A stretch of DNA of 64,000 bases from a virus (taxonomy: Duplodnaviria > Caudoviricetes). The notes beneath the pieces were generated by a model, which saw only the letters and a program-made list of their open reading frames with translations, was not told the origin of the DNA and ran no database searches. How positions within the stretch are numbered: position 1 is the stretch's first letter; every line of letters begins with the position of its first letter. The position numbers were made by a program, and so were the translations under genes. Location: the IMG/VR virus record IMGVR_UViG_3300020577_007013; one strand, 5' to 3'. Of this stretch, positions 1 to 64,000 are shown piece after piece.

Positions 1-191
1 CATAAGTCAAGTATTTTCCGGTATTTATGAAGTGCTGCCGGACGTTATAGAGTCCACAATTATAGAGAGCTCTTGAATTGTAGCAGAGAAATTCCAGTAC
101 TTCAAATTCTTTTTTCGAGACTTTCTTAATTCGACAACTTAGTGTTTTGTACACATAAGTTAGTTATTTGAAGCCAAATAAAATTTATTTG

Positions 192-614
192 TTAATCTAT
201 TGACTTGAGGAACTCGATTACTTTAGAGAGGTGGCTTTCTACAGATTCTCTGTTATAACCTAGAAGATGAATTCCTAATCTGAAAGTGTAGTTTAGGTGT
301 CCTTCTTCTGAATAGTGAATCTCCATATTGTAGGGATGCACTTTAGTAAGTTTAGCATTTTTTGCAAAGACTTCCATTGCGAATGCTTTGTATGCAAAAA
401 TTATTTTAGCAGGATCAAGTGGAGAAGCAAAAGAGAGATAGGCGTGTGGATCTCCGTCATGTCCAATGCAACTCCAGACAGTTACGAAATTCTGAAGATG
501 ATTTATTTCAGAGAGATATGGAATTATTTCAAGATCGACTTCATTTTTAAAGATGGCAGTAACGAGCTTCTCTATTTGCTCTGATTTGTACCTGATGAAG
601 TCTTCAATTTTCAT
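192..614 (-). CDS. Hypothetical protein with TYW3/Taw3-like N-terminal motif
   Basis: EVDLEIIPYLSEINHLQNFVTVWSCIGH resembles the D..I..L...IN.....T.SSC.G motif of TYW3-like proteins. Confidence 0.4.
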   Translation of the reverse strand: MKIEDFIRYKSEQIEKLVTAIFKNEVDLEIIPYLSEINHLQNFVTVWSCIGHDGDPHAYLSFASPLDPAKIIFAYKAFAMEVFAKNAKLTKVHPYNMEIHYSEEGHLNYTFRLGIHLLGYNRESVESHLSKVIEFLKSID

Positions 615-939
615 TTAAGTCTTCAATGAGTTGATCGAGAGCTTTCTTATAATTTCTTATCGTGAGAATAGCAATCGTGAGAAAGATACTACAGAAAGCT
701 ATTCCTATACAAAGACCAGAGACAAGTCCAAGTTTAAAGTCAAGACTCACTTGGATTTCCTCTCACATTTGAATGTCAATGAGCCTCTAAATGGCTTGAT
801 ATCTTTCGATCCTTTAGTGGTGCATTGTTCAAAGGATCTGAAAGTAGAGTCATCATGGTAGACTTGATTCTTGCCATGAAAAACTTTCAGTGTGAATATG
901 AGAATCCATTCTGCCATTTGAGTCTCCTTTTTATTATTT

Positions 940-1016
940 TGGTGTCTCCGGCAGGATTCCAACCTGCGACCTGTCGATTAGAAATCGAATGTTCTATGCA
1001 GCTGAACTACGGAGAC
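940..1016 (-). tRNA. tRNA-Arg(TCT), CCA encoded
   Basis: Reverse complement folds as GTCTCCG TA GTTC AGCTGCATA GAAC A TTCGA TTTCTAA TCGAC AGGTC GCAGG TTGGAAT CCTGC CGGAGAC A CCA; A20 Arg identity element present. Confidence 0.93.
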
Positions 1017-1024
1017 TTTTTCTT

Positions 1025-2308
1025 TTACTCTTTCGGCGGATAACCAAGTGCTTCCACTAAGTCATTTACTTCTTTGAGTTGCTTGTCGATGTCTCTCTTA
1101 CTTGCTTCGAGAGATTCTTTTCTGTCGAGCAATTGAGTCAATTTTTCTGAAGCTTGCTTTACCTCAGCATTGTCTCTGTTCTGCTTGACCTTCTTTGCAG
1201 CTTCTTCGATGTTCTTAGCATCTAGTTGCTTGATTTCTTCTACTGTGTTCAACATGATTTTCTCCTCTTCTTTTATTTGTAAAACATTTGGTTGTGGACT
1301 TCCTGTAGCAATTTCTCCATGAAGTGGAAGTGTCTCAGAAATAGCTTCAACGTCTCCCCAAAAAGCTCCACTGTCTGAAGGATACTGATACCAGACTCCT
1401 TTCACTCTGTAGAACCAACTGTCGGGAAAACTGAAGAAGTTCTGAATCCTATATTTAATATCATTGTATACGTGAGATTCTCCTCCACCTGAAAATTTGA
1501 CTCGATGTCTCGATGGATCGATCACCTTCATCCAAGACGGATGTTCGGAGTTAAGTTTGACAAAGTCTCCGACTTCACAACGAAGTATACTGAAGTCCTT
1601 ACATTCGACGAGAGGGTATGGTTTCTTTTCTTGCATTTTAATGACTCCTACTATAAAGTCTCTGTGAATTGTGTATCCTTCTTTGATCGAGACAATTCCA
1701 TTACAGAGAAGATTTTTTACTTCTGCAGAATCGTTACCGTAATGTCTTTTTAAACCATTGTCGACTCGATTACTTCCTTGAAGAGTCTCTTTATAGTATC
1801 CTGTATAGTCGCATTTACTGTCAATGTATTCTGCTGTTGCAATCTTCAGTCGATTTCCAGGTTGTAGAGCATTGAATTCATCGTCAGAGATTGGAGTTAC
1901 TTCTACAGGTGGTATTGGTCTGTAGTCTCCAATGTGACATAGTGAGACTTGATTACTAAAGACAATACTTCCTTTTCGATCTTTGACAGTTATTGACGGA
2001 CGTTCACTCACAACTGTTTCTATTATAAACCATTCTCCTATGTAAGGAGTTAAGATACCTATAAGTGAGCTCCTCTTTTCATCGACAAGCTTTATCCAAT
2101 GACCTACATGCTTCTGTTCGAACAGAAGCGGTTTTGGCCAAGAGACAATGTCTTTTATTGATCTCCAATTGTGACGAGTAGCATGTCCATTCTCATGATT
2201 CCAAACGTATTCAGCATCTAAATGAGTGATCTCAATTGGAAAGTCTCTTGTATCAAGTTGAACTTTGCAACCGACTTTGAGGAGTTTTTCTATGTCTTCT
2301 ATCTTCAT
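1025..2308 (-). CDS. Hypothetical protein with C-terminal coiled coil
   Basis: 427-aa ORF; ATGA overlap with the upstream gene. Confidence 0.75.
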   Translation of the reverse strand: MKIEDIEKLLKVGCKVQLDTRDFPIEITHLDAEYVWNHENGHATRHNWRSIKDIVSWPKPLLFEQKHVGHWIKLVDEKRSSLIGILTPYIGEWFIIETVVSERPSITVKDRKGSIVFSNQVSLCHIGDYRPIPPVEVTPISDDEFNALQPGNRLKIATAEYIDSKCDYTGYYKETLQGSNRVDNGLKRHYGNDSAEVKNLLCNGIVSIKEGYTIHRDFIVGVIKMQEKKPYPLVECKDFSILRCEVGDFVKLNSEHPSWMKVIDPSRHRVKFSGGGESHVYNDIKYRIQNFFSFPDSWFYRVKGVWYQYPSDSGAFWGDVEAISETLPLHGEIATGSPQPNVLQIKEEEKIMLNTVEEIKQLDAKNIEEAAKKVKQNRDNAEVKQASEKLTQLLDRKESLEASKRDIDKQLKEVNDLVEALGYPPKE

Positions 2309-2688
2309 CCTAAAAGCCTCGCTAAGGAATTCTTGATTGTGTATTTCTTTTTAGGACTTTGCATATTGTCAAATGTATTGAAGTAGTCTCGACGCATTTC
2401 TTCTTCGGTTTTCTTTTTCTTCGTTTCTTTGGTTTTTTCTTTTCGTTTGGACTCTATTTCATGAAGCTCAAATTTTTCTTCAATGACCGACTCTTCGTCG
2501 AGAGTAATTTCTCTGAATTTTTGAAGAGTACACTGTTTGAGAGTCGAAATGATAGAGCCGAATTTTGCATCGATGCATCGACCTTGGAAAATGAAGACAG
2601 TATCTGCTATCATCTTCTTTTTGGAAGATATCACATAGTAGACACCTTTTCGAAGTGTCTTAAAATCTTCTGTCGATAGGTCTTTCAT
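2305..2688 (-). CDS. Hypothetical protein
   Basis: 127-aa ORF, translationally coupled to the next gene. Confidence 0.7.
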   Translation of the reverse strand: MKDLSTEDFKTLRKGVYYVISSKKKMIADTVFIFQGRCIDAKFGSIISTLKQCTLQKFREITLDEESVIEEKFELHEIESKRKEKTKETKKKKTEEEMRRDYFNTFDNMQSPKKKYTIKNSLARLLG

Positions 2689-2701
2689 TTTCTGCTTCTT
2701 A

Positions 2702-2846
2702 AGGAGCCTGTGAGATATAAGACTGATAGGGAGTTGGGGCCCATAGTCTTGCAGATGATATGTCAGTCAATGTTGGAATAGGGGCGAGGTGAGCCCAAAT
2801 GATTGACTGCTTTCCTAGTTTCACCTTAATTCTCTCACAGACTCCT
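2702..2846 (-). ncRNA. Putative structured ncRNA (multibranch, ~145 nt)
   Basis: 14-bp closing stem 2702-2715/2833-2846 (one G-U on the - strand); inner stems CAGTCAAT/ATTGACTG and AAGACT/AGTCTT; GC-richer intergenic DNA. Confidence 0.6.
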
Positions 2847-2863
2847 GAAGGAACAGAAGTCCT

Positions 2864-3307
2864 TCAATTTTTTGACAACAGACTGAAGTGTCCTCTTTTC
2901 TTCGGTTGTACTTTCAGAACAGGAGATGGTGTGTATGAAGACTGTTGAACAGCTTCAACTGGTTCTGGACGACGACGTCTCTTAGAAGACCGATGATGAA
3001 TTTCAATTCCGAACTTCTTAGCGGTGTTGTAGAATAGAGAGAGTTCTGAAGTAGACTTAAAAAAGTCGATCACCTTATGTTTTGGATTCTCCATGAACTT
3101 TTCAAACTTACGTGCAGTTTGACGAATTGTCTCTGCAGTATGTTTGCGGTTCGTTCTCGGATATTTGAATCCGTTGCTCTGGATAAGGTAGAAAAGATTG
3201 TTTCGAGTGACTTTGTTTTTCTTACAAAACTCATCAATCGTTTGCTTTCCTACTTTCCTGCTCTTAACGAATTTTTTGTAAAGCGATTTTGCATTTTGTT
3301 TTTTCAT
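2864..3307 (-). CDS. Basic protein, possible helix-turn-helix DNA binder
   Basis: 147 aa, Lys/Arg-rich; TIDEFCKKNKVTRNNLFYL is HTH-like. Confidence 0.5.
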   Translation of the reverse strand: MKKQNAKSLYKKFVKSRKVGKQTIDEFCKKNKVTRNNLFYLIQSNGFKYPRTNRKHTAETIRQTARKFEKFMENPKHKVIDFFKSTSELSLFYNTAKKFGIEIHHRSSKRRRRPEPVEAVQQSSYTPSPVLKVQPKKRGHFSLLSKN

Positions 3308-3372
3308 GAATATTTATAATAAGCTTCGAGAGACTCGACTTACGAAATTTTTCCTGAAGGGACTAACTCCCT

Positions 3373-4137
3373 ATGAAAAGGATTCTCCTGTTCTTCTCTA
3401 TTGTGCTTTCTATTAAAGCTTCTCCGAAAATTGTAGCAATTGCATTAGACGGTGTAAATGAAGAAGAAGGAATAAGAGAAAAGCTAATGAAATTCGGTAA
3501 GTATTACAAATACTGGTTCGGTAAATTGAAACAATGTAGAGTAGAAAGAACCGGAAATATGAGTCTTCCGGCTTATGCAAATTTTTTATCAGGTACCTCC
3601 AATCACAATGTTAAGTCCAATGATGTAGATGAGAAGATTAATAGGAAGACTTTACTCGATCTCTTTCCTAACAGTCAATTGTTCTCTGCATGGAGTCCTA
3701 TTCTCTATGTGGTGGGAGAATCAGAAGATAATGCTCATATGACTTCAGCAGAGTTTTACCCAAGAAAAGGAGATGATAGAGACATCTTAGAGAATTTCAA
3801 GAAAAAATACAATAGACAACAATTTGCTTTTATACATTTTTCTGACGGAGATAATTTCGCTCACTCTATGATGTATGAGAAATACAGAAAAGCTGTCAAT
3901 AAAGAAGTGAGATATGTGAAAGAGATCATCGACTTTGTTGAAGATGATACAACCGTAATAGCTTTCACAGACCATGGAAGAGGTCTTGGACATGATTGGA
4001 CTTCACATGGAGATTGGTTAGACGAGTCCGGAGATATCTGGATGGTGGTCTATTCTAAGAATAAACTCGATCTATCAAAATTCAAATGTGGACATGTAGA
4101 ATTGCATCATCTGATCAAGTCGATTTTAAACCGTTAA
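3373..4137 (+). CDS. Alkaline phosphatase-superfamily metalloenzyme with signal peptide
   Basis: IALDG, SLPAY, HFSDGDNFAH and FTDHGRG..HG motifs; hydrophobic N-terminus. Confidence 0.8.
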   Translation: MKRILLFFSIVLSIKASPKIVAIALDGVNEEEGIREKLMKFGKYYKYWFGKLKQCRVERTGNMSLPAYANFLSGTSNHNVKSNDVDEKINRKTLLDLFPNSQLFSAWSPILYVVGESEDNAHMTSAEFYPRKGDDRDILENFKKKYNRQQFAFIHFSDGDNFAHSMMYEKYRKAVNKEVRYVKEIIDFVEDDTTVIAFTDHGRGLGHDWTSHGDWLDESGDIWMVVYSKNKLDLSKFKCGHVELHHLIKSILNR

Positions 4138-4547
4138 TCAAAAAAGTCATCTTCGTAGCAGTGCTTTTTTACAAGTCTCTTAAGTTTGAAGAAACTGAAA
4201 AAGTTTAGATGCCCTTTGAGTGGACCAGCATTGAGGAATTTGAGAAGTAGATTGCAATATTTGAGATGTCGATTTCCTTTTTTAATGAAGTAGCTTACTT
4301 GCTTATTCTTTTCTTCAAGGTCCTTAACTATCGCTTCTAATTCTTTGTCGGTGAGTTTTCCATGATTCTCAGTCATGGTTAAGAGAGTCTCTATTGCGTC
4401 TTTCACCTTGAGTGTGATTGTGTGACCGACCCATTCTGCCTTGACTTTATGCCTTTCGATGTGTTTAATGAGAGCGCACTTATAATATGTCTCTATGTAC
4501 AGGAACACTCCTAAAACTATGAGAATTGTGCCAATAATCAAGCTCAT
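4134..4547 (-). CDS. Membrane-anchored hypothetical protein
   Basis: N-terminal transmembrane helix; 137 aa. Confidence 0.65.
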   Translation of the reverse strand: MSLIIGTILIVLGVFLYIETYYKCALIKHIERHKVKAEWVGHTITLKVKDAIETLLTMTENHGKLTDKELEAIVKDLEEKNKQVSYFIKKGNRHLKYCNLLLKFLNAGPLKGHLNFFSFFKLKRLVKKHCYEDDFFD

Positions 4548-4921
4548 TTTCTTTTCGAAAGCTCAGTAGAGATTTGATCTCGAGAAAAAACTAAGAATTT
4601 TCCTGACTCTAAGAACTTGTCGTAATTGTCAAGCCAGGATTGAAGAGTCTTTTTTCTAGTACAACGTAGTGTCGCACTTATTCCCATCAAAGATCTTCTT
4701 TCTTTTTGAATAATTTTACGCATTGGATGGTACCATCATTTCATGAAGTCTTGCAGCAGCACATGAAAAGTCTCTTATCTTCATTGTCTCTTCTGATGTA
4801 GGACAAATTTTAGATTTAAAAGAGCATCTTTCAGTGAAAGGACAGATTGTATTTTTTGGAATTTTACCTTCAGACAAGAGATTCATGTTTAGATATATAA
4901 GAAACGTGAGTATTCCAATTG

Positions 4922-5227
4922 CTATTTCTTCTTATTATTGAGAAGCTTCCACAGACCTTCAAGAATATCGATATTTTGAATTCCTTCGAAGTATTCGCTA
5001 TCTTCTTTCAGCCAAGTATTTACAGACTCGAGTTTCTTCTGATCTGATTTTTCATTCTTAGTGTTGGAGTAAATTATCTTAAGCTCTTCTCCTAATACCA
5101 AAAGACGGGGAAGCTTTACCCTAACAACAGTTCCGTCAATAGTTGAGAGAACGAAATGAGGTTGTAGATCAGACTTCTGAACTGAAATTAAAAGTTTTCC
5201 GATTCTGCCAATTTCGATAATTTCCAT
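4922..5227 (-). CDS. Hypothetical protein
   Basis: 101-aa ORF within the gene run. Confidence 0.6.
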   Translation of the reverse strand: MEIIEIGRIGKLLISVQKSDLQPHFVLSTIDGTVVRVKLPRLLVLGEELKIIYSNTKNEKSDQKKLESVNTWLKEDSEYFEGIQNIDILEGLWKLLNNKKK

Positions 5228-5228
5228 A

Positions 5229-5627
5229 TTAGTTCAGTATGTCCAAAAGTTTCTCTCTATATCTGTTGTCTCTTTTCATGTAGAATGGACTTATCTCTAT
5301 GGCTCTGAATCCTTCAGGAAGTTCAAAGTCATACTCTACTAAGTCAAGATCTTTCTTTTTCTTGAGAATCAGTTGTATGAATTCCTCTTCCTCAATGCCT
5401 TCGTAGTTATTTGTGGAAGTGACAAGAAAAGTTGACTTATCTTCTGTAGTGAAAATGGTATTGTTTTGGTAGAAATCTCCAAATCCTATGTTCTGTCTAA
5501 ATCTCGTTGCATAGAAAAAGAGTTTAGGATTATCTCTGAATTTGAACTTAAGACATGAGCAGTCAGCAATTGATCCTTGATATCTTCTTACATCTATACA
5601 TTGAACAAATCCAGAAAGGTCACGCAT
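5229..5627 (-). CDS. Hypothetical protein with the shared C-terminal tag
   Basis: 132 aa; ends RYREKLLDILN. Confidence 0.7.
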   Translation of the reverse strand: MRDLSGFVQCIDVRRYQGSIADCSCLKFKFRDNPKLFFYATRFRQNIGFGDFYQNNTIFTTEDKSTFLVTSTNNYEGIEEEEFIQLILKKKKDLDLVEYDFELPEGFRAIEISPFYMKRDNRYREKLLDILN

Positions 5628-6081
5628 CTTTTACCAACTCCATGACTTTATGATGGTAAGAAATTGGAAGAAGCAATTTGTTGATAGGAAAAATCTGAAA
5701 TCCTTGAGACTCAATCTCCTTGTCAAGATTCTTTGCTCCTCTCATATAAGGATCTTTGATAATGGAAGCAACTTTTGTAAAGTCTGTAAAGCTGACATGA
5801 CTGGAAATAAAGATTCCTTCTTTGGTTACTCCCACTGAAGTGACTGAGATTTTGAGAGAAGATCCTAATGTGTCAAATGGTTCGCAGATCACAAGATAGT
5901 TTTTCAATTGTCTGAAGTCTGGATGATTGACAGGTTGATCTGTAAAAGAGTATCTCCCAAAATCAACTGCAAACTCCTTGAATTTATTGTCTGTTTGAAA
6001 TTCTTTGGATTGAAAATGATTCGGGAAAAAATACTTCTCCAGTACTTTTTCAAGAATGTCAAGTACTAGAGTTGGGTTCAT
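5620..6081 (-). CDS. Hypothetical protein with the shared C-terminal tag
   Basis: 153 aa; ends SYHHKVMELVKDA. Confidence 0.7.
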   Translation of the reverse strand: MNPTLVLDILEKVLEKYFFPNHFQSKEFQTDNKFKEFAVDFGRYSFTDQPVNHPDFRQLKNYLVICEPFDTLGSSLKISVTSVGVTKEGIFISSHVSFTDFTKVASIIKDPYMRGAKNLDKEIESQGFQIFPINKLLLPISYHHKVMELVKDA

Positions 6082-6084
6082 TTG

Positions 6085-7098
6085 TTATAGTCTCTTTGTT
6101 CTTTTCTTCTTAAAACAATTTGCATTGTAAAAGTCTGTCATATTCTTTCTCATCCAAGCAGCAGGACTCTGTATTTCGTTATCTAAGACTTTCCTTAATT
6201 TAGGAATCCATCCTAGCTTAGAAAAGTCTATTCCAGAATTTAGAATCTTAGATTCCAGTCTCTTGATTTTTTCATACTTAAGTTTTTTATTCTCTTGTCT
6301 TTTATGTAGTTTTCTTCCTCTACAAGTTCCTAGTCTTTGTTTTTCTATGATCTCCTGAATATCATATTTAATTGACTTTTTTTCTTTCTCTTTTAGAAAA
6401 TTCAAGAACTTTTGAAATTCTTCATTGGGATTTTTATAAAAATTTACTCCAGCAATTCTGTAAATTATCCATCCGTCTGACTCTAACTCTAAGTCTCTTT
6501 TTTCATCATGAAGAATTTGTTTTTCCTTTAAATGCTGTTTTCCGTCCATCTCTAAGTCGATCTTAAATTCTAGAATAGCAAAGTCTAGAAAGTATCTCCC
6601 ACATCTGAATTGAAAGACATGATCTATTTTATTTTGAATAAGAAGAGACTCTAAGATTGATTCCAATCTAGACTTATTATTTATCATTTTCTTAGAATGA
6701 TACCAATTATTTCCTCTCCCTTCTCTATGAGCTTTTTTATGAGACTCTGAGAGTCTTCTTTTTGTCTCGTCACTTTTTGATAATTTTCTAGTAGGATTCT
6801 CTATCCAATTTTTTTTAAGTGACTCACTAAGCTTCTTTTTGATAAGGTCAGATTTCTCTTTTCCGTAAAATTCTTCCATAGAAAGTCCTTTTCTGGACTT
6901 AATCTGAATTCCGAGTCTTTCAAAATATTCTTTTTTTCTCCTTTTAGGAAATTTTCCTTTACAAGACTTTGAATGTATTGCCCTATTATGCTTTATCAGA
7001 AAATTACATTTCAGACATTTCCAATCTTCTGTGTAGAGATGTCTGTATTCGTCTTGTCTTTTTTCTCTTAGTTGTGTCCTTTTATTTCCAGATTGCAT
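6085..7098 (-). CDS. Free-standing homing-endonuclease-like protein (NUMOD3-like repeat plus DUF559/Vsr-like PD-(D/E)xK domain)
   Basis: SDETKRRLSESHKK; YFLDFAILEFKIDLEMDGKQH...DEKRDLELESDGWIIYRI. Confidence 0.8.
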   Translation of the reverse strand: MQSGNKRTQLREKRQDEYRHLYTEDWKCLKCNFLIKHNRAIHSKSCKGKFPKRRKKEYFERLGIQIKSRKGLSMEEFYGKEKSDLIKKKLSESLKKNWIENPTRKLSKSDETKRRLSESHKKAHREGRGNNWYHSKKMINNKSRLESILESLLIQNKIDHVFQFRCGRYFLDFAILEFKIDLEMDGKQHLKEKQILHDEKRDLELESDGWIIYRIAGVNFYKNPNEEFQKFLNFLKEKEKKSIKYDIQEIIEKQRLGTCRGRKLHKRQENKKLKYEKIKRLESKILNSGIDFSKLGWIPKLRKVLDNEIQSPAAWMRKNMTDFYNANCFKKKRTKRL

Positions 7099-7122
7099 TG
7101 TTTATTAAGTTATAGTAGTATA

Positions 7123-7160
7123 AAACGAGGCCCTAAGATATAGCTTTGTACCAGGGCCTC
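7123..7160 (-). terminator. Rho-independent terminator ending the ncRNA
   Basis: GAGGCCCT...AGGGCCTC followed by GTTTT on the - strand. Confidence 0.6.
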
Positions 7161-7605
7161 AACCATTTCCATGGTCATAGGCAATTAATGAGATAACTTT
7201 TCCATTTAACTGTAAGCTAATTTTTATTAGAGACGTCATAGCATTCGACTATTTCGGCCCTCATACAACAATGGGACTTATTGTATCAGGCGCCGAAATT
7301 GGGAGTTCAACCCAAACCTTCTCTTGATTTGTCTTACAGACTCGATTTATCTCTACCTACTATACTAAGATTAGGGTGAATAATCTGAGTTTCATAAAGT
7401 CCATCAACCATTTCTGATTGACGCGTTTACCTTTCGCCATCTCCACGTTCAGAATACCTTTTTCAGATACTCTCAGCGTGGAGACCTCTTTTGACAGAGG
7501 AAGGACTTTTTAATTCAGTCTTATTTTCAATCTTAGTCTGGGCGACGGTTCCTATGAACCGTCTCACCCTTTGCTCAACCTAGATAGCGAATCTAGTTGA
7601 GCTAA
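7123..7605 (-). ncRNA. Large structured ncRNA with two circularly permuted tRNA-like (Y-RNA-like) domains
   Basis: ~490 nt ORF-free region packed with stems; T-arm, loop-closed acceptor, D-arm order at 7229-7324 and 7396-7509. Confidence 0.75.
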
Positions 7606-7610
7606 TTTTC

Positions 7611-8339
7611 TCATCCGAAGATGAACTTCATTATGTCATTTCCAATTGTAGATCTTTCAACCTCAACTGAATTTGCTTCCTCTCTCGCAACCTTGACAGC
7701 TTTAGAAAGCTTGTCAATTTTATTTAAGAGGTCATTCTTTCTGTCCTGAGTTGTCGTACCAGAAAAACGAATTGTTGTGAACTGACCGACCACTTCGTCT
7801 CTGTAGAGAATTTCTGATTGTTCAGGATGTTTGTCAGTAGCTTTAGCTTTTGTAAAACTGAAAGGTTGCTTTAACGTTCTGTTTGTGCTTCTACCTTCAG
7901 TTTTGAAAAGACCACCGTCTCCTAAAGTCCATTTTTCAGCAGGATCTTGAACTGGGAATTTGTCGACAAAGGTCTTCAGATCTACCAACTGCTTCTCTAA
8001 GAAGATCAGATGAGTTGCAGGAACATCAGAAGCAATTACAGTACCGTCTACTGTAATGTTAGCTTTCGCTTTACAGTTTCCGTTATCGAGAGTTGCGACA
8101 ATGTTGATCAGATCGACAGTAGAGTCGTATGCATCTTTAATAGATTGCTCTACTGTGTACTGAACGATCTTAGACTCCGGTGGAAGAGTATCTTTCGAGT
8201 CGTCTGCTAAGGGCTTGTAAGTCTTATTGAATCCTTCGAAAAGATCTGATTTTTGGAGTTTGTGATACACCTCAGAGATCTTCGAAGTTCTTCTTGATTT
8301 TTCACCATTTGCAATGGCGATTACTTGTGTTAATTTCAT
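7611..8339 (-). CDS. Conserved uncharacterised coiled-coil protein, putative ncRNA partner
   Basis: KLTQVIA, TYKP...LPPE, VPATHLIFLEKQL, ATDKHPEQ, FSG and AREEAN match a widespread bacterial/phage hypothetical family (recognised from memory). Confidence 0.8.
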   Translation of the reverse strand: MKLTQVIAIANGEKSRRTSKISEVYHKLQKSDLFEGFNKTYKPLADDSKDTLPPESKIVQYTVEQSIKDAYDSTVDLINIVATLDNGNCKAKANITVDGTVIASDVPATHLIFLEKQLVDLKTFVDKFPVQDPAEKWTLGDGGLFKTEGRSTNRTLKQPFSFTKAKATDKHPEQSEILYRDEVVGQFTTIRFSGTTTQDRKNDLLNKIDKLSKAVKVAREEANSVEVERSTIGNDIMKFIFG

Positions 8340-8361
8340 AGTAAATAAATATATTTGACTT

Positions 8362-8574
8362 TCAGATCTCTGAAACTATTTGTCGAATTTTCTCTTTATA
8401 GAGAACTTCGGTGCTCGTCTCTTCCTTAGTTCTGACTATGGTGACTTTAGGCCATTCATAAGAGAGGCTTCCTCTATTGATACTAGAGGCTCCGATTCTG
8501 ACTATTTTCAATACGTTTTCAGGCATTATCTGAAAGTTAGATTTAATGAATTCTTCTGAGAACATATTCCTCAT
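8362..8574 (-). CDS. Mini-protein: copy of MCP residues ~75-114 plus C-terminal tag
   Basis: 22/40 identical to the MCP at 41577-43067. Confidence 0.85.
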   Translation of the reverse strand: MRNMFSEEFIKSNFQIMPENVLKIVRIGASSINRGSLSYEWPKVTIVRTKEETSTEVLYKEKIRQIVSEI

Positions 8575-8711
8575 TTCTCGTCGACTATCTTTTTGATTTT
8601 CTCTTTAAAATCATTTTCTACTTTGCTAGGTTTTTTCTCTTTAGGATCCAGACTATCATTGTCATTAGCCTTAATCCATTTCATAAAGTCTACGAATGTG
8701 TTAAGCCTCAT
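8571..8711 (-). CDS. 46-aa mini-protein with C-terminal tag (not in ORF track)
   Basis: MRLNTFVDFMKWIKANDNDSLDPKEKKPSKVENDFKEKIKKIVDEK; overlaps both neighbours. Confidence 0.75.
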   Translation of the reverse strand: MRLNTFVDFMKWIKANDNDSLDPKEKKPSKVENDFKEKIKKIVDEK

Positions 8712-8949
8712 TCAAAATTTCTTTGACCTTTTCTTTATAAGTGGATTCTACTGCAGAGACCGAAACCGGAGAAGAATAGACTCTGTCAATGAAGTATATC
8801 GCATCGTCAGGAGCTACCATCGGCCATTCAGTAATCAATGACTTAGCTACTAAATGAGTAGAATAGATTCTACCATTTTTATTTGATTTCTTCAAGAATC
8901 TCCTTGAGTTTGTCACAGTAAACTTTCTTATGAGCTTCTCTTGTGTCAT
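8701..8949 (-). CDS. Mini-protein: copy of MCP residues 108-129 plus tag (likely TTG start at 8895)
   Basis: TEWPMVAPDDAIYFIDRVYSSP is 16/22 identical to the MCP; AAGGAG precedes the TTG at 8895. Confidence 0.85.
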   Translation of the reverse strand: MTQEKLIRKFTVTNSRRFLKKSNKNGRIYSTHLVAKSLITEWPMVAPDDAIYFIDRVYSSPVSVSAVESTYKEKVKEILNEA

Positions 8950-9082
8950 TTGTAAGAGTGACTTCAGCCATAGTAGTATAAGAGTATCCTATACTATTGA
9001 CTTTTCCCATCTTGACACCTCCGTAGAACATTTCAAATTGTCCTGAACTCAGGTCTAGAAATCCGTGAGAACTACTTGACAA
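8879..9082 (-). CDS. Mini-protein: copy of MCP residues 279-293 plus tag
   Basis: NSIGYSYTTMAEVTL vs NILGYSYTRMAEMML (10/15). Confidence 0.8.
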   Translation of the reverse strand: MSSSSHGFLDLSSGQFEMFYGGVKMGKVNSIGYSYTTMAEVTLTNDTREAHKKVYCDKLKEILEEIK

Positions 9083-9284
9083 TGTCTTCTACCTTCTTTA
9101 CATATTCTTTTTCAAGTTCGGTTTTTTCTTTGATCTCACCTTGAACCCATTCCATAGTATATAGCTCCATGGCTTTCTGAACATGTGGATTATTGAAATA
9201 TAAATATTGGCTCTCTAAAAGTTCAGCGGCTTTTCTAGCTTTACTGTCATCTAGGAAATATTTCTTGATCTTGTCAATCCACAT
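9072..9284 (-). CDS. Mini-protein: copy of MCP residues 55-73 plus tag
   Basis: SKARKAAELLESQYLYFNN vs SRARNTALALENQERYLKN (9/19). Confidence 0.75.
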   Translation of the reverse strand: MWIDKIKKYFLDDSKARKAAELLESQYLYFNNPHVQKAMELYTMEWVQGEIKEKTELEKEYVKKVEDIVK

Positions 9285-9522
9285 CTTCGATAATTTTCTC
9301 TATTTCATCCTTGTAGTTAGTTTTCATTTTTGGATCTAACTTAACTCTTGGTTGTGGATATTGTCTCATGAATCCTGTGCAATCTATCCAGTCATCGAAG
9401 ATAAGTTGCATCTCAGATCTAGTGACTCCACCAAAGTCCATGCTATTATTGATCGAGACTATTCCACCGATCTTTCGACCATTCTGATCGAACACTCCTC
9501 CATCTCTGAGTTCAATTATCAT
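9274..9522 (-). CDS. Mini-protein with C-terminal tag
   Basis: 82 aa; ends NYKDEIEKIIEDVD. Confidence 0.75.
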   Translation of the reverse strand: MIIELRDGGVFDQNGRKIGGIVSINNSMDFGGVTRSEMQLIFDDWIDCTGFMRQYPQPRVKLDPKMKTNYKDEIEKIIEDVD

Positions 9523-9685
9523 CTAACATGTCCAAAAGCTTTTGCTTCTGTTCTTCTTCTTGAAGTTTTCTATTGAGTCGCTTTAGATTTTTGACTTCAT
9601 CCATTTGATGAATCAGCTCATTGACCTTTTCTAAATAGTCGGAGTCGCCTTCATTGTCAGACTTTGAGAATTTACTTGTCCTCAT
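9512..9685 (-). CDS. 57-aa mini-protein with tag (not in ORF track)
   Basis: MRTSKFSKSDNEGDSDYLEKVNELIHQMDEVKNLKRLNRKLQEEEQKQKLLDMLDDN; overlaps both neighbours. Confidence 0.7.
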   Translation of the reverse strand: MRTSKFSKSDNEGDSDYLEKVNELIHQMDEVKNLKRLNRKLQEEEQKQKLLDMLDDN

Positions 9686-10163
9686 AGGTCTCTTCTGTGT
9701 CGATTTTTAGTTCAGTCATTCCACTAGGCTTTCCATCTAACATCATTGTTGGAGGACTTATAAAAGGTAGCTGAGTTATTGGAAGATAAGGTGCATGAAT
9801 GTAGCCTTCAGTTAATTCAGAAAGTTCCATGACTTCAGGCTCTTTCTTTTTATTCTTGAAATTTGACATAAGAGCTTTGACATCCAGCTCTCCGTCTTTA
9901 TTGAAAATTTCTTTCTTTTTGTATTCTCTCTTAAAGAGATCTTTGAATTTTTCCCAAAGAGACTTTTTACGTGGAGAGTAATGCTTAAGTTTTCCGTACA
10001 TTCTGAAGAAGTCATCAGTCATTAATTCTTCATGAGTCTTCTCTTTTCTTTTCCAGAGTTTTTTCTGGAGTTTTTTCCAAAAAGACTTAGGCTTAGGTTC
10101 TACATACTGAAGACCAGGTTCTCCTAAATCTATGTAAGCTTTTATTTTCGAAATTTCAGACAC
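9672..10163 (-). CDS. Array protein with two amphipathic repeats and a gp23-type GY.HAPY.P motif
   Basis: KSFWKKLQKKLW and KSLWEKFKDLF; EGYIHAPYLPI. Confidence 0.75.
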   Translation of the reverse strand: MSEISKIKAYIDLGEPGLQYVEPKPKSFWKKLQKKLWKRKEKTHEELMTDDFFRMYGKLKHYSPRKKSLWEKFKDLFKREYKKKEIFNKDGELDVKALMSNFKNKKKEPEVMELSELTEGYIHAPYLPITQLPFISPPTMMLDGKPSGMTELKIDTEETYEDK

Positions 10164-10396
10164 TAAAAAAGATCCTTGATTTTTTGCTTGTACGAAGTCA
10201 ACAATTCAGTTGGATTATAATAGAGAGGCATTGATAGATTTTTAAGCCACTCAATTACTCTCTTGTCTCTTTCTCTTTGTCTAAGCTTATGTTCTTCAGC
10301 TATAGCATTTACGAGCATAAGCTCTATGTCTCCTATCTTAGAGAATGGACTTGAGTCTACCAACATAGTCATCCTTAACTTTACTTTTTCTTTCAT
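10163..10396 (-). CDS. Mini-protein: copy of MCP residues ~298-320 plus tag
   Basis: IGDIELMLVNAIAEEHKLR vs LGNVEDMLVRAVGDEHALR (10/19). Confidence 0.8.
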   Translation of the reverse strand: MKEKVKLRMTMLVDSSPFSKIGDIELMLVNAIAEEHKLRQRERDKRVIEWLKNLSMPLYYNPTELLTSYKQKIKDLF

Positions 10397-10529
10397 CTTC
10401 TACTACAGTTACAAAGCCATAGCCGATAGGGTCTTCATCAAAGAAATTCTTAGGAACTCCGGTAACTTTTGCTACCAGGTCGTAGAGTTCTCTGATCTTC
10501 TCATCTGTAAGTGATTCGTCTTTATTCAA
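10338..10529 (-). CDS. Mini-protein: portal-like segment plus tag (TTG start overlapping the VWA stop)
   Basis: LYDLVAKVTGVPKNFFD vs portal LLNALVVSTGLPRNLLD. Confidence 0.7.
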   Translation of the reverse strand: MNKDESLTDEKIRELYDLVAKVTGVPKNFFDEDPIGYGFVTVVEDERKSKVKDDYVGRLKSIL

Positions 10530-11935
10530 ATGATTGACCTGAAAGCTAACTTCGCTTGTGAAAGATCTTCGATATTTCCTGTATCCATGAAAGACAAAGA
10601 CTCTGAAAGTTTGTTGCAATTTTCAATGTTACCCATATCTTCCAAGAATACGAAGTGGAATTTCTTTCCTTGTACTCTATGCTTAATAAGTTCATTCATG
10701 GTAGGGATTCTGATATCCTCTGTACCGTCTGTTACCATAATGATGTCCGACTTATCAAGACCGTCTACTTCATTCTTGTCAATGTCCTTCACAGCATAAG
10801 TGAGAGCCATGTCCATGTCAGTACCACCATCTGGATGTGTATTGAGAATGAAGTCAAGAAATGTATTCCAATGAGCTCTTCCTTTTAGAACGAACAAGCT
10901 TCCTAAACGTCCTTCAAACCATCTGCAATAGAATGTCGTTCCGTCTTTCATGGCTTTCTTCGCTAAAGCGATTGCCACTGCTTTAATGAACATTTGACGA
11001 TTGTTTTCATGAGTGGATCCTGAACGATCTAACAAAGCATAGAGACATTGTTTAAGATCTTTTCTCTCTTTGTATTTCATGACTCTCAATGATTTGGTCA
11101 TGATCTTACGGTCAAGAACATCATCAATTGTAACTTCGAACTTGACTGCCTTGCTTACATCGTTCATTTTCTTCATCTTAGAATAGTGAAGATTGGAAGA
11201 AATGTTTTCAGTCTCGTAGAGTTTTCCTCTCTTCGATTGACTGAAGAATGATGTCTCCAGATTTTTAGCGATCTCAAAAATGGAAGCATTTTCATTAGAG
11301 AGAAGTTGCTGAACCATTTGCTTGATCTTGAGCTTCTTGTCCAAGATCTCTTTATAGGTCCTATCAAAGTGACCCATATCTTTTGTTGAACCTGTATTTT
11401 CGGTTTTACCGTCATCTTCAGGAACATCGTATGAGTAGTTCATTATGTGCTCGAATAAGAATCCGAATGAAGAGAAGATCTTGGATACATTTTGTCCAGT
11501 TGATCCTCCACCCATACCACCGTTAGGCTGACGACCAGCTTTTTGATTTTCAATGATAGCTGAGAAGATCTGACAAACGAAGTCAAATTTCTCCTCTAAA
11601 GATAGAGACTTGGATTCAATGTACTGCTCAACAATATCAGACTCAGCAAAATGAATAATGTCCATTTTGAGTTTGAACATCTGAGCTTCAGTGTGCTCAA
11701 TATTATTGACTTCACCTTTTTTGTATCTGTCGATCGCATTTCTTGAAATCTCCAGATCTGATGACATATACTTGAAACAATTTGTCTTCCCTTGAGCTAT
11801 GAGACAAAGTGTATCTTCAAGAACCTCTTTTGGAAGTGCTGAAAGAGAAGGGTACTTAGCGTACCCCTTGTTCACCATGTCGGTATAGAATGTAGGGAGA
11901 TCTATCTTTATGAATCTCATTTTACTTCTTATCAT
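10526..11935 (-). CDS. VWA-domain protein (ViaA/CoxE-like)
   Basis: MIDAS LLDRSGST, GGTD, MVTDG. Confidence 0.88.
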   Translation of the reverse strand: MIRSKMRFIKIDLPTFYTDMVNKGYAKYPSLSALPKEVLEDTLCLIAQGKTNCFKYMSSDLEISRNAIDRYKKGEVNNIEHTEAQMFKLKMDIIHFAESDIVEQYIESKSLSLEEKFDFVCQIFSAIIENQKAGRQPNGGMGGGSTGQNVSKIFSSFGFLFEHIMNYSYDVPEDDGKTENTGSTKDMGHFDRTYKEILDKKLKIKQMVQQLLSNENASIFEIAKNLETSFFSQSKRGKLYETENISSNLHYSKMKKMNDVSKAVKFEVTIDDVLDRKIMTKSLRVMKYKERKDLKQCLYALLDRSGSTHENNRQMFIKAVAIALAKKAMKDGTTFYCRWFEGRLGSLFVLKGRAHWNTFLDFILNTHPDGGTDMDMALTYAVKDIDKNEVDGLDKSDIIMVTDGTEDIRIPTMNELIKHRVQGKKFHFVFLEDMGNIENCNKLSESLSFMDTGNIEDLSQAKLAFRSII

Positions 11936-13094
11936 CCATTGGGAAGATCTCGTCTTCTGAAAGTCCAGATTGTGAGACCTTATCTTCGATCAATTTCTTA
12001 AGATCTTTTGCTTTCTCAAGAACTGATTTTTGGCAATTAGCTTGAGTCCATTCAGAGATTTTATCTTTGATATGTGAAGCGAGAGCTGCAAGCATTCTTG
12101 TTCTCTCAAGCTTATCATCATATTTGAGAATCTTAGTGTGAAGAGCTTTCTCAAATTTCATGAGCTCCATTCCCATTGCCATTGATTTTTCTGATTTGTC
12201 AAAGACAGCATCGAATTTGTCTGAGTTCTTGATGTCTCCACCATTCACAAGTGCATATTTAATGCTCTTGAGATTCTCAACTTCAATTGTCTCTTGACCT
12301 TTGAGGAATGCATCAGCTTTAGCGACAAGCAACATTTTATTTTTCTTTCTCGGACTGATACCGATACTTGTCTGCTGTGTGTACTCATCAAGAATTGCAT
12401 CGAACATGATGAGAAGCATATCAGAGAATTGAGGCTTGTATTTCTCAAATTCTTCGTGAAGAATCTTCAGATCATGGAAAGCAAATTTCGGATATTCTTC
12501 GTCAGAGATTCCTCTTAAGAAGTTGGAGAACATTTTGATTCTGCTTTCTTGTTTTACCAAGTCAGCAACTTCAGATGTGAAGAGAATACGATCATAAACA
12601 GCTCGAAGTTCTTTCTCCTCCTCTCTCTCTTGATTCGTTGTCATGATAGCTGTGAGTAGCTTTGCTGGAATTGTTCTGCTCTGTCTCGTAGATGATCTCT
12701 CGTTCAAGATCTCATTTGCAGAAACGAGAAGCTCTTCAGAAGCATTAAAGAATTCGTCCAATCTCGCAAAGTCTGTTGTGAGAAGTGAACCTTCAATGTT
12801 ATGAACGATGTTACCTTTCTTGAATTCCTCAATTGACTGAGGACCCATGATGTATTGGTCGTCCATGAATCTTGTGAACTGTTGTTCAAAGACTGTAGCT
12901 CCTGTAAAGCCTTTAAGAATCTTCTGACTTAGAAGTGTCTTCGCTGTACCTGGAAGTCCTTTTAGAAGCACATGCTCCTTAATGAGAATTGCCAATTTTA
13001 TTTGGTTTGTCTCATACTCTCTTTCAGAGAAAAAGTCCTCCATCTTTTTGAAATAATCTTGATAGTCTTGTTTAAGTTTTTTTACTTCCTTCAC
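11922..13094 (-). CDS. MoxR-family AAA+ ATPase (RavA-like)
   Basis: EHVLLKGLPGTAKT, LDEFFNA, ILNER, AVYDRI, ISPR. Confidence 0.9.
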   Translation of the reverse strand: MKEVKKLKQDYQDYFKKMEDFFSEREYETNQIKLAILIKEHVLLKGLPGTAKTLLSQKILKGFTGATVFEQQFTRFMDDQYIMGPQSIEEFKKGNIVHNIEGSLLTTDFARLDEFFNASEELLVSANEILNERSSTRQSRTIPAKLLTAIMTTNQEREEEKELRAVYDRILFTSEVADLVKQESRIKMFSNFLRGISDEEYPKFAFHDLKILHEEFEKYKPQFSDMLLIMFDAILDEYTQQTSIGISPRKKNKMLLVAKADAFLKGQETIEVENLKSIKYALVNGGDIKNSDKFDAVFDKSEKSMAMGMELMKFEKALHTKILKYDDKLERTRMLAALASHIKDKISEWTQANCQKSVLEKAKDLKKLIEDKVSQSGLSEDEIFPMDDKK

Positions 13095-13114
13095 TGTGAT
13101 CTCCTTGTGTTTAT

Positions 13115-13615
13115 TTATATAACGTCTTCTAGAATCGACAACAAAAGCTTGCTGTCTTCTCTCTTTTGTTGTTTATAGTGTTCGATGAACTTCGAACCTT
13201 CTTCAAATTCGTTAATGTATCTTCTCATATAGTCTGATTTTCCATGAGAAACTATGTATTCATCATAGAATTCTCTCGTATTTATAATGTCAAGAGAATC
13301 TGTAGGAATTGGAAGCAAGCCATACACAATGTATTCACTTTTTGCTTTTCTATTGTCTTCAACTGGGCAGTTTGTCTGAAACAAATAATTGAGTCCTTCT
13401 GCTCTAGAAGGAACTAAAGTCTGAAAATATTCTATATTGCTTCTAGAGTAAGTCTGACAGAAAGCTGTAGAGCTTAAATCATTGTGATGAAAGTTCCTAA
13501 CATAGAATTCATCTGTAGGAAGCTCTAGATCTCTGACCATTGTCCTCACATATTCGTAATGTGAATGTGTGAGAAAGTTTTTGCCCACACCTAGAAATAA
13601 TTTCTCTAGTGTCAT
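13115..13615 (-). CDS. Hypothetical protein
   Basis: 166-aa ORF. Confidence 0.7.
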   Translation of the reverse strand: MTLEKLFLGVGKNFLTHSHYEYVRTMVRDLELPTDEFYVRNFHHNDLSSTAFCQTYSRSNIEYFQTLVPSRAEGLNYLFQTNCPVEDNRKAKSEYIVYGLLPIPTDSLDIINTREFYDEYIVSHGKSDYMRRYINEFEEGSKFIEHYKQQKREDSKLLLSILEDVI

Positions 13616-14248
13616 TCAATCAGCTAAGAGATCGTCAAGAGAGATTTGCTTCTTGATATGTTTCTTGAGCTCTTCGTCTTCTTTTCCTTCGAGTCCTGTT
13701 GTAGTGCCAGCTTCACCTTCAGTATGTTGGAAAAGATACCGACCGTTCGAAACGCATTCTGAGTACTTGTTGATGAAGCAACCTACAAACTGTGAATCAT
13801 TTTTGCAACCATCGCAAGAGTCAGAAACGATTTGAATTTGATCAGGCTTTCTTACTCCATTGTATCCTACAAACGTCTTTTCATCTTCAGCTATCTTTGC
13901 AGTCTTTAAAAGATTCTCAGCTTGCTCTTCTGAAAGACCCATTGCCATAAGAGATTCTTTAGTCTCTTCAGGAATTTGAGCTGCTGCAGCTTCTTCATCA
14001 ATGTCTCCTGCTGCTACTTCTTCTTGATTTTCTTCGAAGTTTTCTTCTTCATGAAAGTCTTCCAAGACTTCAGCTTCTTGAGCTTTTTCTAAATTGATTT
14101 GTTTTTGTTGTTTAATCTCATCAGAAAGTGGTTCCCAAAGTTCATAGTCTGCATTTCCTAAACAGAATTTTTTAGCATCTATGCCTTTCGAACAATCTTT
14201 ATTTGCGTACCAACCGCAAGTGAGACAGGATTTGTTTTGCTGAGCCAT
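13616..14248 (-). CDS. Acidic protein with two Cys clusters
   Basis: CLTC..C..C and CDGC..C..C flank an acidic linker. Confidence 0.7.
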   Translation of the reverse strand: MAQQNKSCLTCGWYANKDCSKGIDAKKFCLGNADYELWEPLSDEIKQQKQINLEKAQEAEVLEDFHEEENFEENQEEVAAGDIDEEAAAAQIPEETKESLMAMGLSEEQAENLLKTAKIAEDEKTFVGYNGVRKPDQIQIVSDSCDGCKNDSQFVGCFINKYSECVSNGRYLFQHTEGEAGTTTGLEGKEDEELKKHIKKQISLDDLLAD

Positions 14249-14269
14249 GATTAATTATCATAGCTTTTG

Positions 14270-14578
14270 TCAATCGTCGATAATTATATGGCCGCTTTCA
14301 TTTACTTCAATTAATTCGTGATCCCTAGACACCGAAAAATAAGTGCAAGCGTCTTTGATATATTCCTTGGCTTTTTCGAAGTCTTTAAATTTAACTTCGA
14401 AAGTCCATCCTCCACTGACATAGCTAAAGCTTTTCCATTTACCCCCTTCTTTTTTATAAGGAACATAGTCGTACCCTTCTTTCTCTATTTTGTAATGGAC
14501 AGGAAGAGACTCTCTAGGAGTTTTCAAGACTTCTGGAAATCTTTCCTTAAGTGGTCTCTTAGATAAAGACACTGCCAT
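14270..14578 (-). CDS. Hypothetical protein
   Basis: 102-aa ORF. Confidence 0.6.
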   Translation of the reverse strand: MAVSLSKRPLKERFPEVLKTPRESLPVHYKIEKEGYDYVPYKKEGGKWKSFSYVSGGWTFEVKFKDFEKAKEYIKDACTYFSVSRDHELIEVNESGHIIIDD

Positions 14579-14945
14579 AACGTTCCTTCATAAAGTTCGA
14601 CCATAGACTTATCATATTGTCTCTTCCGTTAATGTTTGATGAATGGACTGTGAATCGTTCTACTTTACTGAGATCAATTTTTCCGTCAAGATCCATTTCG
14701 ACGAGTTTATTTAGGAAGTCTTTTCCTGTCTTCGACTCAAGTCCTAGGTCATGGTCAAGAGTCATCATTCTAGGAACTCCTAATTTAAGAATGAGCTCTA
14801 TAGCTTCATCATAAGTTCTAGCAATTTTCCAATTCCACTCTTCTCTCTTATACTTCTTCTGTCCTTTACAAGACAGTTCAGAAATAGCATTGGGAAATAT
14901 GTAATCGAGTTCCCTAATGTCGTCTAGGAAAAGATCATAGAGCAT
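14559..14945 (-). CDS. Cyclic-phosphate-processing receiver-domain protein
   Basis: LFLDDIR, ARTYDEA, LDHDLG..KTG, VHSSN..G. Confidence 0.8.
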   Translation of the reverse strand: MLYDLFLDDIRELDYIFPNAISELSCKGQKKYKREEWNWKIARTYDEAIELILKLGVPRMMTLDHDLGLESKTGKDFLNKLVEMDLDGKIDLSKVERFTVHSSNINGRDNMISLWSNFMKERYGSVFI

Positions 14946-16131
14946 GATTTGATATATTAAAGATTTCCTTAAGCTCTTTCAAAAACTTAGGATCTTTACA
15001 GAACTCTTTAGAAGGTTCATCAGATATCTTAGCGACAGGTTGTCCATTAATTTCTGACAACTTGATTACCATTTGAGGATTCTTTTTTCCGATATTGCAA
15101 GTCAGATGAGTACCTATTCCGAAGACGATTTTGATTTGACCATGAAATTTTTCATAGATCTCTGATGCTTTCTCAAATGTAATTGAGTCACTGAAGATTG
15201 CAGTTTTTGTCATTGGATCAATTTTCGATTTTTTGAGTTCCTGAATTAGAAAATCACACCATTCAATAGGATCACCGCTATCATGTCTGAATCCTGAAAA
15301 ATCAAGCAGTTGGGTTGAGAATTCTATCAATTGTCTAGAATTTATCGTGTCGGTCAAGGCTATATGATATTGTTCAGGATAGACTGAACTCCACATAGAG
15401 AAAGCTTCGTCTTGGAAGTATTGAATTGGATTCTGTCTTAAAACCTGAAATGCTTGGATGTACTCATGGGCCATAGTTCCAACTGCTCTAAGAGAAAATT
15501 TCTTAGCAAAGAAAACATTGCTCGTTCCAGTAAAATTCTCTGGACAATTTGTGAGAATCGCTCTTAAGATTGCTTCATGATGCCTAAATGATGCTCGTCT
15601 TCTAGTTCCGTAGTCTGAAAATTTAATTTCCTTAGCTTCCTTCTTTATGAAGGAAAGACCGTCCACTGTCTTATGGCAGAGTTCCAGTTCTTCTACCATG
15701 CTGAGACCGAACTCTCTTTCGAAATAGACTTCATTAAGGATGGATAGAATCGGTATCTCGAAGTAGGTGATCTCTTTCCAATTTCCTGAAATTTTGATTT
15801 GAAGCTTCCCATCCTGTTCATAGACATTTACATTTGATCTCTTCAACTTCAGAGTGGAGAGAAACTTAAGATAGTCTCTACTGAAGAGTCTAAAGGAATC
15901 CAAGTATTCGATGTCTTCTTTTGTGAAAGTGAGAGTACAAAGATGGTTAATTTCTTTTTCAATATCGTCTTTCCATTCTAGAAGATCGACTTCTGAACGA
16001 CAGATTAATTCGAAAGAAGCTGAGATATTCTCCCCTTTGAATCTCTCGAAGACGCAATTCCCCATTGTAAATTTGTAGAGATCCGTATCAAGTAGACTAT
16101 TGATGACCATAAATTTGCTCCGACATTTCAA
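14935..16131 (-). CDS. pncB: Nicotinate phosphoribosyltransferase
   Basis: SLLDTDLYKFTM, DYGTRRR, GTSNV, GTMAHE, RHDSGDP, FGIGT, VAKISD. Confidence 0.93.
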   Translation of the reverse strand: MKCRSKFMVINSLLDTDLYKFTMGNCVFERFKGENISASFELICRSEVDLLEWKDDIEKEINHLCTLTFTKEDIEYLDSFRLFSRDYLKFLSTLKLKRSNVNVYEQDGKLQIKISGNWKEITYFEIPILSILNEVYFEREFGLSMVEELELCHKTVDGLSFIKKEAKEIKFSDYGTRRRASFRHHEAILRAILTNCPENFTGTSNVFFAKKFSLRAVGTMAHEYIQAFQVLRQNPIQYFQDEAFSMWSSVYPEQYHIALTDTINSRQLIEFSTQLLDFSGFRHDSGDPIEWCDFLIQELKKSKIDPMTKTAIFSDSITFEKASEIYEKFHGQIKIVFGIGTHLTCNIGKKNPQMVIKLSEINGQPVAKISDEPSKEFCKDPKFLKELKEIFNISNHAL

Positions 16132-16190
16132 GTAAAGTCTTGAGTTGTTCTTTACCGATATAGACTGAGTCTACGTGAGAAACTTCTCCT

Positions 16191-16679
16191 TCATGGTTCA
16201 ATTGCTCTCGACTTAAAGAGATTGTTCCACTCTCTAAGAATTCCACTTCTACTTCGTTTTCTAACTCTAAAGTGGCTAGAACCTTCTGACCATGATACAT
16301 TATTTCCCTCACTTTTAATATAAGATATCTCCCGATAGAAGAATATCCAAATAGGATAACCAGTTGCTCTATTCTCAGTCTTATCTATTTTAGTTAGCTT
16401 AATTGGCTTACCCATGTAATCGCATAAGAATGACTCAATTAACTTAGGATCACGATTAGACCATAGTTGACCTTTATTGCCAAAATACTTCTCACATAAT
16501 TCATTATGCTTATTGTAATCCCATTGAAGTAATCTATCTGAATAAACTGCTTGGTCATCAGAATGGTCACTACCATCGTCAAATTGAGCCCCAAATATCT
16601 CCTTTATAAAACTATCCATACCTTCTTTAGATGCCCCAAAGTGGAGATACTTGGCAGCTATTTGGTGAATATCGCTCAT
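16191..16679 (-). CDS. Hypothetical protein
   Basis: 162-aa ORF; 3' end overlaps the ORF at 16097-16312. Confidence 0.6.
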   Translation of the reverse strand: MSDIHQIAAKYLHFGASKEGMDSFIKEIFGAQFDDGSDHSDDQAVYSDRLLQWDYNKHNELCEKYFGNKGQLWSNRDPKLIESFLCDYMGKPIKLTKIDKTENRATGYPIWIFFYREISYIKSEGNNVSWSEGSSHFRVRKRSRSGILREWNNLFKSRAIEP

Positions 16680-17136
16680 GCTTTATTTTCAAAATACTGC
16701 AACTCAAACCGTTGCAACTCCCCATTATGGTTAACTTCTCCCCCAAATATTAAGTATGGCTTTATTTTATCAGACTTTACCATATCCAGTATAACTTCTA
16801 ACCTTTCAATGGCTATTGCTTTTAAATCTATTTTCAAATGTGGTAAACTCATTTAAGCCCATCCATGAATTTAATTCTATATCCGTTACTGTGACATAGT
16901 TCTCTCTGAACGCTACTCCATTAGAGGTAGTCATTTACCCTCCCATCCAGTTGGCACCTCGGTAATGGCTATCACAACCAATTCAGCCTCAGGATGAATT
17001 TCAGATAAAGCAGTTAAACATATGCTTTTAGAAGGAAAATCATTAAACTTGAATATCTTAGAATTTATTGAGTAATCATCCTTAACTTCAGCGTATTGAT
17101 GATAATAATGGCATGAGTAAGCCACTAAGTAATTTT

Positions 17137-17538
17137 TCATTTACCCTCCTTCTTATGCCATTCAGCTCGGTAAATTGCACTCTTAGAAGTAAAATAAAGA
17201 ATCAGAGGACTCATGTATCCTTCTTCTACGTGTTGTTCAGGAGCTTCATCTGTTTGTATCCACCCTTTATTGATAAGAGATCCAACTACTCCAGCTACTA
17301 CGAAGAATGGTAAACCTATTTCATTAGCTAGACACTTTACATCTAGATCAGAATAGGTCTCCTCACCTTTGTACCATGGAGCTAAGTGTTCACACATTGC
17401 ATCCATTACTGTAACTTGCTTTGGGGTTAGGTTGAATTCAGTATGAGGTAAGATCGGTTTACCTTGGGCAACTAAATGTTGGTTAACTTGGTTATCATAA
17501 GCCTCTTGGAATACTTTTGGGTTGAATTCTTGTTTCAT
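17137..17538 (-). CDS. Hypothetical protein, winged-helix-like
   Basis: LTPKQVTVM...LANEIGL...VVGSLINKGWI. Confidence 0.55.
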   Translation of the reverse strand: MKQEFNPKVFQEAYDNQVNQHLVAQGKPILPHTEFNLTPKQVTVMDAMCEHLAPWYKGEETYSDLDVKCLANEIGLPFFVVAGVVGSLINKGWIQTDEAPEQHVEEGYMSPLILYFTSKSAIYRAEWHKKEGK

Positions 17539-17789
17539 ATCAACTCCATTAAAAAGTTTTCTACTTGGTCAAATAAACCTTTAGGCCAAGTGCGCAAACT
17601 ACCTCTACGATCTATATCTATAAATTCATTTTCAAATTTGATTTGATAACCGTATACTTGGGCTTTTTTGATCTGTACTCTTAGATCTAAAAATTCAAGA
17701 TAATTAGCATCACCAAGATGTTTACCTTTAAAGTAAACTGGATGAGTTTCTTCTTTAATACTCTTGAGTTGTGGTTCCATATTTCTCAC
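17535..17789 (-). CDS. Hypothetical protein
   Basis: 84 aa; AGGAG SD; coupled to the next gene. Confidence 0.6.
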   Translation of the reverse strand: MRNMEPQLKSIKEETHPVYFKGKHLGDANYLEFLDLRVQIKKAQVYGYQIKFENEFIDIDRRGSLRTWPKGLFDQVENFLMELI

Positions 17790-18151
17790 TCCTATTTGTC
17801 ATAACTTTTTCCAACATTTTAAATATCGGAATAATTTTGTAAAACGGCGAAAAAAAGTTCTTATTTTGCTGAAAAATAAAAGAATATTATTCCCCATTTC
17901 TGAGGAATAATATAAGGAAATAACTCCCAATTGGTCAATCAAGAGCTCCTTTAGCAATAGCTTCCCCAAGCATGAGGCAACGCTCAATTGAGTTAGCATA
18001 AGTAAAGTAAACTACCTTACCATCGATAATACACTGAAGGACTATCATATCTTCTTTTGTTTTTGCGTGTCAGGGAATTCATGAGTTTCATGAAGCACCT
18101 CCATTAAAATTGTTACTTATCTATAATAGGATCGGCAATTCCTCTCCCACT

Positions 18152-18628
18152 TTATTCTCGAAAAATCGTAATAAATGGCTTTTCCTTGAATTGCTCTAGT
18201 GATGCTTTGATCTTTTCTTGATCGTCATCGAAAGGGAGTAGAAAAAGTTCTAGAAATTTAGAGATGAATGGAGAAAATCTCCCTTTCATTTCATAATGGT
18301 AAAGCTCTAAATCTATTGTTTGGAGAATGTCAGTATGTTTTTCGACTTCCGAATTGAAGTCTTTGTAGTAATACTTTGTCATGTCGACTTCTTCATAAGT
18401 TGCATCATCATAGACTTTAGTGATTTTGAAGAGATGGATCATAGACCCTTCCTCTCTCAATCTGTCAATGACTTTGGAATATTTCCTAGTGAAAAGAAGC
18501 TTTTCAGATTCAAAACATTTCATGAATTCCATCGGAGAAGGCGGCTCTCCTTTTTGCATTTTTTCAAAGAGATCATACATTCTCTTTTTGATGATTCCGT
18601 TCAGTCTATAGCCGATGCAAATTCTCAT
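18152..18628 (-). CDS. Hypothetical protein
   Basis: 158-aa ORF. Confidence 0.65.
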   Translation of the reverse strand: MRICIGYRLNGIIKKRMYDLFEKMQKGEPPSPMEFMKCFESEKLLFTRKYSKVIDRLREEGSMIHLFKITKVYDDATYEEVDMTKYYYKDFNSEVEKHTDILQTIDLELYHYEMKGRFSPFISKFLELFLLPFDDDQEKIKASLEQFKEKPFITIFRE

Positions 18629-19146
18629 TTTGTTCTCCTATAATTCGTTAGGATTTCTCTTATGTAAGATATATTATAGTAGTGGCTTGCCGGACCTGAA
18701 TTATAATCTTTCAGAGCTTTGACCAAATTTCCTCTTCTCTTTCTGACAAATTCAGAAAAGATTTTTACTCCGACTGTGATATTAAATTTAGAGTCGAAAA
18801 GTCTGTGCCTATCTTTTTTCTTTACATGAAAAGGCATCACTTGCATAAGTCCTCTCGCTCTTCCTGATTTCGTCTTAGGACCATGAGCTTTTCTTTTTCC
18901 TTCGCTCTCTGCTTGAATAAGGCAAGCGACTAAGTGGGCATGGTCTTTAGCCATAATGCTCTTTGACTCTTCGAAAATGTGAGAGTAGATATCGTGATCC
19001 ACCCATTTGAAAAGTCGTTTTGATTTTTCGTACTGACAATCGTATTGAGAGACGTATCCAAAATTCGGAAGTACTATGAGAAAAGTGAGAATGAAGACGT
19101 AAAAAAACCAGGAATTTCTTCCCGGTTTATCGATTTGAGTTTCCAA
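18625..19146 (-). CDS. Lytic transglycosylase (SLT domain), membrane-anchored
   Basis: LIQAES, ARGLMQVMP, FNITVG, YNSG; N-terminal transmembrane helix. Confidence 0.88.
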   Translation of the reverse strand: METQIDKPGRNSWFFYVFILTFLIVLPNFGYVSQYDCQYEKSKRLFKWVDHDIYSHIFEESKSIMAKDHAHLVACLIQAESEGKRKAHGPKTKSGRARGLMQVMPFHVKKKDRHRLFDSKFNITVGVKIFSEFVRKRRGNLVKALKDYNSGPASHYYNISYIREILTNYRRTK

Positions 19147-19746
19147 TTATTGGTACTGGATGTTGAGTGGGATTGTGTAAGTAGCACTCATTCCAGCTGC
19201 AGCTAAAGTCGTGGTCGAGACTTCGTAAACACTTACGCTTAATTCTCCAACATAAGTCGGTGATGTTACGCAACTGTTCGTTGAAGCGCTCCAGTATGAG
19301 TAGAGGTTTCTAACAGAAGTTACTGACGATCCACTTGGATTTGAAAATCGTGGTGAGTAGTAAGTTCCTGCAGAGGACTTCAACACATACTTTGCGACCG
19401 GAGCAGAGACAGCATACTTGACGAAAGTCGATCCTGTACAAGTCGTAGTTCCGTAGTAAATGTCCGAGACGTCGGCCTTGAGATTTCCGTCAAAGTCAAT
19501 GTTCGACATATATCCACTACTGAACACCATTCTTATGAGCCAAGGGGTCACGTCTGTCGCATTACCGATGACGTTTCCTGAAGCATCCTTCACAACTGCC
19601 ATGTTGGCAGTGACGGTAGTTCCGGTAGTTGTGGTGGGACCTGCTGTGCCGGAAGTTGCAGCAGTTCCTGTTGTGGCCCCTGATCCAACGTTCGAGCAGT
19701 TAAGTGCGAACAATGAAACGAGGAGTAATATGGTGAGTTTTTTCAT
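19147..19746 (-). CDS. Lipoprotein, Ser/Thr-rich
   Basis: MKKLTILLLVSLFALN-C signal peptide; strong SD and its own promoter. Confidence 0.8.
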   Translation of the reverse strand: MKKLTILLLVSLFALNCSNVGSGATTGTAATSGTAGPTTTTGTTVTANMAVVKDASGNVIGNATDVTPWLIRMVFSSGYMSNIDFDGNLKADVSDIYYGTTTCTGSTFVKYAVSAPVAKYVLKSSAGTYYSPRFSNPSGSSVTSVRNLYSYWSASTNSCVTSPTYVGELSVSVYEVSTTTLAAAGMSATYTIPLNIQYQ

Positions 19747-19783
19747 TTGGTTCTCCTTTTGTAATTGTTATTCTGACAGTTAC

Positions 19784-19822
19784 AATATATAAAGAATCAT
19801 CGAAATTGAACAAAAAACGTCA
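19784..19822 (-). promoter_or_regulatory. Conserved sigma70-type promoter TGACGTTTT-TTGTTC-N18-TATATT
   Basis: Same motif and spacing at 25320-25358 and 54248-54286. Confidence 0.75.
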
Positions 19823-19830
19823 TAGTCCTA

Positions 19831-19906
19831 GAGGTCACCCGAGTCACTCAGCCGAAAAGTTAACCTAGGTGATCCTAGGGTATCAAGGTGACTGGGAGGA
19901 CTCGGG
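19831..19906. repeat. Promoter-upstream inverted-repeat element, copy 1
   Basis: CCCGAGTC...GACTCGGG arms; blocks shared with 25386-25462 and 54316-54388. Confidence 0.65.
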
Positions 19907-20055
19907 AGCTTTATGATTTTGATCTATCTCAAGTCCTATGATTTTCTCATTTTCTATTTTTTTAAGATTTCCGTCTTTGTCGAGGATTAAAGTCTCATCG
20001 CATTCTTTAATAATTTCCCAATTCAAAGTTCTATTCGAATTTTTCAGTTTTCTTC

Positions 20056-21468
20056 TCATACTGGTGCCGGCTCTATGTAAGGAAGGACTCTGAAATTTTC
20101 TTTTTCGAAGAGTAATTTTGTGTATCCTAATCCACCGTCATTATTTTTCAACACATGAAGATGCATAAGGTCCGGTTCTAATTCCCAAATATGATTCATT
20201 TCAGGAAAAAACCTCTGTTTGAGAAAGATGGGTCTGGTAATGGAGATCACAACTCTCGCTCTTTCAGCATAAGCAGCTGAGCCTTTCAAATCTTCAAGAC
20301 CGATTTTATGAAAGTCGAGATCTTCAGGCTTCTTAAGAATTCTACTTCTGAATTTATTCTCATTAGATTGAACAACTCCGATAGTGCTTACTCCAGTTCG
20401 TCTTGTCATTCTATGGAGTTTGTCCATTCCTTTTTCTATTTCAAGAGGAGTCTTATCTCCAAAGTCCTTGGCCATTGAAAGAAGATCGATATCAATCACA
20501 GTGTATCCATCAGAAGGAAGTACTCCAGCTTTTCTAAAGATTTCTCTACCTCTATCGATCTCCCTTTCCACATAATCGAAGTCAAATGAAGCTTGATCTG
20601 AATAGAGGAAGTTTGGAATGGACTCAAATTCTTCCCAGACTTTCATGACCCTAGCTAAAGTTCTTCTATCATACGTTTTACTATGAAGATCTCTCATAGT
20701 AAAGTTACCTCTCATACAAATGATCCTATCCATGATAGAGACCAACGGCATTTCAGGATTAAAAGAGATGCAACAAATTCCCCTATTAATAATTGCATTT
20801 TCAATGTTCTTCGCTAAAGCAGACTTTCCTGAGCCCTTCTCACCAAATAAAATGTAGATCTCTCCTTCATTAAGCGGCTTTATACAAATGCGATCTATCT
20901 CAGAAATTCCGGTCGTTCTTATTTTTTCACCAGACTTTCTTTTTTCAAAGTCTTCTCTATGAATATTCGAAAGTTCTTTTGTGGTCAGGACTCCTTTTGT
21001 ATCATCGATCTCATTCGTCATCTTGATAAGATTTTCAGCATTCTTTCTTATCTCTTTCGGATCGATGTATCCTCTATCTGTAAGCTTAGAAGCAAGCTCA
21101 TAGATCATTTTTTTCGACTGAACGAATTTTATCCAATCAGACTTCAGTTCCTTCTTAGCGAATTCGATGTTTTCAAATGATGTAAAGGAATCGTATAATT
21201 CAGATAATTGATTAAACTCGACTTTGACTGGAGAATTTTCTTTTATGAGTGTGAGAAGAGTATCATGATCAAATTTAAGTTCCTTCTCTTTTAGAACTTT
21301 CAATCCTCTATAAATTGCTTTAGTCGTCTTATGGAGAAAGTAGTCTTCAGTGAGAGAGATCACATCATGAGGATTTCTCATGAGATAAGAGATGATTCTC
21401 TGCTCGTTCTCTACGTTATGCCCTATAGAAAGTTTATCGTCTAAAAAATTTTCACTATCAGCCATCAA
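20056..21468 (-). CDS. DnaB-like replicative helicase
   Basis: EQRIISYL N-terminal domain, TTGISEID, GEKGSGKS, PEM, VVQSN, LKNNDG. Confidence 0.85.
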   Translation of the reverse strand: MMADSENFLDDKLSIGHNVENEQRIISYLMRNPHDVISLTEDYFLHKTTKAIYRGLKVLKEKELKFDHDTLLTLIKENSPVKVEFNQLSELYDSFTSFENIEFAKKELKSDWIKFVQSKKMIYELASKLTDRGYIDPKEIRKNAENLIKMTNEIDDTKGVLTTKELSNIHREDFEKRKSGEKIRTTGISEIDRICIKPLNEGEIYILFGEKGSGKSALAKNIENAIINRGICCISFNPEMPLVSIMDRIICMRGNFTMRDLHSKTYDRRTLARVMKVWEEFESIPNFLYSDQASFDFDYVEREIDRGREIFRKAGVLPSDGYTVIDIDLLSMAKDFGDKTPLEIEKGMDKLHRMTRRTGVSTIGVVQSNENKFRSRILKKPEDLDFHKIGLEDLKGSAAYAERARVVISITRPIFLKQRFFPEMNHIWELEPDLMHLHVLKNNDGGLGYTKLLFEKENFRVLPYIEPAPV

Positions 21469-21498
21469 GACTCCGTACAGTTAACTATATTAAGGAAA

Positions 21499-22437
21499 TC
21501 AGAGAGAAGAATTTTTTCTAAAGAAAGATCTTTTTACTGACTCTCCAGTTTCCATCCAAGACTCCACGGGAAGTTTAAGGAGAGAAAACCAAAGTTTGCA
21601 TTGTTTAGGGTCTCTTTCTGATTTAGAGAAAAATTGTTCAATAGGCTTTTCTACAGGAATAAAATCGACCAGTTGGTAGTTGACTCTTAGTTTGTCTTTG
21701 TTTGCTGTTATCTTATCTTTCCATTGTTTAGGAATAACTTCGTCAGAATGGAGTTTCTTAAAAAGCTCCTCTACATTTTGATAATTATTAACGATATGAA
21801 GAACAAGTTCGTTCGGAAGATATGGAATTGAAGAGTCTATATTGTCAGACTTATCACCTCTGATAGCTTTCCACATCTTCACAGCATTTCCCACAGGAGA
21901 AAAACTATGTTCTTCTTTGAATGTCTCAGAAGTATAGAGCTTCGAGAAATTGAACCAATGGTTATTGTCGTCTATATTCCTTGACCAATCGAGATCAGCT
22001 GATATGAAAAGAGTCTTTCCTTGATTTTGACCGTCAAGATAAGTCTTCAAAGGAAATGTCAAGTCGTCAGCTTCTAAAGCATCCCCTTTGAGAATTATGA
22101 AGTCATTAGAGTATAGTCCTAAGATTTCATAGAGCAAGAGAAGTGATTTATAGACTTGTTCAGGAACTCTTCTGGATTTTCTCGGATGTTTATATTTTCC
22201 TTCTGAGATAATTTTTCTAAGATTGATCTGGGAGAATGGATTATCGAAAAGAAAATAAATTTTCGAGTCTCCTCTAGAGTATCTGTCTCTCAATTCTTTG
22301 ACTCTTTTAAGAAATTCTTGAATTGCACCTACGTAGAGTCTTTCATCTTCGAAGACTATGAATTTTTCCATGCAATTGGAGGTCGATCTCCAGAACAGAT
22401 TGTTGGCGTCGAAAACCAAATTTTGATAATCGGTCAT
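21499..22437 (-). CDS. 5'-3' exonuclease / T4 RNase H-like
   Basis: FDANN, LFD, EADD, SADLD, GDKSDNI. Confidence 0.88.
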   Translation of the reverse strand: MTDYQNLVFDANNLFWRSTSNCMEKFIVFEDERLYVGAIQEFLKRVKELRDRYSRGDSKIYFLFDNPFSQINLRKIISEGKYKHPRKSRRVPEQVYKSLLLLYEILGLYSNDFIILKGDALEADDLTFPLKTYLDGQNQGKTLFISADLDWSRNIDDNNHWFNFSKLYTSETFKEEHSFSPVGNAVKMWKAIRGDKSDNIDSSIPYLPNELVLHIVNNYQNVEELFKKLHSDEVIPKQWKDKITANKDKLRVNYQLVDFIPVEKPIEQFFSKSERDPKQCKLWFSLLKLPVESWMETGESVKRSFFRKNSSL

Positions 22438-22955
22438 TTAACCTCTTTTTCTTCTCTATTTTCTTGATCGTTCATCTCAGCTTGCTTAAGCTTATTGACG
22501 AAGTCATAGACTTTTCTTACTTTTCTAAAGTCATCTTTACTGAGTTGATCATCGTCATTGACAACTTTTTCAGGAAGAGTCTGTCCATTGGGAAAGTTCT
22601 GCTGAACGTTTTGTTGAATGATAATTTGTTGTTTAAGAACTCCTAGAATATTTGAAGCTTTATCATTCTCAATTCTTCCAATTGTCTCAATAATTTTGAC
22701 AAGAGTCATAGGAGAGACTTCACCGTCATCGTCCTCGACCATTTCTATGAGCTTTCTAGCAGCAATGATCTTTAAATTTGAGAGAGACTCTTCTGCTGCT
22801 ATTTGGGTTTTTAAGAAAAGAAGAGTCTCGATCTTAAGCTCATCATTAATAAGCTGTTCTCTTCCAACAGCAAGTGATTTCTCATTCGCTTCATCAGATA
22901 AAGCTTGAACCTTCTTCAAAAACTCTTGTTTCTTGGTGAGTTTTTCTTCAGACAT
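22434..22955 (-). CDS. Hypothetical protein
   Basis: 173-aa helical ORF. Confidence 0.7.
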   Translation of the reverse strand: MSEEKLTKKQEFLKKVQALSDEANEKSLAVGREQLINDELKIETLLFLKTQIAAEESLSNLKIIAARKLIEMVEDDDGEVSPMTLVKIIETIGRIENDKASNILGVLKQQIIIQQNVQQNFPNGQTLPEKVVNDDDQLSKDDFRKVRKVYDFVNKLKQAEMNDQENREEKEVK

Positions 22956-23446
22956 TACTCTTTTACAGCCCTCATTATAAGTGACTCGTCATTGAGTCTT
23001 TCTTTTTCAATGATAGATATAATATCTTTTTCCTCTAAGTTAAAAAGATCATCGATGACTCTTTTATTTATTTTTTGCTTGATGGCATTGAGACGCCTCT
23101 TTAAGAAATGATAGCTCATTTCATCATCAGGAAGATTAACAAGTTTTTTGATCTCATTCCAATGCATGTCCTTGATCTCGTGAAGATAAAATACGATTGT
23201 AATGAGAAGGCAAGTCTTATATTCTTCTTTCGAAGGAAATTTAACAGAGTCTCCGTCGAAATAATTGATAAGAGAAGATAGCTCTTTGTCAGGTAGAAGT
23301 CTTGCTAAATGATAAAGGTCTGAATTTGGGCTCTCTATGTCATAGACAAAAAGAGTTATTTGGTTGATTGCTTCCTTAGAGTTCTTTCTCTCTATCTCGA
23401 TGTATTCCCGTAAGGTACTATCAATAAGTTGCTGTAGATTATCCAC
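22955..23446 (-). CDS. Hypothetical protein, Mor-activator-like
   Basis: LINYFDGDSVKFPS followed by an HTH-like segment. Confidence 0.45.
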   Translation of the reverse strand: MDNLQQLIDSTLREYIEIERKNSKEAINQITLFVYDIESPNSDLYHLARLLPDKELSSLINYFDGDSVKFPSKEEYKTCLLITIVFYLHEIKDMHWNEIKKLVNLPDDEMSYHFLKRRLNAIKQKINKRVIDDLFNLEEKDIISIIEKERLNDESLIMRAVKE

Positions 23447-23460
23447 AATACTTAGTCAAC

Positions 23461-24351
23461 TTAGGAATTTTTCATCAACTCGCCTTTCATAATTTCCATA
23501 GATTTTAAGAACATGTGCTTTCCTTTTCTTCCCATGATGTTGAAAAGTCTATCAGAAGATTTCTCCCCTTTTGAAAGAAAATTTCGAATTGCGAGAAGTC
23601 TCATGACATTCTCGTGTTTGTCATCACAGTATTTGTCAATAGAAAAGAGAAGCTTTTCCATGTACCTTAGAAGATTTAATGAGTCACTGTCATTGATTAC
23701 TTTGTCGATGGAGTTGTTTTTCTCATCTTCGATCTGATAGATCTTTTTCTTTTCATCATTCTCCTCATCAAGAGAGACATCTCCGACTTGATATTCGTGC
23801 TTTCCGAAGATCGACAATTGAATCTTACGAACTAAAAAACCTGCGAAAGATCCGAACACATAGAATTGTCTATAGTCATCGATATGTTTTTTATTCCTAT
23901 TTTTGTAGAACTCTTCCATGAGATAAGAAGCAGCTTGATGAGAATGGTATTCTACATCTTGTTCGCTCTCTACTGCATTGATAAAACTCTTATAGATAAG
24001 AGACTTTGCATAAGGTCTAAGATGGTTGTACATTTTAGTGGCGATTGCTTCTGACTTGTTATTCTCATAGAAGTCATCTTGAAGTTGAAGAAGTTCTCTC
24101 TCAGTATTCGGTTTTGAACACCACTTAGTGCCACAACTCGGACATTTTTCTTTCTCTACAAAGTAAGACTTCCGATCTTCTAGCTTCAGCTTGAATTTGA
24201 AATTGCAGACTCTGCAAGTAAAAGGCTTTCCTTTAAGCTTGATCTCTTTCTGCTCGTCGTCGAGACTCTCGAAGTCTTTGTCTAAGGAGTTGAGATAGTA
24301 CTCTTCGAGAAAATCTTCACCAGGCCTTGGAATATAAGGGGTTTTGCTCAT
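23461..24351 (-). CDS. Zn-ribbon plus sigma-factor-like protein
   Basis: CRVC..CPSC; helical region-2-like segment, SFAGFL, VSLDEE. Confidence 0.45.
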   Translation of the reverse strand: MSKTPYIPRPGEDFLEEYYLNSLDKDFESLDDEQKEIKLKGKPFTCRVCNFKFKLKLEDRKSYFVEKEKCPSCGTKWCSKPNTERELLQLQDDFYENNKSEAIATKMYNHLRPYAKSLIYKSFINAVESEQDVEYHSHQAASYLMEEFYKNRNKKHIDDYRQFYVFGSFAGFLVRKIQLSIFGKHEYQVGDVSLDEENDEKKKIYQIEDEKNNSIDKVINDSDSLNLLRYMEKLLFSIDKYCDDKHENVMRLLAIRNFLSKGEKSSDRLFNIMGRKGKHMFLKSMEIMKGELMKNS

Positions 24352-24575
24352 TTCTTAATTGCTCCTATGACTCTCAATATTGAGACTTTAAAGAAGAGAA
24401 AAGAGAAGTATAAAGCGAATGGAAACCAGAAGAATCCTGTAAGAATCCATAGGCTCACATCCTTGATTCCTAGTAATCTCAAATAGAGAAGTATGCCGAA
24501 AAGAATTGTGTAAGCAAAAATGAAGACCGTGAGTCTCTCACTCTTGAAGTAGTCTCTAATTGTTTGTTCGTCCAT
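24348..24575 (-). CDS. Small two-transmembrane protein
   Basis: Two hydrophobic helices. Confidence 0.6.
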   Translation of the reverse strand: MDEQTIRDYFKSERLTVFIFAYTILFGILLYLRLLGIKDVSLWILTGFFWFPFALYFSFLFFKVSILRVIGAIKK

Positions 24576-24639
24576 GAAGACTCCTAATGATGGTCATTAG
24601 TAGTGATATATTAAAGTTTAGAAATTCAAAGGAAATAAG

Positions 24640-25092
24640 CTATGAGATCTTCGGCCAAACGTAGCCTTTCATAGGCTGAACTTCTGGCCAAAGTGGTGAG
24701 TAAAAGTCAGGCTTTTTTCGAACGAGATTCGCTTTCTGAGAATAATGAAGAGCTTCATCTCCTAACCAAGGTGGAACTTCGATTTTTCCTTCTGGTAATT
24801 TCCAGAAATCCATATTGTTGACATATCCTCTGTCAGCCCATTCGATCATGATAATGTTGAGGTACAGTTTCAGACAGTCTTCATATCCTTTCCACATTAG
24901 AACTGCTGGATGAGAAAGCCATCCTCTTCGAACTCTCTTGCCTTTTTTGTTAATCTTGTAAAAGTCGTTTGTCTCAATGTAATGGAGAGCTTCGAGAATT
25001 TGCTTTCCCTCAACTCTCTGTTTTCCAAGTCGCTTCATGTCTAAGCATTTTGCACATTGAACAAAGTCGGAATATGGGAGGAAGGTCTGCAT
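24640..25092 (-). CDS. Pyrimidine-dimer DNA glycosylase-like protein
   Basis: MQTFLPY..F, LDMKRLGKQRVE, HPAVLMWKGYE, PPWLG, YVWP. Confidence 0.85.
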   Translation of the reverse strand: MQTFLPYSDFVQCAKCLDMKRLGKQRVEGKQILEALHYIETNDFYKINKKGKRVRRGWLSHPAVLMWKGYEDCLKLYLNIIMIEWADRGYVNNMDFWKLPEGKIEVPPWLGDEALHYSQKANLVRKKPDFYSPLWPEVQPMKGYVWPKIS

Positions 25093-25100
25093 TATGACAC

Positions 25101-25132
25101 AAAAAAGGCCGAGAGTTTAATTCTCTCGGCCC
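25101..25132 (-). terminator. Rho-independent terminator
   Basis: GGCCGAGAG-loop-CTCTCGGCC followed by TTTTTT. Confidence 0.85.
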
Positions 25133-25149
25133 AACTGAAGAGCTGCAAG

Positions 25150-25278
25150 TTAAGCAGCTTTTTGCTTCAGTTTAGCGATGCGGGTTGTGAGGTTCTTCTT
25201 GGAAGTGTTGAAACGGTCAGTCATCTTGGTGAGCTTCACCTGAAGTTTTTTTACCCGTGTTGCTGCTGTTGCTTTCAT
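25150..25278 (-). CDS. 42-aa basic helical peptide (not in ORF track)
   Basis: MKATAATRVKKLQVKLTKMTDRFNTSKKNLTTRIAKLKQKAA; AAGGAG SD; flanked by promoter and terminator. Confidence 0.85.
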   Translation of the reverse strand: MKATAATRVKKLQVKLTKMTDRFNTSKKNLTTRIAKLKQKAA

Positions 25279-25319
25279 TTGTATCTCCTTTCTTAATTGG
25301 TAGTTATTGTAACAATATC

Positions 25320-25358
25320 AATATAATAAGATTACAGTATAGTGAACAAAAAACGTCA
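25320..25358 (-). promoter_or_regulatory. Conserved promoter TGACGTTTT-TTGTTC-N18-TATATT
   Basis: Repeated motif with fixed spacing. Confidence 0.75.
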
Positions 25359-25385
25359 TTGCTTACAAGATCCCCAGAACGCTCG

Positions 25386-25462
25386 CGAGACACTTGGTCA
25401 AGAGATCAATATGTATTATAACCTGGCCAATATACAATCAAGGGAGGACTCGGGTGACCTCT
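25386..25462. repeat. Promoter-upstream element, copy 2
   Basis: GGGAGGACTCGGG shared with copy 1; GACTCGGGTGACCTC is the reverse complement of 19831-19845. Confidence 0.6.
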
Positions 25463-25651
25463 GATAGACGAGTATAATATGATTAAGATCTGAGGTCTCT
25501 CAGACCCTTATTTCAAGTGAATTGTCTTTGGTTGAATAGCCGATCTGAAGAAGCTCAATAGGATGCTCTAGCCCATACTCACCGACATTTATGATTTTGA
25601 TTTCTGCATCTTTCGGCACACTTTTTGTCAATTCCAGAAAGTCACCTAAGT

Positions 25652-27058
25652 TCATTGGTACTCCTCTGAGAATTCCAATTCCTCAAGCTCTTTGATGTAC
25701 ATTTTTTCAGGAGTTGATTTTTTAAGCTCTTCAATTTTTTCTTCAATCTCTGAAATCTTCTCTTTGAGTTTATCGATTTCTTCTCCAGTGAGATTGTAGA
25801 TCTTGAGAGAGAGAAGCTCATCAATGTAAGTGAATTCTTCTTTGGTAAGAATCTCCACGCATTCTTTCTTTGATTTCTTGGAGAAGAGTTGAGAGTTCGC
25901 TATGTAGTACTTGATGAACCTCATCTTCTCGTTGTGAAATTTGAGATCTTCAGTCAGTTTTTCGATGAGCATTCTTCTTCTCTGCTCGTATTTCTGAAGT
26001 CGAAAGACTATGAAGTAGTAGATGATGTCTTCAGGAGAATCAAAGACTTTGATCTTACCTTCCTCATCCCATAGAGTAAAATTCTCAGTCTCTCTTTTTA
26101 TGAGCTTGAGTTTCTTTAAGAGTTCTTCATGAAAGAGTTGGGTGGTCTCTCTATAAGTCTTTATCGTAAACTTGAGACCATTCTTTTTATTTGAGTCATC
26201 TGTATGGTCTTTAATGAATCCTTTCTCTTCCAACTTATTGAGATGGTCGACGTAGTCGTCTCTGTACATTCCAATCGGAAGTTCAGTAATCTCAATTGTG
26301 GTAGAGTTTATGATCTCATAATTTCCTTCAATTTCGATTTGTCCTTCATCAGTCTTCCGTATCTTACCTTTGAATCCTTTGTACCAAGGAACGAGTTGAT
26401 CTTTCTTTTGTTTTCCACCTTTAAGGAAGTTGAGAATAAAATCACGAATCTCTTCGGGATTGTAAGCCATTGAGTAGGTCGCGTATCCGACTCCCATTCC
26501 TTCACAACCGTTAATGAGAAGTCCTGGAAGAATTGGAACAAAGTAGTCTGGTTCTATCTTAGATTCATTGTCATAGAGATAATTGAGAATTATATCATCG
26601 TCTTTCTTGAAAATCTTTCTGAAATTTTCAGAGAGATAGGTGAAGATGTAACGTCCTGAAGCTGCTTTACCATCATTGAGTCTTGAGCCATAAGATCCAG
26701 AAGGAATGAGTAAATTTAGATTGTTTGAGCCGACATAATCTTGTGCTAATCCGACAACGACTCCTACTAAATTTGCAGCTCCGTGATTGTAAGCTGTCTC
26801 ATAAGCTACTAAGTTAGCGAGTTGTTCTACCTTGATCTCACCAGCATTCTCTCCTCTCTTAATAAGAGTGTGAATAACTTTTCTTTGAGATGGCTTAAAT
26901 CCATCCACCAACAAAGGTATAGATCTGACATTATCATAAATGCTATACTGTTTATAGTCGTTATGAAAAAACTCCGAAACATCTACTTTGTTAGAGAACG
27001 AGTCTGAGATGATTCTCTCATCTTGTCTTTCTGCAGATTCTTTTTTCTTCTTTGCCAT
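25652..27058 (-). CDS. Type II topoisomerase cleavage subunit (T4 gp52/GyrA-like)
   Basis: RSIP..VDGFKPSQRK, YNHG, AASGRYI, ITELPIG. Confidence 0.95.
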   Translation of the reverse strand: MAKKKKESAERQDERIISDSFSNKVDVSEFFHNDYKQYSIYDNVRSIPLLVDGFKPSQRKVIHTLIKRGENAGEIKVEQLANLVAYETAYNHGAANLVGVVVGLAQDYVGSNNLNLLIPSGSYGSRLNDGKAASGRYIFTYLSENFRKIFKKDDDIILNYLYDNESKIEPDYFVPILPGLLINGCEGMGVGYATYSMAYNPEEIRDFILNFLKGGKQKKDQLVPWYKGFKGKIRKTDEGQIEIEGNYEIINSTTIEITELPIGMYRDDYVDHLNKLEEKGFIKDHTDDSNKKNGLKFTIKTYRETTQLFHEELLKKLKLIKRETENFTLWDEEGKIKVFDSPEDIIYYFIVFRLQKYEQRRRMLIEKLTEDLKFHNEKMRFIKYYIANSQLFSKKSKKECVEILTKEEFTYIDELLSLKIYNLTGEEIDKLKEKISEIEEKIEELKKSTPEKMYIKELEELEFSEEYQ

Positions 27059-27067
27059 CTTATTTCC

Positions 27068-28921
27068 TTACTTTATTGATAGCCATTCTTTTCTATCATC
27101 AGCTCTTTTCTTATTGAAAGCGAGATCCACCATTTCTGAGCAATTTTTGTCAGGAACAAATTGTACGAGATGATTCGTTTCCATATTCTTAAAATAGATA
27201 TCGAAGTCTTCTGGAGTCGATGTTCCCAAACCTTTATAGTGCTTGATCGTGAATTTCAGATCTTGATTTTCTTTATTCCATTTTTGATAATCCTTCTCTG
27301 TAAAGAAACAGAGTGTCTCATCTTTGAGAAAGACTTTCACATAAGGAGTTACAAATCTGTACATGATTCCTAAGTCAAAGAGTTCAGGCCAGAAAGTATA
27401 GAACATATTTATGAGCTGTCCAGTTATCGAGAATCCGTCAAGGTCATTGTCGGTAAGAATTATAATCTTCCCATATCGAATTTGACTGACAGACTCAATT
27501 TTATCTCCGACTTGAAGTCCGATAATTGACATGAGATTTTTGAATTCTTCATTCTCTTTTAGGTCTGCAACTGAAGCTCCTCTAACATTGATCGGTTTTC
27601 CTCTCAACGGAAAGACGGCCATTGTTTTAGGATCTCTCACATCTTTCGGATTTCCTGCTGCTGAGTCTCCTTCAACCAAGAAGAGCATACATTCAGCTCT
27701 ATTTTCTGAAGTAGCGTCGCTAAGTTTTACAATCTTCTTGAGATTTTTCTTATCGACTTCCTTACCCATCTTACGAAGTTCTTTTTGAGCGGCTGCAGCT
27801 TCCTTAGCTGCTATCCAATCTAAGATTTCCTGGATGATTTCACTTTTTATGACCTTTTTAATAAATTTTTCAGAAACAGAATATTCAGATCCGAATGAAC
27901 TCTTCTCGGTTATTAAGTATTCCTTAGTCTGAGAAGCATATTTTGGATTTATGATAGTGCAATCTAAGAAAAGTAGAAAGTGATTTTTTATGTCAGAAGG
28001 TTTGACTTCAGTCTTATGTTTTTTCTCTATATAGTCTCTGACTCCGCTAATAATTTGATTCATCACATAGTCAATGTGTGTACCATCTTTAGTTATTGCT
28101 GAATTTACGAAGCTGACATTCTCAAAGCCGTTTTCAGAAACAGTAACCCCTATTTTCCAATTACCCTCTTCCTCATAGATGCATTCTGATTTATATAAAG
28201 AGACATAGTCTTCAAAATCTTTGAGTTTTATTGTGTCTCCATTTAGCTTTACTTTTAAATGGGTGTTCGTTCCAGCTATGTCCACCACTCTTTTGTACAA
28301 TACAAGCCTTGTATCCTCATCAAGCTTTGTTTTGAGTCTGTCATAATCAGGAAGGTAGCTTATTTTAGTATAATTTTTGTCTGAATCTGTAATCTTCGGA
28401 GTCGACTTCTCTGAAAGATTATTAGAGAATGTCTGTCTAAATTTTTTCTCTCCATCACATGTTTCTACTATGAATTCTTTTGAAAAAACATTTGTAAGAG
28501 TTGCTCCTAAACCATGAGTTCCTACAGTTGTTCGTTGTTCGTCATCATTAAAGTTTGATCCGGCTTTTGTCTCACTAAAAATCATTTCAGGAACGTATTG
28601 ATTATGTTCTTTATGAATGACGACAGGAATTCCACCGTTATCCCAAACAGAAATCCAACCGTCGTCACCAATTTCCACCTTAATTTCATCCAGATTTTTA
28701 TTTCTCTTAGACTCATCAACTGAGTTGGAGATAATCTCATCGAATAATTTTAAAAAAGCTGGAGAGTATGTCACATTCTTTTTTTCCATCTTATTCAAGG
28801 ACGGATTATAAATCCAAGTCAAGTCAGTGTGAGCTTCAGTATTTCCAATATACATTCCAGATCTTTTTAAAATATGATCTATATCGGAAAGCTTTTGATA
28901 TTTTTGCTCAATTGTTTTCAT
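27068..28921 (-). CDS. Type II topoisomerase ATPase/TOPRIM subunit (T4 gp39+60/GyrB-like)
   Basis: HILKRSGMYIG, EIISNSVDE, EGDSA, PLRGK, TDNDLDG, YKGLGT. Confidence 0.95.
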   Translation of the reverse strand: MKTIEQKYQKLSDIDHILKRSGMYIGNTEAHTDLTWIYNPSLNKMEKKNVTYSPAFLKLFDEIISNSVDESKRNKNLDEIKVEIGDDGWISVWDNGGIPVVIHKEHNQYVPEMIFSETKAGSNFNDDEQRTTVGTHGLGATLTNVFSKEFIVETCDGEKKFRQTFSNNLSEKSTPKITDSDKNYTKISYLPDYDRLKTKLDEDTRLVLYKRVVDIAGTNTHLKVKLNGDTIKLKDFEDYVSLYKSECIYEEEGNWKIGVTVSENGFENVSFVNSAITKDGTHIDYVMNQIISGVRDYIEKKHKTEVKPSDIKNHFLLFLDCTIINPKYASQTKEYLITEKSSFGSEYSVSEKFIKKVIKSEIIQEILDWIAAKEAAAAQKELRKMGKEVDKKNLKKIVKLSDATSENRAECMLFLVEGDSAAGNPKDVRDPKTMAVFPLRGKPINVRGASVADLKENEEFKNLMSIIGLQVGDKIESVSQIRYGKIIILTDNDLDGFSITGQLINMFYTFWPELFDLGIMYRFVTPYVKVFLKDETLCFFTEKDYQKWNKENQDLKFTIKHYKGLGTSTPEDFDIYFKNMETNHLVQFVPDKNCSEMVDLAFNKKRADDRKEWLSIK

Positions 28922-30149
28922 TGTTCTTGATACCGTCTTCTATTTGAAAATATTTTCTCAGATATTGAGTATAATATTCAAAGTAGAACCCCTCGTAGTT
29001 TTCTTTTGTAATCTCCATAATTCCATTTTTCGAAAAGAATTTGATTATCTTCAAGCAATTCTTATCGAAAGCGTCTGTTGAGCTTATCCTAAGAACTTTA
29101 TATCCGTTCTTTTTAGCTATTTTAAATTTCTCTTTTTCTGAAGGATTTGGATTTTTTGGATCATGCCAGTAGATCCCGTCATATTCGATAATTAATTTTT
29201 TCTCTTCTATTGAGAAATCGTATCTATAAAAATCTTTTTCCTTTCCACCGAAGAGTCTTAGTTCTTTTAATCCCATTGCTCCGAAGTTAATTGTATAGTT
29301 TTCCTTAAGACATTCATAGAGAAATATAAAATATTTAAGAGACTCTTTGGAGGCTTGTCCTTTCCAAAGTCTCATAAGAGACTTATAGTTTCTGATTAGC
29401 TCATCATAATTTTTCGAGACTTCAAAAGCTTTTGTAAGACAATAAAGCCTAAAGACTGTGTAATGTTTTCTTCTTTTGGATCTTTTTCCTATATAAAGAG
29501 AGACTCCCTTTTCGTACCCATACTTGTTAATTTGAAACTTTAGACCTATGGTCGATTGCCTTTCTCTTAATTTTTCTTTCGCTTCTTCTTGAGAGAATCC
29601 TTTTTTAAGCCAATATCCTATTTGAGTTGCAGTCCTATCTTTCCTAGTATTATCGACTCTCTTAGAGAGCTCTGACTGAAATTGAGATCTTAATTTAATT
29701 GAGTCTTCTTCTGAGTGTCCTCTAACTATCCAGTATTCTACATTCAATTTTTTACAAGACCTAGCTTTGAATAAGGCTTCCTCTTGTGTGTAATTGATCC
29801 CTGTCAAAGGATTTATTTTAGCTAGCCAATTGTCTTCTCCGAAAGGAGAATTACGTAAGTAAGAGTCACAATGTTCTTTGGATTTTTTAGAAGCTTGTTC
29901 CTCACCCCAACCTCTAAGTGTCCAATACTTTATTGAATTTTGACTTCTAGATTTTCCAGCTGTACCGATTTTTTCCCTAATCAATTTTGTTAATTGACCG
30001 AATCGAAGTCTAGGATTTGCTTTACAGCAAGTTAAAGAGAAGTCCAAGAGTGACTCTCTCAATTTAGGTTCTAAGTTTTTTATTTTGTAGTCTAAGTATT
30101 CTAGAAGTTCTCTTTCTGAACGGTCTATGACTTTTCCTTTTAAATTCAT
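28908..30149 (-). CDS. Free-standing endonuclease-like protein (YW..RG repeats plus PD-(D/E)xK domain)
   Basis: Repeated YWxxRG/KG units; YDF...IIEYDGIYWH...GYKVLRI. Confidence 0.75.
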   Translation of the reverse strand: MNLKGKVIDRSERELLEYLDYKIKNLEPKLRESLLDFSLTCCKANPRLRFGQLTKLIREKIGTAGKSRSQNSIKYWTLRGWGEEQASKKSKEHCDSYLRNSPFGEDNWLAKINPLTGINYTQEEALFKARSCKKLNVEYWIVRGHSEEDSIKLRSQFQSELSKRVDNTRKDRTATQIGYWLKKGFSQEEAKEKLRERQSTIGLKFQINKYGYEKGVSLYIGKRSKRRKHYTVFRLYCLTKAFEVSKNYDELIRNYKSLMRLWKGQASKESLKYFIFLYECLKENYTINFGAMGLKELRLFGGKEKDFYRYDFSIEEKKLIIEYDGIYWHDPKNPNPSEKEKFKIAKKNGYKVLRISSTDAFDKNCLKIIKFFSKNGIMEITKENYEGFYFEYYTQYLRKYFQIEDGIKNNENN

Positions 30150-30204
30150 ATTGACTAGTTTGAATTTGCATTCAGAGTCCTATCCCATTGCTACCTGACA
30201 AGTT

Positions 30205-30687
30205 TCAGTTCCCCATTTGCTTTTTTAATTTTGAAATTGCTTCGTTCACTTTCTCCATGCTCAGTCCTCTGAACCATCCACCTTCAACATGAACGAAGTT
30301 AGAATCTGGAATAATTCCTTCGACATTTCTTTTATCATCATCGAGAACAAGGTACGGTGGATCTATGTCATATTTTTCGAGGAATTTTTTGATCTCCTTT
30401 CCTCTTGTAGAGAAAGGAATAGTGGGAGTGGAGTAGTAGCTCATTCCTTCTTTATGAAAAGTATATCGACCGAAGATCTTTCTAATTTCTTTAAGAGTAT
30501 AATCTGATTTCCAACAGCGACATGTCATCACAATATCACAAGGAACTTGAGTTAGTAGTTCGTTAAAACTGTCCGCTGACTCTTTATGGAATTTTACGAA
30601 TTCCCATGTGGTATCTTTCCAAGAGTCTTGAGATTTTTGTGTATTTAAGACACCGTCTATGTCTAGAAAAAGTATAGGATATTGCAT
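30205..30687 (-). CDS. HAD-family phosphatase (RNA-repair-associated type)
   Basis: LFLDIDGVLN, RGKEI, YLVLDDD. Confidence 0.8.
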   Translation of the reverse strand: MQYPILFLDIDGVLNTQKSQDSWKDTTWEFVKFHKESADSFNELLTQVPCDIVMTCRCWKSDYTLKEIRKIFGRYTFHKEGMSYYSTPTIPFSTRGKEIKKFLEKYDIDPPYLVLDDDKRNVEGIIPDSNFVHVEGGWFRGLSMEKVNEAISKLKKQMGN

Positions 30688-30739
30688 GTGATTACGTATA
30701 TTATGACTTTCGAAAAACTGTTGAGCTATTTTTAAAGAG

Positions 30740-30771
30740 AGACAGCCGACCGTTTTACTGATCGGCTGTCT
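30740..30771 (-). terminator. Hairpin terminator
   Basis: AGACAGCCGA/TCGGCTGTCT stem after the VWA gene. Confidence 0.65.
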
Positions 30772-30779
30772 ATTGACTT

Positions 30780-32975
30780 TTAGATATCGACTTTCACTTG
30801 ACGAAGATTGAATTCGACAAAGATGTCCTTATTTCCAACTTTTGATTTAAGAACACAATCTTCTCTCGAAGTGAATTCCTTAAACCATTTCTTAGCCATA
30901 ATGACTGAGAATTTTTGACGTTGGAGATCTGAACGAAGTTTGTAAAGTTCAGTCTTGGTTTCTTTGAGTTGCTCTTCCAACCAAGCTTCTTTTACTTTCT
31001 TCGATTTCTCTTTATCGAACTTTTTCTTGTAACCAGCATAGAGTTCTGCCATGATAAGCTCTCTTTCTGTTGGAGCTTTCTTGGCTTCCTCAAGCTTCTT
31101 GACAAGATCTTTGACTGTTGGTTTAGAGAATCCTTTTACAGCAACTTTAAACTCAGTAGCCATGTAGTAATCTGTCGGAGCTGCTGCTTTAGACTCAGGA
31201 GAGTAGAGTCCTTTCTTGATTCCATGTTCTTCAAGAAACTTGACTTGATCTGCTGTCAATGATTCAGACTTTTCTTCTTTGTCTTTCAGACCGTTCAGAA
31301 GATATTTGAATAGTGACTGCTTTTGTTCAAGAGCTGTCTCCTTGTAGACCATATCTGCAATAGGCTTGGCAGAGTCTATCCCTTCTGACATTTTACGATT
31401 TGAAACCGGAATCGATTTAAGTCGCAGAATGAAGATATCTTTCTTCAGTTGAGGACTCTTGAATTTCTCCAGCAACTCTTTAGGAGCCAATTGCTTGAGT
31501 TTCTTCTCAGTCTCTTTACTGACTGACACATAGAGTTCATCTATGTTGGGATATCCGTCCTTGATAAGAGAATAGTTCCGATACACTTTTGTCGGATATT
31601 CTTTTTGGAATCCGAGTTTCTTGAAACCTTCTTTTAATGTGACTGTTCCCGTCAGTTCTGCTCTTACAGACAGATTGAGTTTGGAATCATTCCAAGCCAA
31701 TGAGTTGAAGTAGCATAATTGATTCTGATCTGCCTTGAACTCTGGATATTTCTTATCAATCTCAGTTCCTTTTGAGATCTTGTTGTAAGTCCAACCGTCA
31801 TGACGAGGATAGAAACCAGCGTCATCGTCATTGATAAGGATATCGACCAAGTCAAGGAGACAGAATACATCGTCTTTCGGAACGTAATTCTGAACTTGAC
31901 CTTCTTTGAGACGTTCTGCCGGTGAGAAGAGAGCTTCTCTGATCTCATTCTCTACTCGACCATACTCATCATTTGTTCTTGCATTGTTGAGCTGGTCAAT
32001 GAAATATTTGTCTCCGAGATATCCCAGAACATCGATTGCCTTATCAGCTTTTGTTCTCATTGAGAGAATGTTCGCTGCAGCATAGAGACCTTTGATGAGG
32101 TACTCTTTCTTATTTGTGGATGAGCCTTTTGAAAGGTCACCTACAGAATCGACTTCCTTTGATCCGGCTGGTTTTTTCTCAGTGAGATAGAACAGAACAT
32201 TCTTGTTCTTTTTTGATGGGTTGAAGGTAACTGAGCTACCGTCTACATCATAAGCAATGATGTTCTTTCCTGAGATTGAGAATGGATAGAGAGCTGTCTT
32301 GTCAATCTCTACCTGAATTCTTCCATTTGAGTCTCTCGATGTCTCAACGAATTGAGTGAGAGTCTCATAAGAATTGTTCACATCTCCTAAATGGAGAAAT
32401 GAACCACCAATAGCAGACGACATTTGAGTGAGCAGCTCTCTGTTGTAATAGTTTCCTGATCCAACAAAGGCTGAATAGTAAAGCTTACCTTTCAGCTCGC
32501 CTAAAGCTGTAAAGATAGCCTTTATCTCTTTGTTGTAGTCCATCACACATGGCTGACCGTCAGTAAAGAAGTACAATACGAAATTGTCTTCTTTATAAGA
32601 AGGATCTTTCACCAATGTGTTGATCTTCTGGAGAATTTCTGAGAAGCAGGTTGTTCCCAAAATTCTTTTGTTCTGATCGAGAATGGTTGTGAGAGTCGCT
32701 TTGTTTTTGTCATTGACTTCAAATGCTTTCAACATGAAGTCGCAGTAGCCTTCTCCTGAAAACCATCCGATGGAATTCTTTTCATTTTCTCTTAATGAAA
32801 GAGAAAACTTTTTTACGTCTTCCACTACTGAGTTGATGTAGCCAGACATTGAGCCTGATCTGTCAATCACAGTAATGATGTGAAGTTGTTTGTCGAGTTG
32901 TTTCTCCTGTTCCTTATTTAATTCGACGTCTTTAGAGACGAGATACAGGTCGTCCCTGATCTTTATGTGTTCCAT
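30780..32975 (-). CDS. Large VWA-domain protein
   Basis: VIDRSGSM, GTTCF, FFTDG. Confidence 0.85.
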   Translation of the reverse strand: MEHIKIRDDLYLVSKDVELNKEQEKQLDKQLHIITVIDRSGSMSGYINSVVEDVKKFSLSLRENEKNSIGWFSGEGYCDFMLKAFEVNDKNKATLTTILDQNKRILGTTCFSEILQKINTLVKDPSYKEDNFVLYFFTDGQPCVMDYNKEIKAIFTALGELKGKLYYSAFVGSGNYYNRELLTQMSSAIGGSFLHLGDVNNSYETLTQFVETSRDSNGRIQVEIDKTALYPFSISGKNIIAYDVDGSSVTFNPSKKNKNVLFYLTEKKPAGSKEVDSVGDLSKGSSTNKKEYLIKGLYAAANILSMRTKADKAIDVLGYLGDKYFIDQLNNARTNDEYGRVENEIREALFSPAERLKEGQVQNYVPKDDVFCLLDLVDILINDDDAGFYPRHDGWTYNKISKGTEIDKKYPEFKADQNQLCYFNSLAWNDSKLNLSVRAELTGTVTLKEGFKKLGFQKEYPTKVYRNYSLIKDGYPNIDELYVSVSKETEKKLKQLAPKELLEKFKSPQLKKDIFILRLKSIPVSNRKMSEGIDSAKPIADMVYKETALEQKQSLFKYLLNGLKDKEEKSESLTADQVKFLEEHGIKKGLYSPESKAAAPTDYYMATEFKVAVKGFSKPTVKDLVKKLEEAKKAPTERELIMAELYAGYKKKFDKEKSKKVKEAWLEEQLKETKTELYKLRSDLQRQKFSVIMAKKWFKEFTSREDCVLKSKVGNKDIFVEFNLRQVKVDI

Positions 32976-33066
32976 AGTACCTTCCTTTCTTCAAAAAATC
33001 TTTTAGTCTTTTTAGAATCGGTTTTTACACCAATCCTATTCAATTAGTTTATATTAGTAATGTGGC

Positions 33067-34329
33067 TTATGCCGAGACGAAATCTTCCACAAAGCGATGT
33101 CCTTCCCAAACATTGATTGAAGGCTTTATGAGAGTGACTTTAGTGTATGGAACGTTAGGACCTTGCTCGACAAGCATAGGGTTAAAAATATGTTGAGATT
33201 CCATTATGAGCCATTTGCCCATATACTCTGTTGCGAATTGCTTGTCGACACTGAATTTTCCCTCGACCACAGTTGTGACGAGTCTTCCCGTCACCAATTC
33301 AGGATTGAATGGAACTGTTAAAGTCATCCGATAAGAAGAAGGAGTGTCAATGAATTGTGAGTTCATCCAACCGTTATAGGAAGGAACGTCTTGATTTCCT
33401 TTTATCCCAAACATTCTCATTCGTTGGGGTTTCTTTAAGTCGTTTCTTCTGATAGGAACTCTCAACTTAGACTTTTGAATTCCTCTATCGCTAGAGCTTA
33501 TTGCTTGTGAGTTTAGGGTTTTTGTTGTCTGAGAATTCGAAGCGTCTTGCTCTATTGAATAGAAACTTACATTATAGTTTGGACGATTAAAGTCAGATCC
33601 ACCGAATTGTATTGAGTACTCTTGAACAAATTTCTCTTCACCATAAGAAGCATTGAGAGAATATTCTGCTATAGATTCTCTCTCAAAGAATTTAGCGAAT
33701 GGCCAGAAGTAGAATTCTCCTTTAAGATTGAAGAAGGAAAGAAATGGACTGCTTTTATATTTTGGAGCATAAGCATAGGTTGCCAGCCTTTTGATAAACT
33801 CATGATCACCTATTGAGTCTTGATACCAAAAGTCTTCATTAGCTGTTTTCTCTATGTACTGACTTGTTGTGACTCCATTTGATTTTTTATTGTCATCAGA
33901 AAAATTATACTTAGAGACAAGAGAGGAGACCACTGAATCAATTGTTCCCTTAAAGGATTGACTCTTCATAAAGTCTTGCTTCTTAAAATCAGATTCGAAA
34001 TACCAAAACCAGTTACCTTGAATGGTAGCGGCTCTTTGAATGTCATTTAACTGAGACAGATTCCAAAAGAAGTCATGAGCAATTATTCCTCTATCAGGAT
34101 GACCGAGCTTTCCGGTAATGGTGAGATTTTCGACAAAGTAAGTGATCTCAGTGGCGTCACCTATGATGTCATTAACAACGACCTCCATTGAAGGATAGAA
34201 GTTAGCGATAGAGTCTGAAAGAAAGATTCTCCGAAAGAGAGAGTTCTTGTCCTGACCGTAGACAAAGGATTCGAATTTGTCAGTCTTAGAAGATTCTAAG
34301 GTGAGGAAAAAATCTGAGATTGCTGCCAC
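33067..34329 (-). CDS. Probable baseplate hub/tail protein
   Basis: Beta-rich; C-terminal VPFNPELVTGRLV...YMGKWLIMESQH is typical of hub proteins; ACTAA upstream. Confidence 0.55.
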   Translation of the reverse strand: MAAISDFFLTLESSKTDKFESFVYGQDKNSLFRRIFLSDSIANFYPSMEVVVNDIIGDATEITYFVENLTITGKLGHPDRGIIAHDFFWNLSQLNDIQRAATIQGNWFWYFESDFKKQDFMKSQSFKGTIDSVVSSLVSKYNFSDDNKKSNGVTTSQYIEKTANEDFWYQDSIGDHEFIKRLATYAYAPKYKSSPFLSFFNLKGEFYFWPFAKFFERESIAEYSLNASYGEEKFVQEYSIQFGGSDFNRPNYNVSFYSIEQDASNSQTTKTLNSQAISSSDRGIQKSKLRVPIRRNDLKKPQRMRMFGIKGNQDVPSYNGWMNSQFIDTPSSYRMTLTVPFNPELVTGRLVTTVVEGKFSVDKQFATEYMGKWLIMESQHIFNPMLVEQGPNVPYTKVTLIKPSINVWEGHRFVEDFVSA

Positions 34330-34534
34330 ATAGAGTTAGTTGATTCTCAAATACTGAGAATTTTTCCAGAGTAAATTTGAAATGACTTGATCTTTGTGTA
34401 CTCGTAAAGAACAAAAGAAGTTACTAAAATGGAAACCAAGGTAATCGAAACAAGAAGCCAAATCAGACTTTTGAGTTCTCGATTTTCTCTGATAAGAGCT
34501 TTCTCTCTTTCAGGAAAGACTATCTTGATTTCTT

Positions 34535-35350
34535 TCAAACAGTGTATCCCATACCAATAAGTTTCAATTTGAGAAGTTCTCTCATTTTTGTCTTTAAGGT
34601 AGATGGGGATTTCACAACGGCAAGCTTTTTCTGACCGTCATAGATTGTATATTCTCGTTTGATAATTTTCACGAAATCGATTTTGCTGACTTTGGTTTCT
34701 AAAGGACGTCTTCCAGTAGAGTATGTATAAATTGATGAGCGATGTTCCCAATCTCCGCCGATCTTTTCTCCGAGTCTCTTTATCTCGTCAATCTTCTTAG
34801 ACTCAATCGAGTATTCTATAAAGCACTTTGATTTCAGAGTCGCAATCTGTTTATGCTCCCCATCTTCGGCTTTGAGAATTGACTCATTGTTGATAAGTCT
34901 TTCAGGCTCTATCAAATAATCAGGAATCCAAGATCCAGGAACATATTCTTCAAATCTTCCGTATCGGTTATGGTAGTCTTCCTTAATCTGAATAGAGTCT
35001 TTCTTTTTTCTGGATTCGAACTCGATATTATTGCAGTCTTGAAGTTTGGCGAAGAACCTTATCTTTTTCTCTTTTCCTTCCGACTTGATAATGAAGGTCA
35101 CAGATGAGTAGTCAGAAGCTCCTTTACGAATATAGATTCGATCTATAGAGAGAACGGTTCCCTTAGGAATTATAATCTCACCGATTCCTTTTCCGTAGTC
35201 ATCTCCATGCCAAATTGTTTTCTCTCCCTTTATTTTTTCTGGAAGAAACTTTTTTATGAGATGTTCATTTCGATATTCTTTAGTGACAATAAATTTCCAA
35301 TCTTTTGAGAGAACAATCTCGTCACCAATTTCAGGTATATAGAATTTCAT
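34535..35350 (-). CDS. Conserved phage hypothetical protein
   Basis: FYIPEIGD..L..DW.F, IPKGTVLSIDRIYIRKG. Confidence 0.7.
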   Translation of the reverse strand: MKFYIPEIGDEIVLSKDWKFIVTKEYRNEHLIKKFLPEKIKGEKTIWHGDDYGKGIGEIIIPKGTVLSIDRIYIRKGASDYSSVTFIIKSEGKEKKIRFFAKLQDCNNIEFESRKKKDSIQIKEDYHNRYGRFEEYVPGSWIPDYLIEPERLINNESILKAEDGEHKQIATLKSKCFIEYSIESKKIDEIKRLGEKIGGDWEHRSSIYTYSTGRRPLETKVSKIDFVKIIKREYTIYDGQKKLAVVKSPSTLKTKMRELLKLKLIGMGYTV

Positions 35351-35567
35351 GCTACGTACAACTCCTTAATGATAGTTGGATGAACCTCACTAATCATTCT
35401 CTTCAAATATTCTTCAGCTGTAGAGAGATTATCGGCTCTCCATTTCCAATTCCAAGTCTTAAAGAAGACTCCTTCTCTTCGTTCACAGTAGTAGAACCAC
35501 TTAAGATTTTCGTAGTCGAATCTACGGACAATCCTAAAGTTGGCTTTATGTTTCTCGAGATCGACCA

Positions 35568-35789
35568 TTACTTCTTGGGCTTTGAACCGATGAGAGTAAT
35601 TGAGCCAGAGACTTGATAGGTTTTTCCTGACTCAGGATTTGTGATCTTACCTGAAACGTAGAAGCCCTTTGAGCCTGTTGAGAACTCTTTAGCAGGAGCT
35701 GGGAGTTCCATCCAAGACGTTCCGTTCGTATCTTCGAATTTCACTCTCAACATTGTTGGTGATTTGTCATCTTTTGTTGGTTCTGACAT
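35568..35789 (-). CDS. Small conserved hypothetical protein
   Basis: KEFSTGSKGFYVSGK...LIGSK. Confidence 0.65.
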   Translation of the reverse strand: MSEPTKDDKSPTMLRVKFEDTNGTSWMELPAPAKEFSTGSKGFYVSGKITNPESGKTYQVSGSITLIGSKPKK

Positions 35790-35790
35790 T

Positions 35791-36534
35791 TTATTTTCCT
35801 TCTATAAGTTTTGTTGAAGAGAGATTTTTAATGGCAATCTTCTTGGCTTCTTCAAGCATTTGTTTTGTGGTCTCATTTTGCTCAAGAGTCTTACGCTTGA
35901 ATGAAGTGGAGATTCTCGATTTTGAAGAATTGGTCTTCTGAATCTCAATTTGTAAGAGTCTGTATTTCTCATATAGACCGTTCATTTGAGCTCTCAGTTC
36001 CACACATTTTGTGAAAGACTTTAGTGACGTCATTTCAGAGTACGGAACAATAAAACTCAATTTCATTTGAGACTGAGATGTTCTAGCTTTTTCTCTCTTA
36101 GGAACTAAGTAAGAGTCCATATTAAGAACTTCAAGTCTATAACTTGGAGGAGTTATTTCATCATGAAGCATAGTTCCAGGAATATGACCTTTCAGCTTGA
36201 CACAAGCTTTGACTCCGTCAGAGTTGAAGATGTCTTCATGATGAGGATTTGTCTCAAGATCTATTGCAGCTTCACCGGAGATTCCTAAAGGCTTGAGAAT
36301 CTTTTCATTGAAAGACTCTTTGAGATCTTTATACTTCTCATTAAGGAAAGATGGAATTTCCTCAATTGCTTCTTGAGTGATTGACTTGATTTCCGATTCC
36401 TTCTCATTGATCTCTTCATTGATAGCTCTTGCTTGATCTTCAAGATCATGGATAATTTCAGAGACGACTACTTCAGCCACATCCTCATGATTCTTTAGCA
36501 CCTTCTTTGGAATTGCTCTTTCAATTTGATTCAT
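35791..36534 (-). CDS. Coiled-coil hypothetical protein
   Basis: 247 aa; SD present. Confidence 0.7.
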   Translation of the reverse strand: MNQIERAIPKKVLKNHEDVAEVVVSEIIHDLEDQARAINEEINEKESEIKSITQEAIEEIPSFLNEKYKDLKESFNEKILKPLGISGEAAIDLETNPHHEDIFNSDGVKACVKLKGHIPGTMLHDEITPPSYRLEVLNMDSYLVPKREKARTSQSQMKLSFIVPYSEMTSLKSFTKCVELRAQMNGLYEKYRLLQIEIQKTNSSKSRISTSFKRKTLEQNETTKQMLEEAKKIAIKNLSSTKLIEGK

Positions 36535-36600
36535 AATGTTCCTTCCTTAAATTTACTTGAATAACTATATTATGCTCTTCGAAAGAAGACCCACTTTATT

Positions 36601-46212: not shown

Positions 46213-47623
46213 ATTTCATAAGTCTCTTCCAATTTTTGGAAGCTTTTTGTAAGCCTACACCAATAGTTAAAGCACGAACAGTGATTGTAGTGTTTGGTCT
46301 AGACTTTGCTTGAAGTTTAAGATGTTCGATAATTTCAGTCTTGAGTTTAGAAGCAACTTCAGGCATAATCTTATCTTTGAGTCTCTCGAGACGTTCAAGC
46401 ATTTCTTCACCAGTTAAGTCGAATTCTATGACCACTGATCTTGATTTTAAAGCACCTTGAGTCTTTTCATTGATAGTAGATGTTGAGAGATTGCTAATAA
46501 AGATAACTCGACCTGTGTATTCAAACTCATTAGGAACATCTTCAGGCATTCTTTCAGAATCCCAAGTGATCCAACGAGATTCTTTAGTGTCAAGAGCTGC
46601 TTTAAAAAGGTTGACTGAAGTCTTGTCATAGAAGATTGAGTCACAATCGTCATAGACGAGAATTCCTTCATTATTCTCAAACATTGCAAGATAAAGTCCT
46701 TTTGCAGTGGAGCTTCCTTTTTTGATTTTATAGTCAACTCCATGTTCTTTAAGAGTTTCTTCAACTGTATGTGATTTACCGGCACCACCAGTTCCCGTAA
46801 CGATAAGAGAGTTAATATGACCGTCGGCGATTGCTTCAGTCAATTCTACAAGATCATCAAATTTTTCATCGATTTCTTTTGCAGATCTTGCAGGTCTTCC
46901 AGAAATAGAAGCATTAACTTTATCTTGAGCTGCTGTAGGAATATCCTGATCTGCTCTCATAATATCTTTGGAATTTTTCCTAGGAATAAGAGAAAGTGCA
47001 CCAGTTGAATTTAGAATATTTTTGAAAGACGACTTGAACCTAGAAGATTTCATAGGTTCGATTTTTCCTTTCTTAGCAAATTTTACATATTCATCATAGA
47101 GATTAGGAATAAAGCTCTTATTGAGAATGAGTTTAAGAATTCTGTCTTCGTCTTCCTTAGGAATTGATTTAAGCCAAATTCCGAGCTCTTTAATTTCAGG
47201 AATTGAAGTCTTAGCCAATGGATCGTAAAGATCTTCAAGAGTAAAAGGATGGTCAGTTGCTTCATTAAGCTCATCAGTAGGGATATGTTTTCCTTTAAGA
47301 ACTTCGACAACAAGAGAAGCTATTTCAGATTCCGATTTATCTGAACAATCTACAGTGAAATGAGGTTGTGGATTAGGATTTACCCAAATATCAATTGATT
47401 GGAGAGACGCATATCCGTCTTGTTTCGAAAAATTGAAACGGATCATCTCCTCACCACTTCCTACAAGATATCGAACTCCGTAGTAGATATTAGAGGAATC
47501 GTGTTTTTTTGAGAATTCCTCAACTACCTGTGTCGATGTTAGGCTTTTGTTGAAGATTTTGTCGATTTCCAGTACCACTGACTGGATTATTTTTTGGTGG
47601 CTTTGAAGACTGAACTTTGACAT
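46202..47623 (-). CDS. AAA-type ATPase
   Basis: GTGGAGKS, VYDDCD, IFISN, ALKSR. Confidence 0.8.
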   Translation of the reverse strand: MSKFSLQSHQKIIQSVVLEIDKIFNKSLTSTQVVEEFSKKHDSSNIYYGVRYLVGSGEEMIRFNFSKQDGYASLQSIDIWVNPNPQPHFTVDCSDKSESEIASLVVEVLKGKHIPTDELNEATDHPFTLEDLYDPLAKTSIPEIKELGIWLKSIPKEDEDRILKLILNKSFIPNLYDEYVKFAKKGKIEPMKSSRFKSSFKNILNSTGALSLIPRKNSKDIMRADQDIPTAAQDKVNASISGRPARSAKEIDEKFDDLVELTEAIADGHINSLIVTGTGGAGKSHTVEETLKEHGVDYKIKKGSSTAKGLYLAMFENNEGILVYDDCDSIFYDKTSVNLFKAALDTKESRWITWDSERMPEDVPNEFEYTGRVIFISNLSTSTINEKTQGALKSRSVVIEFDLTGEEMLERLERLKDKIMPEVASKLKTEIIEHLKLQAKSRPNTTITVRALTIGVGLQKASKNWKRLMKYVN

Positions 47624-48572
47624 TGGTTTCCTTGTTTGTTAGTTTAGTCGGCTCTGTCTTTTGAGCTGGCTTGAAAGGTTGAGCTTTCTGAACAGGCTTG
47701 ACTGGCTTAACTTCTTGTTGATCGATTTTTTTAGTCTTAGCGACTTGCTTTATTTTATCGAGAATTTGTGGAGCCATTTTTTCGAAGTCAGTAATAAGCC
47801 CTAAAAGGTGTTTGCATAATCCATTCTTATTTTGATGTCTAGGACCCCAAACAGGATCAGGAATATTCGTAGGATAGATAGCTGATTTGAGTCTGGAAAG
47901 TTTGTATCTCATTCCTTGGAATTGGAAGCTCATATCTGAACAATCCATTTTGATATCACAGACTTTGAGAATGTCTAAAAAATCCTTGACAGTCATTTCT
48001 CCCCAAGGTTTATCTTTCCATTTATCAAGATCTACAAATTGAATTTGCATCATGTAAAGTGATTTGAGAATCGGTCTCCCAATTCCATTAGAGATAGAAG
48101 GAGAAGGGGCCTTAAAAGTGGGAGGAGTCAAAAGTACAAGAATATTTTTATTAAAATCGTAGTCGACAGCTTTTGCTAGTCTGACTTCTTGTCCCTTAAC
48201 AAGGTTTCTCACCACTCTATGGGTTCTTGTAGTTGATGAAGAAGCATTTTTAAAGTCTTTGATGGTAAATTCTTGTAATGGATTACTCAAGTTTCTCAAT
48301 CCAGTCAAGAAGTTTTGATACTCTTCTGTGATATCTTTGTACTCAAATTTGTTCAGCTTTACATAGTCAAGTACTTTTTTCGGTTGTCTCTTTCTAAGAA
48401 AATTCCTAATTACGTATTCATCGAAACGATTGACACCTTCGTATCTGTAGACTTTCTCATTTATTTTAAGATCCATTGTCAGATTTGGCTCAGATCTGTA
48501 TCTAACAATTCTCACATTTAATGGAGGTTGCTTACTTGCCATAGTTTTTCTTACTGACGAAATTCTCTCCAA
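47520..48572 (-). CDS. SWIM zinc-finger-like protein
   Basis: DCSDMSF...GLCKHL. Confidence 0.55.
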   Translation of the reverse strand: MERISSVRKTMASKQPPLNVRIVRYRSEPNLTMDLKINEKVYRYEGVNRFDEYVIRNFLRKRQPKKVLDYVKLNKFEYKDITEEYQNFLTGLRNLSNPLQEFTIKDFKNASSSTTRTHRVVRNLVKGQEVRLAKAVDYDFNKNILVLLTPPTFKAPSPSISNGIGRPILKSLYMMQIQFVDLDKWKDKPWGEMTVKDFLDILKVCDIKMDCSDMSFQFQGMRYKLSRLKSAIYPTNIPDPVWGPRHQNKNGLCKHLLGLITDFEKMAPQILDKIKQVAKTKKIDQQEVKPVKPVQKAQPFKPAQKTEPTKLTNKETNVKVQSSKPPKNNPVSGTGNRQNLQQKPNIDTGS

Positions 48573-48951
48573 TCAAATCTCTAAAAATGAAAATGGATCC
48601 TCTCATCAAAGTATTGTCAAATTTGACAAGCTCTACAGGAGGAGTGAGCTTAATATCTTCAGAGAATAAAGTATTTTGCATTATAAACGGAGCAAAGGAC
48701 TGAATGATAGGCTTCATTTTCTTCACTCTCTTGAACCCTGAAGTTGTCGGAGTTTTAAGTCTTTTGAAAGGAATCGGTTGAGTCTTGTTTCTCGAGTCTA
48801 CTGTGATAATGTAAATGTTCGCAGTAGAGTTTATGACTTTTTGGATAACAGCATTTTTAATTTTTGTAATCGAGAACTGTTCAGCTATCTGTTCTCCAAT
48901 GGTTTGCGTTTTCCTAGTGAGAATGGATTTCGATTCTTGTTGTTTTTCCAT
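48532..48951 (-). CDS. Hypothetical protein
   Basis: 139-aa ORF. Confidence 0.55.
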   Translation of the reverse strand: MEKQQESKSILTRKTQTIGEQIAEQFSITKIKNAVIQKVINSTANIYIITVDSRNKTQPIPFKRLKTPTTSGFKRVKKMKPIIQSFAPFIMQNTLFSEDIKLTPPVELVKFDNTLMRGSIFIFRDLIGENFVSKKNYGK

Positions 48952-49286
48952 ATTTGATCAATAAACTTTTTCGAATTCGAAACAGCTATATCTAGCTTAG
49001 TCTCTTCTTCCTTCTTCTCGTTAAGTTTAAAGAGCTCGTCGAATGTATATTTTGAGAGATCTATCTCAGGAGAGATTATGGTAAATTCCCCAGACCCGTC
49101 TATGAGAATAGTCTTAAAACTATCGAGAGCTTCAGTAAATGATTGCCTGTCTCTTATGAAATAATTGGTATAGATGAATTCCAAAAATTTCCGATACGGC
49201 ATAGAAGTGGATTCATCGAGTTCATTTGTCTGAAATTTGACCCTATCGTGAGGGGTCTGAAAAAGCATTATCCATTTATTATTCAC
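48885..49286 (-). CDS. Hypothetical protein
   Basis: 133-aa ORF. Confidence 0.6.
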   Translation of the reverse strand: MNNKWIMLFQTPHDRVKFQTNELDESTSMPYRKFLEFIYTNYFIRDRQSFTEALDSFKTILIDGSGEFTIISPEIDLSKYTFDELFKLNEKKEEETKLDIAVSNSKKFIDQIWKNNKNRNPFSLGKRKPLENR

Positions 49287-50089
49287 TTTGTTTTGAGAAT
49301 CTTATGAAGAGAGTCCATAATGGACTTATTCGGATTTGCTTGAATTTCTTTTGCCAATTGAGATTTTTTCTCATTAGAGAGTTCCCCAACTTTAGCCATA
49401 AAATATTTCTTATTAGCATCAGACATTTTTTGATACTGAGGAAGTGACTCCATTCCAGTTCCTTTAGACTGAGCTGTATCAGCAATTTTTGGTTTCTTTT
49501 CAGGAAGTCTAGGTTCTTCAGACTTAGATTTCTTTCCGATAAGCATTTTATATGCTTCGAAAGCTCTCATGTATTCTGAAGTATTTTTCTTAATGTCATA
49601 GTTGAGAAGATCTTTCAGATACTCTGCTGCGTCTTGTTTTCTTCTACGATTTCTCTCCATTGCGACGTTATAAATCTGCTGTGGAGTCTTTCTAGAAAAT
49701 TCACCGGGTTTGTAGTCGACCTCAGTCACAAGATCTTCATCTTCATCGTCCCAGTATCCTCTCTTCTTTTGTCCTAATTTTACTCCATGTAATTTTCGAA
49801 CCGCTGTACTGAGAGCATCTATTGCTGTTTTGACATTTTCTCTTTCCTGAGAACCTTCTTCAGTCTCATTTTGAATAGCAGAAGCTAAATAATTGTAAGC
49901 TTTTCTGAAGTCTCCATCATATTTATCAAGAGCTGAATGGACTATTTCTTTCGGAGTCTTCTTAGCAAATTTCGGATCTGCAAAAAATGATGAAGCTTTT
50001 TTCTGTTTAGCAGCTTTTCCTAAGCCCTTTACATCTTTGGTGAGTGCATCCCAGAGCCCTTCTTCGAAATATGATTTATACTTACCCAC
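49283..50089 (-). CDS. Probable internal head protein with an internal duplication
   Basis: KYKSYFEE N-terminus; FAKKTPKEI / FSRKTPQQI repeats. Confidence 0.6.
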   Translation of the reverse strand: MGKYKSYFEEGLWDALTKDVKGLGKAAKQKKASSFFADPKFAKKTPKEIVHSALDKYDGDFRKAYNYLASAIQNETEEGSQERENVKTAIDALSTAVRKLHGVKLGQKKRGYWDDEDEDLVTEVDYKPGEFSRKTPQQIYNVAMERNRRRKQDAAEYLKDLLNYDIKKNTSEYMRAFEAYKMLIGKKSKSEEPRLPEKKPKIADTAQSKGTGMESLPQYQKMSDANKKYFMAKVGELSNEKKSQLAKEIQANPNKSIMDSLHKILKTK

Positions 50090-50098
50090 ATTGGTTAG

Positions 50099-50521
50099 TC
50101 AGACCTGCGACTCTTCGAATTGTCGTTTTTTCTTCTCAAGATACTCTTCATCAAGTTCCATACAAGCATCGAGATCTAAAAGGTCTGCTAGATGCCTGCT
50201 AATTTCTCTTTTAAGATATTCTTCGACTACAGAGTCTTCCCTTTCATTGAGCTTTGAAAGAACATTATTAAAAGAAGGATTGGTCTCTACTTCATAGAGC
50301 CCATCTTGATACTTTGTTCCTTCATACTTAGGATCTACTTCTACAGAAAAATTGAAAAGATATGGAATGCAAATCTTCTTTTTTCCAGACCACATTTCTA
50401 AAGCTGTAGAGATAAGCAAACCTGAAAAAATACTCTTTACTGTATGTGCGTCATATCCAGAGATTGCTGAAATCTTGTCAATAAAAGACTTCTCTTCCCT
50501 AGTGAGTTTCATTTTTTTCAT
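50099..50521 (-). CDS. HU/IHF-like DNA-binding protein
   Basis: FIDKISAISGY...VKSIF...GKKKICIPYLFNFSV. Confidence 0.5.
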   Translation of the reverse strand: MKKMKLTREEKSFIDKISAISGYDAHTVKSIFSGLLISTALEMWSGKKKICIPYLFNFSVEVDPKYEGTKYQDGLYEVETNPSFNNVLSKLNEREDSVVEEYLKREISRHLADLLDLDACMELDEEYLEKKKRQFEESQV

Positions 50522-50703
50522 TGTTAACCTAACATCCTGTTCAGGACTTTGAAAGTATTTTCTTGAAGTTGAACAAGTTTGATCTTAGGATCAGTGTTCA
50601 TTTCTTGAAATTTTTCAGGAGTAATTTCCTGATCATTTACGATAATTTTCTTTGTTGGTTCTGCTTGTTGTGATTCACCTATTTCTTTTAAAAGCTCCAT
50701 TGC

Positions 50704-52653
50704 TTAGTCCTCTTTTGATTCAGATTCTTCTGATAATTTTTGCTTTCCTTCTTTTTTCCATTCCACTAAAAGTGAAACGTCGAAGTCTTGACTTCCTATA
50801 CTTGAAGAATAGAAGTGTCTACCTCTGAATGTCCCTTCTCTAAATGATTTTTTTGTCTCTTTATAAATTTCGCTTTCGACTTGTTCTTTGAGATTCATTT
50901 TCTTTTTCATCGGTCTTTTTCTAGAAGTCGATTCTTTTGCTTCTCCAGTTTCAGGAGCCGGAGTTTCCTCAGTAGGAGGCTGTTCTTCTTCACCAGTCGG
51001 TGCTGGCTCTTCATTTGATAAGAGATCTAATGGGGAAGATTCCCCACCACCTCCACCAACTTCAGGAGCAGGAGCTTCTTCAGTAGAAGCTGCTTGTTGT
51101 CCAGGAAGTTGTCCCGTCAGTTGTCCAGAAGCCATTGTTAAGTCAACCCATTTCTCTATATCAGAAGGAGGATATGGAAGAATTTTTGTATAGACTTGAG
51201 TAACAACGTCTTTGTTAAGATTTTCTCCTTGAGCGACCAACTTAGCTTGAAGTGAGTCTAAGATTGAATTTGCCAAAGTAACAAGATCTGATTGCGATCC
51301 GATGAGCTCTCTATCAGATTGACTTTCAGGATAAGGCATTGTAAGTCTAAAGTCAATATCCTTTAAAGGAAATCTTCCAGACTGAACAAGATGTATCTTG
51401 ACAAGTTGTGTAATTTGTTCAAGAAGACAAGACTGAATGTGAAAGATCTGTCTTTTAAATGGAACATATTGTTGAATAAGTGAGATACCACTATTTCCAA
51501 ATGTTCCGTTATTGGGATCCAATAAGTTTCTCGGAAGACCTGTTGAGACAACCAAAGCATTGAGTAAAAGTTCCAAGTCACCTATATCACTAAGATCAAG
51601 TTGTGGAACAATTTGCTCATAAGTAAAGAGACCATCGATAGTTATAATTCTCTCACCGACCGCTATACCTTCTTTCTTTGTTTCTCTTAATCCTGAGTTG
51701 TCAAACTCTCTAATGAACTCCAAAACTTTTTCAATCTTATCTGTAGGAGACATTACGTTAGGAAGAGAAATTTTATAAAGATCAATCGGAAATTTTGCTC
51801 CTCTACCTACTGACTGAAGAGTCATCGCAGCATCATATTGTCTGAAAGGAGCAACACTGTGAATAAAAACAGGAATTCCGAATGGGTAGAATGGAGTCTT
51901 AGAAGTAAAGTTTCTGAAGTGAAGAAATCTCCAAGGAGGAAGAACGAAGTCTCCTACTTCGAATCCGAAAAGATATGACTTAAAATAAGTAGAGTAGTCT
52001 TCCTTAAGATCATCTATACTGTTGACTAAGTGTCTTAGCTTTTCATTTTTTGAAAGCATTGAATTGAGAGCTGAATTGACTTTATTAATTTCCTTCGATA
52101 CTTGATGAGGAGTAAACTCTAGTCTTGATTTTATATCGAATACATCTACAGGAAGGACTGTATCGATTCCAGCATCATTAAGAGTAGTCACCCATCCAGC
52201 ATTTCCATATTGAATAATGTTAAGAGCTGTTGACCTCAAATATTTTTCTATTCCTGATTTAGAGATGAACTCAAGAATAAAGTCTCTTAAGAAAGGATCT
52301 TGAGCTTCGACACCGATAATTTGTGAATTTGTGTCAGCTTGAACTGTCTCATCTGCCATGAGATTCATCGCTCTCGAAAGAAATGGACTATTGTAATAGA
52401 TCATGTCCATATCCATGAAGAGTTCTTTCCTATTTTGGAAAGATTCTCTGTCATCATGACAATCAGAGATCCAGTATTTTAGAAGAGTGTCTACTTGTTT
52501 TGGAAACTGTTCTCTAACACTATTATAGAGTCCTTCTCTATCCTTAACCAACTTTGTTGGAAATGGGACTTTTTTATCCTTATCGATTCCGATTTTGAAT
52601 AATCGCCTGAAAAGCGACACTTTTTCATTGGAAATTTGATTTTCTTCAGCCAT
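50704..52653 (-). CDS. Portal protein (T4 gp20-like) with an acidic Pro-rich tail
   Basis: AMNLMADE, YGN, WRFLHFR, PFG, DIGDLE...TGLP. Confidence 0.88.
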   Translation of the reverse strand: MAEENQISNEKVSLFRRLFKIGIDKDKKVPFPTKLVKDREGLYNSVREQFPKQVDTLLKYWISDCHDDRESFQNRKELFMDMDMIYYNSPFLSRAMNLMADETVQADTNSQIIGVEAQDPFLRDFILEFISKSGIEKYLRSTALNIIQYGNAGWVTTLNDAGIDTVLPVDVFDIKSRLEFTPHQVSKEINKVNSALNSMLSKNEKLRHLVNSIDDLKEDYSTYFKSYLFGFEVGDFVLPPWRFLHFRNFTSKTPFYPFGIPVFIHSVAPFRQYDAAMTLQSVGRGAKFPIDLYKISLPNVMSPTDKIEKVLEFIREFDNSGLRETKKEGIAVGERIITIDGLFTYEQIVPQLDLSDIGDLELLLNALVVSTGLPRNLLDPNNGTFGNSGISLIQQYVPFKRQIFHIQSCLLEQITQLVKIHLVQSGRFPLKDIDFRLTMPYPESQSDRELIGSQSDLVTLANSILDSLQAKLVAQGENLNKDVVTQVYTKILPYPPSDIEKWVDLTMASGQLTGQLPGQQAASTEEAPAPEVGGGGGESSPLDLLSNEEPAPTGEEEQPPTEETPAPETGEAKESTSRKRPMKKKMNLKEQVESEIYKETKKSFREGTFRGRHFYSSSIGSQDFDVSLLVEWKKEGKQKLSEESESKED

Positions 52654-52771
52654 ATTGTAAGTTAGTCAGAATCTCGGAGAAATGAGAGTTGCAAGATAGA
52701 AAAGGTATAATAGAAAAATTGAGGTCTATGGGTTTTACCTATCGAGTTGTTCGACTCCGAAAAGAGAGCAT

Positions 52772-52796
52772 AAAAAAGCCGAGACAAGCTCGGCTT
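52772..52796 (-). terminator. Rho-independent terminator
   Basis: AAGCCGAG/CTCGGCTT stem plus T-run. Confidence 0.8.
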
Positions 52797-52801
52797 CATT
52801 T

Positions 52802-53476
52802 TTAATGAATCGGTGAACCTTGATGTTGTCTCATCAAATCATTGTATTTCATTCTCATGGATTTTTTTACGAATTTAGGAGCTCCGATAAGTTTGCAAGC
52901 TTTGGAAAGTTTGGGTTTTCTCATTGAGAGAAGAGTATCGAAAATTTGTTTTTCAGTTTCAGTTAAGAGTGAGAACCAAGATTGCATGAAGTCTCTCTGT
53001 AGTAGGTTATTGAGAATGTGATTGGAAGCTTTGAAAGCCATTTGATCAGCTTTCCTTTTCTTATTACTTTCGAAATCTTCGAGATTGTCTTGATCGGTTC
53101 TAAGAAACTCTCTCTTTTTGGCAGAGACATAAGCCCAACCATTATTATGGTTGAACTTTCCTATCTCCTGTTCCCATAACATTCGTATATTGTAGGGCTT
53201 ATTGGGATCGAGTCTCATAATGTCAAATCGATTGAGTGACTCTAATAGACAAGTCTTCACCTCACTTACACATTCATCAAATGTGAGTCTCATTGAGCTT
53301 GGAAATTTTCGTCTCAATTTATGAGCGTAATCGAATATCGCTCTCTGATATCTGTCGATAATTACGATTAAAGATTTTTGAAGTCCTCCTTGATATGTGA
53401 GAGTGAGTTCTAAGTCATCCCAATTTTCTATATTTGAGGTATCGATTGTTTGAATAGTCGGGCTTTGTTGAGTCAT
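52802..53476 (-). CDS. Sigma-70-family-like factor
   Basis: Region-2-like FDECVSE..CLLESLNRFD; region-4-like LTETEKQIF...ACKLIG. Confidence 0.6.
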   Translation of the reverse strand: MTQQSPTIQTIDTSNIENWDDLELTLTYQGGLQKSLIVIIDRYQRAIFDYAHKLRRKFPSSMRLTFDECVSEVKTCLLESLNRFDIMRLDPNKPYNIRMLWEQEIGKFNHNNGWAYVSAKKREFLRTDQDNLEDFESNKKRKADQMAFKASNHILNNLLQRDFMQSWFSLLTETEKQIFDTLLSMRKPKLSKACKLIGAPKFVKKSMRMKYNDLMRQHQGSPIH

Positions 53477-53547
53477 TTGAGTTTTCCTTTTTACAATTTA
53501 TTCTTGTATCCAACATGTATTTTGTTCTTACTTTGAAAACTGCTTTT

Positions 53548-53778
53548 TTAATTTTTGTTTCTGTTTTTCTCTGTGACGACTGTAGGAAAGATTTTTAGTT
53601 TGTCTCCGTATTTCTCCTTGATTTTATCTTCATATCTTCCGTATGAGAGAAGTGATTTGAACTTTTTGTCTTCGACCAATTTCGGACTTTGATTTTCGTC
53701 GAGATCAGTTTCGTCAAAAAGATAAGTCTCAATGAACTGCTTGTCTTTTGAGTAAGTCATTTCCTTCATGAGTTCCAT
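53548..53778 (-). CDS. Hypothetical protein
   Basis: 76 aa; AAGGAGG SD. Confidence 0.65.
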   Translation of the reverse strand: MELMKEMTYSKDKQFIETYLFDETDLDENQSPKLVEDKKFKSLLSYGRYEDKIKEKYGDKLKIFPTVVTEKNRNKN

Positions 53779-53796
53779 ATATCCTCCTTAGAAAGT

Positions 53797-53824
53797 AAAA
53801 AACCCAGAGATTTCTCTCTGGGTT
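53797..53824 (-). terminator. Rho-independent terminator
   Basis: ACCCAGAGA/TCTCTGGGT stem plus T-run. Confidence 0.8.
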
Positions 53825-53844
53825 CTGGAATGCAGGTATGTCTC

Positions 53845-54201
53845 TTAAGAAGCTTTTTTCTCGGTTGTCTCTTGATTTTTGATTTCAGCAATCTTCTTGA
53901 GAGTTGCTTCACGAACAGCTTCGGTTTTCTTGATGCGTTCTTGAAGAGCTTTCAGCTTTTCGTCTTTCTTTTCCTTGCTCAGACGCTTTTTCTCTTTCTT
54001 GAAAACCTGAGAGAAAGCTTTCTTAGCCTCTGTAGCTTCCTTACGGGCAGCTTCATAGGCAGCTTTTGCTTGTTCCTTTGTTGCTTTCGTCTTCTCCATT
54101 TTTGTGTGGAGTTGGCGAGCTTCAGGAGAAAGTGTCGAAGGATCGAAGACCTTCTTCTCCTTCTTTTTTTCTTTTTTCTCAGGCGTTTTTTCTTGGCTCA
54201 T
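53845..54201 (-). CDS. Lys/Ala/Glu-rich basic helical protein
   Basis: 118 aa; own promoter, SD and terminator. Confidence 0.8.
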   Translation of the reverse strand: MSQEKTPEKKEKKKEKKVFDPSTLSPEARQLHTKMEKTKATKEQAKAAYEAARKEATEAKKAFSQVFKKEKKRLSKEKKDEKLKALQERIKKTEAVREATLKKIAEIKNQETTEKKAS

Positions 54202-54247
54202 TTAGATCTCCTTTTTTAATTGTCTGATGTATTAACCATCTACATGT

Positions 54248-54286
54248 AATATAATCAATTCTGGCAAAATTGGACAAAAAACGTCA
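54248..54286 (-). promoter_or_regulatory. Conserved promoter TGACGTTTT-TTGTCC-N18-TATATT
   Basis: Repeated motif with fixed spacing. Confidence 0.75.
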
Positions 54287-54315
54287 CAGGTTAAGTTAAG
54301 TAAAGGGAACTCGTA

Positions 54316-54388
54316 GGATCACCCGAGACATCCAGCCGAAATGGATCTCCAGGTCATTCTGGTTATTCATTCCCTGCTGGATGTCTCG
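54316..54388. repeat. Promoter-upstream element, copy 3
   Basis: Perfect CGAGACATCCAGC/GCTGGATGTCTCG arms; TCACCCGAG and CAGCCGAAA shared with copy 1. Confidence 0.65.
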
Positions 54389-54394
54389 TGAGAG

Positions 54395-55393
54395 TTAGAC
54401 TGTCTTGATGTACTTTTCTACTCGTGAAATTAGAGAGGCTTTATTCTTCAATACTGAGGGAGTGACTTTCATCTTCATGCCGATTGTCGAAGCATACTGA
54501 GCAATTTCCTTTGCTTTCATTCCCGTTAATTCTTCTTTTGTTTTGAATTTCGAAGTTGTAGGGGTGGTTCTCTTGACTACTGAAGAGGAGATCTGCTTTT
54601 CATCTCTATAGACTCCCACAGATTTGTATTGACAGACTCTCATTTTCATGTGATTATCGTATTCAGGAACAGAGACCACATCTTTAGGGTGAACGAGAAC
54701 TTCTATATGGAGAGTTCCTGGATAAGAGAATGAATAAGAGAAAGATGCGACATGAAGACCATTCGAACAATCGACTGTTCTATCTGGATTGACTTTCTTT
54801 CTCTCCATCTTGACAATCTTTCCTTTTGAATTGTCGAAAGTTCCTGTATAGCCATCCACCCATTTGTGGTCGTAAATTTTACCAGTCTTGATCAGATCGT
54901 CAACTTCTGACTGTGACATAAAAGAATGTTTGTCATTCTTGTCTCTCAGAACTTGAACTTTCTTATATGCTAAGAAGCGACCGTCTTCTGTAATTGGATG
55001 ATGATTCTTCTCAAGAAAAGTATACAGCTCTTCAATCGAGATTTTTGAAGGATTCAATTTGAGATTGTTCCAGAAGTTGATAAGTGGTTGGAGCTTTTCA
55101 TCTTCTTTAGAGAACTCCATTATCTTAATTTCTAAAGCTCTAGGAACAGGTTTGTTCTGACCTTTAAGATAAAATTTTCCGTCTTTCTCTCTGATATGCT
55201 CAGCATATTTTTTAGCTACTTCTTTCACAGGAAAGACTAGAGAGTTCAACGGATTGAGATTCTTCTCTTTAATAAGAGAGATAAGCCCTTCATAGAGTTC
55301 ATTGTCTCTATGAATCGTTTTTACCTTAGAACCTAAGGTAAAGGTAATTCCTTCCTTAGTTATTATGTACTTGATTTTTCCTTTGTTTTGCAT
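54395..55393 (-). CDS. rIIB: rIIB-like protein
   Basis: NPS..SIEELYTFL, ITEDGRFLAYKKV, CSNGLH, VHPKDVVSVP, KMRVCQY. Confidence 0.92.
   Translation of the reverse strand: MQNKGKIKYIITKEGITFTLGSKVKTIHRDNELYEGLISLIKEKNLNPLNSLVFPVKEVAKKYAEHIREKDGKFYLKGQNKPVPRALEIKIMEFSKEDEKLQPLINFWNNLKLNPSKISIEELYTFLEKNHHPITEDGRFLAYKKVQVLRDKNDKHSFMSQSEVDDLIKTGKIYDHKWVDGYTGTFDNSKGKIVKMERKKVNPDRTVDCSNGLHVASFSYSFSYPGTLHIEVLVHPKDVVSVPEYDNHMKMRVCQYKSVGVYRDEKQISSSVVKRTTPTTSKFKTKEELTGMKAKEIAQYASTIGMKMKVTPSVLKNKASLISRVEKYIKTV

Positions 55394-64000: not shown

What the first reader, a model, noticed from the sequence alone, without database searches (positions are those of the whole stretch)
940..1016. tRNA-Arg has a reversed elbow pair (C19:G56), shared with the tRNA-mimic domain
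Seen: D-loop AGCTGCATA (G18 C19) and T-loop TTGGAAT (G56), a compensatory swap of the near-universal G19:C56 pair. Mimic domain 2 has the same swap (AATGCTA / TTGAACT), while domain 1 keeps GG with a C. The covariation supports real L-shaped folding of both RNAs. Inference: the swap evades, or is tuned to, an elbow-reading host factor.
Basis: partly seen in the sequence, partly recalled or inferred. Interest (0 to 1): 0.7.

Follow-up and report, generated by a model that had tools for sequence, protein, structure and literature searches.

The report
Arginine tRNA with flipped elbow pair
This phage's only tRNA in the window is an intact arginine tRNA whose normally G-C "elbow" contact is flipped to C-G; the flip is real and keeps the shape, but it recurs in bacterial and phage arginine tRNAs, so it is an uncommon natural variant, not evidence of a trick against the host.

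Summary
Observation confirmed. The tRNA-Arg(UCU) at 940-1016 (- strand) has G18-C19 in the D-loop and G56 in the T-loop. All other tRNA landmarks are standard. Domain 2 of the nearby structured RNA (7229-7324) has the same C/G arrangement.

The pairing is far beyond chance. Of 623 distinct tRNAs parsed here, 31 of the 32 with G56 have GC and no GG in the D-loop. U56 goes with A19 and A56 with U19. The tRNA-like domains of the RNA family beside the DUF7873 gene show the same covariation, which supports L-shaped folding of both RNAs.

The "evasion or tuning" inference is not supported:
- C19:G56 is the native state of chromosomal tRNA-Arg(CCU) in several bacterial phyla. In two complete tRNA sets it is the only flipped tRNA.
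- Four phages with a swapped mimic domain have 0 of 107 swapped tRNAs.
- One phage with 9 of 39 swapped tRNAs has a standard mimic domain.

Most likely this is a working AGA-decoding tRNA carrying a tolerated alternative pair of the same shape. AGA makes up 69% of arginine codons in the window.

This scan has flagged flipped tRNA elbows before on other DNA (93 notes in at least 92 genomes), including phage tRNA-Arg(UCU). Interest is modest.

The parts
940..1016 (-). tRNA-Arg(UCU) gene with encoded CCA
   Evidence: ARAGORN; Rfam RF00005 62.5 bits
995..1003 (-). D-loop AGCUGCAUA: G18 = 999, C19 = 998, A20 = 997
   Evidence: read; same as the common bacterial Arg D-loop except G19 to C (alignment A3)
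956..962 (-). T-loop UUGGAAU: U55 = 961, G56 = 960, A58 = 958
   Evidence: read
980..982 (-). anticodon UCU (reads AGA, and AGG by wobble)
   Evidence: AGA is 69% and AGG 8% of Arg codons in 42 long ORFs of the window
7229..7324 (-). Domain 2 of the structured RNA, a circularly permuted tRNA-like module. Order: AGAGA, AGGU, T-arm UUGGG-UUGAACU-CCCAA, acceptor 3' strand UUUCGGC followed by GCC, capping hairpin, acceptor 5' strand GCCGAAA, D-arm GUCG-AAUGCUA-UGAC, UCUCU. The G56 equivalent is 7308 and the C19 equivalent is 7241.
   Evidence: stems covary with L167, L169 and L170; 19:56-type covariation across the family
7396..7509 (-). Domain 1 of the structured RNA: D-arm GCG-AAAGGUAAA-CGC (GG kept) and arm CCUCU-GUCAAA-AGAGG (6-nt loop with a C)
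   Evidence: coordinates from note e1-5759313; homologues carry a standard TTCRA T-loop with GG
7122..7610 (-). Whole non-coding RNA between the DUF7873 gene and an intrinsic-terminator-like hairpin
   Evidence: MFE -178 kcal/mol, z = -9.1 against shuffles; conserved downstream of DUF7873 in relatives
7611..8339 (-). DUF7873 (PF25283) gene that always precedes the RNA
   Evidence: Pfam E 1e-82; 99 homologues; 350 relatives in IMG/VR

Best explanation
The gene at 940-1016 is a functional elongator tRNA-Arg(UCU). It supplies decoding of AGA, the dominant arginine codon of this AT-rich 254-kb T4-like phage. Its elbow keeps a Watson-Crick tertiary pair between D-loop position 19 and T-loop position 56, but with the bases exchanged (C19:G56). 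The exchanged pair has nearly the same shape, so it keeps the L-shape and the flat outer face that elbow-binding partners stack on. It is one of a recurrent class of natural alternatives (C:G, A:U, U:A) that turn up preferentially in arginine tRNAs of both bacteria and phages. It is therefore best read as a tolerated, probably near-neutral variant. It may have been inherited from a tRNA-Arg(YCU) lineage that already had it, or fixed by a compensatory double change. It is not a phage device against a host factor. The C:G pair in domain 2 of the nearby RNA is a separate event, fixed in that RNA's clade. It shows that the mimic domain uses the same tertiary contact. Shown here: gene integrity, the swap, covariation, occurrence in cellular genomes, lack of coupling across phages, codon usage. 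Inferred: expression, charging by ArgRS, neutrality.
For: The tRNA is intact: 62.5 bits, 7-bp acceptor stem, U8, A14, G15:C48, G18, A20, A21, U33, C35, U54, U55, A58 and CCA. AGA is 69% of Arg codons. Position 19 always matches position 56. In 100 distinct tRNA-Arg sequences the pair is GC 60, CG 22, AU 11, UA 4, GU 1, other 2, so 98% paired (the sample was enriched for variants). A metagenome scan left position 19 open. It gave 7 distinct non-G19 tRNAs, all tRNA-Arg and all compensated. For cellular genomes, a T-arm scan of one genome per species gave 23 loci with tRNA-Arg(CCU) carrying AGNUGCAUA and UUGGAAU. In the full tRNA sets of a Terriglobus chromosome (46 tRNAs) and a Pseudomonadota MAG (36 of its 40 Rfam matches were fetched), only Arg(CCU) is flipped. 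In Acidobacteriota, 10 C19 and 2 U19 occur among 94 genomes whose Arg(CCU) matched the pattern. In 401 Pseudomonadota, all 3 C19 cases are CCU. Arg is enriched within phage tRNA sets: 7 of 10 Arg against 16 of 85 other tRNAs, Fisher P = 0.0016. There is no coupling with the mimic RNA. A paper cites earlier work in which an engineered G19C/C56G double mutant kept aminoacylation (PMC3602588).
Against: Nothing here shows expression, charging or neutrality. G19:C56 is kept in about 99% of tRNAs of ten control jumbo phages (4 of 270 non-standard) and in every other tRNA fetched from two bacterial genomes. So base identity is normally under selection, and its release in tRNA-Arg is unexplained. The restriction to Arg(CCU) in bacteria could point to a specific reader instead of drift. 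Swaps cluster in some phage genomes (about 25% of tRNAs in G001-G004), which suggests lineage-specific pressure. With only 77 nt, inheritance and independent flipping cannot be told apart. The window tRNA is 96% identical outside the anticodon arm to a flipped bacterial Arg(CCU) (L306) and 91% to a standard metagenomic Arg(UCU) (L478), and two of the three or so differing bases are positions 19 and 56. Most search patterns were Arg-type, which inflates the apparent Arg bias.
Confidence: 0.65

Rival explanations
1. The flip is adaptive. It tunes the elbow to, or hides it from, a factor that reads the bases of the 19:56 pair. Candidates are a modification enzyme such as TruB or TrmA, the D-loop-binding domain of ArgRS, a nuclease, or one of the phage's own tRNA-repair or CCA-adding enzymes. 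The same factor would act on the tRNA and on mimic domain 2.
For: Both RNAs of this phage carry C:G, although each state is rare: 4 of 69 distinct domain-2-type modules and about 1% of tRNAs in control jumbo phages. In bacteria the flip is confined to one isoacceptor, Arg(CCU), which is what a specific reader would predict. Swaps cluster in particular phage genomes. Earlier notes report a large tRNA repair and CCA-enzyme cluster elsewhere in this genome (e1-5759290; not checked here). A plant protein-only RNase P does require C56 (table in PMC5039416), so base-specific reading of the elbow exists in nature.
Against: No coupling across phages: G006-G009 have a swapped mimic domain and 0 of 107 swapped tRNAs, and G001 is the reverse case. 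The same flip is native in host-type chromosomal tRNAs, so it cannot mark a tRNA as phage-derived. All three alternative pairs (C:G, A:U, U:A) occur in tRNA-Arg, which fits 'any Watson-Crick pair will do' better than one tuned identity. No paper in the searchable library describes a defence that reads the elbow. The known phage tRNA escapes change the anticodon loop (PMC10264068, PMC11464382).
Confidence: 0.2
2. The phage captured a flipped tRNA-Arg(CCU) from a bacterium, possibly its host lineage, and changed the anticodon from CCU to UCU. The flip would then be pure inheritance.
For: The nearest sequence in the collection is a bacterial Arg(CCU) with C19:G56 (L306). It is 86% identical overall and 96% outside the anticodon arm, with an identical acceptor stem, D-loop, variable loop and T-arm. 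In these searches the flip occurred in bacteria only with anticodon CCU.
Against: The 21-nt T-arm match was the search criterion, so part of the identity is by construction. A standard Arg(UCU) (L478) is nearly as close. Flipped Arg(UCU) genes are common in other phages (L011, L029, L040, L058, L092, L109, L118, L120). The bacteria carrying it are from high-G+C groups as far as I know (G+C not measured here), unlike this 36% G+C phage.
Confidence: 0.25
3. The swap is an assembly or sequencing artefact, or the gene is a decaying pseudogene.
For: There is one U27.C43 mismatch in the anticodon stem.
Against: An artefact would need two independent errors 38 nt apart that happen to be complementary. 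The same state recurs in dozens of independent assemblies. The Rfam score is high and all other conserved positions are intact.
Confidence: 0.03

Closest known systems
Standard bacterial elongator tRNA-Arg (E. coli argU/argW type; Rfam RF00005)
   Same: Cloverleaf, 9-nt D-loop AGCUG-N-AUA with A20, 5-nt variable loop, T-arm GCAGG/CCUGC, C35, A37, CCA.
   Different: C19:G56 in place of G19:C56; U32 in place of the more usual C32; a U27.C43 mismatch.
Chromosomal tRNA-Arg(CCU) with C19:G56, found here in Terriglobus and other Acidobacteriaceae, in Hyphomonadaceae/Marinicaulis and other Pseudomonadota MAGs, in Thioalkalicoccus and in Vampirovibrionales
   Same: Identical D-loop, variable loop and T-arm, including the flip. 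One of them (L306) also has an identical acceptor stem.
   Different: Anticodon CCU, not UCU; G+C-rich anticodon stem; mostly G73; cellular, not viral. In those genomes it is the only flipped tRNA.
Flipped-elbow tRNA-Arg(UCU/CCU) genes of other uncultured phages (L011, L029, L040, L058, L092, L109, L118, L120, L083), and the earlier scan notes e1-5340615 and e1-5665621
   Same: Same isoacceptor family, same GC/G56 arrangement, and found in large phage contigs.
   Different: Different acceptor and anticodon stems. Some of those phages flip many tRNAs (G001 9 of 39, G002 10 of 36). Here only one tRNA is visible in the 64-kb window.
Engineered G19C/C56G double mutants of E. coli tRNA
   Same: The same exchange. 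The double mutant is reported to keep aminoacylation, while single mutants that break the pair lose it (PMC3602588, citing its references 29 and 30).
   Different: Laboratory constructs in another tRNA. I read the original papers only through that citation.
Phage tRNAs that escape anticodon nucleases (T5-type tRNAs; the tRNA-Lys that neutralises PARIS)
   Same: Phage-encoded tRNAs with sequence changes proposed or shown to defeat host tRNA-cutting defences (PMC10264068, PMC11464382).
   Different: Those changes lie in the anticodon loop and stem, where the nucleases bind. No defence that reads the elbow turned up in my paper searches, and this flip also occurs in host chromosomes.
For the mimic domains: two-piece (permuted) tmRNA genes and circularly permuted tRNA genes
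   Same: The order is T-arm and acceptor 3' strand first, then a linker, then the acceptor 5' strand and D-arm. The place of the anticodon stem is taken by a helix leading into the rest of the RNA.
   Different: No G3:U70, no tag reading frame found, not called by ARAGORN or Rfam. There are two such domains in one RNA, always next to DUF7873.

Membership tests
tRNA (Rfam RF00005), elongator type | Cloverleaf with a 7-bp acceptor stem, D-arm, anticodon arm and T-arm, scoring above the curated threshold | tested here: met
   62.5 bits against a gathering score of 29; ARAGORN call
tRNA (Rfam RF00005), elongator type | Conserved tertiary nucleotides U8, A14, G18, A21, U33, U54, U55, A58, and the G15:C48 pair | tested here: met
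   Read from the alignment; all are present
tRNA (Rfam RF00005), elongator type | G19:C56 elbow pair | tested here: not met
   C19:G56. The Watson-Crick pairing is kept and only the base identities are exchanged, so this is not a reason to exclude the gene from the tRNAs.
Bacterial tRNA-Arg identity set (A20, C35, U/G36, A/G73; identity elements recalled from the ArgRS literature, not re-read here) | A20 in the D-loop, C35, U36, purine at 73 | tested here: met
   A20 = 997, anticodon UCU, A73. Charging itself is not testable with these tools.
Functional (expressed, charged) tRNA | Mature transcript present and aminoacylated during infection | not testable with these tools
tmRNA, two-piece form (considered for the structured RNA) | G3:U70 alanine identity pair, a tag reading frame, detection by ARAGORN or Rfam | tested here: not met
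   The acceptor stems have C3:G70 (window), U3:A70 (L169) and U3.G70 (L167). No tmRNA call. I saw no convincing tag frame when reading.
DUF7873-associated RNA with two permuted tRNA-like domains (unnamed family) | Lies directly downstream of a DUF7873 gene; each domain has a T-arm, acceptor helix and D-arm with covarying stems and covarying D-loop/T-loop bases | tested here: met
   All 4 modules with G56 have GC, all 3 with U56 have GA, and 13 of the 14 with G55 have CG or AG in place of GG; the 14th (L234) was read as GA by the positional rule.
Phage tRNA that escapes a tRNA-targeting defence | A sequence change at the nuclease's recognition site that is absent from host tRNAs and protects the tRNA from cleavage | tested here: not met
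   The same change is native in chromosomal tRNA-Arg(CCU). Protection itself is not testable here.

The most novel reading that the evidence does not exclude
The 19:56 elbow pair is not a purely structural contact but part of an isoacceptor-specific signal. In several bacterial phyla, only the AGG-reading tRNA-Arg(CCU), and in phages mainly arginine tRNAs, carry a flipped or replaced pair, because a still unidentified factor reads the bases of the elbow. Candidates are the D-loop-binding domain of ArgRS, a T-loop modification enzyme, or a nuclease. In this phage the same factor, or one of the phage's own tRNA-repair or CCA-adding enzymes, would also act on the permuted tRNA-like domain of the DUF7873 RNA.
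Probability: 0.15. Interest if true: 0.7.

Novelty: new member of a known kind. Interest (0 to 1): 0.33.

Why it matters
G19:C56 is taught as a near-invariant tRNA contact, and many partners dock on it, including RNase P and the ribosome's L1 stalk.

- **It is replaceable.** This report adds one more clean natural example that the pair can change as long as it stays Watson-Crick.
- **The variant is patterned.** It is the native state of tRNA-Arg(CCU) in several bacterial phyla and is enriched in phage arginine tRNAs. That gives a concrete way to ask whether any enzyme reads the bases of the elbow.
- **It supports the neighbouring RNA.** The same covariation, at 19:56 and at 18:55, is good comparative evidence that the two permuted tRNA-like domains of the widespread DUF7873-associated phage RNA really fold like tRNA elbows. 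This helps the separate study of that RNA.
- **Limits.** For this phage the tRNA itself is ordinary codon supply. I found no description of natural C19:G56 bacterial or phage tRNAs in the searchable papers, but this scan has seen the phenomenon many times.

Tried and rejected
- **Close relatives in cultured phages.** Megablast of window 1-6000 found nothing. blastn of the tRNA found only generic tRNA similarity of 82% or less over most of its length.
- **The window's own contig.** It is not in IMG/VR, and no whole genome is held. The phage's other tRNAs could therefore not be listed.
- **Single-protein searches of IMG/VR.** Searches with the 427-aa neighbour and with DUF7873 alone found nothing. 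Only the DUF7873 alignment worked.
- **Longer relative contig.** L524 (13.9 kb) holds no tRNA, so I could not test whether close relatives share the tRNA flip.
- **tmRNA reading of the structured RNA.** Rejected: no G3:U70, no tag frame, no ARAGORN or Rfam call.
- **Rfam.** No family matches the structured RNA. Only chance-level hits appeared.
- **DUF7873 fold.** The AlphaFold model is confident (pLDDT 89). Foldseek against the PDB gave no hit at E 0.001 or better. The VIA-align wide search gave only helical-hairpin matches with Z below 8. No function can be read from this.
- **Positional rule for D-loop positions 18 and 19 in the mimic domains.** It mis-registers some loops. Only the dinucleotide-level result is used.
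- **"Nearest relative is a flipped bacterial Arg(CCU)" as proof of capture.** Rejected, because the T-arm was the search key and a standard Arg(UCU) is almost as close.

Full report
**What is at the coordinates.** ARAGORN finds one tRNA in the 64-kb window, tRNA-Arg(UCU) at 940-1016 on the - strand. Rfam's tRNA model scores it 62.5 bits against a threshold of 29. Read, it has:
- a perfect 7-bp acceptor stem and a 4-bp D-stem;
- the D-loop AGCUGCAUA;
- an anticodon loop UUUCUAA and a 5-nt variable loop AGGUC;
- the T-arm GCAGG-UUGGAAU-CCUGC;
- A73 and an encoded CCA.

The D-loop equals the common bacterial arginine D-loop AGCUGGAUA except at one base (alignment A3). The numbering is therefore secure: G18 (window 999), C19 (998), A20 (997). 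In the T-loop, U54, U55 and A58 are standard and position 56 is G (960). The only irregularity is a U27.C43 mismatch.

**The surroundings.** The window belongs to an uncultured AT-rich (about 36% G+C) T4-like phage. It has rIIA, the topoisomerase II large subunit and an NAD-dependent ligase. Earlier notes of this scan give the genome as 254 kb, matching the 253,865-bp contig on record for its DUF7873 protein. In 42 long ORFs of the window, AGA is 69% and AGG 8% of arginine codons. A UCU-anticodon tRNA is what such a genome would be expected to carry.

**The mimic domain.** Between the DUF7873 gene (7611-8339, Pfam E 1e-82) and a terminator-like hairpin lies a roughly 490-nt non-coding stretch. 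It folds far better than shuffled sequence (z = -9.1).
- *Domain 2* is a circularly permuted tRNA-like module. It runs T-arm UUGGG-UUGAACU-CCCAA, acceptor 3' strand UUUCGGC plus GCC, a capping hairpin, acceptor 5' strand GCCGAAA, then D-arm GUCG-AAUGCUA-UGAC. The anticodon-stem halves AGAGA and UCUCU lead out into the rest of the RNA.
- *Domain 1* keeps GG and a C.

**Is the pairing more than chance?** I collected tRNAs in several ways and parsed them with ARAGORN. Among 623 distinct tRNAs:

| Position 56 | tRNAs | D-loop content |
|---|---|---|
| G | 32 | all 32 have GC; 31 lack GG |
| U | 21 | 20 have GA |
| A | 7 | 5 have GU |
| C | 562 | 552 have GG |

For the G56 row, the binomial probability at a 1/4 chance is about 5e-18. 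In an alignment of 100 distinct tRNA-Arg sequences, the 19:56 columns read GC 60, CG 22, AU 11, UA 4, GU 1, other 2. That is 98% paired, on a par with the helices. This sample was deliberately enriched for variants, so its proportions are not frequencies.

A metagenome scan with position 19 left open (GTAGTTCAGCTGNATAGAACA) returned mostly G19. It also gave seven distinct non-G19 sequences. All seven are tRNA-Arg and all are compensated, A19 with U56 or U19 with A56.

**How rare is it, and where does it occur?**
- Ten jumbo phages chosen for an unrelated reason (they carry DUF7873) have 4 non-standard elbows among 270 tRNAs. Only one of these is a true compensated swap.
- Four phages that were found because they carry a G56 tRNA have many swaps: 9 of 39, 10 of 36, 3 of 9 and 5 of 15. 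Swaps therefore cluster in particular genomes.
- Within those four genomes, leaving out the tRNA that brought each one in, 7 of 10 arginine tRNAs are swapped against 16 of 85 others (Fisher P = 0.0016).

**The decisive result: cellular genomes.** I scanned one genome per prokaryote species for the window's variable-loop-plus-T-arm 21-mer. It hit 32 loci, and 23 of them hold a tRNA-Arg(CCU) with D-loop AGNUGCAUA and T-loop UUGGAAU. These come from Acidobacteriaceae (including a complete Terriglobus chromosome), Hyphomonadaceae/Marinicaulis and other Pseudomonadota MAGs, Thioalkalicoccus, a Novosphingobium MAG and Vampirovibrionales.
- I fetched all 46 tRNAs of the Terriglobus genome and 36 of the 40 Rfam tRNA matches of one Pseudomonadota MAG. 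In each, tRNA-Arg(CCU) is the only flipped tRNA. The other three arginine isoacceptors are standard.
- In 201 Acidobacteriota genomes, the Arg(CCU) pattern matched in 94, with C19 in 10 and U19 in 2. That tally includes one unpublished genome, G041, which has the standard G19.
- In 401 Pseudomonadota genomes, four carry a non-G19 arginine-type D-arm. The three with C19 all have anticodon CCU.

The flip is therefore a native, isoacceptor-restricted trait of some bacteria, not a phage invention.

**Inherited or independent?** The nearest sequence in my collection is a flipped bacterial Arg(CCU), L306. It is 86% identical overall and 96% outside the anticodon arm, with the same acceptor stem. However, the T-arm was the search key. 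A standard metagenomic Arg(UCU), L478, is 91% identical outside the anticodon arm, and two of the three or so extra differences are positions 19 and 56 themselves. Seventy-seven nucleotides cannot decide this, so I leave it open.

**Do the tRNA and the mimic domain share the flip for a common reason?**
- DUF7873 has 99 homologues in the protein collection and 350 relatives in IMG/VR. The RNA follows the gene in nearly all loci examined.
- Close relatives (L167, L169, L170) have covarying T-, acceptor and D-stems but the same AAUGCUA and UUGAAYU loops. The flip is therefore fixed in that RNA clade.
- Across the family the loops covary. Most modules have UUC with GG. All 4 with UUG have GC, and all 3 with UUU have GA. 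Of the 14 with G at position 55, 13 have CG or AG in place of GG, which is an 18:55 covariation; the 14th (L234) was read as GA by the positional rule. This supports tRNA-like elbows in both domains.
- The two kinds of swap do not travel together. The four phages with a swapped mimic domain (G006-G009) have 0 of 107 swapped tRNAs. G001, with 9 of 39 swapped tRNAs, has a standard mimic domain.

The co-occurrence in this phage is thus not part of a general rule. A lineage-specific cause cannot be excluded, because no relative with both features could be fetched (L524 has no tRNA).

**Mechanism.** The exchanged pair keeps Watson-Crick geometry and the flat outer face of the elbow.
- One paper cites earlier work in which an engineered G19C/C56G double mutant retained aminoacylation, while breaking the pair abolished it (PMC3602588).
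- Base-specific reading of C56 does exist elsewhere. A plant protein-only RNase P loses activity on C56 mutants (table in PMC5039416).
- The near-total conservation of G:C in other tRNAs implies some selection on base identity, so a reader cannot be dismissed.
- Why arginine tRNAs are freer is unexplained. Two possibilities are inference only. ArgRS binds the D-loop next to the pair through A20 (recalled knowledge). And tRNA-Arg(CCU) serves a rare codon and may be under weaker selection.
- Known phage tRNA escapes from host nucleases involve the anticodon loop, not the elbow (PMC10264068, PMC11464382).

**Comparison and novelty.** This is a tRNA-Arg gene with an uncommon but recurrent elbow variant. 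I found no paper that describes natural C19:G56 in bacterial or phage tRNAs. Absence from the searchable library is weak evidence, because tRNA databases surely contain such genes. This scan has flagged flipped elbows 93 times in at least 92 genomes. These include a phage tRNA-Arg(UCU) (e1-5340615) and a jumbo phage whose swaps are partly shared with host arginine tRNAs (e1-5665621). Those notes agree with what I found independently.

New here:
- the Arg(CCU)-only pattern in two bacterial tRNA sets;
- the covariation table for the DUF7873 RNA family;
- the negative test of coupling between the tRNA swap and the mimic-domain swap.

**Verdict.** The structural inference (real L-shaped folding) is supported. 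The evasion or tuning inference is not supported. Interest is modest.

Noticed in passing
window 7122-8339 (-); loci L171-L256: The DUF7873 gene plus a downstream RNA with two circularly permuted tRNA-like domains is widespread in large phage contigs (350 relatives in IMG/VR). In many homologues the acceptor 3' strand is followed directly by N-CCA (ACCA, TCCA or GCCA) and then a 6-10-nt linker before the 5' strand. This suggests the RNA may be cut there into pieces with tRNA-like CCA ends. The window has GCC followed by U.
   Followed up: partly
L172, L185, L188, L191, L195, L197, L198, L219, L226, L228, L234, L251, L252, L254 (mimic domains): In 14 distinct mimic domains the T-loop has G at position 55 (UGC...). 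In 13 of them the D-loop has CG or AG in place of GG; the 14th (L234) was read as GA by the positional rule. This is the same A18/G55-type rewiring that earlier notes report for whole tRNA sets (e1-5691493, e1-3284676).
   Followed up: partly
G001 (the 199-kb IMG/VR contig that holds L120), loci L156-L157: Most of the roughly 39 tRNAs of this 199-kb phage contig have A, not U, at T-loop position 54 (loops such as AUCGAAG and AUCGUGC). This is another departure from the standard U54:A58 contact. All five of its arginine tRNAs have non-G:C elbows.
   Followed up: no
G001 L158:1561-1634 and G002 L161:7847-7924: ARAGORN calls tRNAs with anticodon CUA (labelled Pyl) in two jumbo phage contigs. These are candidate amber-suppressor tRNAs and hint at stop-codon reassignment.
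   Followed up: no
L322 (Calothrix MAG contig JAHHGX010000056.1), 1528-4280: A dense array of about 17 tRNA genes holds three with replaced elbow pairs: Pro C19:G56, Arg(ACG) A19:U56, and a Met with A56. It looks like a mobile tRNA array or a prophage, not the core tRNA set.
   Followed up: no
window 192-614 (-): A 140-aa ORF about 330 nt downstream of the tRNA gives a weak Pfam hit to TYW3, a wybutosine-pathway methyltransferase (E 5e-5, 23.2 bits, below the 27-bit cut-off). It may be chance.
   Followed up: no
window 6085-7098 (-); L169:1320-2258: A DUF559/MTES_1575 endonuclease-like gene lies next to the DUF7873-RNA unit in the window (downstream) and in relative L169 (upstream). It may be a homing-type endonuclease that travels with the unit.
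   Followed up: no
L174/L199 2500-3281: In one 336-455-kb phage lineage a Cpn10 gene sits between DUF7873 and the RNA. The acceptor-capping linkers of both domains are expanded to 118 and 230 nt. Domain 2 there has D-loop AAUCGUA with a standard UUC T-loop, an exception to the 18:55 covariation.
   Followed up: no

Follow-up and report, generated by a model that had tools for sequence, protein, structure and literature searches.

Known address peptides and MoxR-VWA systems

The internal proteins of phage T4 are diverse and have only a short targeting peptide in common (PMC3012670, PMC9026906). This capsid-targeting sequence (CTS), a peptide of about 10 residues that is the sole common part of these diverse, fast-evolving small proteins (IPI, IPII and IPIII), serves as their address to the prohead core (PMC3012670, PMC9026906). 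The CTS is located at the N-terminus and is cut after a glutamate by the prohead protease, and it is essentially the sole published case of an address peptide common to unrelated phage proteins. Unrelated cargo is also docked to a shell protein by the encapsulation peptides of bacterial microcompartments and the cargo-loading peptides of encapsulins, amphipathic helices or short peptides that a loose linker connects to one terminus of the protein. Additionally, a C-terminal hydrophobic peptide is common to T4 gp43, gp33 and gp55, unrelated proteins that dock on the sliding clamp. Systems combining a MoxR ATPase with a VWA protein include RavA-ViaA, CbbQ-CbbO and the pairs found in jumbo phages, the last of which have been suggested to act as chaperones of virion assembly (PMC7824862).

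Here we describe a different, C-terminal label in an uncultured 254-kb T4-like phage, from which a window of 64,000 nt, about a quarter of the genome, was analyzed. The cargo of this label is unexpected, consisting for the most part of short peptides copied from the capsid and portal proteins of the same phage, and the design recurs in a second phage lineage.

A shared motif at the C-termini of clustered small proteins

The C-termini encoded by 11 minus-strand genes at 5229-10529 share the motif [YF]-x-x-K-[ILV]-x-x-[ILM]-[ILVF], which is placed 0-4 residues from the stop. Including the x-[ED]-x that often comes after the nine-residue motif, the tag is 9-13 residues long. In all but two of the 11 genes, the motif has 1-4 variable residues behind it, A and B alone ending on it, and the final residues differ from gene to gene and between orthologues. 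All C-termini quoted in a preliminary description of this region were recovered from the minus strand of the sequence.

A strict pattern, [YF]..[KR][ILVM]..[ILVM][ILVMF], has 11 matches in the 91 minus-strand ORFs of the window (19,338 residues). Nine of these are at most 15 residues from a C-terminus, and all nine fall within 5229-10619, compared with 0.17 expected from per-protein shuffles (maximum 3 in 2000), for a pattern built from the same tagged genes on which it was scored. No C-terminal match was found in the remaining 80 window genes. A copy of the motif near the N-terminus of the product of 36601-36972, also noted previously, is present but is not significant (BLAST E 3.5).

Because of the origin of the strict pattern, two less biased checks were applied. 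In a leave-one-out position-specific scoring matrix (PSSM), J, I, H, G, F, E, B and L score 11.6-24.1 bits, whereas no non-member site in the window exceeds about 8 bits; D (8.5 bits), A (6.8 bits) and K (4.8 bits) score low. Membership is robust for these eight genes and marginal for D, A and K, where it is backed by position and neighborhood. The second check is motif-free and measures the mutual likeness of C-terminal 15-mers within one locus. Among 94 loci, at least four linked C-termini were found in only three, namely this window, L168 (a contig from an unrelated phage) and a single Gly-rich case, and a control with mid-protein 15-mers gave no linked locus among the 94. The tag is confirmed as a real element.

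Organization of the tagged genes

Genes A to J form an array in which only gene C is untagged; genes A to L are all on the minus strand. Gene A (10338-10529, 63 residues) has a TTG start that overlaps the stop of the upstream VWA gene, and its tag occupies the last nine codons (10341-10367). Gene B (10163-10366, 67 residues, alternative starts at 10372 and 10396) carries its tag at 10166-10192 (17.1 bits in the leave-one-out PSSM, as for the scores below). Gene C (9672-10163, 163 residues) ends in T-Y-E-D-K, as previously claimed, and does so in three of three lineages. Gene D (9512-9685, 57 residues) is tagged weakly at its C-terminus (9515-9550); a better copy of the motif, which is invariant, lies internally at residues 17-25.

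Gene E (9274-9522, 82 residues; tag 9277-9315, 11.6 bits) has a body that resembles neither the capsid protein nor G. Its tag is complete in the related contig L004 and is shortened by a 1-nt frameshift in L005/L006; since one lineage lost it in this way, the tag can be dispensable. Gene F (9072-9284, 70 residues; tag 9075-9104, 15.9 bits) is followed by gene G (8879-9031, 50 residues, alternative TTG start at 9082; tag 8882-8920, 16.3 bits) and gene H (8701-8895, 64 residues, TTG start with an alternative ATG at 8949; tag 8704-8739), which has the highest score (24.1 bits). Gene I (8571-8684, 37 residues; tag 8574-8609, 18.2 bits) is nearly linker and tag alone, with orthologues of 34-35 residues. 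Gene J (8362-8574, 70 residues) has a body of residues 1-45 and a tag at 8365-8400.

The two other tagged genes, both larger, are found outside the array behind a DUF7873 gene and an inserted endonuclease gene. Gene K (5620-6081, 153 residues; tag 5623-5658) fits the strict pattern, and its orthologue in L006, which is 97% identical, keeps the tag. Gene L (5229-5627, 132 residues) has its tag at 5232-5261 (17.3 bits). The bodies of K and L match no known family.

Selection on the tag and its predicted helical structure

Among the hydrophobic codons of the tag, information peaks at codon position 2 (1.45 bits) and is lowest at position 3 (0.42 on average). The first positions of the I/V/L codons vary, and the tyrosine codon is TAT in five tags and TAC in four. 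The tags are kept in orthologues from four related contigs (pS 0.47-0.62, pN/pS 0.26-0.30), where changes at tag positions 5, 8 and 9 are restricted to I/V/L. Judged from these codon and substitution patterns, selection on the tag is at the level of the translated protein, not of DNA. The tag is no better conserved than the bodies, with a pN/pS between orthologues of 0.30 versus 0.22.

In the AlphaFold2 model of J, a helix at residues 54-69 is the sole confident part (pLDDT 75-82), and the body is modeled with low confidence. The hydrophobic moments of the tags, calculated at 100 degrees, are 0.31-0.71, with a hydrophobic face formed by positions 1, 5, 8 and 9, and sometimes 12. The helical nature proposed for the tag is thus supported by prediction.

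Bodies derived from the capsid and portal proteins

The bodies of A, B, F, G, H and J are copied from short stretches of the major capsid and portal proteins of the same phage. Capsid residues 71-137 (42657-42857, minus strand) are the source segment for J and H: the J body corresponds to residues 71-114 (E 2.7e-12 / 1.5e-15) and the H body to residues 106-137 (E 3e-10), and a J profile matches capsid-length proteins at about residues 70-125. A second capsid segment, residues 279-326 (42090-42233, minus strand), is the source for G (residues 279-293, E 0.009 / 0.007) and B (residues 298-326, E 0.001; E 4e-4 for the L004 orthologue). From the portal-like protein, residues 54-107 (52333-52494, minus strand) are the source for F (E 4e-4; orthologues E 2e-5) and residues 363-386 (51496-51567, minus strand) for A. 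The similarity of A to the latter segment is weak (E 0.025); A also matches a mini-protein of L168 (10187-10339, E 1e-4), which in turn matches portal residues 352-387 with an E of 3e-9. The capsid protein was identified by phrog_138, by a profile match to PDB 9ukm 'Gp23' (E 7e-5) and by its order beside protease-like and portal-like genes. The portal-like protein matches Portal_T4 weakly, short of the curated cut-off (E 6.5e-4).

Genes H, I and J have a 17-residue tail in common (BLAST E 0.005-0.05), and the capsid matches of H and J overlap in one segment; these three genes clearly arose by duplication. Therefore, the sharing of the tag is partly due to common descent, and the bodies, described earlier as otherwise unrelated, are so only in part.

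In L168, capsid or portal fragments are carried by four of 24 genes, and exactly these four have the C-terminal sequence H-[GN]-V-[IL]-[FI] (p about 9e-5), such that homologous baits are paired with a different tail. Structural-protein fragments are thus linked to a common C-terminal tail in two lineages. Since six tagged bodies are capsid or portal copies and L168 joins such fragments to a tail of its own, the previously suggested design of a variable bait with a constant tag gains support.

Comparison with known systems and a proposed docking function

The closest analogue of the tag is the T4 CTS. Unlike the CTS, the tag is C-terminal in 11 of 11 proteins, and no consistent prohead-protease site resembling [LI]-x-E (L/I-x-E in T4) was found between body and tag in the array genes and their orthologues; [IL]-x-E occurs inside some tags, only 1-2 residues ahead of the stop. 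Membership of the tag in the CTS family was rejected on the basis of this position and the lack of a consistent site. With the microcompartment and encapsulin peptides, the tag would share a terminal amphipathic helix and a variable linker, according to the J model and the hydrophobic moments. However, homology to these peptides is not detectable, their cargo consists of enzymes rather than copies of capsid and portal peptides, and no BMC-H/P or encapsulin shell family was found among the approximately 50 proteins scanned in the window, which covers a quarter of the genome. Tag positions 5, 8 and 9 follow an h-x-x-h-h spacing similar to that of PIP-type clamp-binding motifs. In contrast to the tag, whose motif has 1-4 further residues after it in nine of 11 proteins and contains invariant Tyr and Lys, clamp-binding peptides sit at the extreme C-terminus. 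The clamp, DNA polymerase and late-transcription factor genes of the phage lie outside the 64-kb window.

The best explanation, in which we have about even confidence, is that the tag is a portable docking or address helix with one common reader. As an amphipathic helix of 9-13 residues, it would be joined through a variable linker to many different small phage proteins; the reader would bind the hydrophobic face and bring all tagged proteins to one place or machine. Portability is indicated by bodies from different regions of two proteins, by the near tag-only gene I and by the two larger proteins K and L. As the tagged bodies are mostly short capsid or portal copies, the array may produce adaptors consisting of a bait and a handle. 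The bait would bind the normal contacts of the capsid and portal segments, either unassembled capsid or portal subunits or host sensors of them, and the handle would couple this partner to the reader.

Self-association of the tag helices, by contrast, would form a short coiled-coil bundle, perhaps nucleated by all-helical D, in which the baits are displayed on one multivalent particle. The spacing of hydrophobic positions 1, 5, 8, 9 and 12 is a/d-like, and AlphaFold2 predicts D as a single 46-residue helix (residues 11-56, pLDDT ~97) with two motif copies; an isolated long helix is usually a sign of oligomerization. However, a conserved part of 9-13 residues is short for a stable coiled coil and the invariant Tyr and Lys are atypical as core residues, which makes such a bundle unlikely.

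It is quite unlikely that the helix is a degron that times the removal of early small proteins by an AAA+ protease or adaptor of phage or host origin, clearing capsid and portal fragments before head assembly. Such fragments could, in logic, poison assembly, the array is surrounded by early or middle genes for replication and metabolism, and an AAA+ gene is adjacent. Nevertheless, recognition of known C-terminal degrons takes place at the extreme terminal residues, which vary freely here; no ssrA-like degron, with determinants in the last 2-3 residues, was found, as these residues change from gene to gene and among orthologues. Additionally, no MoxR ATPase is known to act as a protease partner.

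Derivation of the bodies from head proteins would fit a second head-loading signal, a C-terminal helix that, like the T4 CTS, targets proteins into the prohead for injection into the next host. T4 provides a precedent, as diverse cargo there carries a single short tag (PMC3012670, PMC9026906), and T4 Alt and gp21 have C-terminal propeptides (PMC9026906). We consider this function improbable, because a separate CTS-like N-terminal tag is already present in the same phage on three window proteins (43826-44137, 59169-59612 and 59614-60315), none of which has the C-terminal tag, because a consistent protease site is missing ahead of the tag, and because the array is 30 kb away from the head genes.

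The tag might also have no separate function, the helix being the best-kept part of one family of small, diverged tandem paralogues. The adjacency of the genes and the relationship among H, I and J agree with this, yet the bodies resemble separate, non-overlapping stretches of two distinct proteins, K and L, besides being larger, are separated from the array, and homologous baits carry a different tail in L168; the chance that paralogy is the whole explanation is small. An incidental product of a signal in DNA or RNA (Shine-Dalgarno sequence, translational enhancer or coupling element for a gene about 30 nt downstream), the objection raised at the outset, is largely ruled out and very improbable, since the next start 22-35 nt past the Tyr codon in nine of 11 genes follows from C-terminal position and tight gene packing, the tag is kept at other spacings (61 nt in J, 1 nt in A), and the information peak at codon position 2 with its minimum at position 3, the variable first positions of I/V/L codons and the high synonymous turnover among orthologues all oppose it, despite AAGGA(G) on tag positions 6-7 in B and G.

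Returning to the docking helix, a speculative extension, to which we assign a low probability, is that the adaptors display peptides copied from the capsid and portal, proteins recognized by several bacterial immune sensors, with the helix plugging into a phage machine such as the neighboring MoxR-VWA remodeler. Captured sensors or premature assembly partners would be delivered for neutralization, and lineages would keep the baits and swap the handle. Identification of the reader would at once assign a common place of action to giant-phage 'ORFan' proteins and would give a reason for expressing fragments of the phage's own shell, either assembly control or decoys for capsid and portal immune sensors. 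A portable tag would also be a practical tool to direct proteins during infection.

The adjacent MoxR-VWA pair

Directly upstream of the array is a VWA-domain gene (10526-11935, minus strand, 469 residues), whose stop overlaps the start of gene A, overlapped in turn by a MoxR-type AAA+ ATPase gene (11922-13094, minus strand, 390 residues; Pfam bpMoxR 2.8e-26, AAA_5 2.4e-15). The array is chained to the pair by these overlapping stops and starts. The VWA protein has an intact MIDAS, with D303, S305, S307, T372 and D403 invariant in seven homologues. The locus thus resembles known MoxR-VWA systems in its translationally chained MoxR and intact-MIDAS VWA genes, but none of those systems has an array of tagged mini-proteins.

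By adjacency, the pair is the nearest candidate for the reader of the tag, although a doubtful one. In a further locus, L171, a capsid-fragment protein and three neighbors have a common [DE][DE]-F-F tail. No MoxR-VWA pair was found beside the fragment-plus-tail proteins of L168 and L171, and the tagged array is absent from distant MoxR-VWA relatives; the pair is therefore a less likely reader. The [DE][DE]-F-F tails of L171 flank a clamp-loader gene.

Organization of the tagged genes

The array comprises ten small minus-strand genes, A to J, that run from 10529 down to 8362, downstream of genes for a MoxR-type AAA+ ATPase (11922–13094, minus strand) and a VWA-domain protein with an intact MIDAS motif (10526–11935, minus strand). 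The MoxR gene overlaps the VWA gene, whose stop codon in turn overlaps the TTG start of A. The array is followed by a DUF7873 gene (7611–8339, minus strand; Pfam 1e-82), a gap of ~500 nt without an ORF (7099–7610), a 337-residue endonuclease-like gene (DUF559/MTES_1575; 6085–7098, minus strand) and two further tagged minus-strand genes, K (5620–6081) and L (5229–5627). In the related contig L006, an unrelated 204-residue ORF replaces the endonuclease-like gene, which therefore looks like a mobile insertion between the DUF7873 gene and K. The gap is a possible RNA. Within it, 7121–7442 is ~71% identical in L006 and in L007, another related contig; an Rfam search of 7050–7650 returned no family.

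As the preliminary description had proposed, nine of the ten array proteins, together with K and L, share a C-terminal tag, [YF]-x-x-K-[ILV]-x-x-[ILM]-[ILVF], ending 0–4 residues from the stop, and the remaining one, C, ends in T-Y-E-D-K and lacks it. The tag census covered the 64-kb window, where 11 matches to the strict pattern were counted among 19,338 residues. Of these matches, nine are C-terminal (0.17 expected from shuffles) and all nine lie in the tagged stretch, so that the motif is not equally common at C-termini elsewhere in the window. Since the strict pattern was derived from these same genes, two further checks were run. With a leave-one-out PSSM, eight genes scored 11.6–24.1 bits, and K, A and D scored 4.8–8.5 bits, in a range where background sites reach ~8 bits. 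In a motif-free test of C-terminal resemblance within 94 loci, the window, one other phage contig (L168) and one Gly-rich case stood out; its mid-protein control, over the same 94 loci, found none. A different kind of shared C-terminus is present in another giant phage (L110:4762–5243 and 15746–17313), in which seven small genes have Gly-rich, G-x-G-x-G-N-G-T-G-like tails.

The AlphaFold2 model of J, based on a three-sequence alignment, is confident only for a helix at residues 54–69 (pLDDT 75–82), corresponding to the linker and tag. D is predicted as a single 46-residue helix (pLDDT about 97), and besides its weak terminal motif it has a second, internal copy that is invariant. Pfam and PHROGs searches with the ten array proteins, K and L gave nothing below an E-value of 0.005, and ESM Atlas searches with L and K gave no usable relative, the weak DUF932-like lead for K having a score of 0.93.

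Six bodies are copies of capsid and portal peptides

The head module of the window contains a portal-like gene, a protease-like gene (weak Peptidase_S77 match) and a gene for a 496-residue capsid protein, which matches phrog_138 and whose family profile matches "Gp23" (PDB code 9ukm, E 7e-5). Comparison of the array proteins with all ORFs of the window matched four of them to the capsid protein: J (residues 1–45) to capsid 71–114 with 53–60% identity (E down to 1e-15), H to 106–137 (E 3e-10), G to 279–293 (E 0.007–0.009) and B to 298–326 (E 4e-4 to 1e-3). F matches portal 54–107 (E 2e-5), and A matches portal 363–386 (E 0.025 directly; A also matches another phage's mini-protein at E 1e-4, and the match of that mini-protein to portal 352–387 has E 3e-9). 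E showed no similarity to the capsid protein or to G. H, I and J have a 17-residue tail in common and are evident duplicates. The earlier view that the tagged proteins are otherwise unrelated is therefore only partly right, as six of them copy peptides of two head proteins and H, I and J are evident duplicates. A search of 1.84 billion representative proteins with a J profile matched capsid-length proteins near their residues about 70–125.

Fragment-plus-tail genes in other phages

The same J profile search yielded mini-proteins in other phages. In L168, a 36-kb contig of an uncultured phage, four of the 24 genes (3466–3795, 3805–3990, 6374–6742 and 10187–10342) carry capsid pieces 79–112, 174–250 or 299–328, or portal piece 352–387, and exactly these four, and no others, end in H-[GN]-V-[IL]-[FI]-stop (p about 9e-5). 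They sit among thymidylate synthase (Thy1), Tet/JBP and radical-SAM genes. In L171, [DE][DE]-F-F-stop closes four genes around a clamp-loader gene: one (251–979) whose product has a copy of capsid residues 57–128 (E 1.5e-20), and three neighbors (982–1527, 2623–3219 and 3467–3640). This tail is similar to PIP-type motifs for clamp binding. The combination of a structural-protein fragment with a genome-specific shared tail thus recurs, and the tail changes between lineages, the pattern predicted for tails that each co-evolve with a single reader.

Possible function of the tag

The best-supported reading, to which we give roughly an even chance, is that the tag serves as a portable helix, for docking or as an address, that a single partner reads. 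The nearest candidate for this reader is the MoxR-VWA pair, which is coupled to the array in translation and has an intact MIDAS motif; for pairs of this kind in jumbo phages, a role as assembly chaperones has been proposed (PMC7824862). An exclusive link to the pair is disfavored, since the fragment-plus-tail genes of L168 and L171 have no adjoining MoxR-VWA pair. Four other explanations, namely self-association through the helix, a degron, a second signal for head loading, and plain paralogy of the tagged genes, are each rather improbable.

The closest concept to the tag is the capsid-targeting sequence (CTS) of T4 (PMC3012670, PMC9026906); the tag differs from the CTS family in both position and cleavage and does not belong to it. 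Three proteins of the window (43826–44137, 59169–59612 and 59614–60315, minus strand) do start with a T4 CTS-like M-x-x-Y-K-x-x-F-x-E, and the C-terminal tag is absent from all three. One of them is encoded between protease-like and scaffold-like genes. With encapsulation peptides of microcompartments and with clamp-binding tails, the resemblance is one of function only. What is particular to the tag in this phage is its cargo, capsid and portal fragments that would act as bait. Literature searches on DUF7873 and on shared C-terminal tags in jumbo phages returned nothing relevant and no description of such tags.

The tag is selected as protein

When the tag codons were aligned on the Tyr codon, information per position peaked at codon position 2 (1.45 bits, the T of hydrophobic codons) and was lowest at position 3 (mean 0.42). 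The Tyr codon is TAT in five genes and TAC in four, both AAA and AAG are used for Lys, and the I/V/L codons differ in their first positions. The AAGGA(G) of the next gene overlaps the tag, at positions 6–7, in two genes only. The next start usually lies 22–35 nt past the Tyr codon, because the tag is C-terminal and the genes are tightly packed; J (61 nt) and A (1 nt) depart from this spacing and keep the tag. On these grounds, the suggestion that the motif arises only from Shine-Dalgarno sequences for the next gene is rejected, and a DNA-level artefact is very improbable. With two contigs compared, pN/pS is 0.26–0.30 for the tag and 0.22–0.27 for the bodies (pS about 0.5–0.6 in both); purifying selection acts on tag and body alike. 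A nascent-peptide stalling motif was rejected, as the distance from motif to stop ranges from 9 to 13 codons, and so was a membrane-targeting helix, as the helix is K/E-rich with a net charge of about zero (−4 to +2).

Distribution of the tagged array

Three JGI samples yielded four short contigs (L004–L007) that contain the array at 59–80% DNA identity. These contigs retain the tags, with substitutions at x positions only or within I/V/L; the tag of E is shortened by a 1-nt deletion in one lineage and is full in L004. The divergence of L005 from window 8074–15416 is mosaic: the DNA is 100% identical over 14600–15400, the MoxR protein is 100% identical (86–98% DNA identity for its gene), identity falls to ~90% in the VWA gene and to only 59–80% in the array and the DUF7873 gene.

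Querying IMG/VR with the VWA or DUF7873 protein alone returned no close relatives, and the distant MoxR-VWA relatives L001 and L003 (41% identity in VWA) have no tagged array. The tag PSSM gave scattered single matches and no array in 160 DUF7873-containing loci of other large phages, so DUF7873 and the tag are not coupled. Within the loci examined, the tag appears specific to the lineage of this phage.

The phage and other genes of the window

The window, with ~36% GC and almost all of its genes on the minus strand, comes from a metagenomic contig of 253,865 bp. Several markers, namely topoisomerase II subunits, RIIA, RIIB, a DnaB-like helicase and the head module described above, indicate that its source is a deeply divergent T4-like giant phage. 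INPHARED phages gave no match by DNA, by the J protein or by the capsid protein.

The prohead-protease-like gene (44191–46212, minus strand) encodes 673 residues, with the weak Peptidase_S77 match at the N-terminus followed by a long repetitive coiled coil and an acidic tail, and its product may be a protease-scaffold fusion. A second VWA-domain protein (30780–32975, minus strand; 731 residues) is encoded far from the MoxR gene. The MoxR operon is immediately preceded by genes for a cREC_REC receiver-like protein and, beside it, a nicotinate phosphoribosyltransferase-like protein (14559–14945 and 14935–16131, minus strand).

What the first reader, a model, noticed from the sequence alone, without database searches (positions are those of the whole stretch)
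7123..7605. ~490-nt ncRNA with two circularly permuted tRNA-mimic domains
Seen on the - strand. Domain 2 (7229-7324): AGAGA, AGGT, T-arm TTGGG-TTGAACT-CCCAA, acceptor TTTCGGC [hairpin] GCCGAAA, D-arm TA-GTC-GAATGCTAT-GAC-G, TCTCT. Domain 1 (7396-7509): CCTCT/AGAGG arm, TCTCCACG [hairpin] CGTGGAGA, D-arm GCG-AAAGGTAAA-CGC, closed by AAAGTCC/GGACTTT. Long-range pairs 7564-7570/7373-7379 and 7529-7537/7364-7372 cross each other (pseudoknot or switch). Established: the T-arm, closed acceptor, D-arm order is that of bacterial YrlA Y RNAs, which partner Ro60. No Ro60 gene is in this window. Inference: the RNA is co-transcribed with, and bound by, the upstream 242-aa protein, forming an uncharacterised RNP that may decoy tRNA-targeting defences.
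Basis: partly seen in the sequence, partly recalled or inferred. Interest (0 to 1): 0.85.

Follow-up and report, generated by a model that had tools for sequence, protein, structure and literature searches.

The report
Twin tRNA-mimic RNA beside DUF7873
The flagged stretch is a real folded RNA of about 480 bases with two back-to-front, anticodon-less tRNA look-alikes. It occurs together with one uncharacterised protein (DUF7873) in hundreds of bacterial species and many phages, and I found the pair in no RNA catalogue or paper, so it is probably an undescribed RNA-protein particle.

Summary
Observation confirmed. The 512-nt gap folds far better than shuffles (z -9.2).

It belongs to a large RNA family. 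A homologous core of about 300 nt follows the DUF7873 gene in 89 of 92 phage and metagenome loci and in 77 of 80 bacterial chromosomes. In all five checked exceptions the RNA lies elsewhere in the same genome or record.

Both heads have a T-arm, a 7-bp acceptor stem closed by a loop, and a D-arm. These pair in 95-100% of cells, with many compensatory changes. The elbow pairs 19:56 and 18:55 and the Levitt pair 15:48 also covary, so the heads fold as tRNA L-shapes.

No Rfam 15 family matches. The YrlA model finds a true YrlA beside Ro60 in a Streptomyces genome but not this RNA. Five complete carrier phages lack Ro60. No other neighbouring gene is conserved.

Best reading: a self-contained DUF7873-RNA particle, built like Ro60/Y RNA but distinct from it. 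Binding, transcription and function are untested. The "decoy for tRNA-targeting defences" idea is unsupported.

This scan has reported the same family on at least 20 other genomes.

The parts
7611..8339 (-). DUF7873 protein gene (242 aa), the conserved partner of the RNA
   Evidence: Pfam PF25283, E 1e-82, full length. AF2 model pLDDT 90.8 with no convincing known fold.
7120..7605 (-). The whole ncRNA, about 480 nt. The 5' end is not mapped; the 3' end is at a terminator-like hairpin.
   Evidence: Family nhmmer profile matches 7105-7605, E 7e-52, the only copy in the window. Fold z -9.2. No Rfam family.
7573..7602 (-). 5' hairpin with a T-loop-like loop. It is a canonical T-arm in relatives L008, L015 and L020. 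This clade-specific extension looks like a relic of a third tRNA 3' half.
7564..7570 (-). 5' strand of long-range helix P1, which pairs with 7373-7379
   Evidence: Perfect 7 bp in the window. Different but complementary sequences in L061, L076 and L020. Cognate duplex -9.5 against -7.6 kcal/mol for non-cognate.
7511..7538 (-). Tract A: hexamer-periodic (Y-U-N-A-R-N) run 5' of unit 1. Positions 7529-7537 can pair with 7364-7372.
   Evidence: Consensus. Duplex of tract A with tract B: cognate -18.8 against non-cognate -15.0 kcal/mol.
7396..7509 (-). Unit 1, a permuted tRNA-like head. Closing stem 7503-7509/7396-7402; T-arm 7485-7500; acceptor 7477-7484/7440-7447 closed by hairpin 7448-7476; D-arm 7423-7437; extra hairpin 7404-7421.
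   Evidence: Family alignment A4: 98% of cells paired against 35-52% when slid; 14 of 15 pairs compensatory. U8:A14 46/46; Levitt pair AU 41, GC 3. This D-arm type is found only in tRNA-Leu genes.
7362..7390 (-). Tract B: hexamer-periodic linker between the heads. It holds the conserved box that forms the 3' strand of P1 (7373-7379).
7190..7353 (-). Unit 2 on its long stem. Outer helix 7347-7353/7190-7196; conserved box 7341-7347; middle helix 7333-7339/7210-7216; anticodon-like stem 7320-7324/7229-7233; T-arm 7299-7315; acceptor 7292-7298/7252-7258 with loop 7259-7291; D-arm 7235-7249; tract C 7218-7228; conserved box 7202-7209.
   Evidence: CM R1 100 bits, E 8.5e-22. A3: T-arm 99.5%, acceptor 99.7%, D-arm 88.7%, middle helix 83-92% paired; 0 of 500 shuffles reach this. 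Anticodon-like stem perfect in 26 of 42 against 6% for non-cognate. Outer helix covaries. Tertiary covariation.
7120..7176 (-). 3' tail: small hairpin 7161-7176, then terminator-like hairpin 7127-7160 followed by a U-run at 7120-7126
   Evidence: MFE fold; sequence. The stem changes on both sides in L008 and L010. The consensus scan missed it because its loop is longer than 8 nt.

Best explanation
Window 7120-7605 (- strand) is a member of a widespread, uncatalogued class of structured non-coding RNA. The RNA carries two tRNA-shaped heads. Each head is a circularly permuted tRNA body: T-arm, then a 7-bp acceptor stem closed by a loop, then a D-arm, with no anticodon loop. Each head sits on a long irregular stem with conserved internal boxes and hexamer-periodic tracts.

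Its functional partner is the DUF7873 protein encoded just upstream. I propose that DUF7873 binds the stems and tracts, as Ro60 binds the Y RNA stem. The two heads would then offer tRNA-like surfaces to enzymes that recognise the tRNA elbow and acceptor, such as RNase P, the CCA-adding enzyme and T- or D-loop modifiers. The particle would recruit, or be handled by, tRNA-processing machinery.

Shown: the RNA structure, its tRNA-like tertiary fold, and the genome-level partnership with DUF7873 without Ro60.
Inferred: physical binding, which part is bound, and the cellular role.
For: Structure:
- Fold z -9.2.
- In a sequence-only nhmmer alignment all six head helices are 93-100% canonical with 3-6 pair types. 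A blind all-against-all scan returned only these helices plus one long-range helix.
- MAFFT and RNAalifold: 21 of 22 pairs compensatory.
- The count of structure pairs: 86% and 98% paired against 35-52% when slid; no more than 1 of 500 shuffles reached any measure.

tRNA fold:
- 19:56 is GC 39 times and CG 3 times (the window's clade).
- 18:55 is GU 32 and CG 5.
- The Levitt pair 15:48 is AU 36 and GC 6.
- U8:A14 is invariant.

Partnership:
- The RNA lies right after the gene in 89 of 92 phage and metagenome loci and 77 of 80 bacterial loci.
- In the reverse direction, all 11 true RNA hits of an RNA-only pattern scan have DUF7873 upstream.
- For the five 'orphan' genes that I checked, the RNA is elsewhere in the same genome or record.
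- No other protein is conserved nearby in 49 diverse loci.

Not Ro60:
- No TROVE domain in the window's large ORFs or in five complete carrier phages.
- A Streptomyces genome holds a separate Ro60 plus YrlA locus.
Against: - No transcript, binding or processing data exist for any member.
- The DUF7873 model shows no recognisable RNA-binding fold.
- Gene and RNA can be unlinked, so the protein might act on the RNA, or on the same target, rather than form a stable particle with it.
- One earlier check in this scan (e1-2704762) reported that a crude word-pattern test linked only about 18% of DUF7873 genes to the RNA, although a later fold test gave 20 of 21.
- My loci were chosen as the best protein matches, so very divergent DUF7873 genes are under-sampled.
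Confidence: 0.6

Rival explanations
1. The RNA works without stably binding DUF7873. It could be an RNA-only scaffold or multimer, like the phage-borne ROOL and GOLLD RNAs. Alternatively DUF7873 could be an enzyme that processes or modifies it, or both could act on a shared target.
For: The family is often near tRNA genes in phages, as ROOL and GOLLD are: 40 of 92 loci have a tRNA gene within a few kb. DUF7873 has invariant polar residues (N88, T168, Q174, R219, E220, N223, and nearly invariant H171 and D181) that could be catalytic. Gene and RNA are unlinked in some genomes.
Against: Strict co-occurrence with a single protein, and with nothing else, is what a dedicated partner predicts. There is no Rfam match to ROOL or GOLLD.
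Confidence: 0.18
2. The RNA is matured at its two 7-bp acceptor stems by RNase P, 3' trimming and CCA addition, as in M. smegmatis YrlA or two-piece tmRNA. The open ends would then take part in aminoacylation or translation-linked chemistry, with DUF7873 as the adaptor.
For: Acceptor stems are exactly 7 bp throughout the family. The 3' strand of unit 1 is followed by N-CCA in 14 of 46 sequences. The D-arm of unit 1 is of tRNA-Leu type. M. smegmatis YrlA with a 7-bp stem is cut by RNase P and receives CCA (PMC4201824).
Against: CCA is missing in two thirds of members and in this window. Acceptor loops can be as short as about 7 nt. No tag reading frame and no conserved G3:U70. ARAGORN and Rfam see no tmRNA here.
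Confidence: 0.1
3. The region is only a cis-acting 3' UTR of the DUF7873 mRNA, acting as a stabiliser or autoregulatory element.
For: It starts within a few bases of the stop codon, with no terminator in between. Hexamer-like motifs are slightly enriched upstream of DUF7873 start codons: 1.0 per 60 nt against 0.4-0.6. That comparison is confounded by base composition.
Against: The RNA persists as a separate locus when it is 1.8 kb, 8.5 kb or whole contigs away from the gene. Size, tertiary covariation and conservation equal to the protein's go beyond what UTR elements need.
Confidence: 0.07
4. It is a decayed row of ordinary tRNA genes or pseudogenes, or permuted tRNA genes that mature into working tRNAs.
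For: Head sequences are tRNA-derived. One GenBank record even annotates a 'tRNA-Stop(tta)' inside the homologous RNA.
Against: Conventional pairing of the 5' strand of unit 1 with the 3' strand of unit 2 is 60.6%, the same as shifted controls (50-59%), against 95-97% for the permuted pairing. There is no anticodon loop. ARAGORN and the Rfam tRNA model are silent here. Covariation shows selection on the permuted fold.
Confidence: 0.02

Closest known systems
YrlA-class bacterial and phage Y RNAs with Ro60/Rsr (Rfam RF02553; Chen et al. 2014, PMC4201824; Wang et al. 2018, bioRxiv 10.1101/312249)
   Same: A circularly permuted tRNA body (T stem-loop, closed acceptor stem-loop, D stem-loop, no anticodon loop) on a stem formed by flanking sequence. 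The same tertiary pairs are kept, including a covarying Levitt pair. The RNA is encoded next to its protein and is found in both bacteria and phages.
   Different: Two heads instead of one, and 300-500 nt instead of about 100 nt. The Rfam YrlA model does not match it, although it finds a true YrlA in the same Streptomyces genome. The partner is DUF7873, not Ro60/TROVE. Acceptor stems are uniformly 7 bp. There are hexamer-periodic tracts.
Mycobacterium smegmatis YrlA (PMC4201824)
   Same: [quoted passage not shown] About a third of unit 1 copies here carry N-CCA after the 3' strand.
   Different: Processing is untested here. This window has no CCA.
Two-piece tmRNA from permuted ssrA genes, with SmpB (from my own knowledge: Keiler et al. 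2000)
   Same: The gene order is T-arm, acceptor 3' strand, intervening loop, acceptor 5' strand. A small dedicated protein partner.
   Different: No tag reading frame, no Ala identity pair, a full D-arm, two heads. Not detected by ARAGORN or the Rfam tmRNA model. Phage Phendrix has a normal tmRNA as well.
Permuted tRNA genes of Cyanidioschyzon merolae (Soma et al. 2007, as cited in 10.1101/312249)
   Same: The 3' half lies before the 5' half, and the acceptor end is initially closed.
   Different: Those mature into real tRNAs through circular intermediates and keep anticodon loops. Here none is present.
ROOL and GOLLD large phage-associated RNAs (PMC12286853)
   Same: Large ornate RNAs of phages and bacteria, often near tRNA genes, with unknown function.
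   Different: No sequence or structure match in Rfam. Those are RNA-only assemblies with no fixed protein partner.

Membership tests
YrlA / bacterial Y RNA (RF02553) | Matches the Rfam YrlA covariance model | tested here: not met
   No YrlA hit at E <= 10 on window 6900-7800. None at gathering score on 15 homologous loci. None at E <= 0.01 on L190-L192. Positive control: the model finds a YrlA (59 bits, E 1.5e-11) about 900 nt from a TROVE gene in Streptomyces genome G001.
YrlA / bacterial Y RNA (RF02553) | Partnered with, and encoded near, Ro60 (TROVE domain) | tested here: not met
   No TROVE domain in the 22 complete window ORFs of 330 aa or more. 0 of 5 complete carrier phage genomes have it. 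In bacteria it is absent or far from the locus. The rest of this 254-kb phage could not be searched.
YrlA / bacterial Y RNA (RF02553) | Permuted tRNA-like module: T-arm, closed acceptor stem, D-arm, tRNA tertiary pairs, no anticodon loop | tested here: met
   present twice per RNA.
YrlA / bacterial Y RNA (RF02553) | Ro60-binding stem with the conserved GNCGAA(N)G motif (PMC4201824) | tested here: inconclusive
   By eye only. The conserved stem box here (consensus AAUCGA) does not fit that motif. No formal test was made.
Functional tRNA | Anticodon loop, and acceptor stem formed by the two ends of one cloverleaf | tested here: not met
   ARAGORN and Rfam tRNA model silent. Conventional acceptor pairing is at control level, 60.6%.
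tmRNA (one-piece or permuted) | Detected by ARAGORN or Rfam tmRNA models; tag reading frame | tested here: not met
   Tract A has stop codons every second codon in the only periodic frame.
ROOL / GOLLD / other Rfam large RNAs | Match to the family covariance model | tested here: not met
Pfam DUF7873 (PF25283), for the protein | Full-length match above the gathering score | tested here: met
   278 bits against a cut-off of 27; residues 2-241.
DUF7873-associated twin tRNA-mimic RNA (family defined in this scan) | Two permuted tRNA heads plus conserved stem boxes, in a genome that encodes DUF7873 | tested here: met
   nhmmer E 7e-52; CM R1 100 bits; DUF7873 gene adjacent.

The most novel reading that the evidence does not exclude
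The particle is a second, tmRNA-like or Y-RNA-like machine of its own kind. RNase P and the CCA-adding enzyme open the two 7-bp acceptor stems. The tRNA-Leu-like head becomes chargeable. DUF7873 acts as the SmpB- or Ro60-like adaptor that delivers the twin heads to the ribosome or to an RNA-surveillance nuclease. That would be a new translation- or RNA-quality-control system shared by complex bacteria and large phages.
Probability: 0.1. Interest if true: 0.95.

Novelty: new variant of a known kind. Interest (0 to 1): 0.8.

Why it matters
Very few classes of large, widespread bacterial ncRNA remain undiscovered, and fewer still come with a dedicated protein.

This one occurs in at least 579 bacterial species, including Streptomyces, Nocardia, myxobacteria, Ktedonobacteria, Planctomycetes and Herpetosiphon. 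It also occurs in hundreds of large phages of unrelated hosts. Its structure is unusually well supported, down to covariation at tertiary contacts.

It shows that the design of a permuted tRNA on a stem is not tied to Ro60. That makes an open question testable: what are tRNA-like heads on non-coding RNAs for? Cultivable carriers are at hand, such as Streptomyces strains and the Gordonia, Arthrobacter, Klebsiella and Ralstonia phages.

It also corrects annotation. The region is left blank, or in one GenBank record called a 'tRNA-Stop'.

Tried and rejected
- Rfam 15 on the window (gathering score, and E <= 10 on the region) and on 15 homologous loci: nothing at this place.
- blastn of the RNA against 50,697 phage records: no match, because it is too diverged.
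- The search for related loci with the single protein: nothing. The alignment query worked.
- DUF7873 function: PHROGs, NCBIfam and PADLOC gave nothing.
  - Foldseek against PDB and BFVD, and VIA-align wide, gave no convincing match. The best was 3kdq, a protein of unknown function, Z 8.8 at rmsd 7.9.
  - A PDB profile search gave only E >= 0.02. The ESM Atlas gave only unnamed clusters.
It never ran.
- A first all-against-all BLAST of neighbouring genes timed out. A smaller set worked.
- Pairing of tract A with tract C, and of tract B with tract C: no cognate advantage.
- The second crossing helix: no cognate advantage in the family.
- Hexamer motifs at the DUF7873 ribosome-binding site, a lead from earlier notes: only a weak enrichment, confounded by composition.
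- Papers: none holds 'DUF7873'. Four other full-text searches found no description of this RNA.
- The catalogue of about 10,000 viral structured-RNA candidates (PMC10690425) lists motifs of at most 151 nt. It names none like this in its text. Its supplementary tables were not checked.

Full report
**What is there**

The window is part of an uncultured T4-like phage of about 254 kb. The window encodes topoisomerase II subunits, a DnaB-like helicase, an NAD-dependent ligase and a T4-type portal.

On the - strand, a 242-aa gene (7611-8339) is a full-length member of Pfam DUF7873 (E 1e-82). A 512-nt stretch follows it, with no ORF of 40 aa or more on that strand, up to a DUF559/Vsr-like endonuclease gene at 6085-7098.

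The stretch folds at -178 kcal/mol against -118 +/- 6.5 for dinucleotide shuffles, z -9.2. It ends in a terminator-like hairpin and U-run at 7120-7160.

No Rfam 15 family matches, even at E <= 10. ARAGORN sees no tRNA or tmRNA here.

**It is a conserved RNA, not a local oddity**

Close relatives of the protein (63-71% identity) from metagenomes carry the same non-coding stretch. Mean column identity is 69%, with compensatory changes in the stems.

In seven isolated phages of Gordonia, Arthrobacter, Pseudanabaena, Ralstonia, Klebsiella, Rhizobium and Microcoleus, the DUF7873 gene is followed by 410-1160 nt with no annotated gene. The one annotation there is a 'tRNA-Stop' that ARAGORN placed inside the Klebsiella gap.

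An nhmmer profile was iterated on the 900 nt downstream of each gene. It converged on a homologous core of about 300 nt in 89 of 92 sequences.

IMG/VR holds at least 392 relatives of the protein. At least 579 bacterial species genomes encode it, among them Streptomyces, Streptosporangium, Nocardia, Sorangium, Herpetosiphon, Ktedonobacteria and Planctomycetes. In 77 of the 80 bacterial loci fetched, the RNA follows the gene.

**Structure**

The family consensus shows two units of the same design:
- a T-arm with a canonical T-loop;
- a 7-bp acceptor stem closed by a loop of very variable length;
- the two bases U8 and A9;
- a D-arm that keeps G18 and G19.

Covariation was measured three ways.

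1. On the sequence-only alignment, all six helices are 93-100% canonical with 3-6 pair types. A blind scan of every column pair returned only these helices and one further long-range helix.
2. On MAFFT alignments made by the tools, RNAalifold found compensatory changes at 21 of 22 pairs of unit 2 and its stem.
3. The count of structure pairs gave the following:

| Element | Cells paired |
|---|---|
| Unit 2 T-arm | 99.5% |
| Unit 2 acceptor stem | 99.7% |
| Unit 2 D-arm | 88.7% |
| Unit 2 middle helix | 83-92% |
| Unit 1, all helices | 98% |
| Controls with partners slid by 1-3 columns | 35-52% |

No more than 1 of 500 shuffles reached the observed value on any measure.

The 5-bp anticodon-like stem of unit 2 is perfect in 26 of 42 sequences and 4 of 5 in 14 more. 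For non-cognate partners it is perfect in 6%.

**The heads fold like tRNA**

Tertiary contacts covary:
- Pair 19:56 is G:C in 39 sequences and C:G in the 3 of this window's clade, which explains the odd D- and T-loops here.
- Pair 18:55 is G:U in 32 and C:G in 5.
- The Levitt pair 15:48 is A:U in 36 and G:C in 6 for unit 2, and 41 and 3 for unit 1.
- U8:A14 is invariant.

The D-arm type of unit 1 is found only in tRNA-Leu genes: 8 of 38 Leu against 0 of 207 other tRNA genes. N-CCA follows the acceptor 3' strand of unit 1 in 14 of 46 sequences. The RNA therefore looks derived from a run of tRNA genes.

It is not a run of tRNA genes now. The conventional acceptor pairing scores 60.6%, like shifted controls, against 95-97% for the permuted pairing.

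**The rest of the RNA**

Each head sits on an extended stem.

For unit 2 these are the middle and outer helices, which covary. They carry two conserved boxes at 7341-7347 and 7202-7209.

Unit 1 is flanked by hexamer-periodic tracts of the form Y-U-N-A-R-N. Tracts A and B pair better with each other within one RNA than between RNAs, -18.8 against -15.0 kcal/mol. A conserved box in tract B pairs with the 5' end of the RNA: 7564-7570 with 7373-7379 in the window, and different but complementary sequences in L061, L076 and L020.

Whether the two form a pseudoknot or are alternatives remains open.

This phage's clade adds a 5' extension, with a further T-arm-like hairpin, and a 3' tail.

**Partner**

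Among 49 diverse loci, DUF7873 is the only protein shared.

The link holds in the reverse direction too. A scan of 2.9 million viral contigs with an RNA-only pattern gave 13 hits. Eleven are true members, and all eleven have DUF7873 just upstream. The other two match neither the RNA profile nor the protein.

Six loci lack an RNA right after the gene. A covariance model of unit 2 (R1) and the nhmmer profile found the RNA elsewhere in the same genome or record for all five that I checked:
- 1.8 kb downstream in the Microcoleus phage;
- about 8.5 kb away in an IMG/VR phage (two of the five loci are from this one phage);
- on other contigs in Herpetosiphon and a Polyangiales genome, with no DUF7873 within 1.5 kb.

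The RNA is therefore a gene of its own that is kept together with DUF7873 at the level of the genome. That argues against a mere 3' UTR.

**Relation to Y RNAs**

The head design is that of YrlA. YrlA is described as a circularly permuted tRNA with a closed acceptor stem and no anticodon loop, bound by Ro60 on its stem (PMC4201824; bioRxiv 10.1101/312249). Membership fails on three counts:
- The Rfam YrlA model does not match this RNA. It does find a YrlA (59 bits) about 900 nt from a TROVE gene in a Streptomyces genome that carries the DUF7873 cassette on another contig.
- No TROVE domain is in the window's large ORFs or in five complete carrier phages.
- This RNA has two heads and is three to five times longer.

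**The protein**

The AlphaFold model is confident (pLDDT 90.8). It has long helical hairpins packed against a beta-sheet. It has no convincing relative in PDB, BFVD, PDB sequences, NCBIfam, PHROGs, PADLOC or the ESM Atlas.

**Reading**

The best-supported explanation is a self-contained two-part module, a DUF7873-RNA particle built on tRNA mimicry. Physical binding, co-transcription, processing and function are inferences.

The heads lack anticodon loops and mostly lack free CCA ends. The module is also chromosomal in hundreds of bacterial species.

In phages the module often lies among tRNA genes: 40 of 92 loci have at least one within a few kb, and 23 have three or more. One relative has T4-type RNA ligase 1 nearby. 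These fit a tRNA-related role but do not define it.

**Prior notes and prior art**

This scan has reported the same family on at least 20 other genomes, with the same conclusions. I reached mine from my own tests before reading those notes.

In the libraries I could search, no paper holds 'DUF7873' or describes this RNA. Burroughs and Aravind 2016 could not be read.

Noticed in passing
window 6085-7098 (-) and 28908-30149 (-); L008 1820-2758: A DUF559/MTES_1575 (Vsr-like) endonuclease gene lies just downstream of the RNA. In the 71%-identical relative L008 a DUF559/MTES_1575 gene lies upstream of DUF7873 instead. A second DUF559-domain ORF sits next to the topoisomerase genes. They look like mobile homing-type endonucleases.
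   Followed up: partly
L005 5007-5090 (Klebsiella phage vB_KpM_Centimanus, OZ240615.1): The GenBank record annotates a 'tRNA-Stop(tta)' inside the homologous RNA. It spans the 5' half of unit 1 to the 3' half of unit 2 and is most likely an ARAGORN mis-call, not a suppressor tRNA.
   Followed up: partly
L101, L103, L109, L110, L112, L114-L116 and others (Streptomyces), about 35-50 nt upstream of the DUF7873 start: A conserved box of about 15 nt (core AATCGTTCGATTC) precedes the gene in many Streptomyces loci. It may be a promoter or operator.
   Followed up: no
L196 3585-3685 (-) = G001:C23 about 126084-126184: A YrlA-type Y RNA (Rfam 59 bits, below the gathering score of 69) lies about 900 nt from a TROVE-domain gene in a Streptomyces genome that also has the DUF7873 cassette. 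The two systems coexist.
   Followed up: yes
L132 and L133, first 70 nt after the DUF7873 stop; L138, 100-420 nt after it: Where the RNA is not adjacent, the downstream DNA holds short tandem repeats. In Herpetosiphon these are units of about 7 nt. In the Polyangiales genome they are units of about 50-110 nt that share a GGGTTGAAC core.
   Followed up: no
L010 3730-5006 and 5373-6449: In the 63%-identical relative the non-coding gap after DUF7873 is 1.28 kb, so there is extra sequence beyond the RNA. A T4-type RNA ligase 1 gene lies just beyond it.
   Followed up: no
window 8362-13094 (-): A MoxR-type AAA+ ATPase (11922-13094) and a 469-aa gene with no Pfam hit are followed by a row of overlapping mini-genes directly upstream of DUF7873. 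Earlier notes of this scan treat these separately. No link to the RNA module was seen in other loci.
   Followed up: no
window 940-1016 (-): tRNA-Arg(tct), the only tRNA gene in the window, lies about 6 kb downstream of the RNA.
   Followed up: no
window 30780-32975 (-): A 731-aa protein with an N-terminal vWA domain. It is not Ro60, as it has no TROVE domain.
   Followed up: partly

Follow-up and report, generated by a model that had tools for sequence, protein, structure and literature searches.

Ten coupled phage mini-genes, five of which join capsid or portal segments to a shared C-terminal tag

An uncultured 254-kb phage carries a row of ten tiny, abutting or overlapping genes on the minus strand (8362-10529 of the 64-kb stretch of DNA analysed, hereafter the window), five of which encode a short piece of the phage's own major capsid protein (MCP) or portal together with a shared C-terminal tag. 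Judged from sequence comparison, the array is a lineage-specific small-protein set in which five of the ten members are of one design, a copied peptide followed by a variable linker and the tag. Among the main triggers of bacterial immunity are phage capsid and portal proteins, whose contact segments also govern head assembly. We favour, tentatively and at well under even probability, a reading in which the mini-proteins are interface-peptide mimics or adaptors of the phage's own head-assembly contacts; a reading as immune decoys follows closely and the two are roughly equal.

The array, its tag and the upstream gene pair

The ten mini-genes are translationally coupled and directly follow a MoxR ATPase/vWA gene pair. 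The minus-strand ORF list bears out the ten abutting or overlapping small ORFs described in an earlier, sequence-only reading of this DNA. The coupled run begins with the gene for a MoxR-type AAA+ ATPase (11922-13094, minus strand; PF20030 bpMoxR, E 2.8e-26; AAA_5, 2.4e-15), followed by that for a vWA (CoxE-like) protein of 469 aa (10526-11935, minus strand), which is coupled to the first mini-gene, m1, and is 99% identical in relative B. A Pfam search with the vWA protein gave no match; it contains the DxSxS...T...D motifs (DRSGS...DGGTD...DGTED), and its nearest Atlas clusters are VWA_2/CoxE at 0.97. By gene order and family the two are thus assigned as a predicted MoxR-vWA chaperone pair. 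In T4-like jumbo phages, pairs of this kind have been proposed to act as chaperones of virion assembly, and the archaeal virus ATV needs one to assemble its tail (PMC7824862); vWA domains have been proposed to capture a peptide of their own substrate, and the pairs also occur in conflict systems (PMC7159879). The junction between pair and array is a TTGA overlap (ATGA in relative B). Just upstream of the MoxR gene (13112-13119) lie a TATAAATA box and an AAGGAG Shine-Dalgarno sequence. The TATAAATA motif is the T4 late promoter box and is not enriched in the window (4 found against 2.6 expected); its occurrence ahead of MoxR hints only weakly at timing. Timing could not be read from a candidate TTCGAA...ATAATATA motif because the genes downstream of it have no known function.

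Five of the mini-genes contain a copied segment (core) of 15–45 aa. In order of translation these are m2 (10163-10396; likely start 10366 from gene calls in relatives, giving 67 aa), with a core corresponding to MCP 297-326 and the tag SYKQKIKDLF; m6 (9072-9284; 70 aa), with a core corresponding to the portal N-terminal helices 53-107 and the tag EYVKKVEDIVK; m7 (8879-9082; 67 aa), with the MCP strand/helix 278-293 (extending to 300 in relative B) and the tag VYCDKLKEILEEIK; m8 (8701-8895; 64 aa, TTG start), with MCP about 103-137, the E-loop/insertion-domain-linker strand, and the tag TYKEKVKEILNEA; and m10 (8362-8574; 70 aa), with the MCP N-arm 70-114 and the tag LYKEKIRQIVSEI. No parent was found for the other five, all likewise on the minus strand: m1 (10338-10529; 63 aa), whose TTG start overlaps the vWA stop codon and whose tag ends ...DDYVGRLKSIL; the Lys-rich m3 (9672-10163; 163 aa, dN/dS 0.13), whose C-terminus TYEDK is the tag start only; m4 (9512-9685; 57 aa, dN/dS 0.06), in which the tag motif DYLEKVNELI lies inside the protein, ahead of a coiled-coil-like extension; m5 (9274-9522; 82 aa), with the tag NYKDEIEKIIEDVD; and m9 (8571-8711; 46 aa), with the tag DFKEKIKKIVDEK.

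The helix tag conforms to the pattern Y-x-x-K-Φ-x-x-Φ-Φ, present in nine of the ten mini-genes, at 10 of 164 minus-strand ORF ends and in none of 998 internal windows, and its sequence varies between copies at the codon level. Together with core flanks in which no similarity to the adjoining MCP sequence was found, these counts agree with the earlier description of the pieces as fused to unrelated sequence and a common C-terminal tag. A longer colinearity of the cores with neighbouring MCP sequence was rejected, the flanks being unrelated. The tag also occurs beyond the array, on the ORFs at 5229-5627 and 5620-6081. It is an amphipathic helix carried by many other small proteins of this genome and thus generic rather than array-specific, and therefore an array-specific link to the vWA-MoxR pair may be mere adjacency.

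Capsid and portal segments in the mini-genes

The parent of four cores is the MCP gene (41577-43067, minus strand; 496 aa), whose product is assigned, from its predicted model, to the T4 gp23-type HK97-fold MCPs with an insertion domain. The AlphaFold model (pLDDT 82) retrieves P1 Gp23 (Foldseek E 1.4e-23) and the gp23 proteins of phages S6 and T4 (8e-13 to 8e-11), and PF07068 is recorded on relatives; a PDB search with the MCP sequence alone gave nothing and a profile search P1 Gp23 only. The fifth core derives from the gene at 50704-52653 (minus strand; 649 aa), whose product has a predicted portal fold: the model is of low confidence (pLDDT 57), every Foldseek match listed with E<=0.001 is a portal or connector chain from a phage or a GTA, T4 gp20 coming first, and the match to Pfam Portal_T4 is weak (E 6.5e-4, below the cut-off).

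Each mini-ORF was aligned with the MCP by Smith-Waterman, using 300 shuffles per query. The matches of m10 (score 123, z 22.7; MCP 70-114, 24/44 identical), m8 (score 108, z 17-20; MCP 105-137, 16/32 identical), m2 (score 61, z 7.3; MCP 297-326) and m7 (score 52, z 5.8; MCP 278-293, 10/15 identical) all exceed the shuffled controls. Under a stricter null, the top score of a shuffled query across all 65 large proteins in the window, the MCP still ranks first for both m2 (p<=0.003, two lineages) and m7 (p 0.007-0.04, three lineages). Of the window's 280 small ORFs, m8 and m10 alone have a match to a large protein at E<1e-5. Thus four of the five MCP matches originally claimed lie far above shuffles. 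The fifth does not: m6 had been read as a piece of MCP 55-73, an assignment we rejected (z 2.7, with the relative's copy placing the window MCP 47th), and it instead matches portal 53-107, the portal ranking first in three lineages with scores of 63-73 against a null of 43 +/- 4.5 (p<=0.003). With m6 reassigned, the tally is therefore four pieces from the MCP and one from the portal, and five genes lack a traceable parent in the 64-kb window. The reassignment also overturns the statement that the pieces are not in MCP order, as their MCP positions descend strictly along the array (m2 > m7 > m8 > m10), exactly reversed, and the m8 and m10 cores overlap in MCP coordinates. For m5, a search of 1.84 billion representatives returned its own clade only, plus two repeat proteins (one eukaryotic, one DUF3659) that were judged spurious, and the Atlas held nothing usable; a search for longer relatives of m1 found none.

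Mapped on the MCP model, the copied segments are contact elements of the fold, namely the N-arm (m10), the E-loop/linker strand (m8), a P-domain strand (m7) and the start of the spine helix (m2). They are also the most invariant parts of the protein, with MCP 83-114 the most conserved stretch and 298-316 the second. Within portals, conservation of the copied piece is only moderate (88th percentile). Among MCPs with as little as 60% overall identity the copied MCP stretch does not vary, whereas its copies in the mini-genes drift. A complex prediction for MCP 77-496 with m10 scored 0.01 with an uncertain partner fold and speaks neither for nor against binding. That the copies are interface segments, and that they evolve in the pattern of accessory genes, would suit peptides that poison the head assembly of co-infecting related phages. 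We consider this improbable: the phage's own MCP and those of its relatives do not differ in the copied stretch, so such peptides would poison the phage itself unless timing or degradation prevented it, and there is no sign of such a safeguard.

Age, selection and distribution of the copies

In three diverged relatives (A, B and C; ~79% nucleotide identity) the array ORFs are intact, with m6 absent from relative A, and no stops or frameshifts occur in the mini-ORFs of the four lineages. The dN/dS of the mini-genes is 0.03-0.47 across the compared lineages, away from the value near 1 expected of inert debris. Within m10 the equivalent of MCP 73-97 gives 0.03-0.14 and the tag 0-0.27, and a patch corresponding to MCP 98-108 gives 0.3-0.74. 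Across the four arrays, identity is 71% in the cores, 75% in the tags and 56% in the remainder, and in relative C m7 and m9 lack their N-terminal flanks while retaining core and tag. Identity to the MCP is higher at positions conserved in the MCP family (0.64 versus 0.42, p 2e-4). In comparison with the MCP gene the mini-genes have a pS of 0.65-1.1, which is saturated, and a pN of 0.2-0.37, and the longest exact nucleotide run shared with the MCP or portal gene is <=10 nt. The saturated synonymous sites argue that these are old copies kept at the protein level, and not debris or DNA cassettes. Taken together, the comparisons indicate that the mini-genes are real, ancient, translated-type ORFs under purifying selection, with the cores and tags as their constrained parts.

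These data bear directly on whether the array could be the non-functional remains of a second MCP gene, a chance resemblance or an element that works at the DNA level, such as silent cassettes or a repeat-spacer array, as the short pieces and the origin of four of them in one gene might suggest. The shuffled controls exclude chance. A decayed MCP or gp24-like paralogue is ruled out by the short cores, unrelated flanks and dN/dS given above, together with the reversed order and the m8/m10 overlap, in line with the initial view that this is not a decayed second MCP gene. Gene-conversion cassettes, antisense and a repeat-spacer array were likewise rejected on the saturated synonymous sites and short exact runs, and the only DNA repeats in the array are tag-coding stretches that are 64-72% identical. 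As far as sequence analysis reaches, this group of explanations appears refuted, and we give it a very low probability.

The mini-genes change at the protein level 13-50 times faster than the neighbouring vWA gene, and the array is a recombination mosaic across relatives in which gain and loss are modular, at tag boundaries. The mini-genes vary in presence among relatives and the array is limited to a narrow clade. The fast change, the dispensability of m6 in relative A and the mosaic structure are easier to reconcile with accessory or conflict genes than with a core assembly factor. Ten distant relatives show just one match to MCP 66-135, and five of them, once reassembled, had no ORF <=160 aa matching their own MCP or portal at E<0.01 and no vWA homologue; relatives whose MCP is similar build their heads without the array. 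No relatives of the vWA protein were found in viral contigs and metagenomes, nor of the array DNA, vWA protein or MCP in a cultured-phage collection, and a MoxR query returned homologues only 24-27% identical.

The modular gain and loss at tag boundaries, the generic tag and the five genes that share the tag and similar selection although their bodies are unrelated would also be consistent with exapted scraps, pieces of head genes that illegitimate recombination brought into a hyperplastic region and whose present function is unrelated to the role of the segment. We regard this as unlikely, if less so than interference with co-infecting phages. All five traceable parents are accounted for by two prohead shell/vertex proteins, with four pieces from a single protein occupying ~2.5% of the window's coding capacity, selection retains residues that are invariant in the MCP family, and the cores are more conserved than the flanks.

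Possible roles and known systems

If the mini-proteins are mimics of head-assembly contacts, the copied peptide would bind the prohead partner of its segment, which may be a neighbouring MCP subunit, the portal or the scaffold, or alternatively would be captured by the co-translated vWA-MoxR chaperone in place of the MCP or portal segment, and the tag would dock the mini-protein to a common partner. Any such binding, its target and the role of the tag are what we infer from the arrangement. In the T4 prohead the N-terminal region of gp23 faces the scaffold core and is the site of the head-length mutations A94V and G97S, and the portal N-whisker is anchored at gp23 M98, H282 and M284 (PMC9546572). 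By a low-probability hhalign mapping (20%), the equivalents of these three anchor residues fall in the m10 core and at the m7/m2 boundary. The shared absence of fragment ORFs and a vWA homologue from the five distant relatives was counted for the assembly reading. The five array genes without a head-protein parent were counted against it.

Under the decoy reading, hardly less possible, the mini-proteins would show immutable MCP and portal segments and so block or misdirect Lit-type (via EF-Tu), CapRel-type capsid-sensing or Avs-type portal-sensing factors. T4 Gol is a stretch of gp23 that we take to be residues 93-122, and hhalign places these onto MCP 87-116, within the m10 core, in an alignment that is colinear but weak (probability 20%, E 0.0011); the m10 core would thus be the positional equivalent of Gol, and the m8 core partly so. 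Copies of this kind, taken from the two most conserved MCP stretches and drifting while the MCP stretch stays invariant, are as expected if the MCP cannot mutate to escape, and the fast evolution, variable presence, mosaic array and restriction to a narrow clade point the same way. However, a copied activating epitope would itself be expected to activate, as the free Gol peptide turns Lit on, and a competitive antagonist would be up against the very abundant MCP or would have to bind the very abundant EF-Tu. The merely moderate conservation of the portal piece counts against this reading, which also leaves the coupling to MoxR-vWA unexplained. A specific form, about equally tentative, would be a library of self-epitope antagonists including a Gol-like peptide that blinds sensors or the EF-Tu-dependent Lit route, with the genome-wide docking tag delivering or stabilising the copies.

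Own capsid and portal pieces carried with a portable tag and kept under selection point to a use of viral structural sequence absent from the literature searched. As decoys they would form a new counter-defence class and would explain how a phage copes with sensors aimed at immutable segments. If they act on assembly, as adaptors or regulators, they would provide the first natural example of capsid assembly being regulated by protein fragments (microProtein-like) and a handle on the role of phage MoxR-vWA chaperones.

A published description of such a tagged head-protein-fragment array was not found in the literature searched, and each of the known systems resembles it in part. A MoxR-vWA pair, of the kind to which RavA-ViaA, CbbQ-CbbO and the pairs of ATV and T4-like jumbo phages belong, lies directly upstream of the array, but no described pair is known to be followed by client-derived mini-genes, and the metallopeptidase domain reported for the jumbo-phage vWA protein (PMC7824862) is not evident here, the vWA sequence having no HExxH. 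In the Gol/EF-Tu/Lit system of prophage e14, Gol is the most conserved part of gp23, as its putative counterpart is of the MCP here, and this short linear piece suffices to bind the partner EF-Tu and activates Lit (PMC3014915). T4 Gol lies within the capsid protein and is a defence trigger rather than a known counter-measure, whereas here it would be a separate gene. The T4 internal proteins IPI-III and Alt similarly have a short portable terminal tag common to unrelated, fast-evolving small phage proteins, although the T4 capsid targeting sequence is N-terminal and is removed at a prohead-protease site (PMC3012670). The bodies of the T4 proteins are not copies of head proteins, and the mini-gene tag differs from a T4-type targeting sequence (N-terminal ~10 residues ending at L/I-x-E) in being C-terminal. 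MicroProteins and inhibitory fragments are small copies of one interaction segment that titrate the partners of a larger protein, and the mini-proteins are likewise homologous to one segment of a larger self-assembling protein. MicroProteins are eukaryotic regulators or engineered fragments, and to our knowledge none is known from phages or as an array with a shared docking tag. P4 Sid, SaPI CpmB and PLE TcaP are small satellite-encoded proteins that act on HK97-fold capsid assembly. They are encoded by phage parasites, are not MCP-derived and do not form tagged arrays, but they share with the mini-proteins a small size and, as proposed here, HK97-fold capsid assembly as the target.

The mini-gene array and its genomic setting

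The array consists of ten small minus-strand ORFs spanning 10529 to 8362 (m1 to m10, numbered in the order of transcription), each encoding 46-163 amino acids. Every junction between them is abutting or overlapping (TTGA, TAGTG, ATGA and several 11-nt overlaps), so that the start codon mostly lies within the final codons of the preceding gene. The array starts at the stop codon of a 469-residue vWA-type protein gene (10526-11935, minus strand), which itself overlaps the gene for a MoxR-type AAA+ ATPase (11922-13094, minus strand; PF20030, E 2.8e-26), and the mini-genes are co-translated with this MoxR-vWA pair. The vWA protein has no match in Pfam; it contains MIDAS-like motifs, and VWA_2/CoxE are the Atlas clusters closest to it. 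A DUF7873 gene follows the array. Upstream of the MoxR operon, at a distance of a few genes, the gene for a nicotinate phosphoribosyltransferase and a small cREC_REC-domain gene overlap (14559-16131; the cREC_REC label is taken from the annotation of relatives L045 and L046).

The window is part of a 253,865-bp contig of an uncultured phage encoding a T4-type capsid protein, a portal, an S77-like prohead protease, RIIA, NAD ligase and a split topoisomerase II, and nothing resembling this phage was found in the cultured-phage collection. The two topoisomerase II subunit genes (25652-27058 and 27068-28921) lie directly downstream of an ORF (28908-30149; whole region 25652-30149) whose 413-residue product contains an HNH endonuclease domain. 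The sole S77 prohead-protease-like domain is a weak match to residues 49-154, N-terminal in a 673-residue protein (44191-46212) whose long additional C-terminal part is of low complexity.

Two promoter-like motifs recur upstream of genes in the window. A strong sigma-70-like motif, TGACGTTTTTTGT(T/C)CA followed after ~17 nt by TATATT, is found on the minus strand at 19747-19882, 25279-25499, 54202-54394 and 41404-41576, with a canonical AAAGGAG ribosome-binding site after it; these are probably phage early promoters, and the AAAGGAG sites point to a host using standard Shine-Dalgarno initiation. The second, TCGAA(A/G)-N4-8-(A/T)TAATATA or TATAAATA, is located just 8-20 nt ahead of the start codon (minus strand: 30688-30779, 36535-36600, 37835-37873, 3308-3412 and 13095-13140), one copy being upstream of the MoxR gene, the first in the array operon. 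From this spacing, leaders appear to be very short and the motif to mark a phage-specific, possibly T4-late-like, promoter class; a strict pattern search gave no enrichment of the motif.

Nine of the ten mini-proteins contain a helical motif, Y/F-x-x-K/R-Φ-x-x-Φ-Φ (the tag), with 0-5 mostly acidic residues after it in eight of them. The motif of m4 is internal, preceding a coiled-coil-like tail, and m3 ends in TYEDK, the mere beginning of the motif. Of 164 minus-strand ORF ends, 10 have the pattern, versus none of 998 internal windows, and the same Y-x-x-K-Φ-x-x-Φ-Φ tag ends two larger proteins encoded outside the array (5229-5627, 132 residues, and 5620-6081, 153 residues). Since the codons vary freely from tag to tag, and the array has no DNA repeats other than the tag-coding stretches (64-72% identical), conservation of the tag is at the protein level.

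Capsid and portal segments in the mini-proteins

Smith-Waterman comparison of the mini-proteins with the major capsid protein (MCP; ORF 41577-43067), using 300 shuffles per query, gave z scores of 22.7 for m10 (MCP 70-114), 17-20 for m8 (105-137), 7.3 for m2 (297-326) and 5.8 for m7 (278-293). Under a stricter null, in which tags were stripped and each shuffled query was represented by its top score across all 65 large proteins, m10 and m8 score 101-132 (null 40 +/- 4), m2 61-63 (p<=0.003 in two lineages) and m7 51-52 (p 0.007-0.04 in three lineages), with the MCP at rank 1 every time. The sequence-only reading had counted five MCP pieces, and these four stand; the fifth, m6, assigned there to MCP 55-73, reaches a z of only 2.7 at that position and instead corresponds to the N-terminal region of the portal (residues 53-107; rank 1, scores 63-73, p<=0.003 in all three lineages having m6). 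As a candidate MCP piece, the m6 copy of relative B, one of three related arrays, ranks the window MCP 47th of 78 MCPs. Among 280 small ORFs of the window, m8 and m10 alone have a large-protein match at E<1e-5. No match within the window was found for m1, m3, m4, m5 or m9, whose parents may be encoded elsewhere in the genome; no longer relatives of m1 were found, and m5 retrieved nothing beyond spurious repeat proteins among 1.84 billion representatives.

The parents of these segments are the MCP and the portal protein. Relatives of the MCP carry PF07068, and its model (pLDDT 82) matches the capsid proteins of P1, S6 and T4. The portal (ORF 50704-52653) has a weak Pfam match and a low-confidence model, for which all listed Foldseek matches at E<=0.001 are phage or GTA portal or connector chains, T4 gp20 being first.

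The positions of the cores, the parts of the mini-proteins that match a parent, were read off the MCP model. The m10 core is the N-arm just past the helical propeptide, including a low-confidence stretch (85-96); the m8 core is the first E-loop strand running into the insertion domain, the m7 core the returning strand and a short helix, and the m2 core a loop and the first half of the spine helix. All four lie on the N-arm, E-loop and P-domain side of the HK97 core and leave the A domain uncovered. Because m8 and m10 overlap at MCP 103-114, origin from a single copy is impossible. The pieces had been described as out of MCP order; with m6 removed, the transcript order m2, m7, m8, m10 is the exact reverse of it (chance of a monotonic order, 2 in 24). 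Sequence flanking the cores does not resemble the adjacent MCP sequence. The MCP pieces take in the two stretches that rank highest in conservation across the MCP family, 83-114 and then 298-316, and the portal piece is just moderately conserved (88th percentile).

Age and constraint of the copies

Three related arrays (relatives A, B and C) were retrieved from metagenomes by exact-protein look-ups. Relative A shares 99% DNA identity over the stretch reaching from the vWA gene to m5, lacks m6 exactly, and is just 89.6% identical over m7 to m10, forming with the window a recombination mosaic whose break falls at a tag. Immediately after m10, relative A has a DUF559/MTES_1575 endonuclease gene, which in the window is separated from m10 by the DUF7873 gene and a ~500-nt non-coding stretch (window 6085-7098 and 7122-8339; L001, L003, L005), an indel polymorphism beside a likely homing endonuclease. 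Relatives B and C are colinear with the window at ~79% DNA identity, and all ten ORFs are uninterrupted in both. In relative C, m7 and m9 have lost their N-terminal flanks and retain core and tag, and m5 (L046 7300-7542), otherwise conserved, has a degenerate or frame-changed tag at its end, HKEKIKRDTKKR.

Between the window and relative B, dN/dS is 0.26 for m2, 0.13 for m3, 0.06 for m4, 0.22 for m5, 0.47 for m7 and 0.19 for m10; for m6, m8 and m9 dS is saturated and pN is 0.10-0.30; the mini-genes are thus coding and constrained. That the array is debris, a chance resemblance or a carrier of DNA-level roles is very improbable. The vWA gene has a dN/dS of 0.009 (99% amino-acid identity), and mini-gene protein sequence changes 13-50 times faster. 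Within m10, dN/dS is 0.03-0.14 for the part equivalent to MCP 73-97 and 0-0.27 for the tag, versus 0.3-0.74 for the patch equivalent to MCP 98-108. Across the four arrays, the five genes with a parent are 71% identical in the cores, 75% in the tags and 56% in the remainder.

Between cores and parent genes, synonymous sites are saturated (pS 0.65-1.1), pN is 0.2-0.37 and the longest exact nucleotide run is at most 10, so the copies are old, have had no recent gene conversion, and owe their likeness to the parent to protein-level selection. Identity to the MCP is retained preferentially where the MCP family is itself conserved (0.64 vs 0.42, p 2e-4). The cores score about alike against their own MCP and those of relatives down to ~50% identity, in which the corresponding MCP stretch is nearly invariant. 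The copies are old and are maintained as proteins, with constraint falling on core and tag. In ten viral contigs of greater distance (MCP identity 31-47%; five at least 90% complete), MCP 66-135 has one match each and a vWA homologue is lacking, and in five reassembled ones no ORF of up to 160 residues has an E<0.01 match to the MCP or portal of its own contig; the array family is thus confined to a narrow clade.

Possible functions and known systems

We tentatively favour a reading in which the five parent-bearing proteins serve head assembly of the phage itself, as interface-peptide mimics or adaptors. To copy one of the contact segments of a self-assembling protein is the simplest route to a binder of that protein or of its handler, and through the tag such binders would be joined to a partner they have in common. 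MoxR-vWA pairs are seen in T4-like jumbo phages, where a role in virion assembly has been proposed, and tail assembly of the archaeal virus ATV requires one (PMC7824862); it has been proposed that vWA domains capture a peptide of a client, and that MoxR then remodels the client (PMC7159879). The MoxR-vWA coupling is left unexplained if the mini-proteins instead serve as MCP and portal decoys against immunity, as the sequence-only reading proposed, a function we rate as only slightly less likely. Rapid evolution, variable presence and the use of MCP segments that do not vary would be better accounted for by decoys than by head assembly; a competitor would, however, have to outnumber the very abundant MCP.

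Decoys would also better explain an equivalence to Gol, weak as the alignment is: T4 gp23 93-122, which we take to be the Gol peptide, aligns to MCP 87-116, inside the m10 core, in a profile alignment that is colinear but weak (E 0.0011, probability 20%). Gol is a 29-residue stretch, the most conserved part of gp23, that binds domains II-III of EF-Tu and thereby activates the Lit protease (PMC3014915), but a copy of a trigger would be expected to trigger. In the T4 prohead the N-terminal region of gp23 (to residue 105), which includes the head-length mutations A94V and G97S, faces inward and probably contacts the scaffold core, and gp23 M98, H282 and M284 anchor the portal N-whisker (PMC9546572). 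By the same weak alignment (probability 20%), the equivalents of these three residues fall in the m10 core and in the loop at the m7/m2 boundary. Exaptation of the segments without mimicry is rather unlikely, and interference with rival phages, weakened by the problem of self-poisoning, is improbable.

The array is real and under selection, and it is undescribed in print as judged by our literature search, which returned no description of phage genes encoding tagged pieces of their own capsid and portal proteins. The nearest published systems are the T4 Gol peptide, the capsid-targeting tag on T4 internal proteins, fragment inhibitors of the microProtein type and the MoxR-vWA chaperones, each of which has one feature in common with the array and differs from it in the others.

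Follow-up and report, generated by a model that had tools for sequence, protein, structure and literature searches.

In the 254-kb genome of an uncultured T4-like phage, the genes for a MoxR-class AAA+ ATPase and a VWA partner protein run unbroken into a string of ten mini-genes (m1 to m10), in which a C-terminal tag recurs. This arrangement raises the question of whether the pair is the reader of the tag. The original prediction held that the pair is translationally coupled to the array and that the tagged mini-proteins are interchangeable adaptors, delivering capsid-binding proteins or foreign proheads to the pair. The window analyzed here is a 64,000-nt stretch of the phage genome, and every feature studied in it (the ATPase, the VWA gene, m1–m10, a further pair of tagged genes and the capsid gene) lies on the minus strand.

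The ATPase (390 aa; 11922..13094) gave its best Pfam match to PF20030 (bpMoxR, 2.8e-26) and also matched AAA_5 (2.4e-15), and RavA structures matched its residues 18–276 (E 5.8e-17). The Walker A (GLPGTAKT), Walker B (LDEF) and sensor-1 (TTNQ) motifs were all found, with key residues invariant in 5 orthologues, and judged by sequence the protein resembles RavA and its ATPase motifs are intact. The C-termini of its orthologues share a conserved acidic tail (...D/E-D/E-I/L-F) with an invariant Phe. The partner protein (469 aa counted from the first ATG; 10526..11935) gave zero matches in a Pfam search, and Foldseek assigned it a VWA fold with probability 1.0, ANTXR1 and CLCA1 being among the matches. 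Its MIDAS residues (D303, S305, S307, T372 and D403) are complete and were invariant in 7 sequences, so that both protein identities in the original prediction, a MoxR AAA+ ATPase and a VWA protein with a MIDAS site, were borne out. The VWA family comprised 329 representatives at E<=1e-10. The last helix (alpha7) covers approximately residues 458–468; this tail is conserved in the subfamily, F465 being invariant, and in the predicted fold it follows the last strand as a helix modelled at low confidence, which may be mobile.

Whether the two genes overlap depends on the VWA start. With the ATG at 11935, the VWA gene overlaps the MoxR stop (TAA, 11924–11922) by 14 nt, as predicted, but the second ATG at 11920 leaves a 1-nt spacer (TAAaATG). 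Because the N-terminus shared by orthologues (MRFIKI...) begins at this second ATG, the overlap is conditional, and ATG 11920 is probably the conserved start. The predicted junction between the VWA gene and the first mini-gene was read directly in the sequence: the VWA stop (TGA, 10528–10526) and a TTG (10529–10527) share TTGA at 10526–10529. The TTG is likely the start of m1 (63 aa; 10338..10529; tail DDYVGRLKSIL-stop), because in the relative L004 it is the first start in the m1 frame and again forms TTGA, because it is called as a start on a Logan contig, and because the m1 frame shows a dN/dS of 0.22 and an in-frame 7-codon indel.

From m1 the chain of overlaps continues to 8362, as originally described, and with the shorter starts all m1–m10 junctions overlap by 1–29 nt. 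The m1/m2 overlap is 29 nt, or 59 nt if m2 (67 aa; 10163..10366; tail YKQKIKDLF-stop) is read as 77 aa from ATG 10396. The untagged m3 (163 aa, GTG start; 9672..10163; C-terminus ...ETYEDK-stop) overlaps m2 by 1 nt (TAGTG) and m4 (57 aa; 9512..9685) by 14 nt. Overlaps of 11 nt apiece join m4 to m5 (82 aa; 9274..9522; tail YKDEIEKIIEDVD-stop), m5 to m6 (70 aa; 9072..9284; tail YVKKVEDIVK-stop) and m6 to m7 (67 aa, TTG start; 8879..9082; tail YCDKLKEILEEIK-stop). The m7/m8 overlap is 17 nt via TTG 8895 (m8 of 64 aa; 8701..8895; tail YKEKVKEILNEA-stop) or 71 nt via ATG 8949 (82 aa), and the m8 start is common to the window and L004. Finally, m9 (46 aa; 8571..8711; tail FKEKIKKIVDEK-stop) overlaps m8 by 11 nt and m10 (70 aa; 8362..8574; tail YKEKIRQIVSEI-stop) by 4 nt, after which come a 22-nt gap and a DUF7873 gene.

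No other unbroken series of overlaps in the window is as long (the runner-up has 5 junctions), and within the string only MoxR has a clear Shine-Dalgarno element (AAGGAG); no such element was found upstream of VWA, m1, m4, m5, m6 or m10. Coupled translation from the pair into the mini-genes is therefore plausible on the grounds of tight packing and missing Shine-Dalgarno elements. However, among the window's other same-strand junctions (74), 32 also overlap and 49 are spaced by 10 nt or less; an arrangement so frequent in this genome tells little about function. The pair is a real neighbour of the array, and the coupling itself is no evidence that MoxR–VWA reads the tag.

The tag itself is a real feature. 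It is C-terminal and helical, with the motif Y-K-x-K-[IVL]-x-x-[IL]-[IVL], and a motif search at C-termini matched 11 of 1,292 ORFs, 8 of them inside 8362–10622. In m4 the tag occurs twice, once internally (DYLEKVNELI) and once, in degenerate form, at the C-terminus (KQKLLDMLDDN). Two larger tagged proteins, of 153 aa (ending in YHHKVMELVKDA) and 132 aa (ending in YREKLLDILN), are encoded outside the overlapping chain (5229..6081), separated from the array by DUF7873, approximately 500 nt of non-coding DNA and a DUF559 endonuclease-like gene.

We considered whether the shared 3' ends could be nucleic-acid elements, either for re-initiation or as recombination joints for cassette swaps, with the peptide a by-product that has no reader. 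Four junctions have the unusual 11-nt overlap, in which ATG/TTG-N6-stop falls within the last codons of the tag, and an overlap of 11 nt occurs at just 2 of the 74 other junctions. Moreover, the deletion of m6 in the relative L011 runs precisely from one tag to the next, and the m5 tail there is a hybrid, YKDKLKDVINS. The tags, however, are only 55% identical pairwise at the DNA level, and 91 of 153 identical residue pairs (59%) are encoded by different codons. Within the tags, synonymous divergence is about 1.2 and dN/dS is 0.19, and the amphipathic pattern is maintained through conservative replacements. Tags also end genes that have no overlapping successor, such as m10 and the gene for the 132-aa protein. 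We consider this explanation highly improbable; the codon differences and the dN/dS indicate that the tag is a shared helix kept by selection on the protein.

Ahead of the tags, some mini-proteins carry capsid-like pieces. The head of m10 resembles residues 71–114 (E 2.7e-12) and that of m8 residues 106–137 (E 3.5e-10) of the gp23-family major capsid protein (41577..43067), which has 78 homologues, many with PF07068 (Gp23). The T4-like head module that contains its gene also encodes a gp20-like portal and a gp21-like protease. The m2 head is weakly similar to capsid residues 298–326 (E 0.001), m7 has a short match to residues 279–293 (E 0.009), and the m6 head is weakly similar to residues 58–111 of the putative portal protein (50704–52653; E 4e-4). 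Family searches with m3 (dN/dS 0.13) returned no match. Compared with L004, amino acid identity was 97–98% for the pair and 43–84% for the mini-genes, from m6 (43%) to the most conserved, m4 (84%; dN/dS 0.06). At a dS of approximately 1 throughout, dN/dS was about 0.2 for the mini-genes versus 0.04 for MoxR and 0.01 for VWA.

The original prediction proposed co-occurrence of pair and array across phages as a check, and the outcome was divided. All four related contigs that extend far enough upstream (L004, L011, L013 and L019) keep the order VWA-then-array, at a synonymous divergence of about 1, and selection may be keeping VWA and array together; no phage with the array but without the pair was seen among the relatives examined. 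Gene content varies within this group, m6 being missing from L011 and L013, and L010, L012 and L014 lacking DUF7873 downstream of the array. The array-bearing relatives are all close to the window phage, whereas the pair stands without a tagged array at nine loci (L001, L003, L005, L006–L008, L017 and L026/L027) that represent no fewer than four phage lineages at a greater distance. In several other lineages the pair is flanked by primase on one side and a RuvC-like resolvase on the other, and a conserved protein of approximately 200 aa comes next, with mini-genes absent.

These distributions bear on the proposal that the tags are MIDAS ligands, the capsid- and portal-like heads binding capsid proteins or foreign proheads while the tags pass these on to the MoxR motor to be remodelled. 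By analogy, such a role would have precedents: the MIDAS of CbbO engages an acidic residue of its target (PMC4660213), as does that of Rea1/midasin in the reviewed accounts (PMC4660213; PMC7159879). The invariant MIDAS, the adjacency among close relatives and the m10 and m8 matches within capsid residues 71–137 are consistent with it, and an acidic residue (Glu or Asp) occupies position +2 or +6 in most tags. Among the tags, however, no invariably acidic position of the kind expected in a MIDAS ligand was found, and the m1 tag helix contains no acidic residue. What is conserved is a Tyr/Phe, a Lys and three aliphatic residues, making up a hydrophobic helix face, not an extended acidic peptide; the acidic tail of MoxR offers an alternative MIDAS ligand. 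Co-folding of VWA with m10 gave a median ipSAE of 0.47 (runs 0.51, 0.00 and 0.47), against 0.01 for the best of 3 controls. Of 80 solved complexes, 58 reached the mark applied, as did 2 of 110 mismatched pairs; scores of 0.60 or below account for only 7 of the 80 and for both mismatches that passed. Contact agreement between runs had a lower bound of 0%, and the pLDDT of the partner chain a lower bound of 32. The predicted co-fold lends weak support to a link between the two proteins; having no interface, it does not point to MIDAS. Given also the nine array-free loci, the tags away from the pair at 5229–6081 and the genome-wide habit of overlap, the adaptor role remains putative, and we regard delivery through MIDAS as very unlikely.

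A different connection between tag and pair is suggested by the VWA last helix. The m1 tail scored 32 and 29 against DDYVPEFR[ST]IV of distant VWA orthologues, above every other tail: paralogous tags scored at most 24, and the best non-tag tail among the 2,033 compared scored 21. Likewise, when the m10 and m8 tags were compared with 275 tails, VWA tails (YKPxFRKV[IV]) matched best outside the tags themselves. The tag could thus mimic alpha7 and dock on VWA, by helix exchange, or on MoxR, tethering the mini-proteins. In integrin I domains, movement of alpha7 switches MIDAS, and by analogy docking could switch the site here. The conservation and possible mobility of the VWA tail, and weakly the co-fold, agree with such docking. 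Against it, the m1 match spans approximately 11 residues, with p ~0.03 after correction for 66 tag-by-tail comparisons (a rough extreme-value estimate), and mutual likeness comes easily among Lys/Glu-rich amphipathic helices. The tag profile scores VWA tails at only 2.4 bits, and averaged across all tags they fall in the top 3–6% of the background, inside its range. In the window itself the VWA tail (AKLAFRSII) does not resemble a tag, and BLAST and profile searches found no wider homology between mini-proteins and VWA. We consider docking by mimicry unlikely; the likeness could reflect a shared binding site besides a shared origin.

As a whole, we give about an even chance to an ancient, self-sufficient pair joined by an accessory tagged block on a transcript of the usual packing, with MoxR–VWA a candidate reader. 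MoxR and VWA would be an old chaperone-type pair akin to RavA/ViaA and under strong constraint, and a fast-evolving block of about ten small tagged genes and one untagged gene, differing in content among close relatives, would have grown at the VWA 3' edge in this jumbo-phage lineage. The whole string is probably a single transcript along which ribosomes probably pass by termination and re-initiation; this would set joint timing and dosage, yet it would be the usual packing of this genome. The amphipathic helix is most likely a docking label. Since the m1 tail resembles the VWA last helix, a single short match, the tag probably arose by duplication of the 3' end of the VWA gene. MoxR–VWA is the leading candidate reader of the helix, although we see this as a minority prospect.

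The T4 capsid-targeting sequence and encapsulin cargo-loading peptides are portable address peptides, and the tag resembles them in being a short peptide, kept at the protein level, on otherwise unrelated small proteins. It differs in being C-terminal and helical, in having several carriers that are pieces of the capsid protein, and in that its reader is only a candidate. For the pair, a close counterpart is RavA–ViaA of Escherichia coli (PMC3893208), with which it shares a RavA-matching ATPase, a VWA gene directly next to it and a complete MIDAS. In contrast to ViaA, however, the phage VWA could not be assigned to a sequence family and its N-terminal helical domain is of another type; the phage MoxR showed no sign of a LARA-like domain, and RavA–ViaA has no array. 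The CbbQ–CbbO rubisco activase (PMC4660213), the working model borrowed by the original prediction, likewise combines a MoxR hexamer with a partner bearing a C-terminal VWA domain, and NorD of NorQ–NorD (PDB 9qhe_G) was among the fold matches of the phage VWA. CbbQ–CbbO, in contrast, directly engages one defined enzyme target. We know of no family of tagged adaptor proteins in either system.

Virus-encoded MoxR–VWA pairs have been described in group 2.2 (T4-like) jumbo phages, where the partner is a metallopeptidase-vWA protein (Iyer et al. 2021, PMC7824862), and in Acidianus two-tailed virus (MoxR p618 with a VWA protein; cited in PMC7159879), and these accounts include proposals of a role in virion assembly (PMC7824862; PMC7159879). 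The present pair is likewise found in a T4-like jumbo phage, but its VWA has neither an HExxH motif nor a DUF2201_N match and therefore differs from the peptidase-fused form, and its orthologues in smaller relatives sit in a replication/recombination module. The best Pfam match, bpMoxR (PF20030), points to the MoxR-vWA-beta-propeller ternary conflict systems (Kaur et al. 2020, PMC7159879). Near the phage pair no beta-propeller or other third component was found, and those systems serve cellular defence whereas this is a phage locus. Similar in both is the idea that a MoxR-vWA switch serves variable modules that evolve rapidly.

The MoxR gene of the pair (11922–13094, minus strand, TAA at 11924–11922) encodes an ATPase that matched the Pfam families PF20030 (bpMoxR; 92.3 bits, cut-off 27) and PF07728 (AAA_5; 57.2 bits, cut-off 22), as well as RavA structures at 5.8e-17. 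Its Walker A (GLPGTAKT), Walker B (LDEF) and sensor-1 (TTNQ) motifs are intact, and the key residues are invariant in five orthologues. The VWA gene is located directly downstream of the MoxR gene in the window and in the relative loci L001, L003, L005–L008, L017 and L026/L027. The VWA protein matched no Pfam family. Its predicted model had a mean pLDDT of 55.9 overall and of about 60–80 in the C-terminal domain, which has the VWA alpha/beta fold (Foldseek probability 1.0 against many VWA domains, including NorD, 9qhe_G, of the NorQD complex). The metal-site motif of this domain (MIDAS, DxSxS...T...D) is complete, with D303, S305, S307, T372 and D403 invariant in seven sequences. The VWA family comprised 329 cluster representatives (E<=1e-10).

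The window comes from an uncultured phage, and the pair is carried in a T4-like jumbo-phage context, consisting of a head module, a parent contig of 253,865 bp, and a Ter operon and Cpn10 gene nearby. The head module in the window includes a gp20-like portal, a gp21-like protease and a gp23-family capsid protein, the homologues of which carry Pfam Gp23; the replication genes encode topoisomerase II subunits, a DnaB helicase and an NAD-dependent ligase. Nearly all genes of the window are on the minus strand. Neither the region nor the VWA and capsid proteins had a match in GenBank phages, searched at the DNA and protein levels, and the MoxR protein had matches there at 24–27% only. Two overlapping genes immediately precede the MoxR block (14559–16131), one for a nicotinate phosphoribosyltransferase and one for a cyclic-phosphate processing receiver, cREC_REC; they may represent an NAD-salvage or counter-defence module. 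The 23 kb before the window start (L020 10614–11693; L021 11898–17482; L020 16250–16534) contain a TnpB/IS605 OrfB (Cas12f-like) gene close to the window edge and, farther out, genes for Thy1, an AAA protein and a Cpn10 co-chaperonin as well as a Ter operon (TelA, three TerD and TerC).

Directly 3′ of the VWA gene is an array of ten mini-genes, m1–m10 (8362–10529, minus strand), all of which except m3 encode a common C-terminal helix, the tag. The original prediction held that the pair is translationally coupled to this array, and the genes and junctions that it described were recovered when the sequence was read again. The overlap between the ATPase and VWA genes depends on the VWA start: it is 14 nt if translation begins at ATG 11935, but the junction becomes TAAaATG if ATG 11920 is used, and the N-terminus of the orthologues (MRFIKI...) corresponds to this second ATG. 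The VWA stop and the TTG of m1 do share the sequence TTGA (10529–10526). This TTG is the earliest possible start of the frame in the close relative L004 and was selected by the gene caller on the Logan contig, and the m1 ORF has a dN/dS of 0.22 and an in-frame 7-codon indel. From there the predicted chain of overlaps continues to 8362 through ten further junctions of 1 to 29 nt, the starts of which are conserved in L004; for m8, the conserved start is TTG 8895 and not ATG 8949. Among the runs of overlaps in the window this one ranks first in length, ahead of a run with five junctions. An 11-nt overlap occurs at four array junctions (8571–9522) and at 2 of the 74 other same-strand junctions. 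The 11-nt overlaps have the form ATG/TTG-N6-TRA, and the start of the next gene falls inside the tag, in its final three or four codons. The MoxR gene is preceded by a clear AAGGAG, and no Shine–Dalgarno-like element of this kind was found before VWA, m1, m4, m5, m6 or m10, which fits with re-initiation. Many unrelated genes of the window likewise lack an AAGGAG-like element, 32 of the 74 other same-strand junctions overlap (49 of 74 lie within 10 nt), and a scan for promoter-like and terminator-like sites yielded nothing above chance level. Coupled expression of the pair and the array is thus plausible, but such packing is ordinary for this genome.

The order VWA-to-array was kept in every close contig that reaches upstream (n = 4: L004, L011, L013 and the Logan contig L019–L022). 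Between the window and L004, amino acid identity drops from 97–98% to 43–84% exactly at the VWA/m1 border. As dS is about 1 in the pair and in the array alike, recent recombination at this border was rejected as the cause of the step. The pair had dN/dS values of 0.01–0.04 and the mini-genes of about 0.2, in which the tag (0.19) and the body (0.18) did not differ. Gene content varies as well: L011 and L013 lack m6 and have a hybrid m5 tail, YKDKLKDVINS, at the joint (window 9072–9284; L011 1884–2313), and in L010, L012 and L014 a DUF559 endonuclease-like gene comes straight after the array, with DUF7873, the gene after m10, and its downstream non-coding stretch missing (L010 220–1455). The array is a lineage-specific, fast-evolving block at the 3′ edge of the pair.

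More distant pairs, with VWA proteins 34–41% identical, were found at nine loci belonging to at least four lineages, and none of the nine (0/9) carries a tagged array. The pair and the tagged mini-genes are found together in the four close contigs, and in the distant loci the pair is present without tags; the pair therefore predates the array and functions without it. A single intermediate VWA relative, P0002, was identified (71% identity). IMG/VR scans with a single VWA or DUF7873 protein returned no relatives, and a metagenome scan with the VWA alignment returned two distant loci only. The distant loci run from primase through MoxR, VWA, in some cases a 55-aa gene, and a conserved, unassigned protein of about 200 aa to a RuvC-like gene and then head genes. 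The ~200-aa protein (motif ...ARYD-F--Y---MSREITRR...; L003 2105–2737; L001 11001–11582; L005 3796–4380; L006 7346–7927), followed by the RuvC-like gene, is located 3′ of VWA in all distant relatives, and no homologue of it was detected in the window or the preceding 23 kb. This protein is a better candidate for the ancestral partner or client of the pair.

The tag has the form Y/F-x-x-K-[IVL]-x-x-[ILM]-[IVLF], with 0 to 4 residues between it and the stop. A motif search over the C-terminal 18 residues of 1,292 ORFs gave 11 matches, 8 of them inside the array. In DNA the tags are only 55% identical, and of 153 residue pairs that are identical between tags, 91 are encoded by different codons. 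One short tag is thus carried by otherwise unrelated proteins and is maintained at the protein level. Two larger tagged proteins are encoded outside the chain of overlaps (5229–6081), set off from the array by DUF7873, a non-coding stretch and the endonuclease-like gene. A tag profile run against all window ORFs of at least 100 aa detected only these two known tagged proteins, and the 23 kb that precede the window on the Logan contig contained no further tags. The product of m4 (9512–9685) has an internal tag copy, DYLEKVNELI, and a degenerate C-terminal copy, and the end of the untagged m3 (...ETYEDK-stop) resembles a tag shortened at the overlap with the m4 start (9672–9700). A putative scaffold protein (43204–43872) ends in ...EIYEDFRDKLKNEST-stop, which is loosely tag-like (F-R-D-K-L-K) without the final two hydrophobic residues and scored at chance level. 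An internal helix of the VWA family is conserved as well (...D-x-x-Y-K-E-I-x-x-x-K-L-x-I..., residues about 195–212, window 11300–11390; K201 and I204 invariant); it is loosely tag-like, but its profile alignment to the tags was not significant.

Searches of Pfam and PHROGs with all mini-proteins gave nothing above threshold. The head of m10, the portion preceding its tag, resembles the capsid protein of the phage (m10 residues 1–45 with capsid residues 71–114, 53% identity, E 2.7e-12), and m8 matched capsid residues 106–137 (E 3.5e-10). Weak matches were obtained for m7 and m2 to capsid residues 279–326 and for m6 to the putative portal. The m10 and m8 heads stand at about the same distance (50–59%) from own and foreign gp23 homologues, and recent copying was therefore rejected for them, whether the source was the capsid gene of the phage itself or a close foreign gene. 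The heads are old copies of a conserved segment.

According to the original prediction, the tagged mini-proteins are interchangeable adaptors that bring their targets to the pair through the MIDAS site. In a predicted complex of the VWA protein and m10 (alignments of 7 and 4 rows, respectively), the ipSAE values were 0.51, 0.00 and 0.47 (median 0.47), and the best of three controls reached 0.01. This gives weak support. Of 80 solved complexes, 58 reached the mark for this measure, as did 2 of 110 mismatched pairs, but only 7 of the 80, and both passing mismatches, reached it at 0.60 or under. Contact agreement in these runs was at least 0%, partner pLDDT was at least 32, and the result came without an interface. 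Taking all docking modes together, we consider it rather unlikely that the mini-proteins serve as adaptors for MoxR–VWA. No tag position is invariantly acidic; positions +2 and +6 are often acidic, and m1 has no acidic residue within the helix. The MoxR orthologues themselves end in a conserved acidic C-terminus, ...[DE][DE][DE][IL]F plus a few residues, with the Phe invariant (window 11922–11960; L003, L006 and L026), and this tail is a possible MIDAS ligand of the VWA partner. We consider adaptor function by way of the MIDAS very unlikely. The same phage also encodes possible alternative hubs or readers, namely a second VWA protein (731 aa, phrog_2426; 30780–32975), an AAA ATPase adjoining the prohead protease gene (46202–47623) and a GHKL-type ATPase (771 aa; 55356–57671).

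A different relation between tag and pair is suggested by the end of the VWA protein. The C-terminal helix of the VWA subfamily is conserved as [DE]-Y-x-P-[ED]-F-R-x-[IV]-[IV]-stop, in which F465 does not vary, and in the predicted model this is the helix that follows the last strand of the fold. The tail of m1, the mini-gene adjoining VWA, is DDYVGRLKSIL and resembles DDYVPEFR[ST]IV of two distant orthologues (scores 32 and 29), whereas it scored 24 or less against its own paralogous tags and 21 or less against any other of 2,033 tails; by a rough estimate, p is approximately 0.03 after correction. For the m10 and m8 tags, the best non-tag matches among 275 tails were also VWA tails. Averaged across all tags, VWA tails fell in the top 3–6% of the background, and the tag profile scored only 2.4 bits on them. 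Neither the VWA profile run on the mini-proteins nor a BLAST comparison of these proteins with 152 VWA homologues detected extended homology. This modest evidence suggests that the tag was derived from a duplicated 3′ end of the VWA gene, and the tags may dock where the last VWA helix docks. A fuller scheme seems improbable to us: the tag would be that helix copied as an independent element, through which the mini-proteins plug into VWA or MoxR, and swappable heads would aim the motor. Were it to hold, one conserved motor combined with fast-evolving heads made of capsid and portal pieces would form a programmable remodelling machine, and the heads would direct it to capsid assemblies of the phage itself or of a competitor, or to host sensors of capsid proteins.

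MoxR–VWA pairs are common, and their targets are mostly not known; we know of only loose links between viral pairs and virion assembly. If the mini-proteins are clients or adaptors, this would be a rare MoxR system in which the genome itself reveals the substrates. Otherwise, the locus cautions that overlap and neighbourhood alone are no sign of partnership in dense phage genomes. Among known systems, the ternary conflict systems that provide the context of PF20030 encode a third component in the operon (a beta-propeller, VMAP, iSTAND or FtsH-like protein), and no third component of the MoxR–vWA–beta-propeller systems was present among the neighbours scanned with Pfam. Group 2.2 jumbo phages encode MoxR together with a vWA protein fused to an N-terminal zinc metallopeptidase (PMC7824862). 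The T4-like jumbo context of the window is like theirs, but the peptidase is missing: HExxH is absent from the window VWA protein and six homologues, and DUF2201_N was not matched, so that the protein is not of the metallopeptidase–vWA form. The MoxR–VWA pair described here is of a known kind, within which it forms a new phage subfamily that lacks the peptidase.

Follow-up and report, generated by a model that had tools for sequence, protein, structure and literature searches.

A conserved phage mini-gene carries a probably old, selected copy of a block of the phage's own capsid protein and may act as a competitive bait

Bacterial innate immunity has capsid and portal proteins among its prime triggers, the major capsid protein (MCP) and the portal protein being direct triggers of the bacterial sensors CapRel and Avs (PMC9712102, PMC13581612), and the question arises of how phages hide such unavoidable, conserved proteins. 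Competition for the site of the trigger is how one phage protein, DSAD1, blocks DSR2, a sensor of the tail tube (PMC11087589). In phage T4, a stretch of 29 residues called Gol, located in the first quarter of the capsid protein gp23 and its most conserved part, binds EF-Tu and switches on the protease Lit (PMC3014915). Here we describe a phage locus in which excerpts of conserved capsid and portal blocks have been kept as separate, selected and fast-evolving mini-genes with a common handle, until their similarity at the DNA level was erased.

The window, which is the whole stretch of 64,000 nucleotides analysed here, originates from a giant, uncultured phage of the Caudoviricetes and is part of a contig of 253,865 bp. 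All genes, blocks and motifs for which coordinates are given below lie on its minus strand. About ten small genes, abutting or overlapping each other, extend from position 10619 down to 8362, directly after the genes of a MoxR AAA+ ATPase (11922-13094, with a GTG start) and its vWA/MIDAS partner (10526-11935), and directly upstream of the gene of a DUF7873 protein (7611-8339). These mini-genes form a translationally coupled array that is syntenically conserved. It is located 33 kb from the head module and is surrounded by replication and accessory genes. The mini-gene o8701 (8701-8895) encodes 64 residues; its TTG start follows AAGGAG, and this is also the product that was called in the source collection. 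Translation from the ATG that lies in frame at 8949 would give 82 residues. The 64-residue product is made up of an MCP-like block, corresponding to about MCP residues 100-137, and the tail YKEKVKEILNEA at 8704-8739.

Copied MCP blocks were also found in o8362, o8879 and o10163. In o8362 (8362-8574, 70 residues), a block at 8440-8559 copies MCP residues 75-114 (72-115 in the HMM match) and is followed by the tail YKEKIRQIVSEI; the match to the MCP has an E-value of 4e-10 in tblastn and of 1e-12 with the HMM. The block of o8879 (8879-9082, 67 residues, tail YCDKLKEILEEIK) is located at 8954-8998 and copies MCP residues 279-293, with an E-value of 0.024 against the MCP-family HMM, while that of o10163 (10163-10396, 67-77 residues, tail YKQKIKDLF) is located at 10241-10336 and copies residues 298-326 (E 0.016). 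Together with o8701, these genes gave the four best non-self matches to the MCP HMM among 972 frames. Along the operon, the four MCP pieces follow each other in reverse-collinear order, which is not significant for four items (1 in 12). A fifth MCP fragment, which the original prediction had placed in o9072 (9072-9284, read as MCP 55-73), proved to be at chance level (MCP-HMM E 4.6), and the gene matches the portal protein instead. This portal protein (50704-52653) is T4-like with a weak match to PF07230, and is the source of the block at 9135-9278 in o9072 (70 residues, tail YVKKVEDIVK), which resembles portal residues 58-111. The match had an E-value of 4e-4 for o9072 and of 2e-5 for two of its orthologues, and the motif NSP..AM.L...E.VQ is common to o9072 and the portal protein. 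No source protein was identified for o8571 (8571-8711, 36-46 residues, tail FKEKIKKIVDEK) among the large proteins of the window, nor for o9274 (9274-9522, 82 residues, tail YKDEIEKIIEDVD) within the window. The array further includes o9512 (9512-9685, 57 residues) and o9672 (9672-10163, 163 residues), both without the terminal tail, and its first gene, o10338 (10338-10619, 56-93 residues), which overlaps the stop of the vWA gene and ends in YVGRLKSIL. Searches of the mini-proteins against Pfam and PHROGs, and of positions 7000-10700 against Rfam, gave no match. A resemblance of GYIHAPYLPI in o9672 to a gp23 motif was likewise not borne out by Pfam at E<=10.

Eight genes of the array end in Y-K-E-K-I/V-K-x-I-L-x-E, or a close variant of it, 0-4 residues before the stop. 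The tail pattern reads Y-[KVC]-x-[KE]-[IVL]-x-x-[IL]-[IVLF] within 0-4 residues of the stop codon, and o8701 conforms to it; carriers of the motif are o8701, seven more genes in 8362-10619, and the gene at 5229-5627. Since the tails differ in their codons, they represent a peptide motif and not a DNA repeat, and this common tail of the mini-genes is an amphipathic helix. A monomer model of o8362 has a pLDDT of 57 and was built from an alignment of four rows, and the tail helix is the only part with a pLDDT above 70; at this low confidence the tail helix alone is usable, and the model does not establish disorder of the copied block. The gene at 5229-5627 lies outside the array and encodes a protein of 132 residues that ends in YREKLLDILN, the same tail motif, so the tag extends beyond the array.

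The tail also bears on the question of whether the mini-proteins serve the adjacent MoxR-vWA machine, as adaptors or substrates, with the tail helix as a handle that is read by the AAA+/vWA pair. The copied blocks would then direct the machine to the capsid or portal protein, or compete for the machine. The genes of MoxR and vWA overlap each other and the first mini-gene, their order is kept in all relatives that reach that far, and the tail is the feature that is common across the array, all of which would agree with such a role. However, the same tail ends the gene at 5229-5627, beyond the DUF7873 gene and an endonuclease gene, and we regard such a role as improbable. The operon link to MoxR and vWA may point to a different, non-immune role.

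Upstream of the operon formed by MoxR, vWA and the array lies a full-length gene of nicotinate phosphoribosyltransferase, an enzyme of NAD salvage (14935-16131), and the related metagenomic contig L001 has a match to this enzyme at the same place. The T4 late-promoter consensus TATAAATA occurs at 13112-13119, which is 18 nt upstream of the GTG start of MoxR and just before AAGGAG. With four copies in the window against 2.6 expected, this motif is not enriched, and it is absent upstream of the MCP gene, so no timing of expression can be inferred from it. Two genes resembling DUF559-type endonucleases, at 6085-7098 and at 28908-30149, are likely homing endonucleases; the second adjoins genes of type II topoisomerase subunits.

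The source of the capsid blocks, encoded at 41577-43067, is a T4 gp23-like MCP of 496 residues with an HK97 fold. Many of its 78 metagenomic homologues carry PF07068, while the MCP of the window alone falls below the Pfam thresholds, and the profile of the MCP family matches the Gp23 chain of PDB entry 9ukm, the head of bacteriophage P1 (E 6e-11). The AlphaFold (AF2) model of the MCP has a mean pLDDT of 82.6, and Foldseek matched it to the P1 head (5e-23) and T4 gp23 (3e-12), as well as to the capsid of the Staphylococcus jumbo phage S6. Both the membership of the PF07068/gp23 family and an HK97 fold with an insertion domain in the E-loop were thus found. In this model, the copied blocks comprise the N-arm helices H76-83, H87-100 and H103-106, the ascending E-loop stem strands E108-111 and E118-126, the descending E-loop stem strand E277-286 and the spine helix H301-329. 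The two strands of the E-loop stem are separated by a beta-rich insert, at about residues 130-275. The block of o8362 extends from the N-arm helices to the first E-loop strand, the copied part of o8879 is the descending E-loop stem strand and that of o10163 is the spine helix. As the insertion domain of T4-like capsid proteins is located inside the E-loop (PMC9958956), the four copied pieces cover one continuous core of the HK97 fold, minus the insertion. Among capsid homologues, conservation is also higher in the copied MCP columns than in the remainder of the protein, for instance with an identity of 0.79 versus 0.55 for the homologue P0008.

Some further observations were made on the head proteins. 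MCP residues 1-76 (42840-43067) represent a capsid propeptide that aligns to the propeptide of T4 gp23 (T4 residues 7-59) and has the motif ENQE in common with it. Mini-protein o8362 begins with MRNMFSEE opposite LKNMAEAT of the MCP, near the expected maturation cleavage. Columns 86-125 of the MCP profile align weakly (E 0.2) to the conserved region 94-133 of T4 gp23, and Gol is presumably situated near this stretch of gp23. Just downstream of the head module, an ORF of 65 residues (40766-40963) matches residues 90-127 of the prohead protease/scaffold protein (44191-46212) with an E-value of 0.003; it does not carry the tail motif, and may be another excerpt or a chance match.

The copied block of o8701 is located at 8767-8832 and consists of 22 codons that read TEWPMVAPDDAIYFIDRVYSSP, a copy of MCP residues 108-129. 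Its source block in the MCP gene, at 42681-42746, reads TEWPLVTPDDAIYFVDRTYAAP and forms the strands E108-111 and E118-126 of the ascending E-loop stem in the model. A codon-by-codon recount agreed with the earlier observation that 16 of the 22 residues are identical and that 10 of these 16 use different synonymous codons; the same codon is used in 6/16, and nucleotide identity is 45/66. By the Nei-Gojobori method, the block and the phage's own MCP have a pS of 0.82, which is beyond Jukes-Cantor saturation, and a pN of 0.17, a low value that is partly built in because the block was found via protein similarity. Independent evidence for selection has for that reason to come from the orthologous mini-genes. 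Under independent codon choice, taken as two independent draws from the codon usage of the long genes of the window, 7.6 same-codon pairs are expected and six were observed. The count is at chance level, and no similarity in DNA is therefore left beyond what the shared residues force.

Several searches converge on the same block. A tblastn search of the MCP against the whole window retrieved 8838-8743 as MCP 106-137 (E 9e-8), and a profile HMM of the MCP family, built from 39 capsid homologues, matched o8701 at E 1e-7. In a control scan of 696 small frames against the 37 large proteins of the window, six pairs had an E-value below 0.01, and 5/6 were inside the 2-kb array. Judged from these sequence comparisons, the likeness of the block to the MCP is not due to chance. 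The 22 codons sit in a real, expressed-looking gene of 64 residues, and are an ancient copy of a block that ranks among the most conserved of this phage's gp23-like MCP. With about 38 of its 64 residues alignable to the MCP, o8701 does not comprise a full-length HK97 fold, which rules out a complete capsid paralogue like gp24.

The array is orthologous and syntenic in the metagenomic contigs L001-L003, L004, L006/L007 and L009-L013, which originate from several samples, and its synteny extends over at least three related metagenomic phage lineages. Mini-gene frames are open in all relatives, and neither the broken frames nor the dN/dS near 1 of pseudogenes were found. In comparison with L001, dN/dS was 0.19 for o8701 and 0.06-0.39 for the other array genes. 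Orthologous mini-proteins match the MCP at E-values of 1e-15 to 4e-3, independently of the copies in the window. Within o8701, 14/22 columns of the block are invariant versus 8/30 outside it (p 0.011), making the block the most conserved part of the protein, as expected if the peptide is under selection. When the five genes were pooled, invariant columns made up 74/144 in the copied blocks and 53/138 elsewhere, a modest overall excess (p 0.03), and 33/56 in the tails versus the same 53/138 elsewhere (p 0.01). These data bear on the view that the mini-genes are neutral debris, either a decaying MCP copy or leftovers of illegitimate recombination that are open by accident. The pieces are indeed short and not collinear with the MCP. 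However, the dN/dS of 0.06-0.39, the conservation of frames, starts and tails in three or four lineages, and the preferential conservation of copied residues, which were kept despite saturation of silent sites, all argue against debris, and we give this view almost no credence.

Although the mini-genes are constrained, they evolve far faster than their neighbours. The MoxR and vWA proteins share 99-100% identity with those of L001, at a dN/dS of 0.01 and a dS of 0.3-0.7, whereas mini-proteins share 46-84% identity with their orthologues, with a dS of up to 2.6 in some mini-genes, and the non-synonymous evolution of the mini-genes is 50-200 times faster than that of the neighbours. The sharp mosaic boundary between MoxR-vWA and the mini-genes suggests recombination or very unequal constraint. 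Gene content is also variable: the portal-like gene o9072 is missing from the array in the L009-L011 type, and the DUF7873 gene is absent from the L008, L010 and L012 type. Compared with window positions 6085-8339, the last mini-gene of L008, L010 and L012 is directly followed by the DUF559/MTES_1575 endonuclease-like gene, and both the DUF7873 gene and the non-coding stretch of about 500 nt after it are absent there, indicating an indel between strains. Fast evolution combined with variable gene content is typical of accessory, conflict-related genes.

This pattern is relevant to a possible role of the mini-proteins as modulators of assembly, which would bind the phage's own scaffold, chaperone, protease or capsid via the copied blocks and would tune or time head assembly, like the small T4 core proteins gp67 and gp68. 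The N-arm, the E-loop stem and the spine helix are established as parts of the HK97 fold that make contacts between subunits and with the scaffold (PMC9958956), a portal block is present too, and small, abundant core proteins exist in T4 (PMC9958956). Yet the array is 33 kb away from the head module, among replication and accessory genes, and a non-synonymous change that is 50-200 times faster, together with variable gene content, would be unusual for core assembly factors. We therefore consider a role in assembly unlikely, although less so than the other alternatives weighed here.

The original prediction had offered two origins for a block that is conserved as protein and not as DNA: an old duplication with the peptide under purifying selection, or capture of the fragment from the MCP of a diverged relative, which would resemble a peptide-level memory of competing phages. 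We codon-aligned the MCP genes of the three closest relatives that could be retrieved (P0006, P0007 and P0008, with a protein identity of 75, 71 and 60% to the phage's own MCP) to all four fragments, and found silent-site saturation against all of them and no near-identical DNA; synonymous and non-synonymous divergence were not equal across the fragments. The DNA identity of the o8701 block was 68-73% to the own MCP gene and to each of the three relatives. Among the other MCPs, the best residue match of the block was P0008, with 18/22 residues and 45/66 bases. Over the four fragments, the same codon was used as in the own MCP in 24/58 conserved residues, where 27.4 are expected at random, and as in the relatives' MCPs in 17-24 residues, where 25-27 are expected. 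The own MCP matches the four fragments at 53/89, none of 38 other MCPs is higher, and the more distant one of these 38 is from the own MCP, the less identical it is to the fragments (rho 0.78). Array genes have a GC3 of 0.32-0.41, and their GC and GC3 are as in the rest of the window. With no closer donor, a native composition and saturated silent sites, there is no sign of a recent or foreign donor. For the age of the copies only a bound can be given: the own MCP gene and that of the relative with 75% identity already show silent-site saturation (pS 0.71), so the copies predate at least a divergence of that order.

These comparisons suggest that the fragments were derived long ago, from the capsid lineage of the phage itself or from one very close to it. 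We consider it very probable that the block of o8701 was copied long ago and kept by selection, and not captured recently. The first of the two predicted origins is supported by the silent-site saturation against the own and three relatives' MCPs, by the orthologous and syntenic gene, by its dN/dS of 0.19 and by the block being its most conserved part. The second, capture from a diverged relative, agrees neither with the best other MCP, at 18/22 and 45/66, nor with the native GC3 and the 53/89 of the own MCP that no other MCP exceeds, and no support was found for a memory of competing phages. An ancient capture from within the same MCP clade is an alternative source that the data formally allow. 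A recent capture of another phage's MCP fragment, kept as a peptide memory, has in its favour the bare divergence of the block from the own MCP, and nothing more. The best sampled MCP gene shares 73% of the block's DNA and silent sites are saturated against all, GC3 is native, o8701 is orthologous and syntenic in relatives at a dS of 0.3-2.6, and GenBank phages and IMG/VR gave no match. As neither donor DNA identity nor foreign composition nor absence from close relatives was observed, we regard recent capture as extremely unlikely.

Competition between phages could also be served by old copies, if the mini-proteins were weapons against co-infecting relatives, that is, dominant-negative fragments that poison the capsid assembly of competitors of the same clade. 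This would retain the competition idea of the original prediction without its capture step. At one site, the block is nearer to the clade consensus than to the own MCP (DRVY versus own DRTY), and it matches P0008 at 18/22 and P0006 at 17/22 residues, versus 16/22 for the own MCP. However, this difference amounts to only one or two residues, no other MCP matches the four fragments better than the own MCP does, and the poison would act on the phage's own capsid just as much. Weapons of this kind appear very improbable to us.

We propose instead that each mini-protein acts as a bait, in which a short and probably unfolded excerpt of a virion protein would be displayed on a common docking helix. 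The bait would act by competition, occupying the site with which a partner normally reads capsid or portal protein that has just been made. As the partner we favour a host immune sensor of conserved virion proteins, for which the mini-protein would be a decoy or blocker, like DSAD1 is for DSR2. The precedents of Gol, CapRel/Avs and DSAD1, together with the rapid evolution and the presence/absence variation of the mini-genes, lead us to favour a competitive bait or decoy, although by analogy and tentatively. That the mini-proteins work as a competitive mimic of some kind seems probable. Host immunity as the target of this mimicry is a more tentative suggestion, made by analogy with the same systems. 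An explanation that combines ancient selected copies with a role as competitive baits, most likely for a host immune sensor, is the best that we can offer, and in our estimate its chances fall a little short of even. In a still more doubtful extension, the array would be a heritable library of peptide baits, made of the most conserved and most 'visible' blocks of capsid and portal, that blinds the pattern-recognition immunity of the host. If true, this would be a modular anti-immunity strategy that is new for phages. A Gol-like copy would not be obviously protective, since the isolated Gol peptide activates Lit rather than blocks it (PMC3014915).

The mini-gene family is a lineage-specific invention. 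Neither the MCP protein nor the DNA of the array had a match in GenBank phages, scans of IMG/VR with the MCP and with DUF7873 revealed no relative, and a scan of JGI metagenomes with MoxR likewise revealed none, though protein look-ups did reach JGI contigs. A word-based search of 5.8 billion proteins returned close orthologues only, and when o8701 was searched exhaustively with phmmer against 1.84 billion representatives, its own orthologue cluster and one doubtful match, to a protein of 1443 residues, were all that emerged. Because the family occurs in a single narrow clade of phages, the comparative evidence has little depth. As a concrete candidate for mimicry by protein fragments in phages, the array provides defined peptides of 15-45 residues with which to find the partner, and to find which parts of gp23-type capsid proteins are 'read' in the cell. 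In the literature, we found no description of such fragment-plus-tag mini-genes in phages.

Among known systems, DSAD1 of SPbeta-like phages is likewise small and phage-encoded, and competes with a structural protein of the virion for the binding site on a partner that reads this protein (PMC11087589), which is the mode of action that we propose here. In that paper, DSAD1 is not described as copying the sequence of the tube protein, and it is a single gene without a shared tag (PMC11087589). Furthermore, binding of DSAD1 to DSR2 was demonstrated (PMC11087589), whereas binding by the mini-proteins is proposed. In the Gol/Lit/EF-Tu system of T4, Gol is a short, most conserved stretch from the first quarter of a gp23-type capsid protein that acts as a ligand alone (PMC3014915), as a copied block might do, and the blocks of o8362 and o8701 overlap the stretch aligned, weakly (E 0.2), to T4 gp23 94-133. 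Unlike the mini-genes, Gol is part of gp23 itself and has no separate gene, and it activates a host protease instead of blocking it (PMC3014915). The ankyrin-repeat ORFs of Bodo saltans virus also consist of a fragment of an own essential protein fused to a common module, and have been proposed as decoys of host defence (PMC5871332). They belong to a eukaryotic giant virus, however, the module is a large ankyrin domain, the fragments are derived from catalytic domains and the role as decoy is proposed only.

The vertex protein gp24 of T4 is a paralogue of gp23 that arose by intragenomic duplication of the MCP and was retained under selection. In contrast to the excerpts of 15-45 residues found here, which are encoded by separate mini-genes and carry a foreign tail, gp24 has a full-length HK97 fold and is built into the capsid. 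Eukaryotic microProteins, or dominant-negative fragments, are short proteins that retain a single block for interaction from a larger protein and work as competitors; they belong to another domain of life and have neither an arrangement in arrays nor a common tag. The mini-genes, each a fragment of an own virion protein joined to a common tag, represent an undescribed kind in phages, with the ankyrin fusions (PMC5871332) and the microProteins as conceptual precedents.
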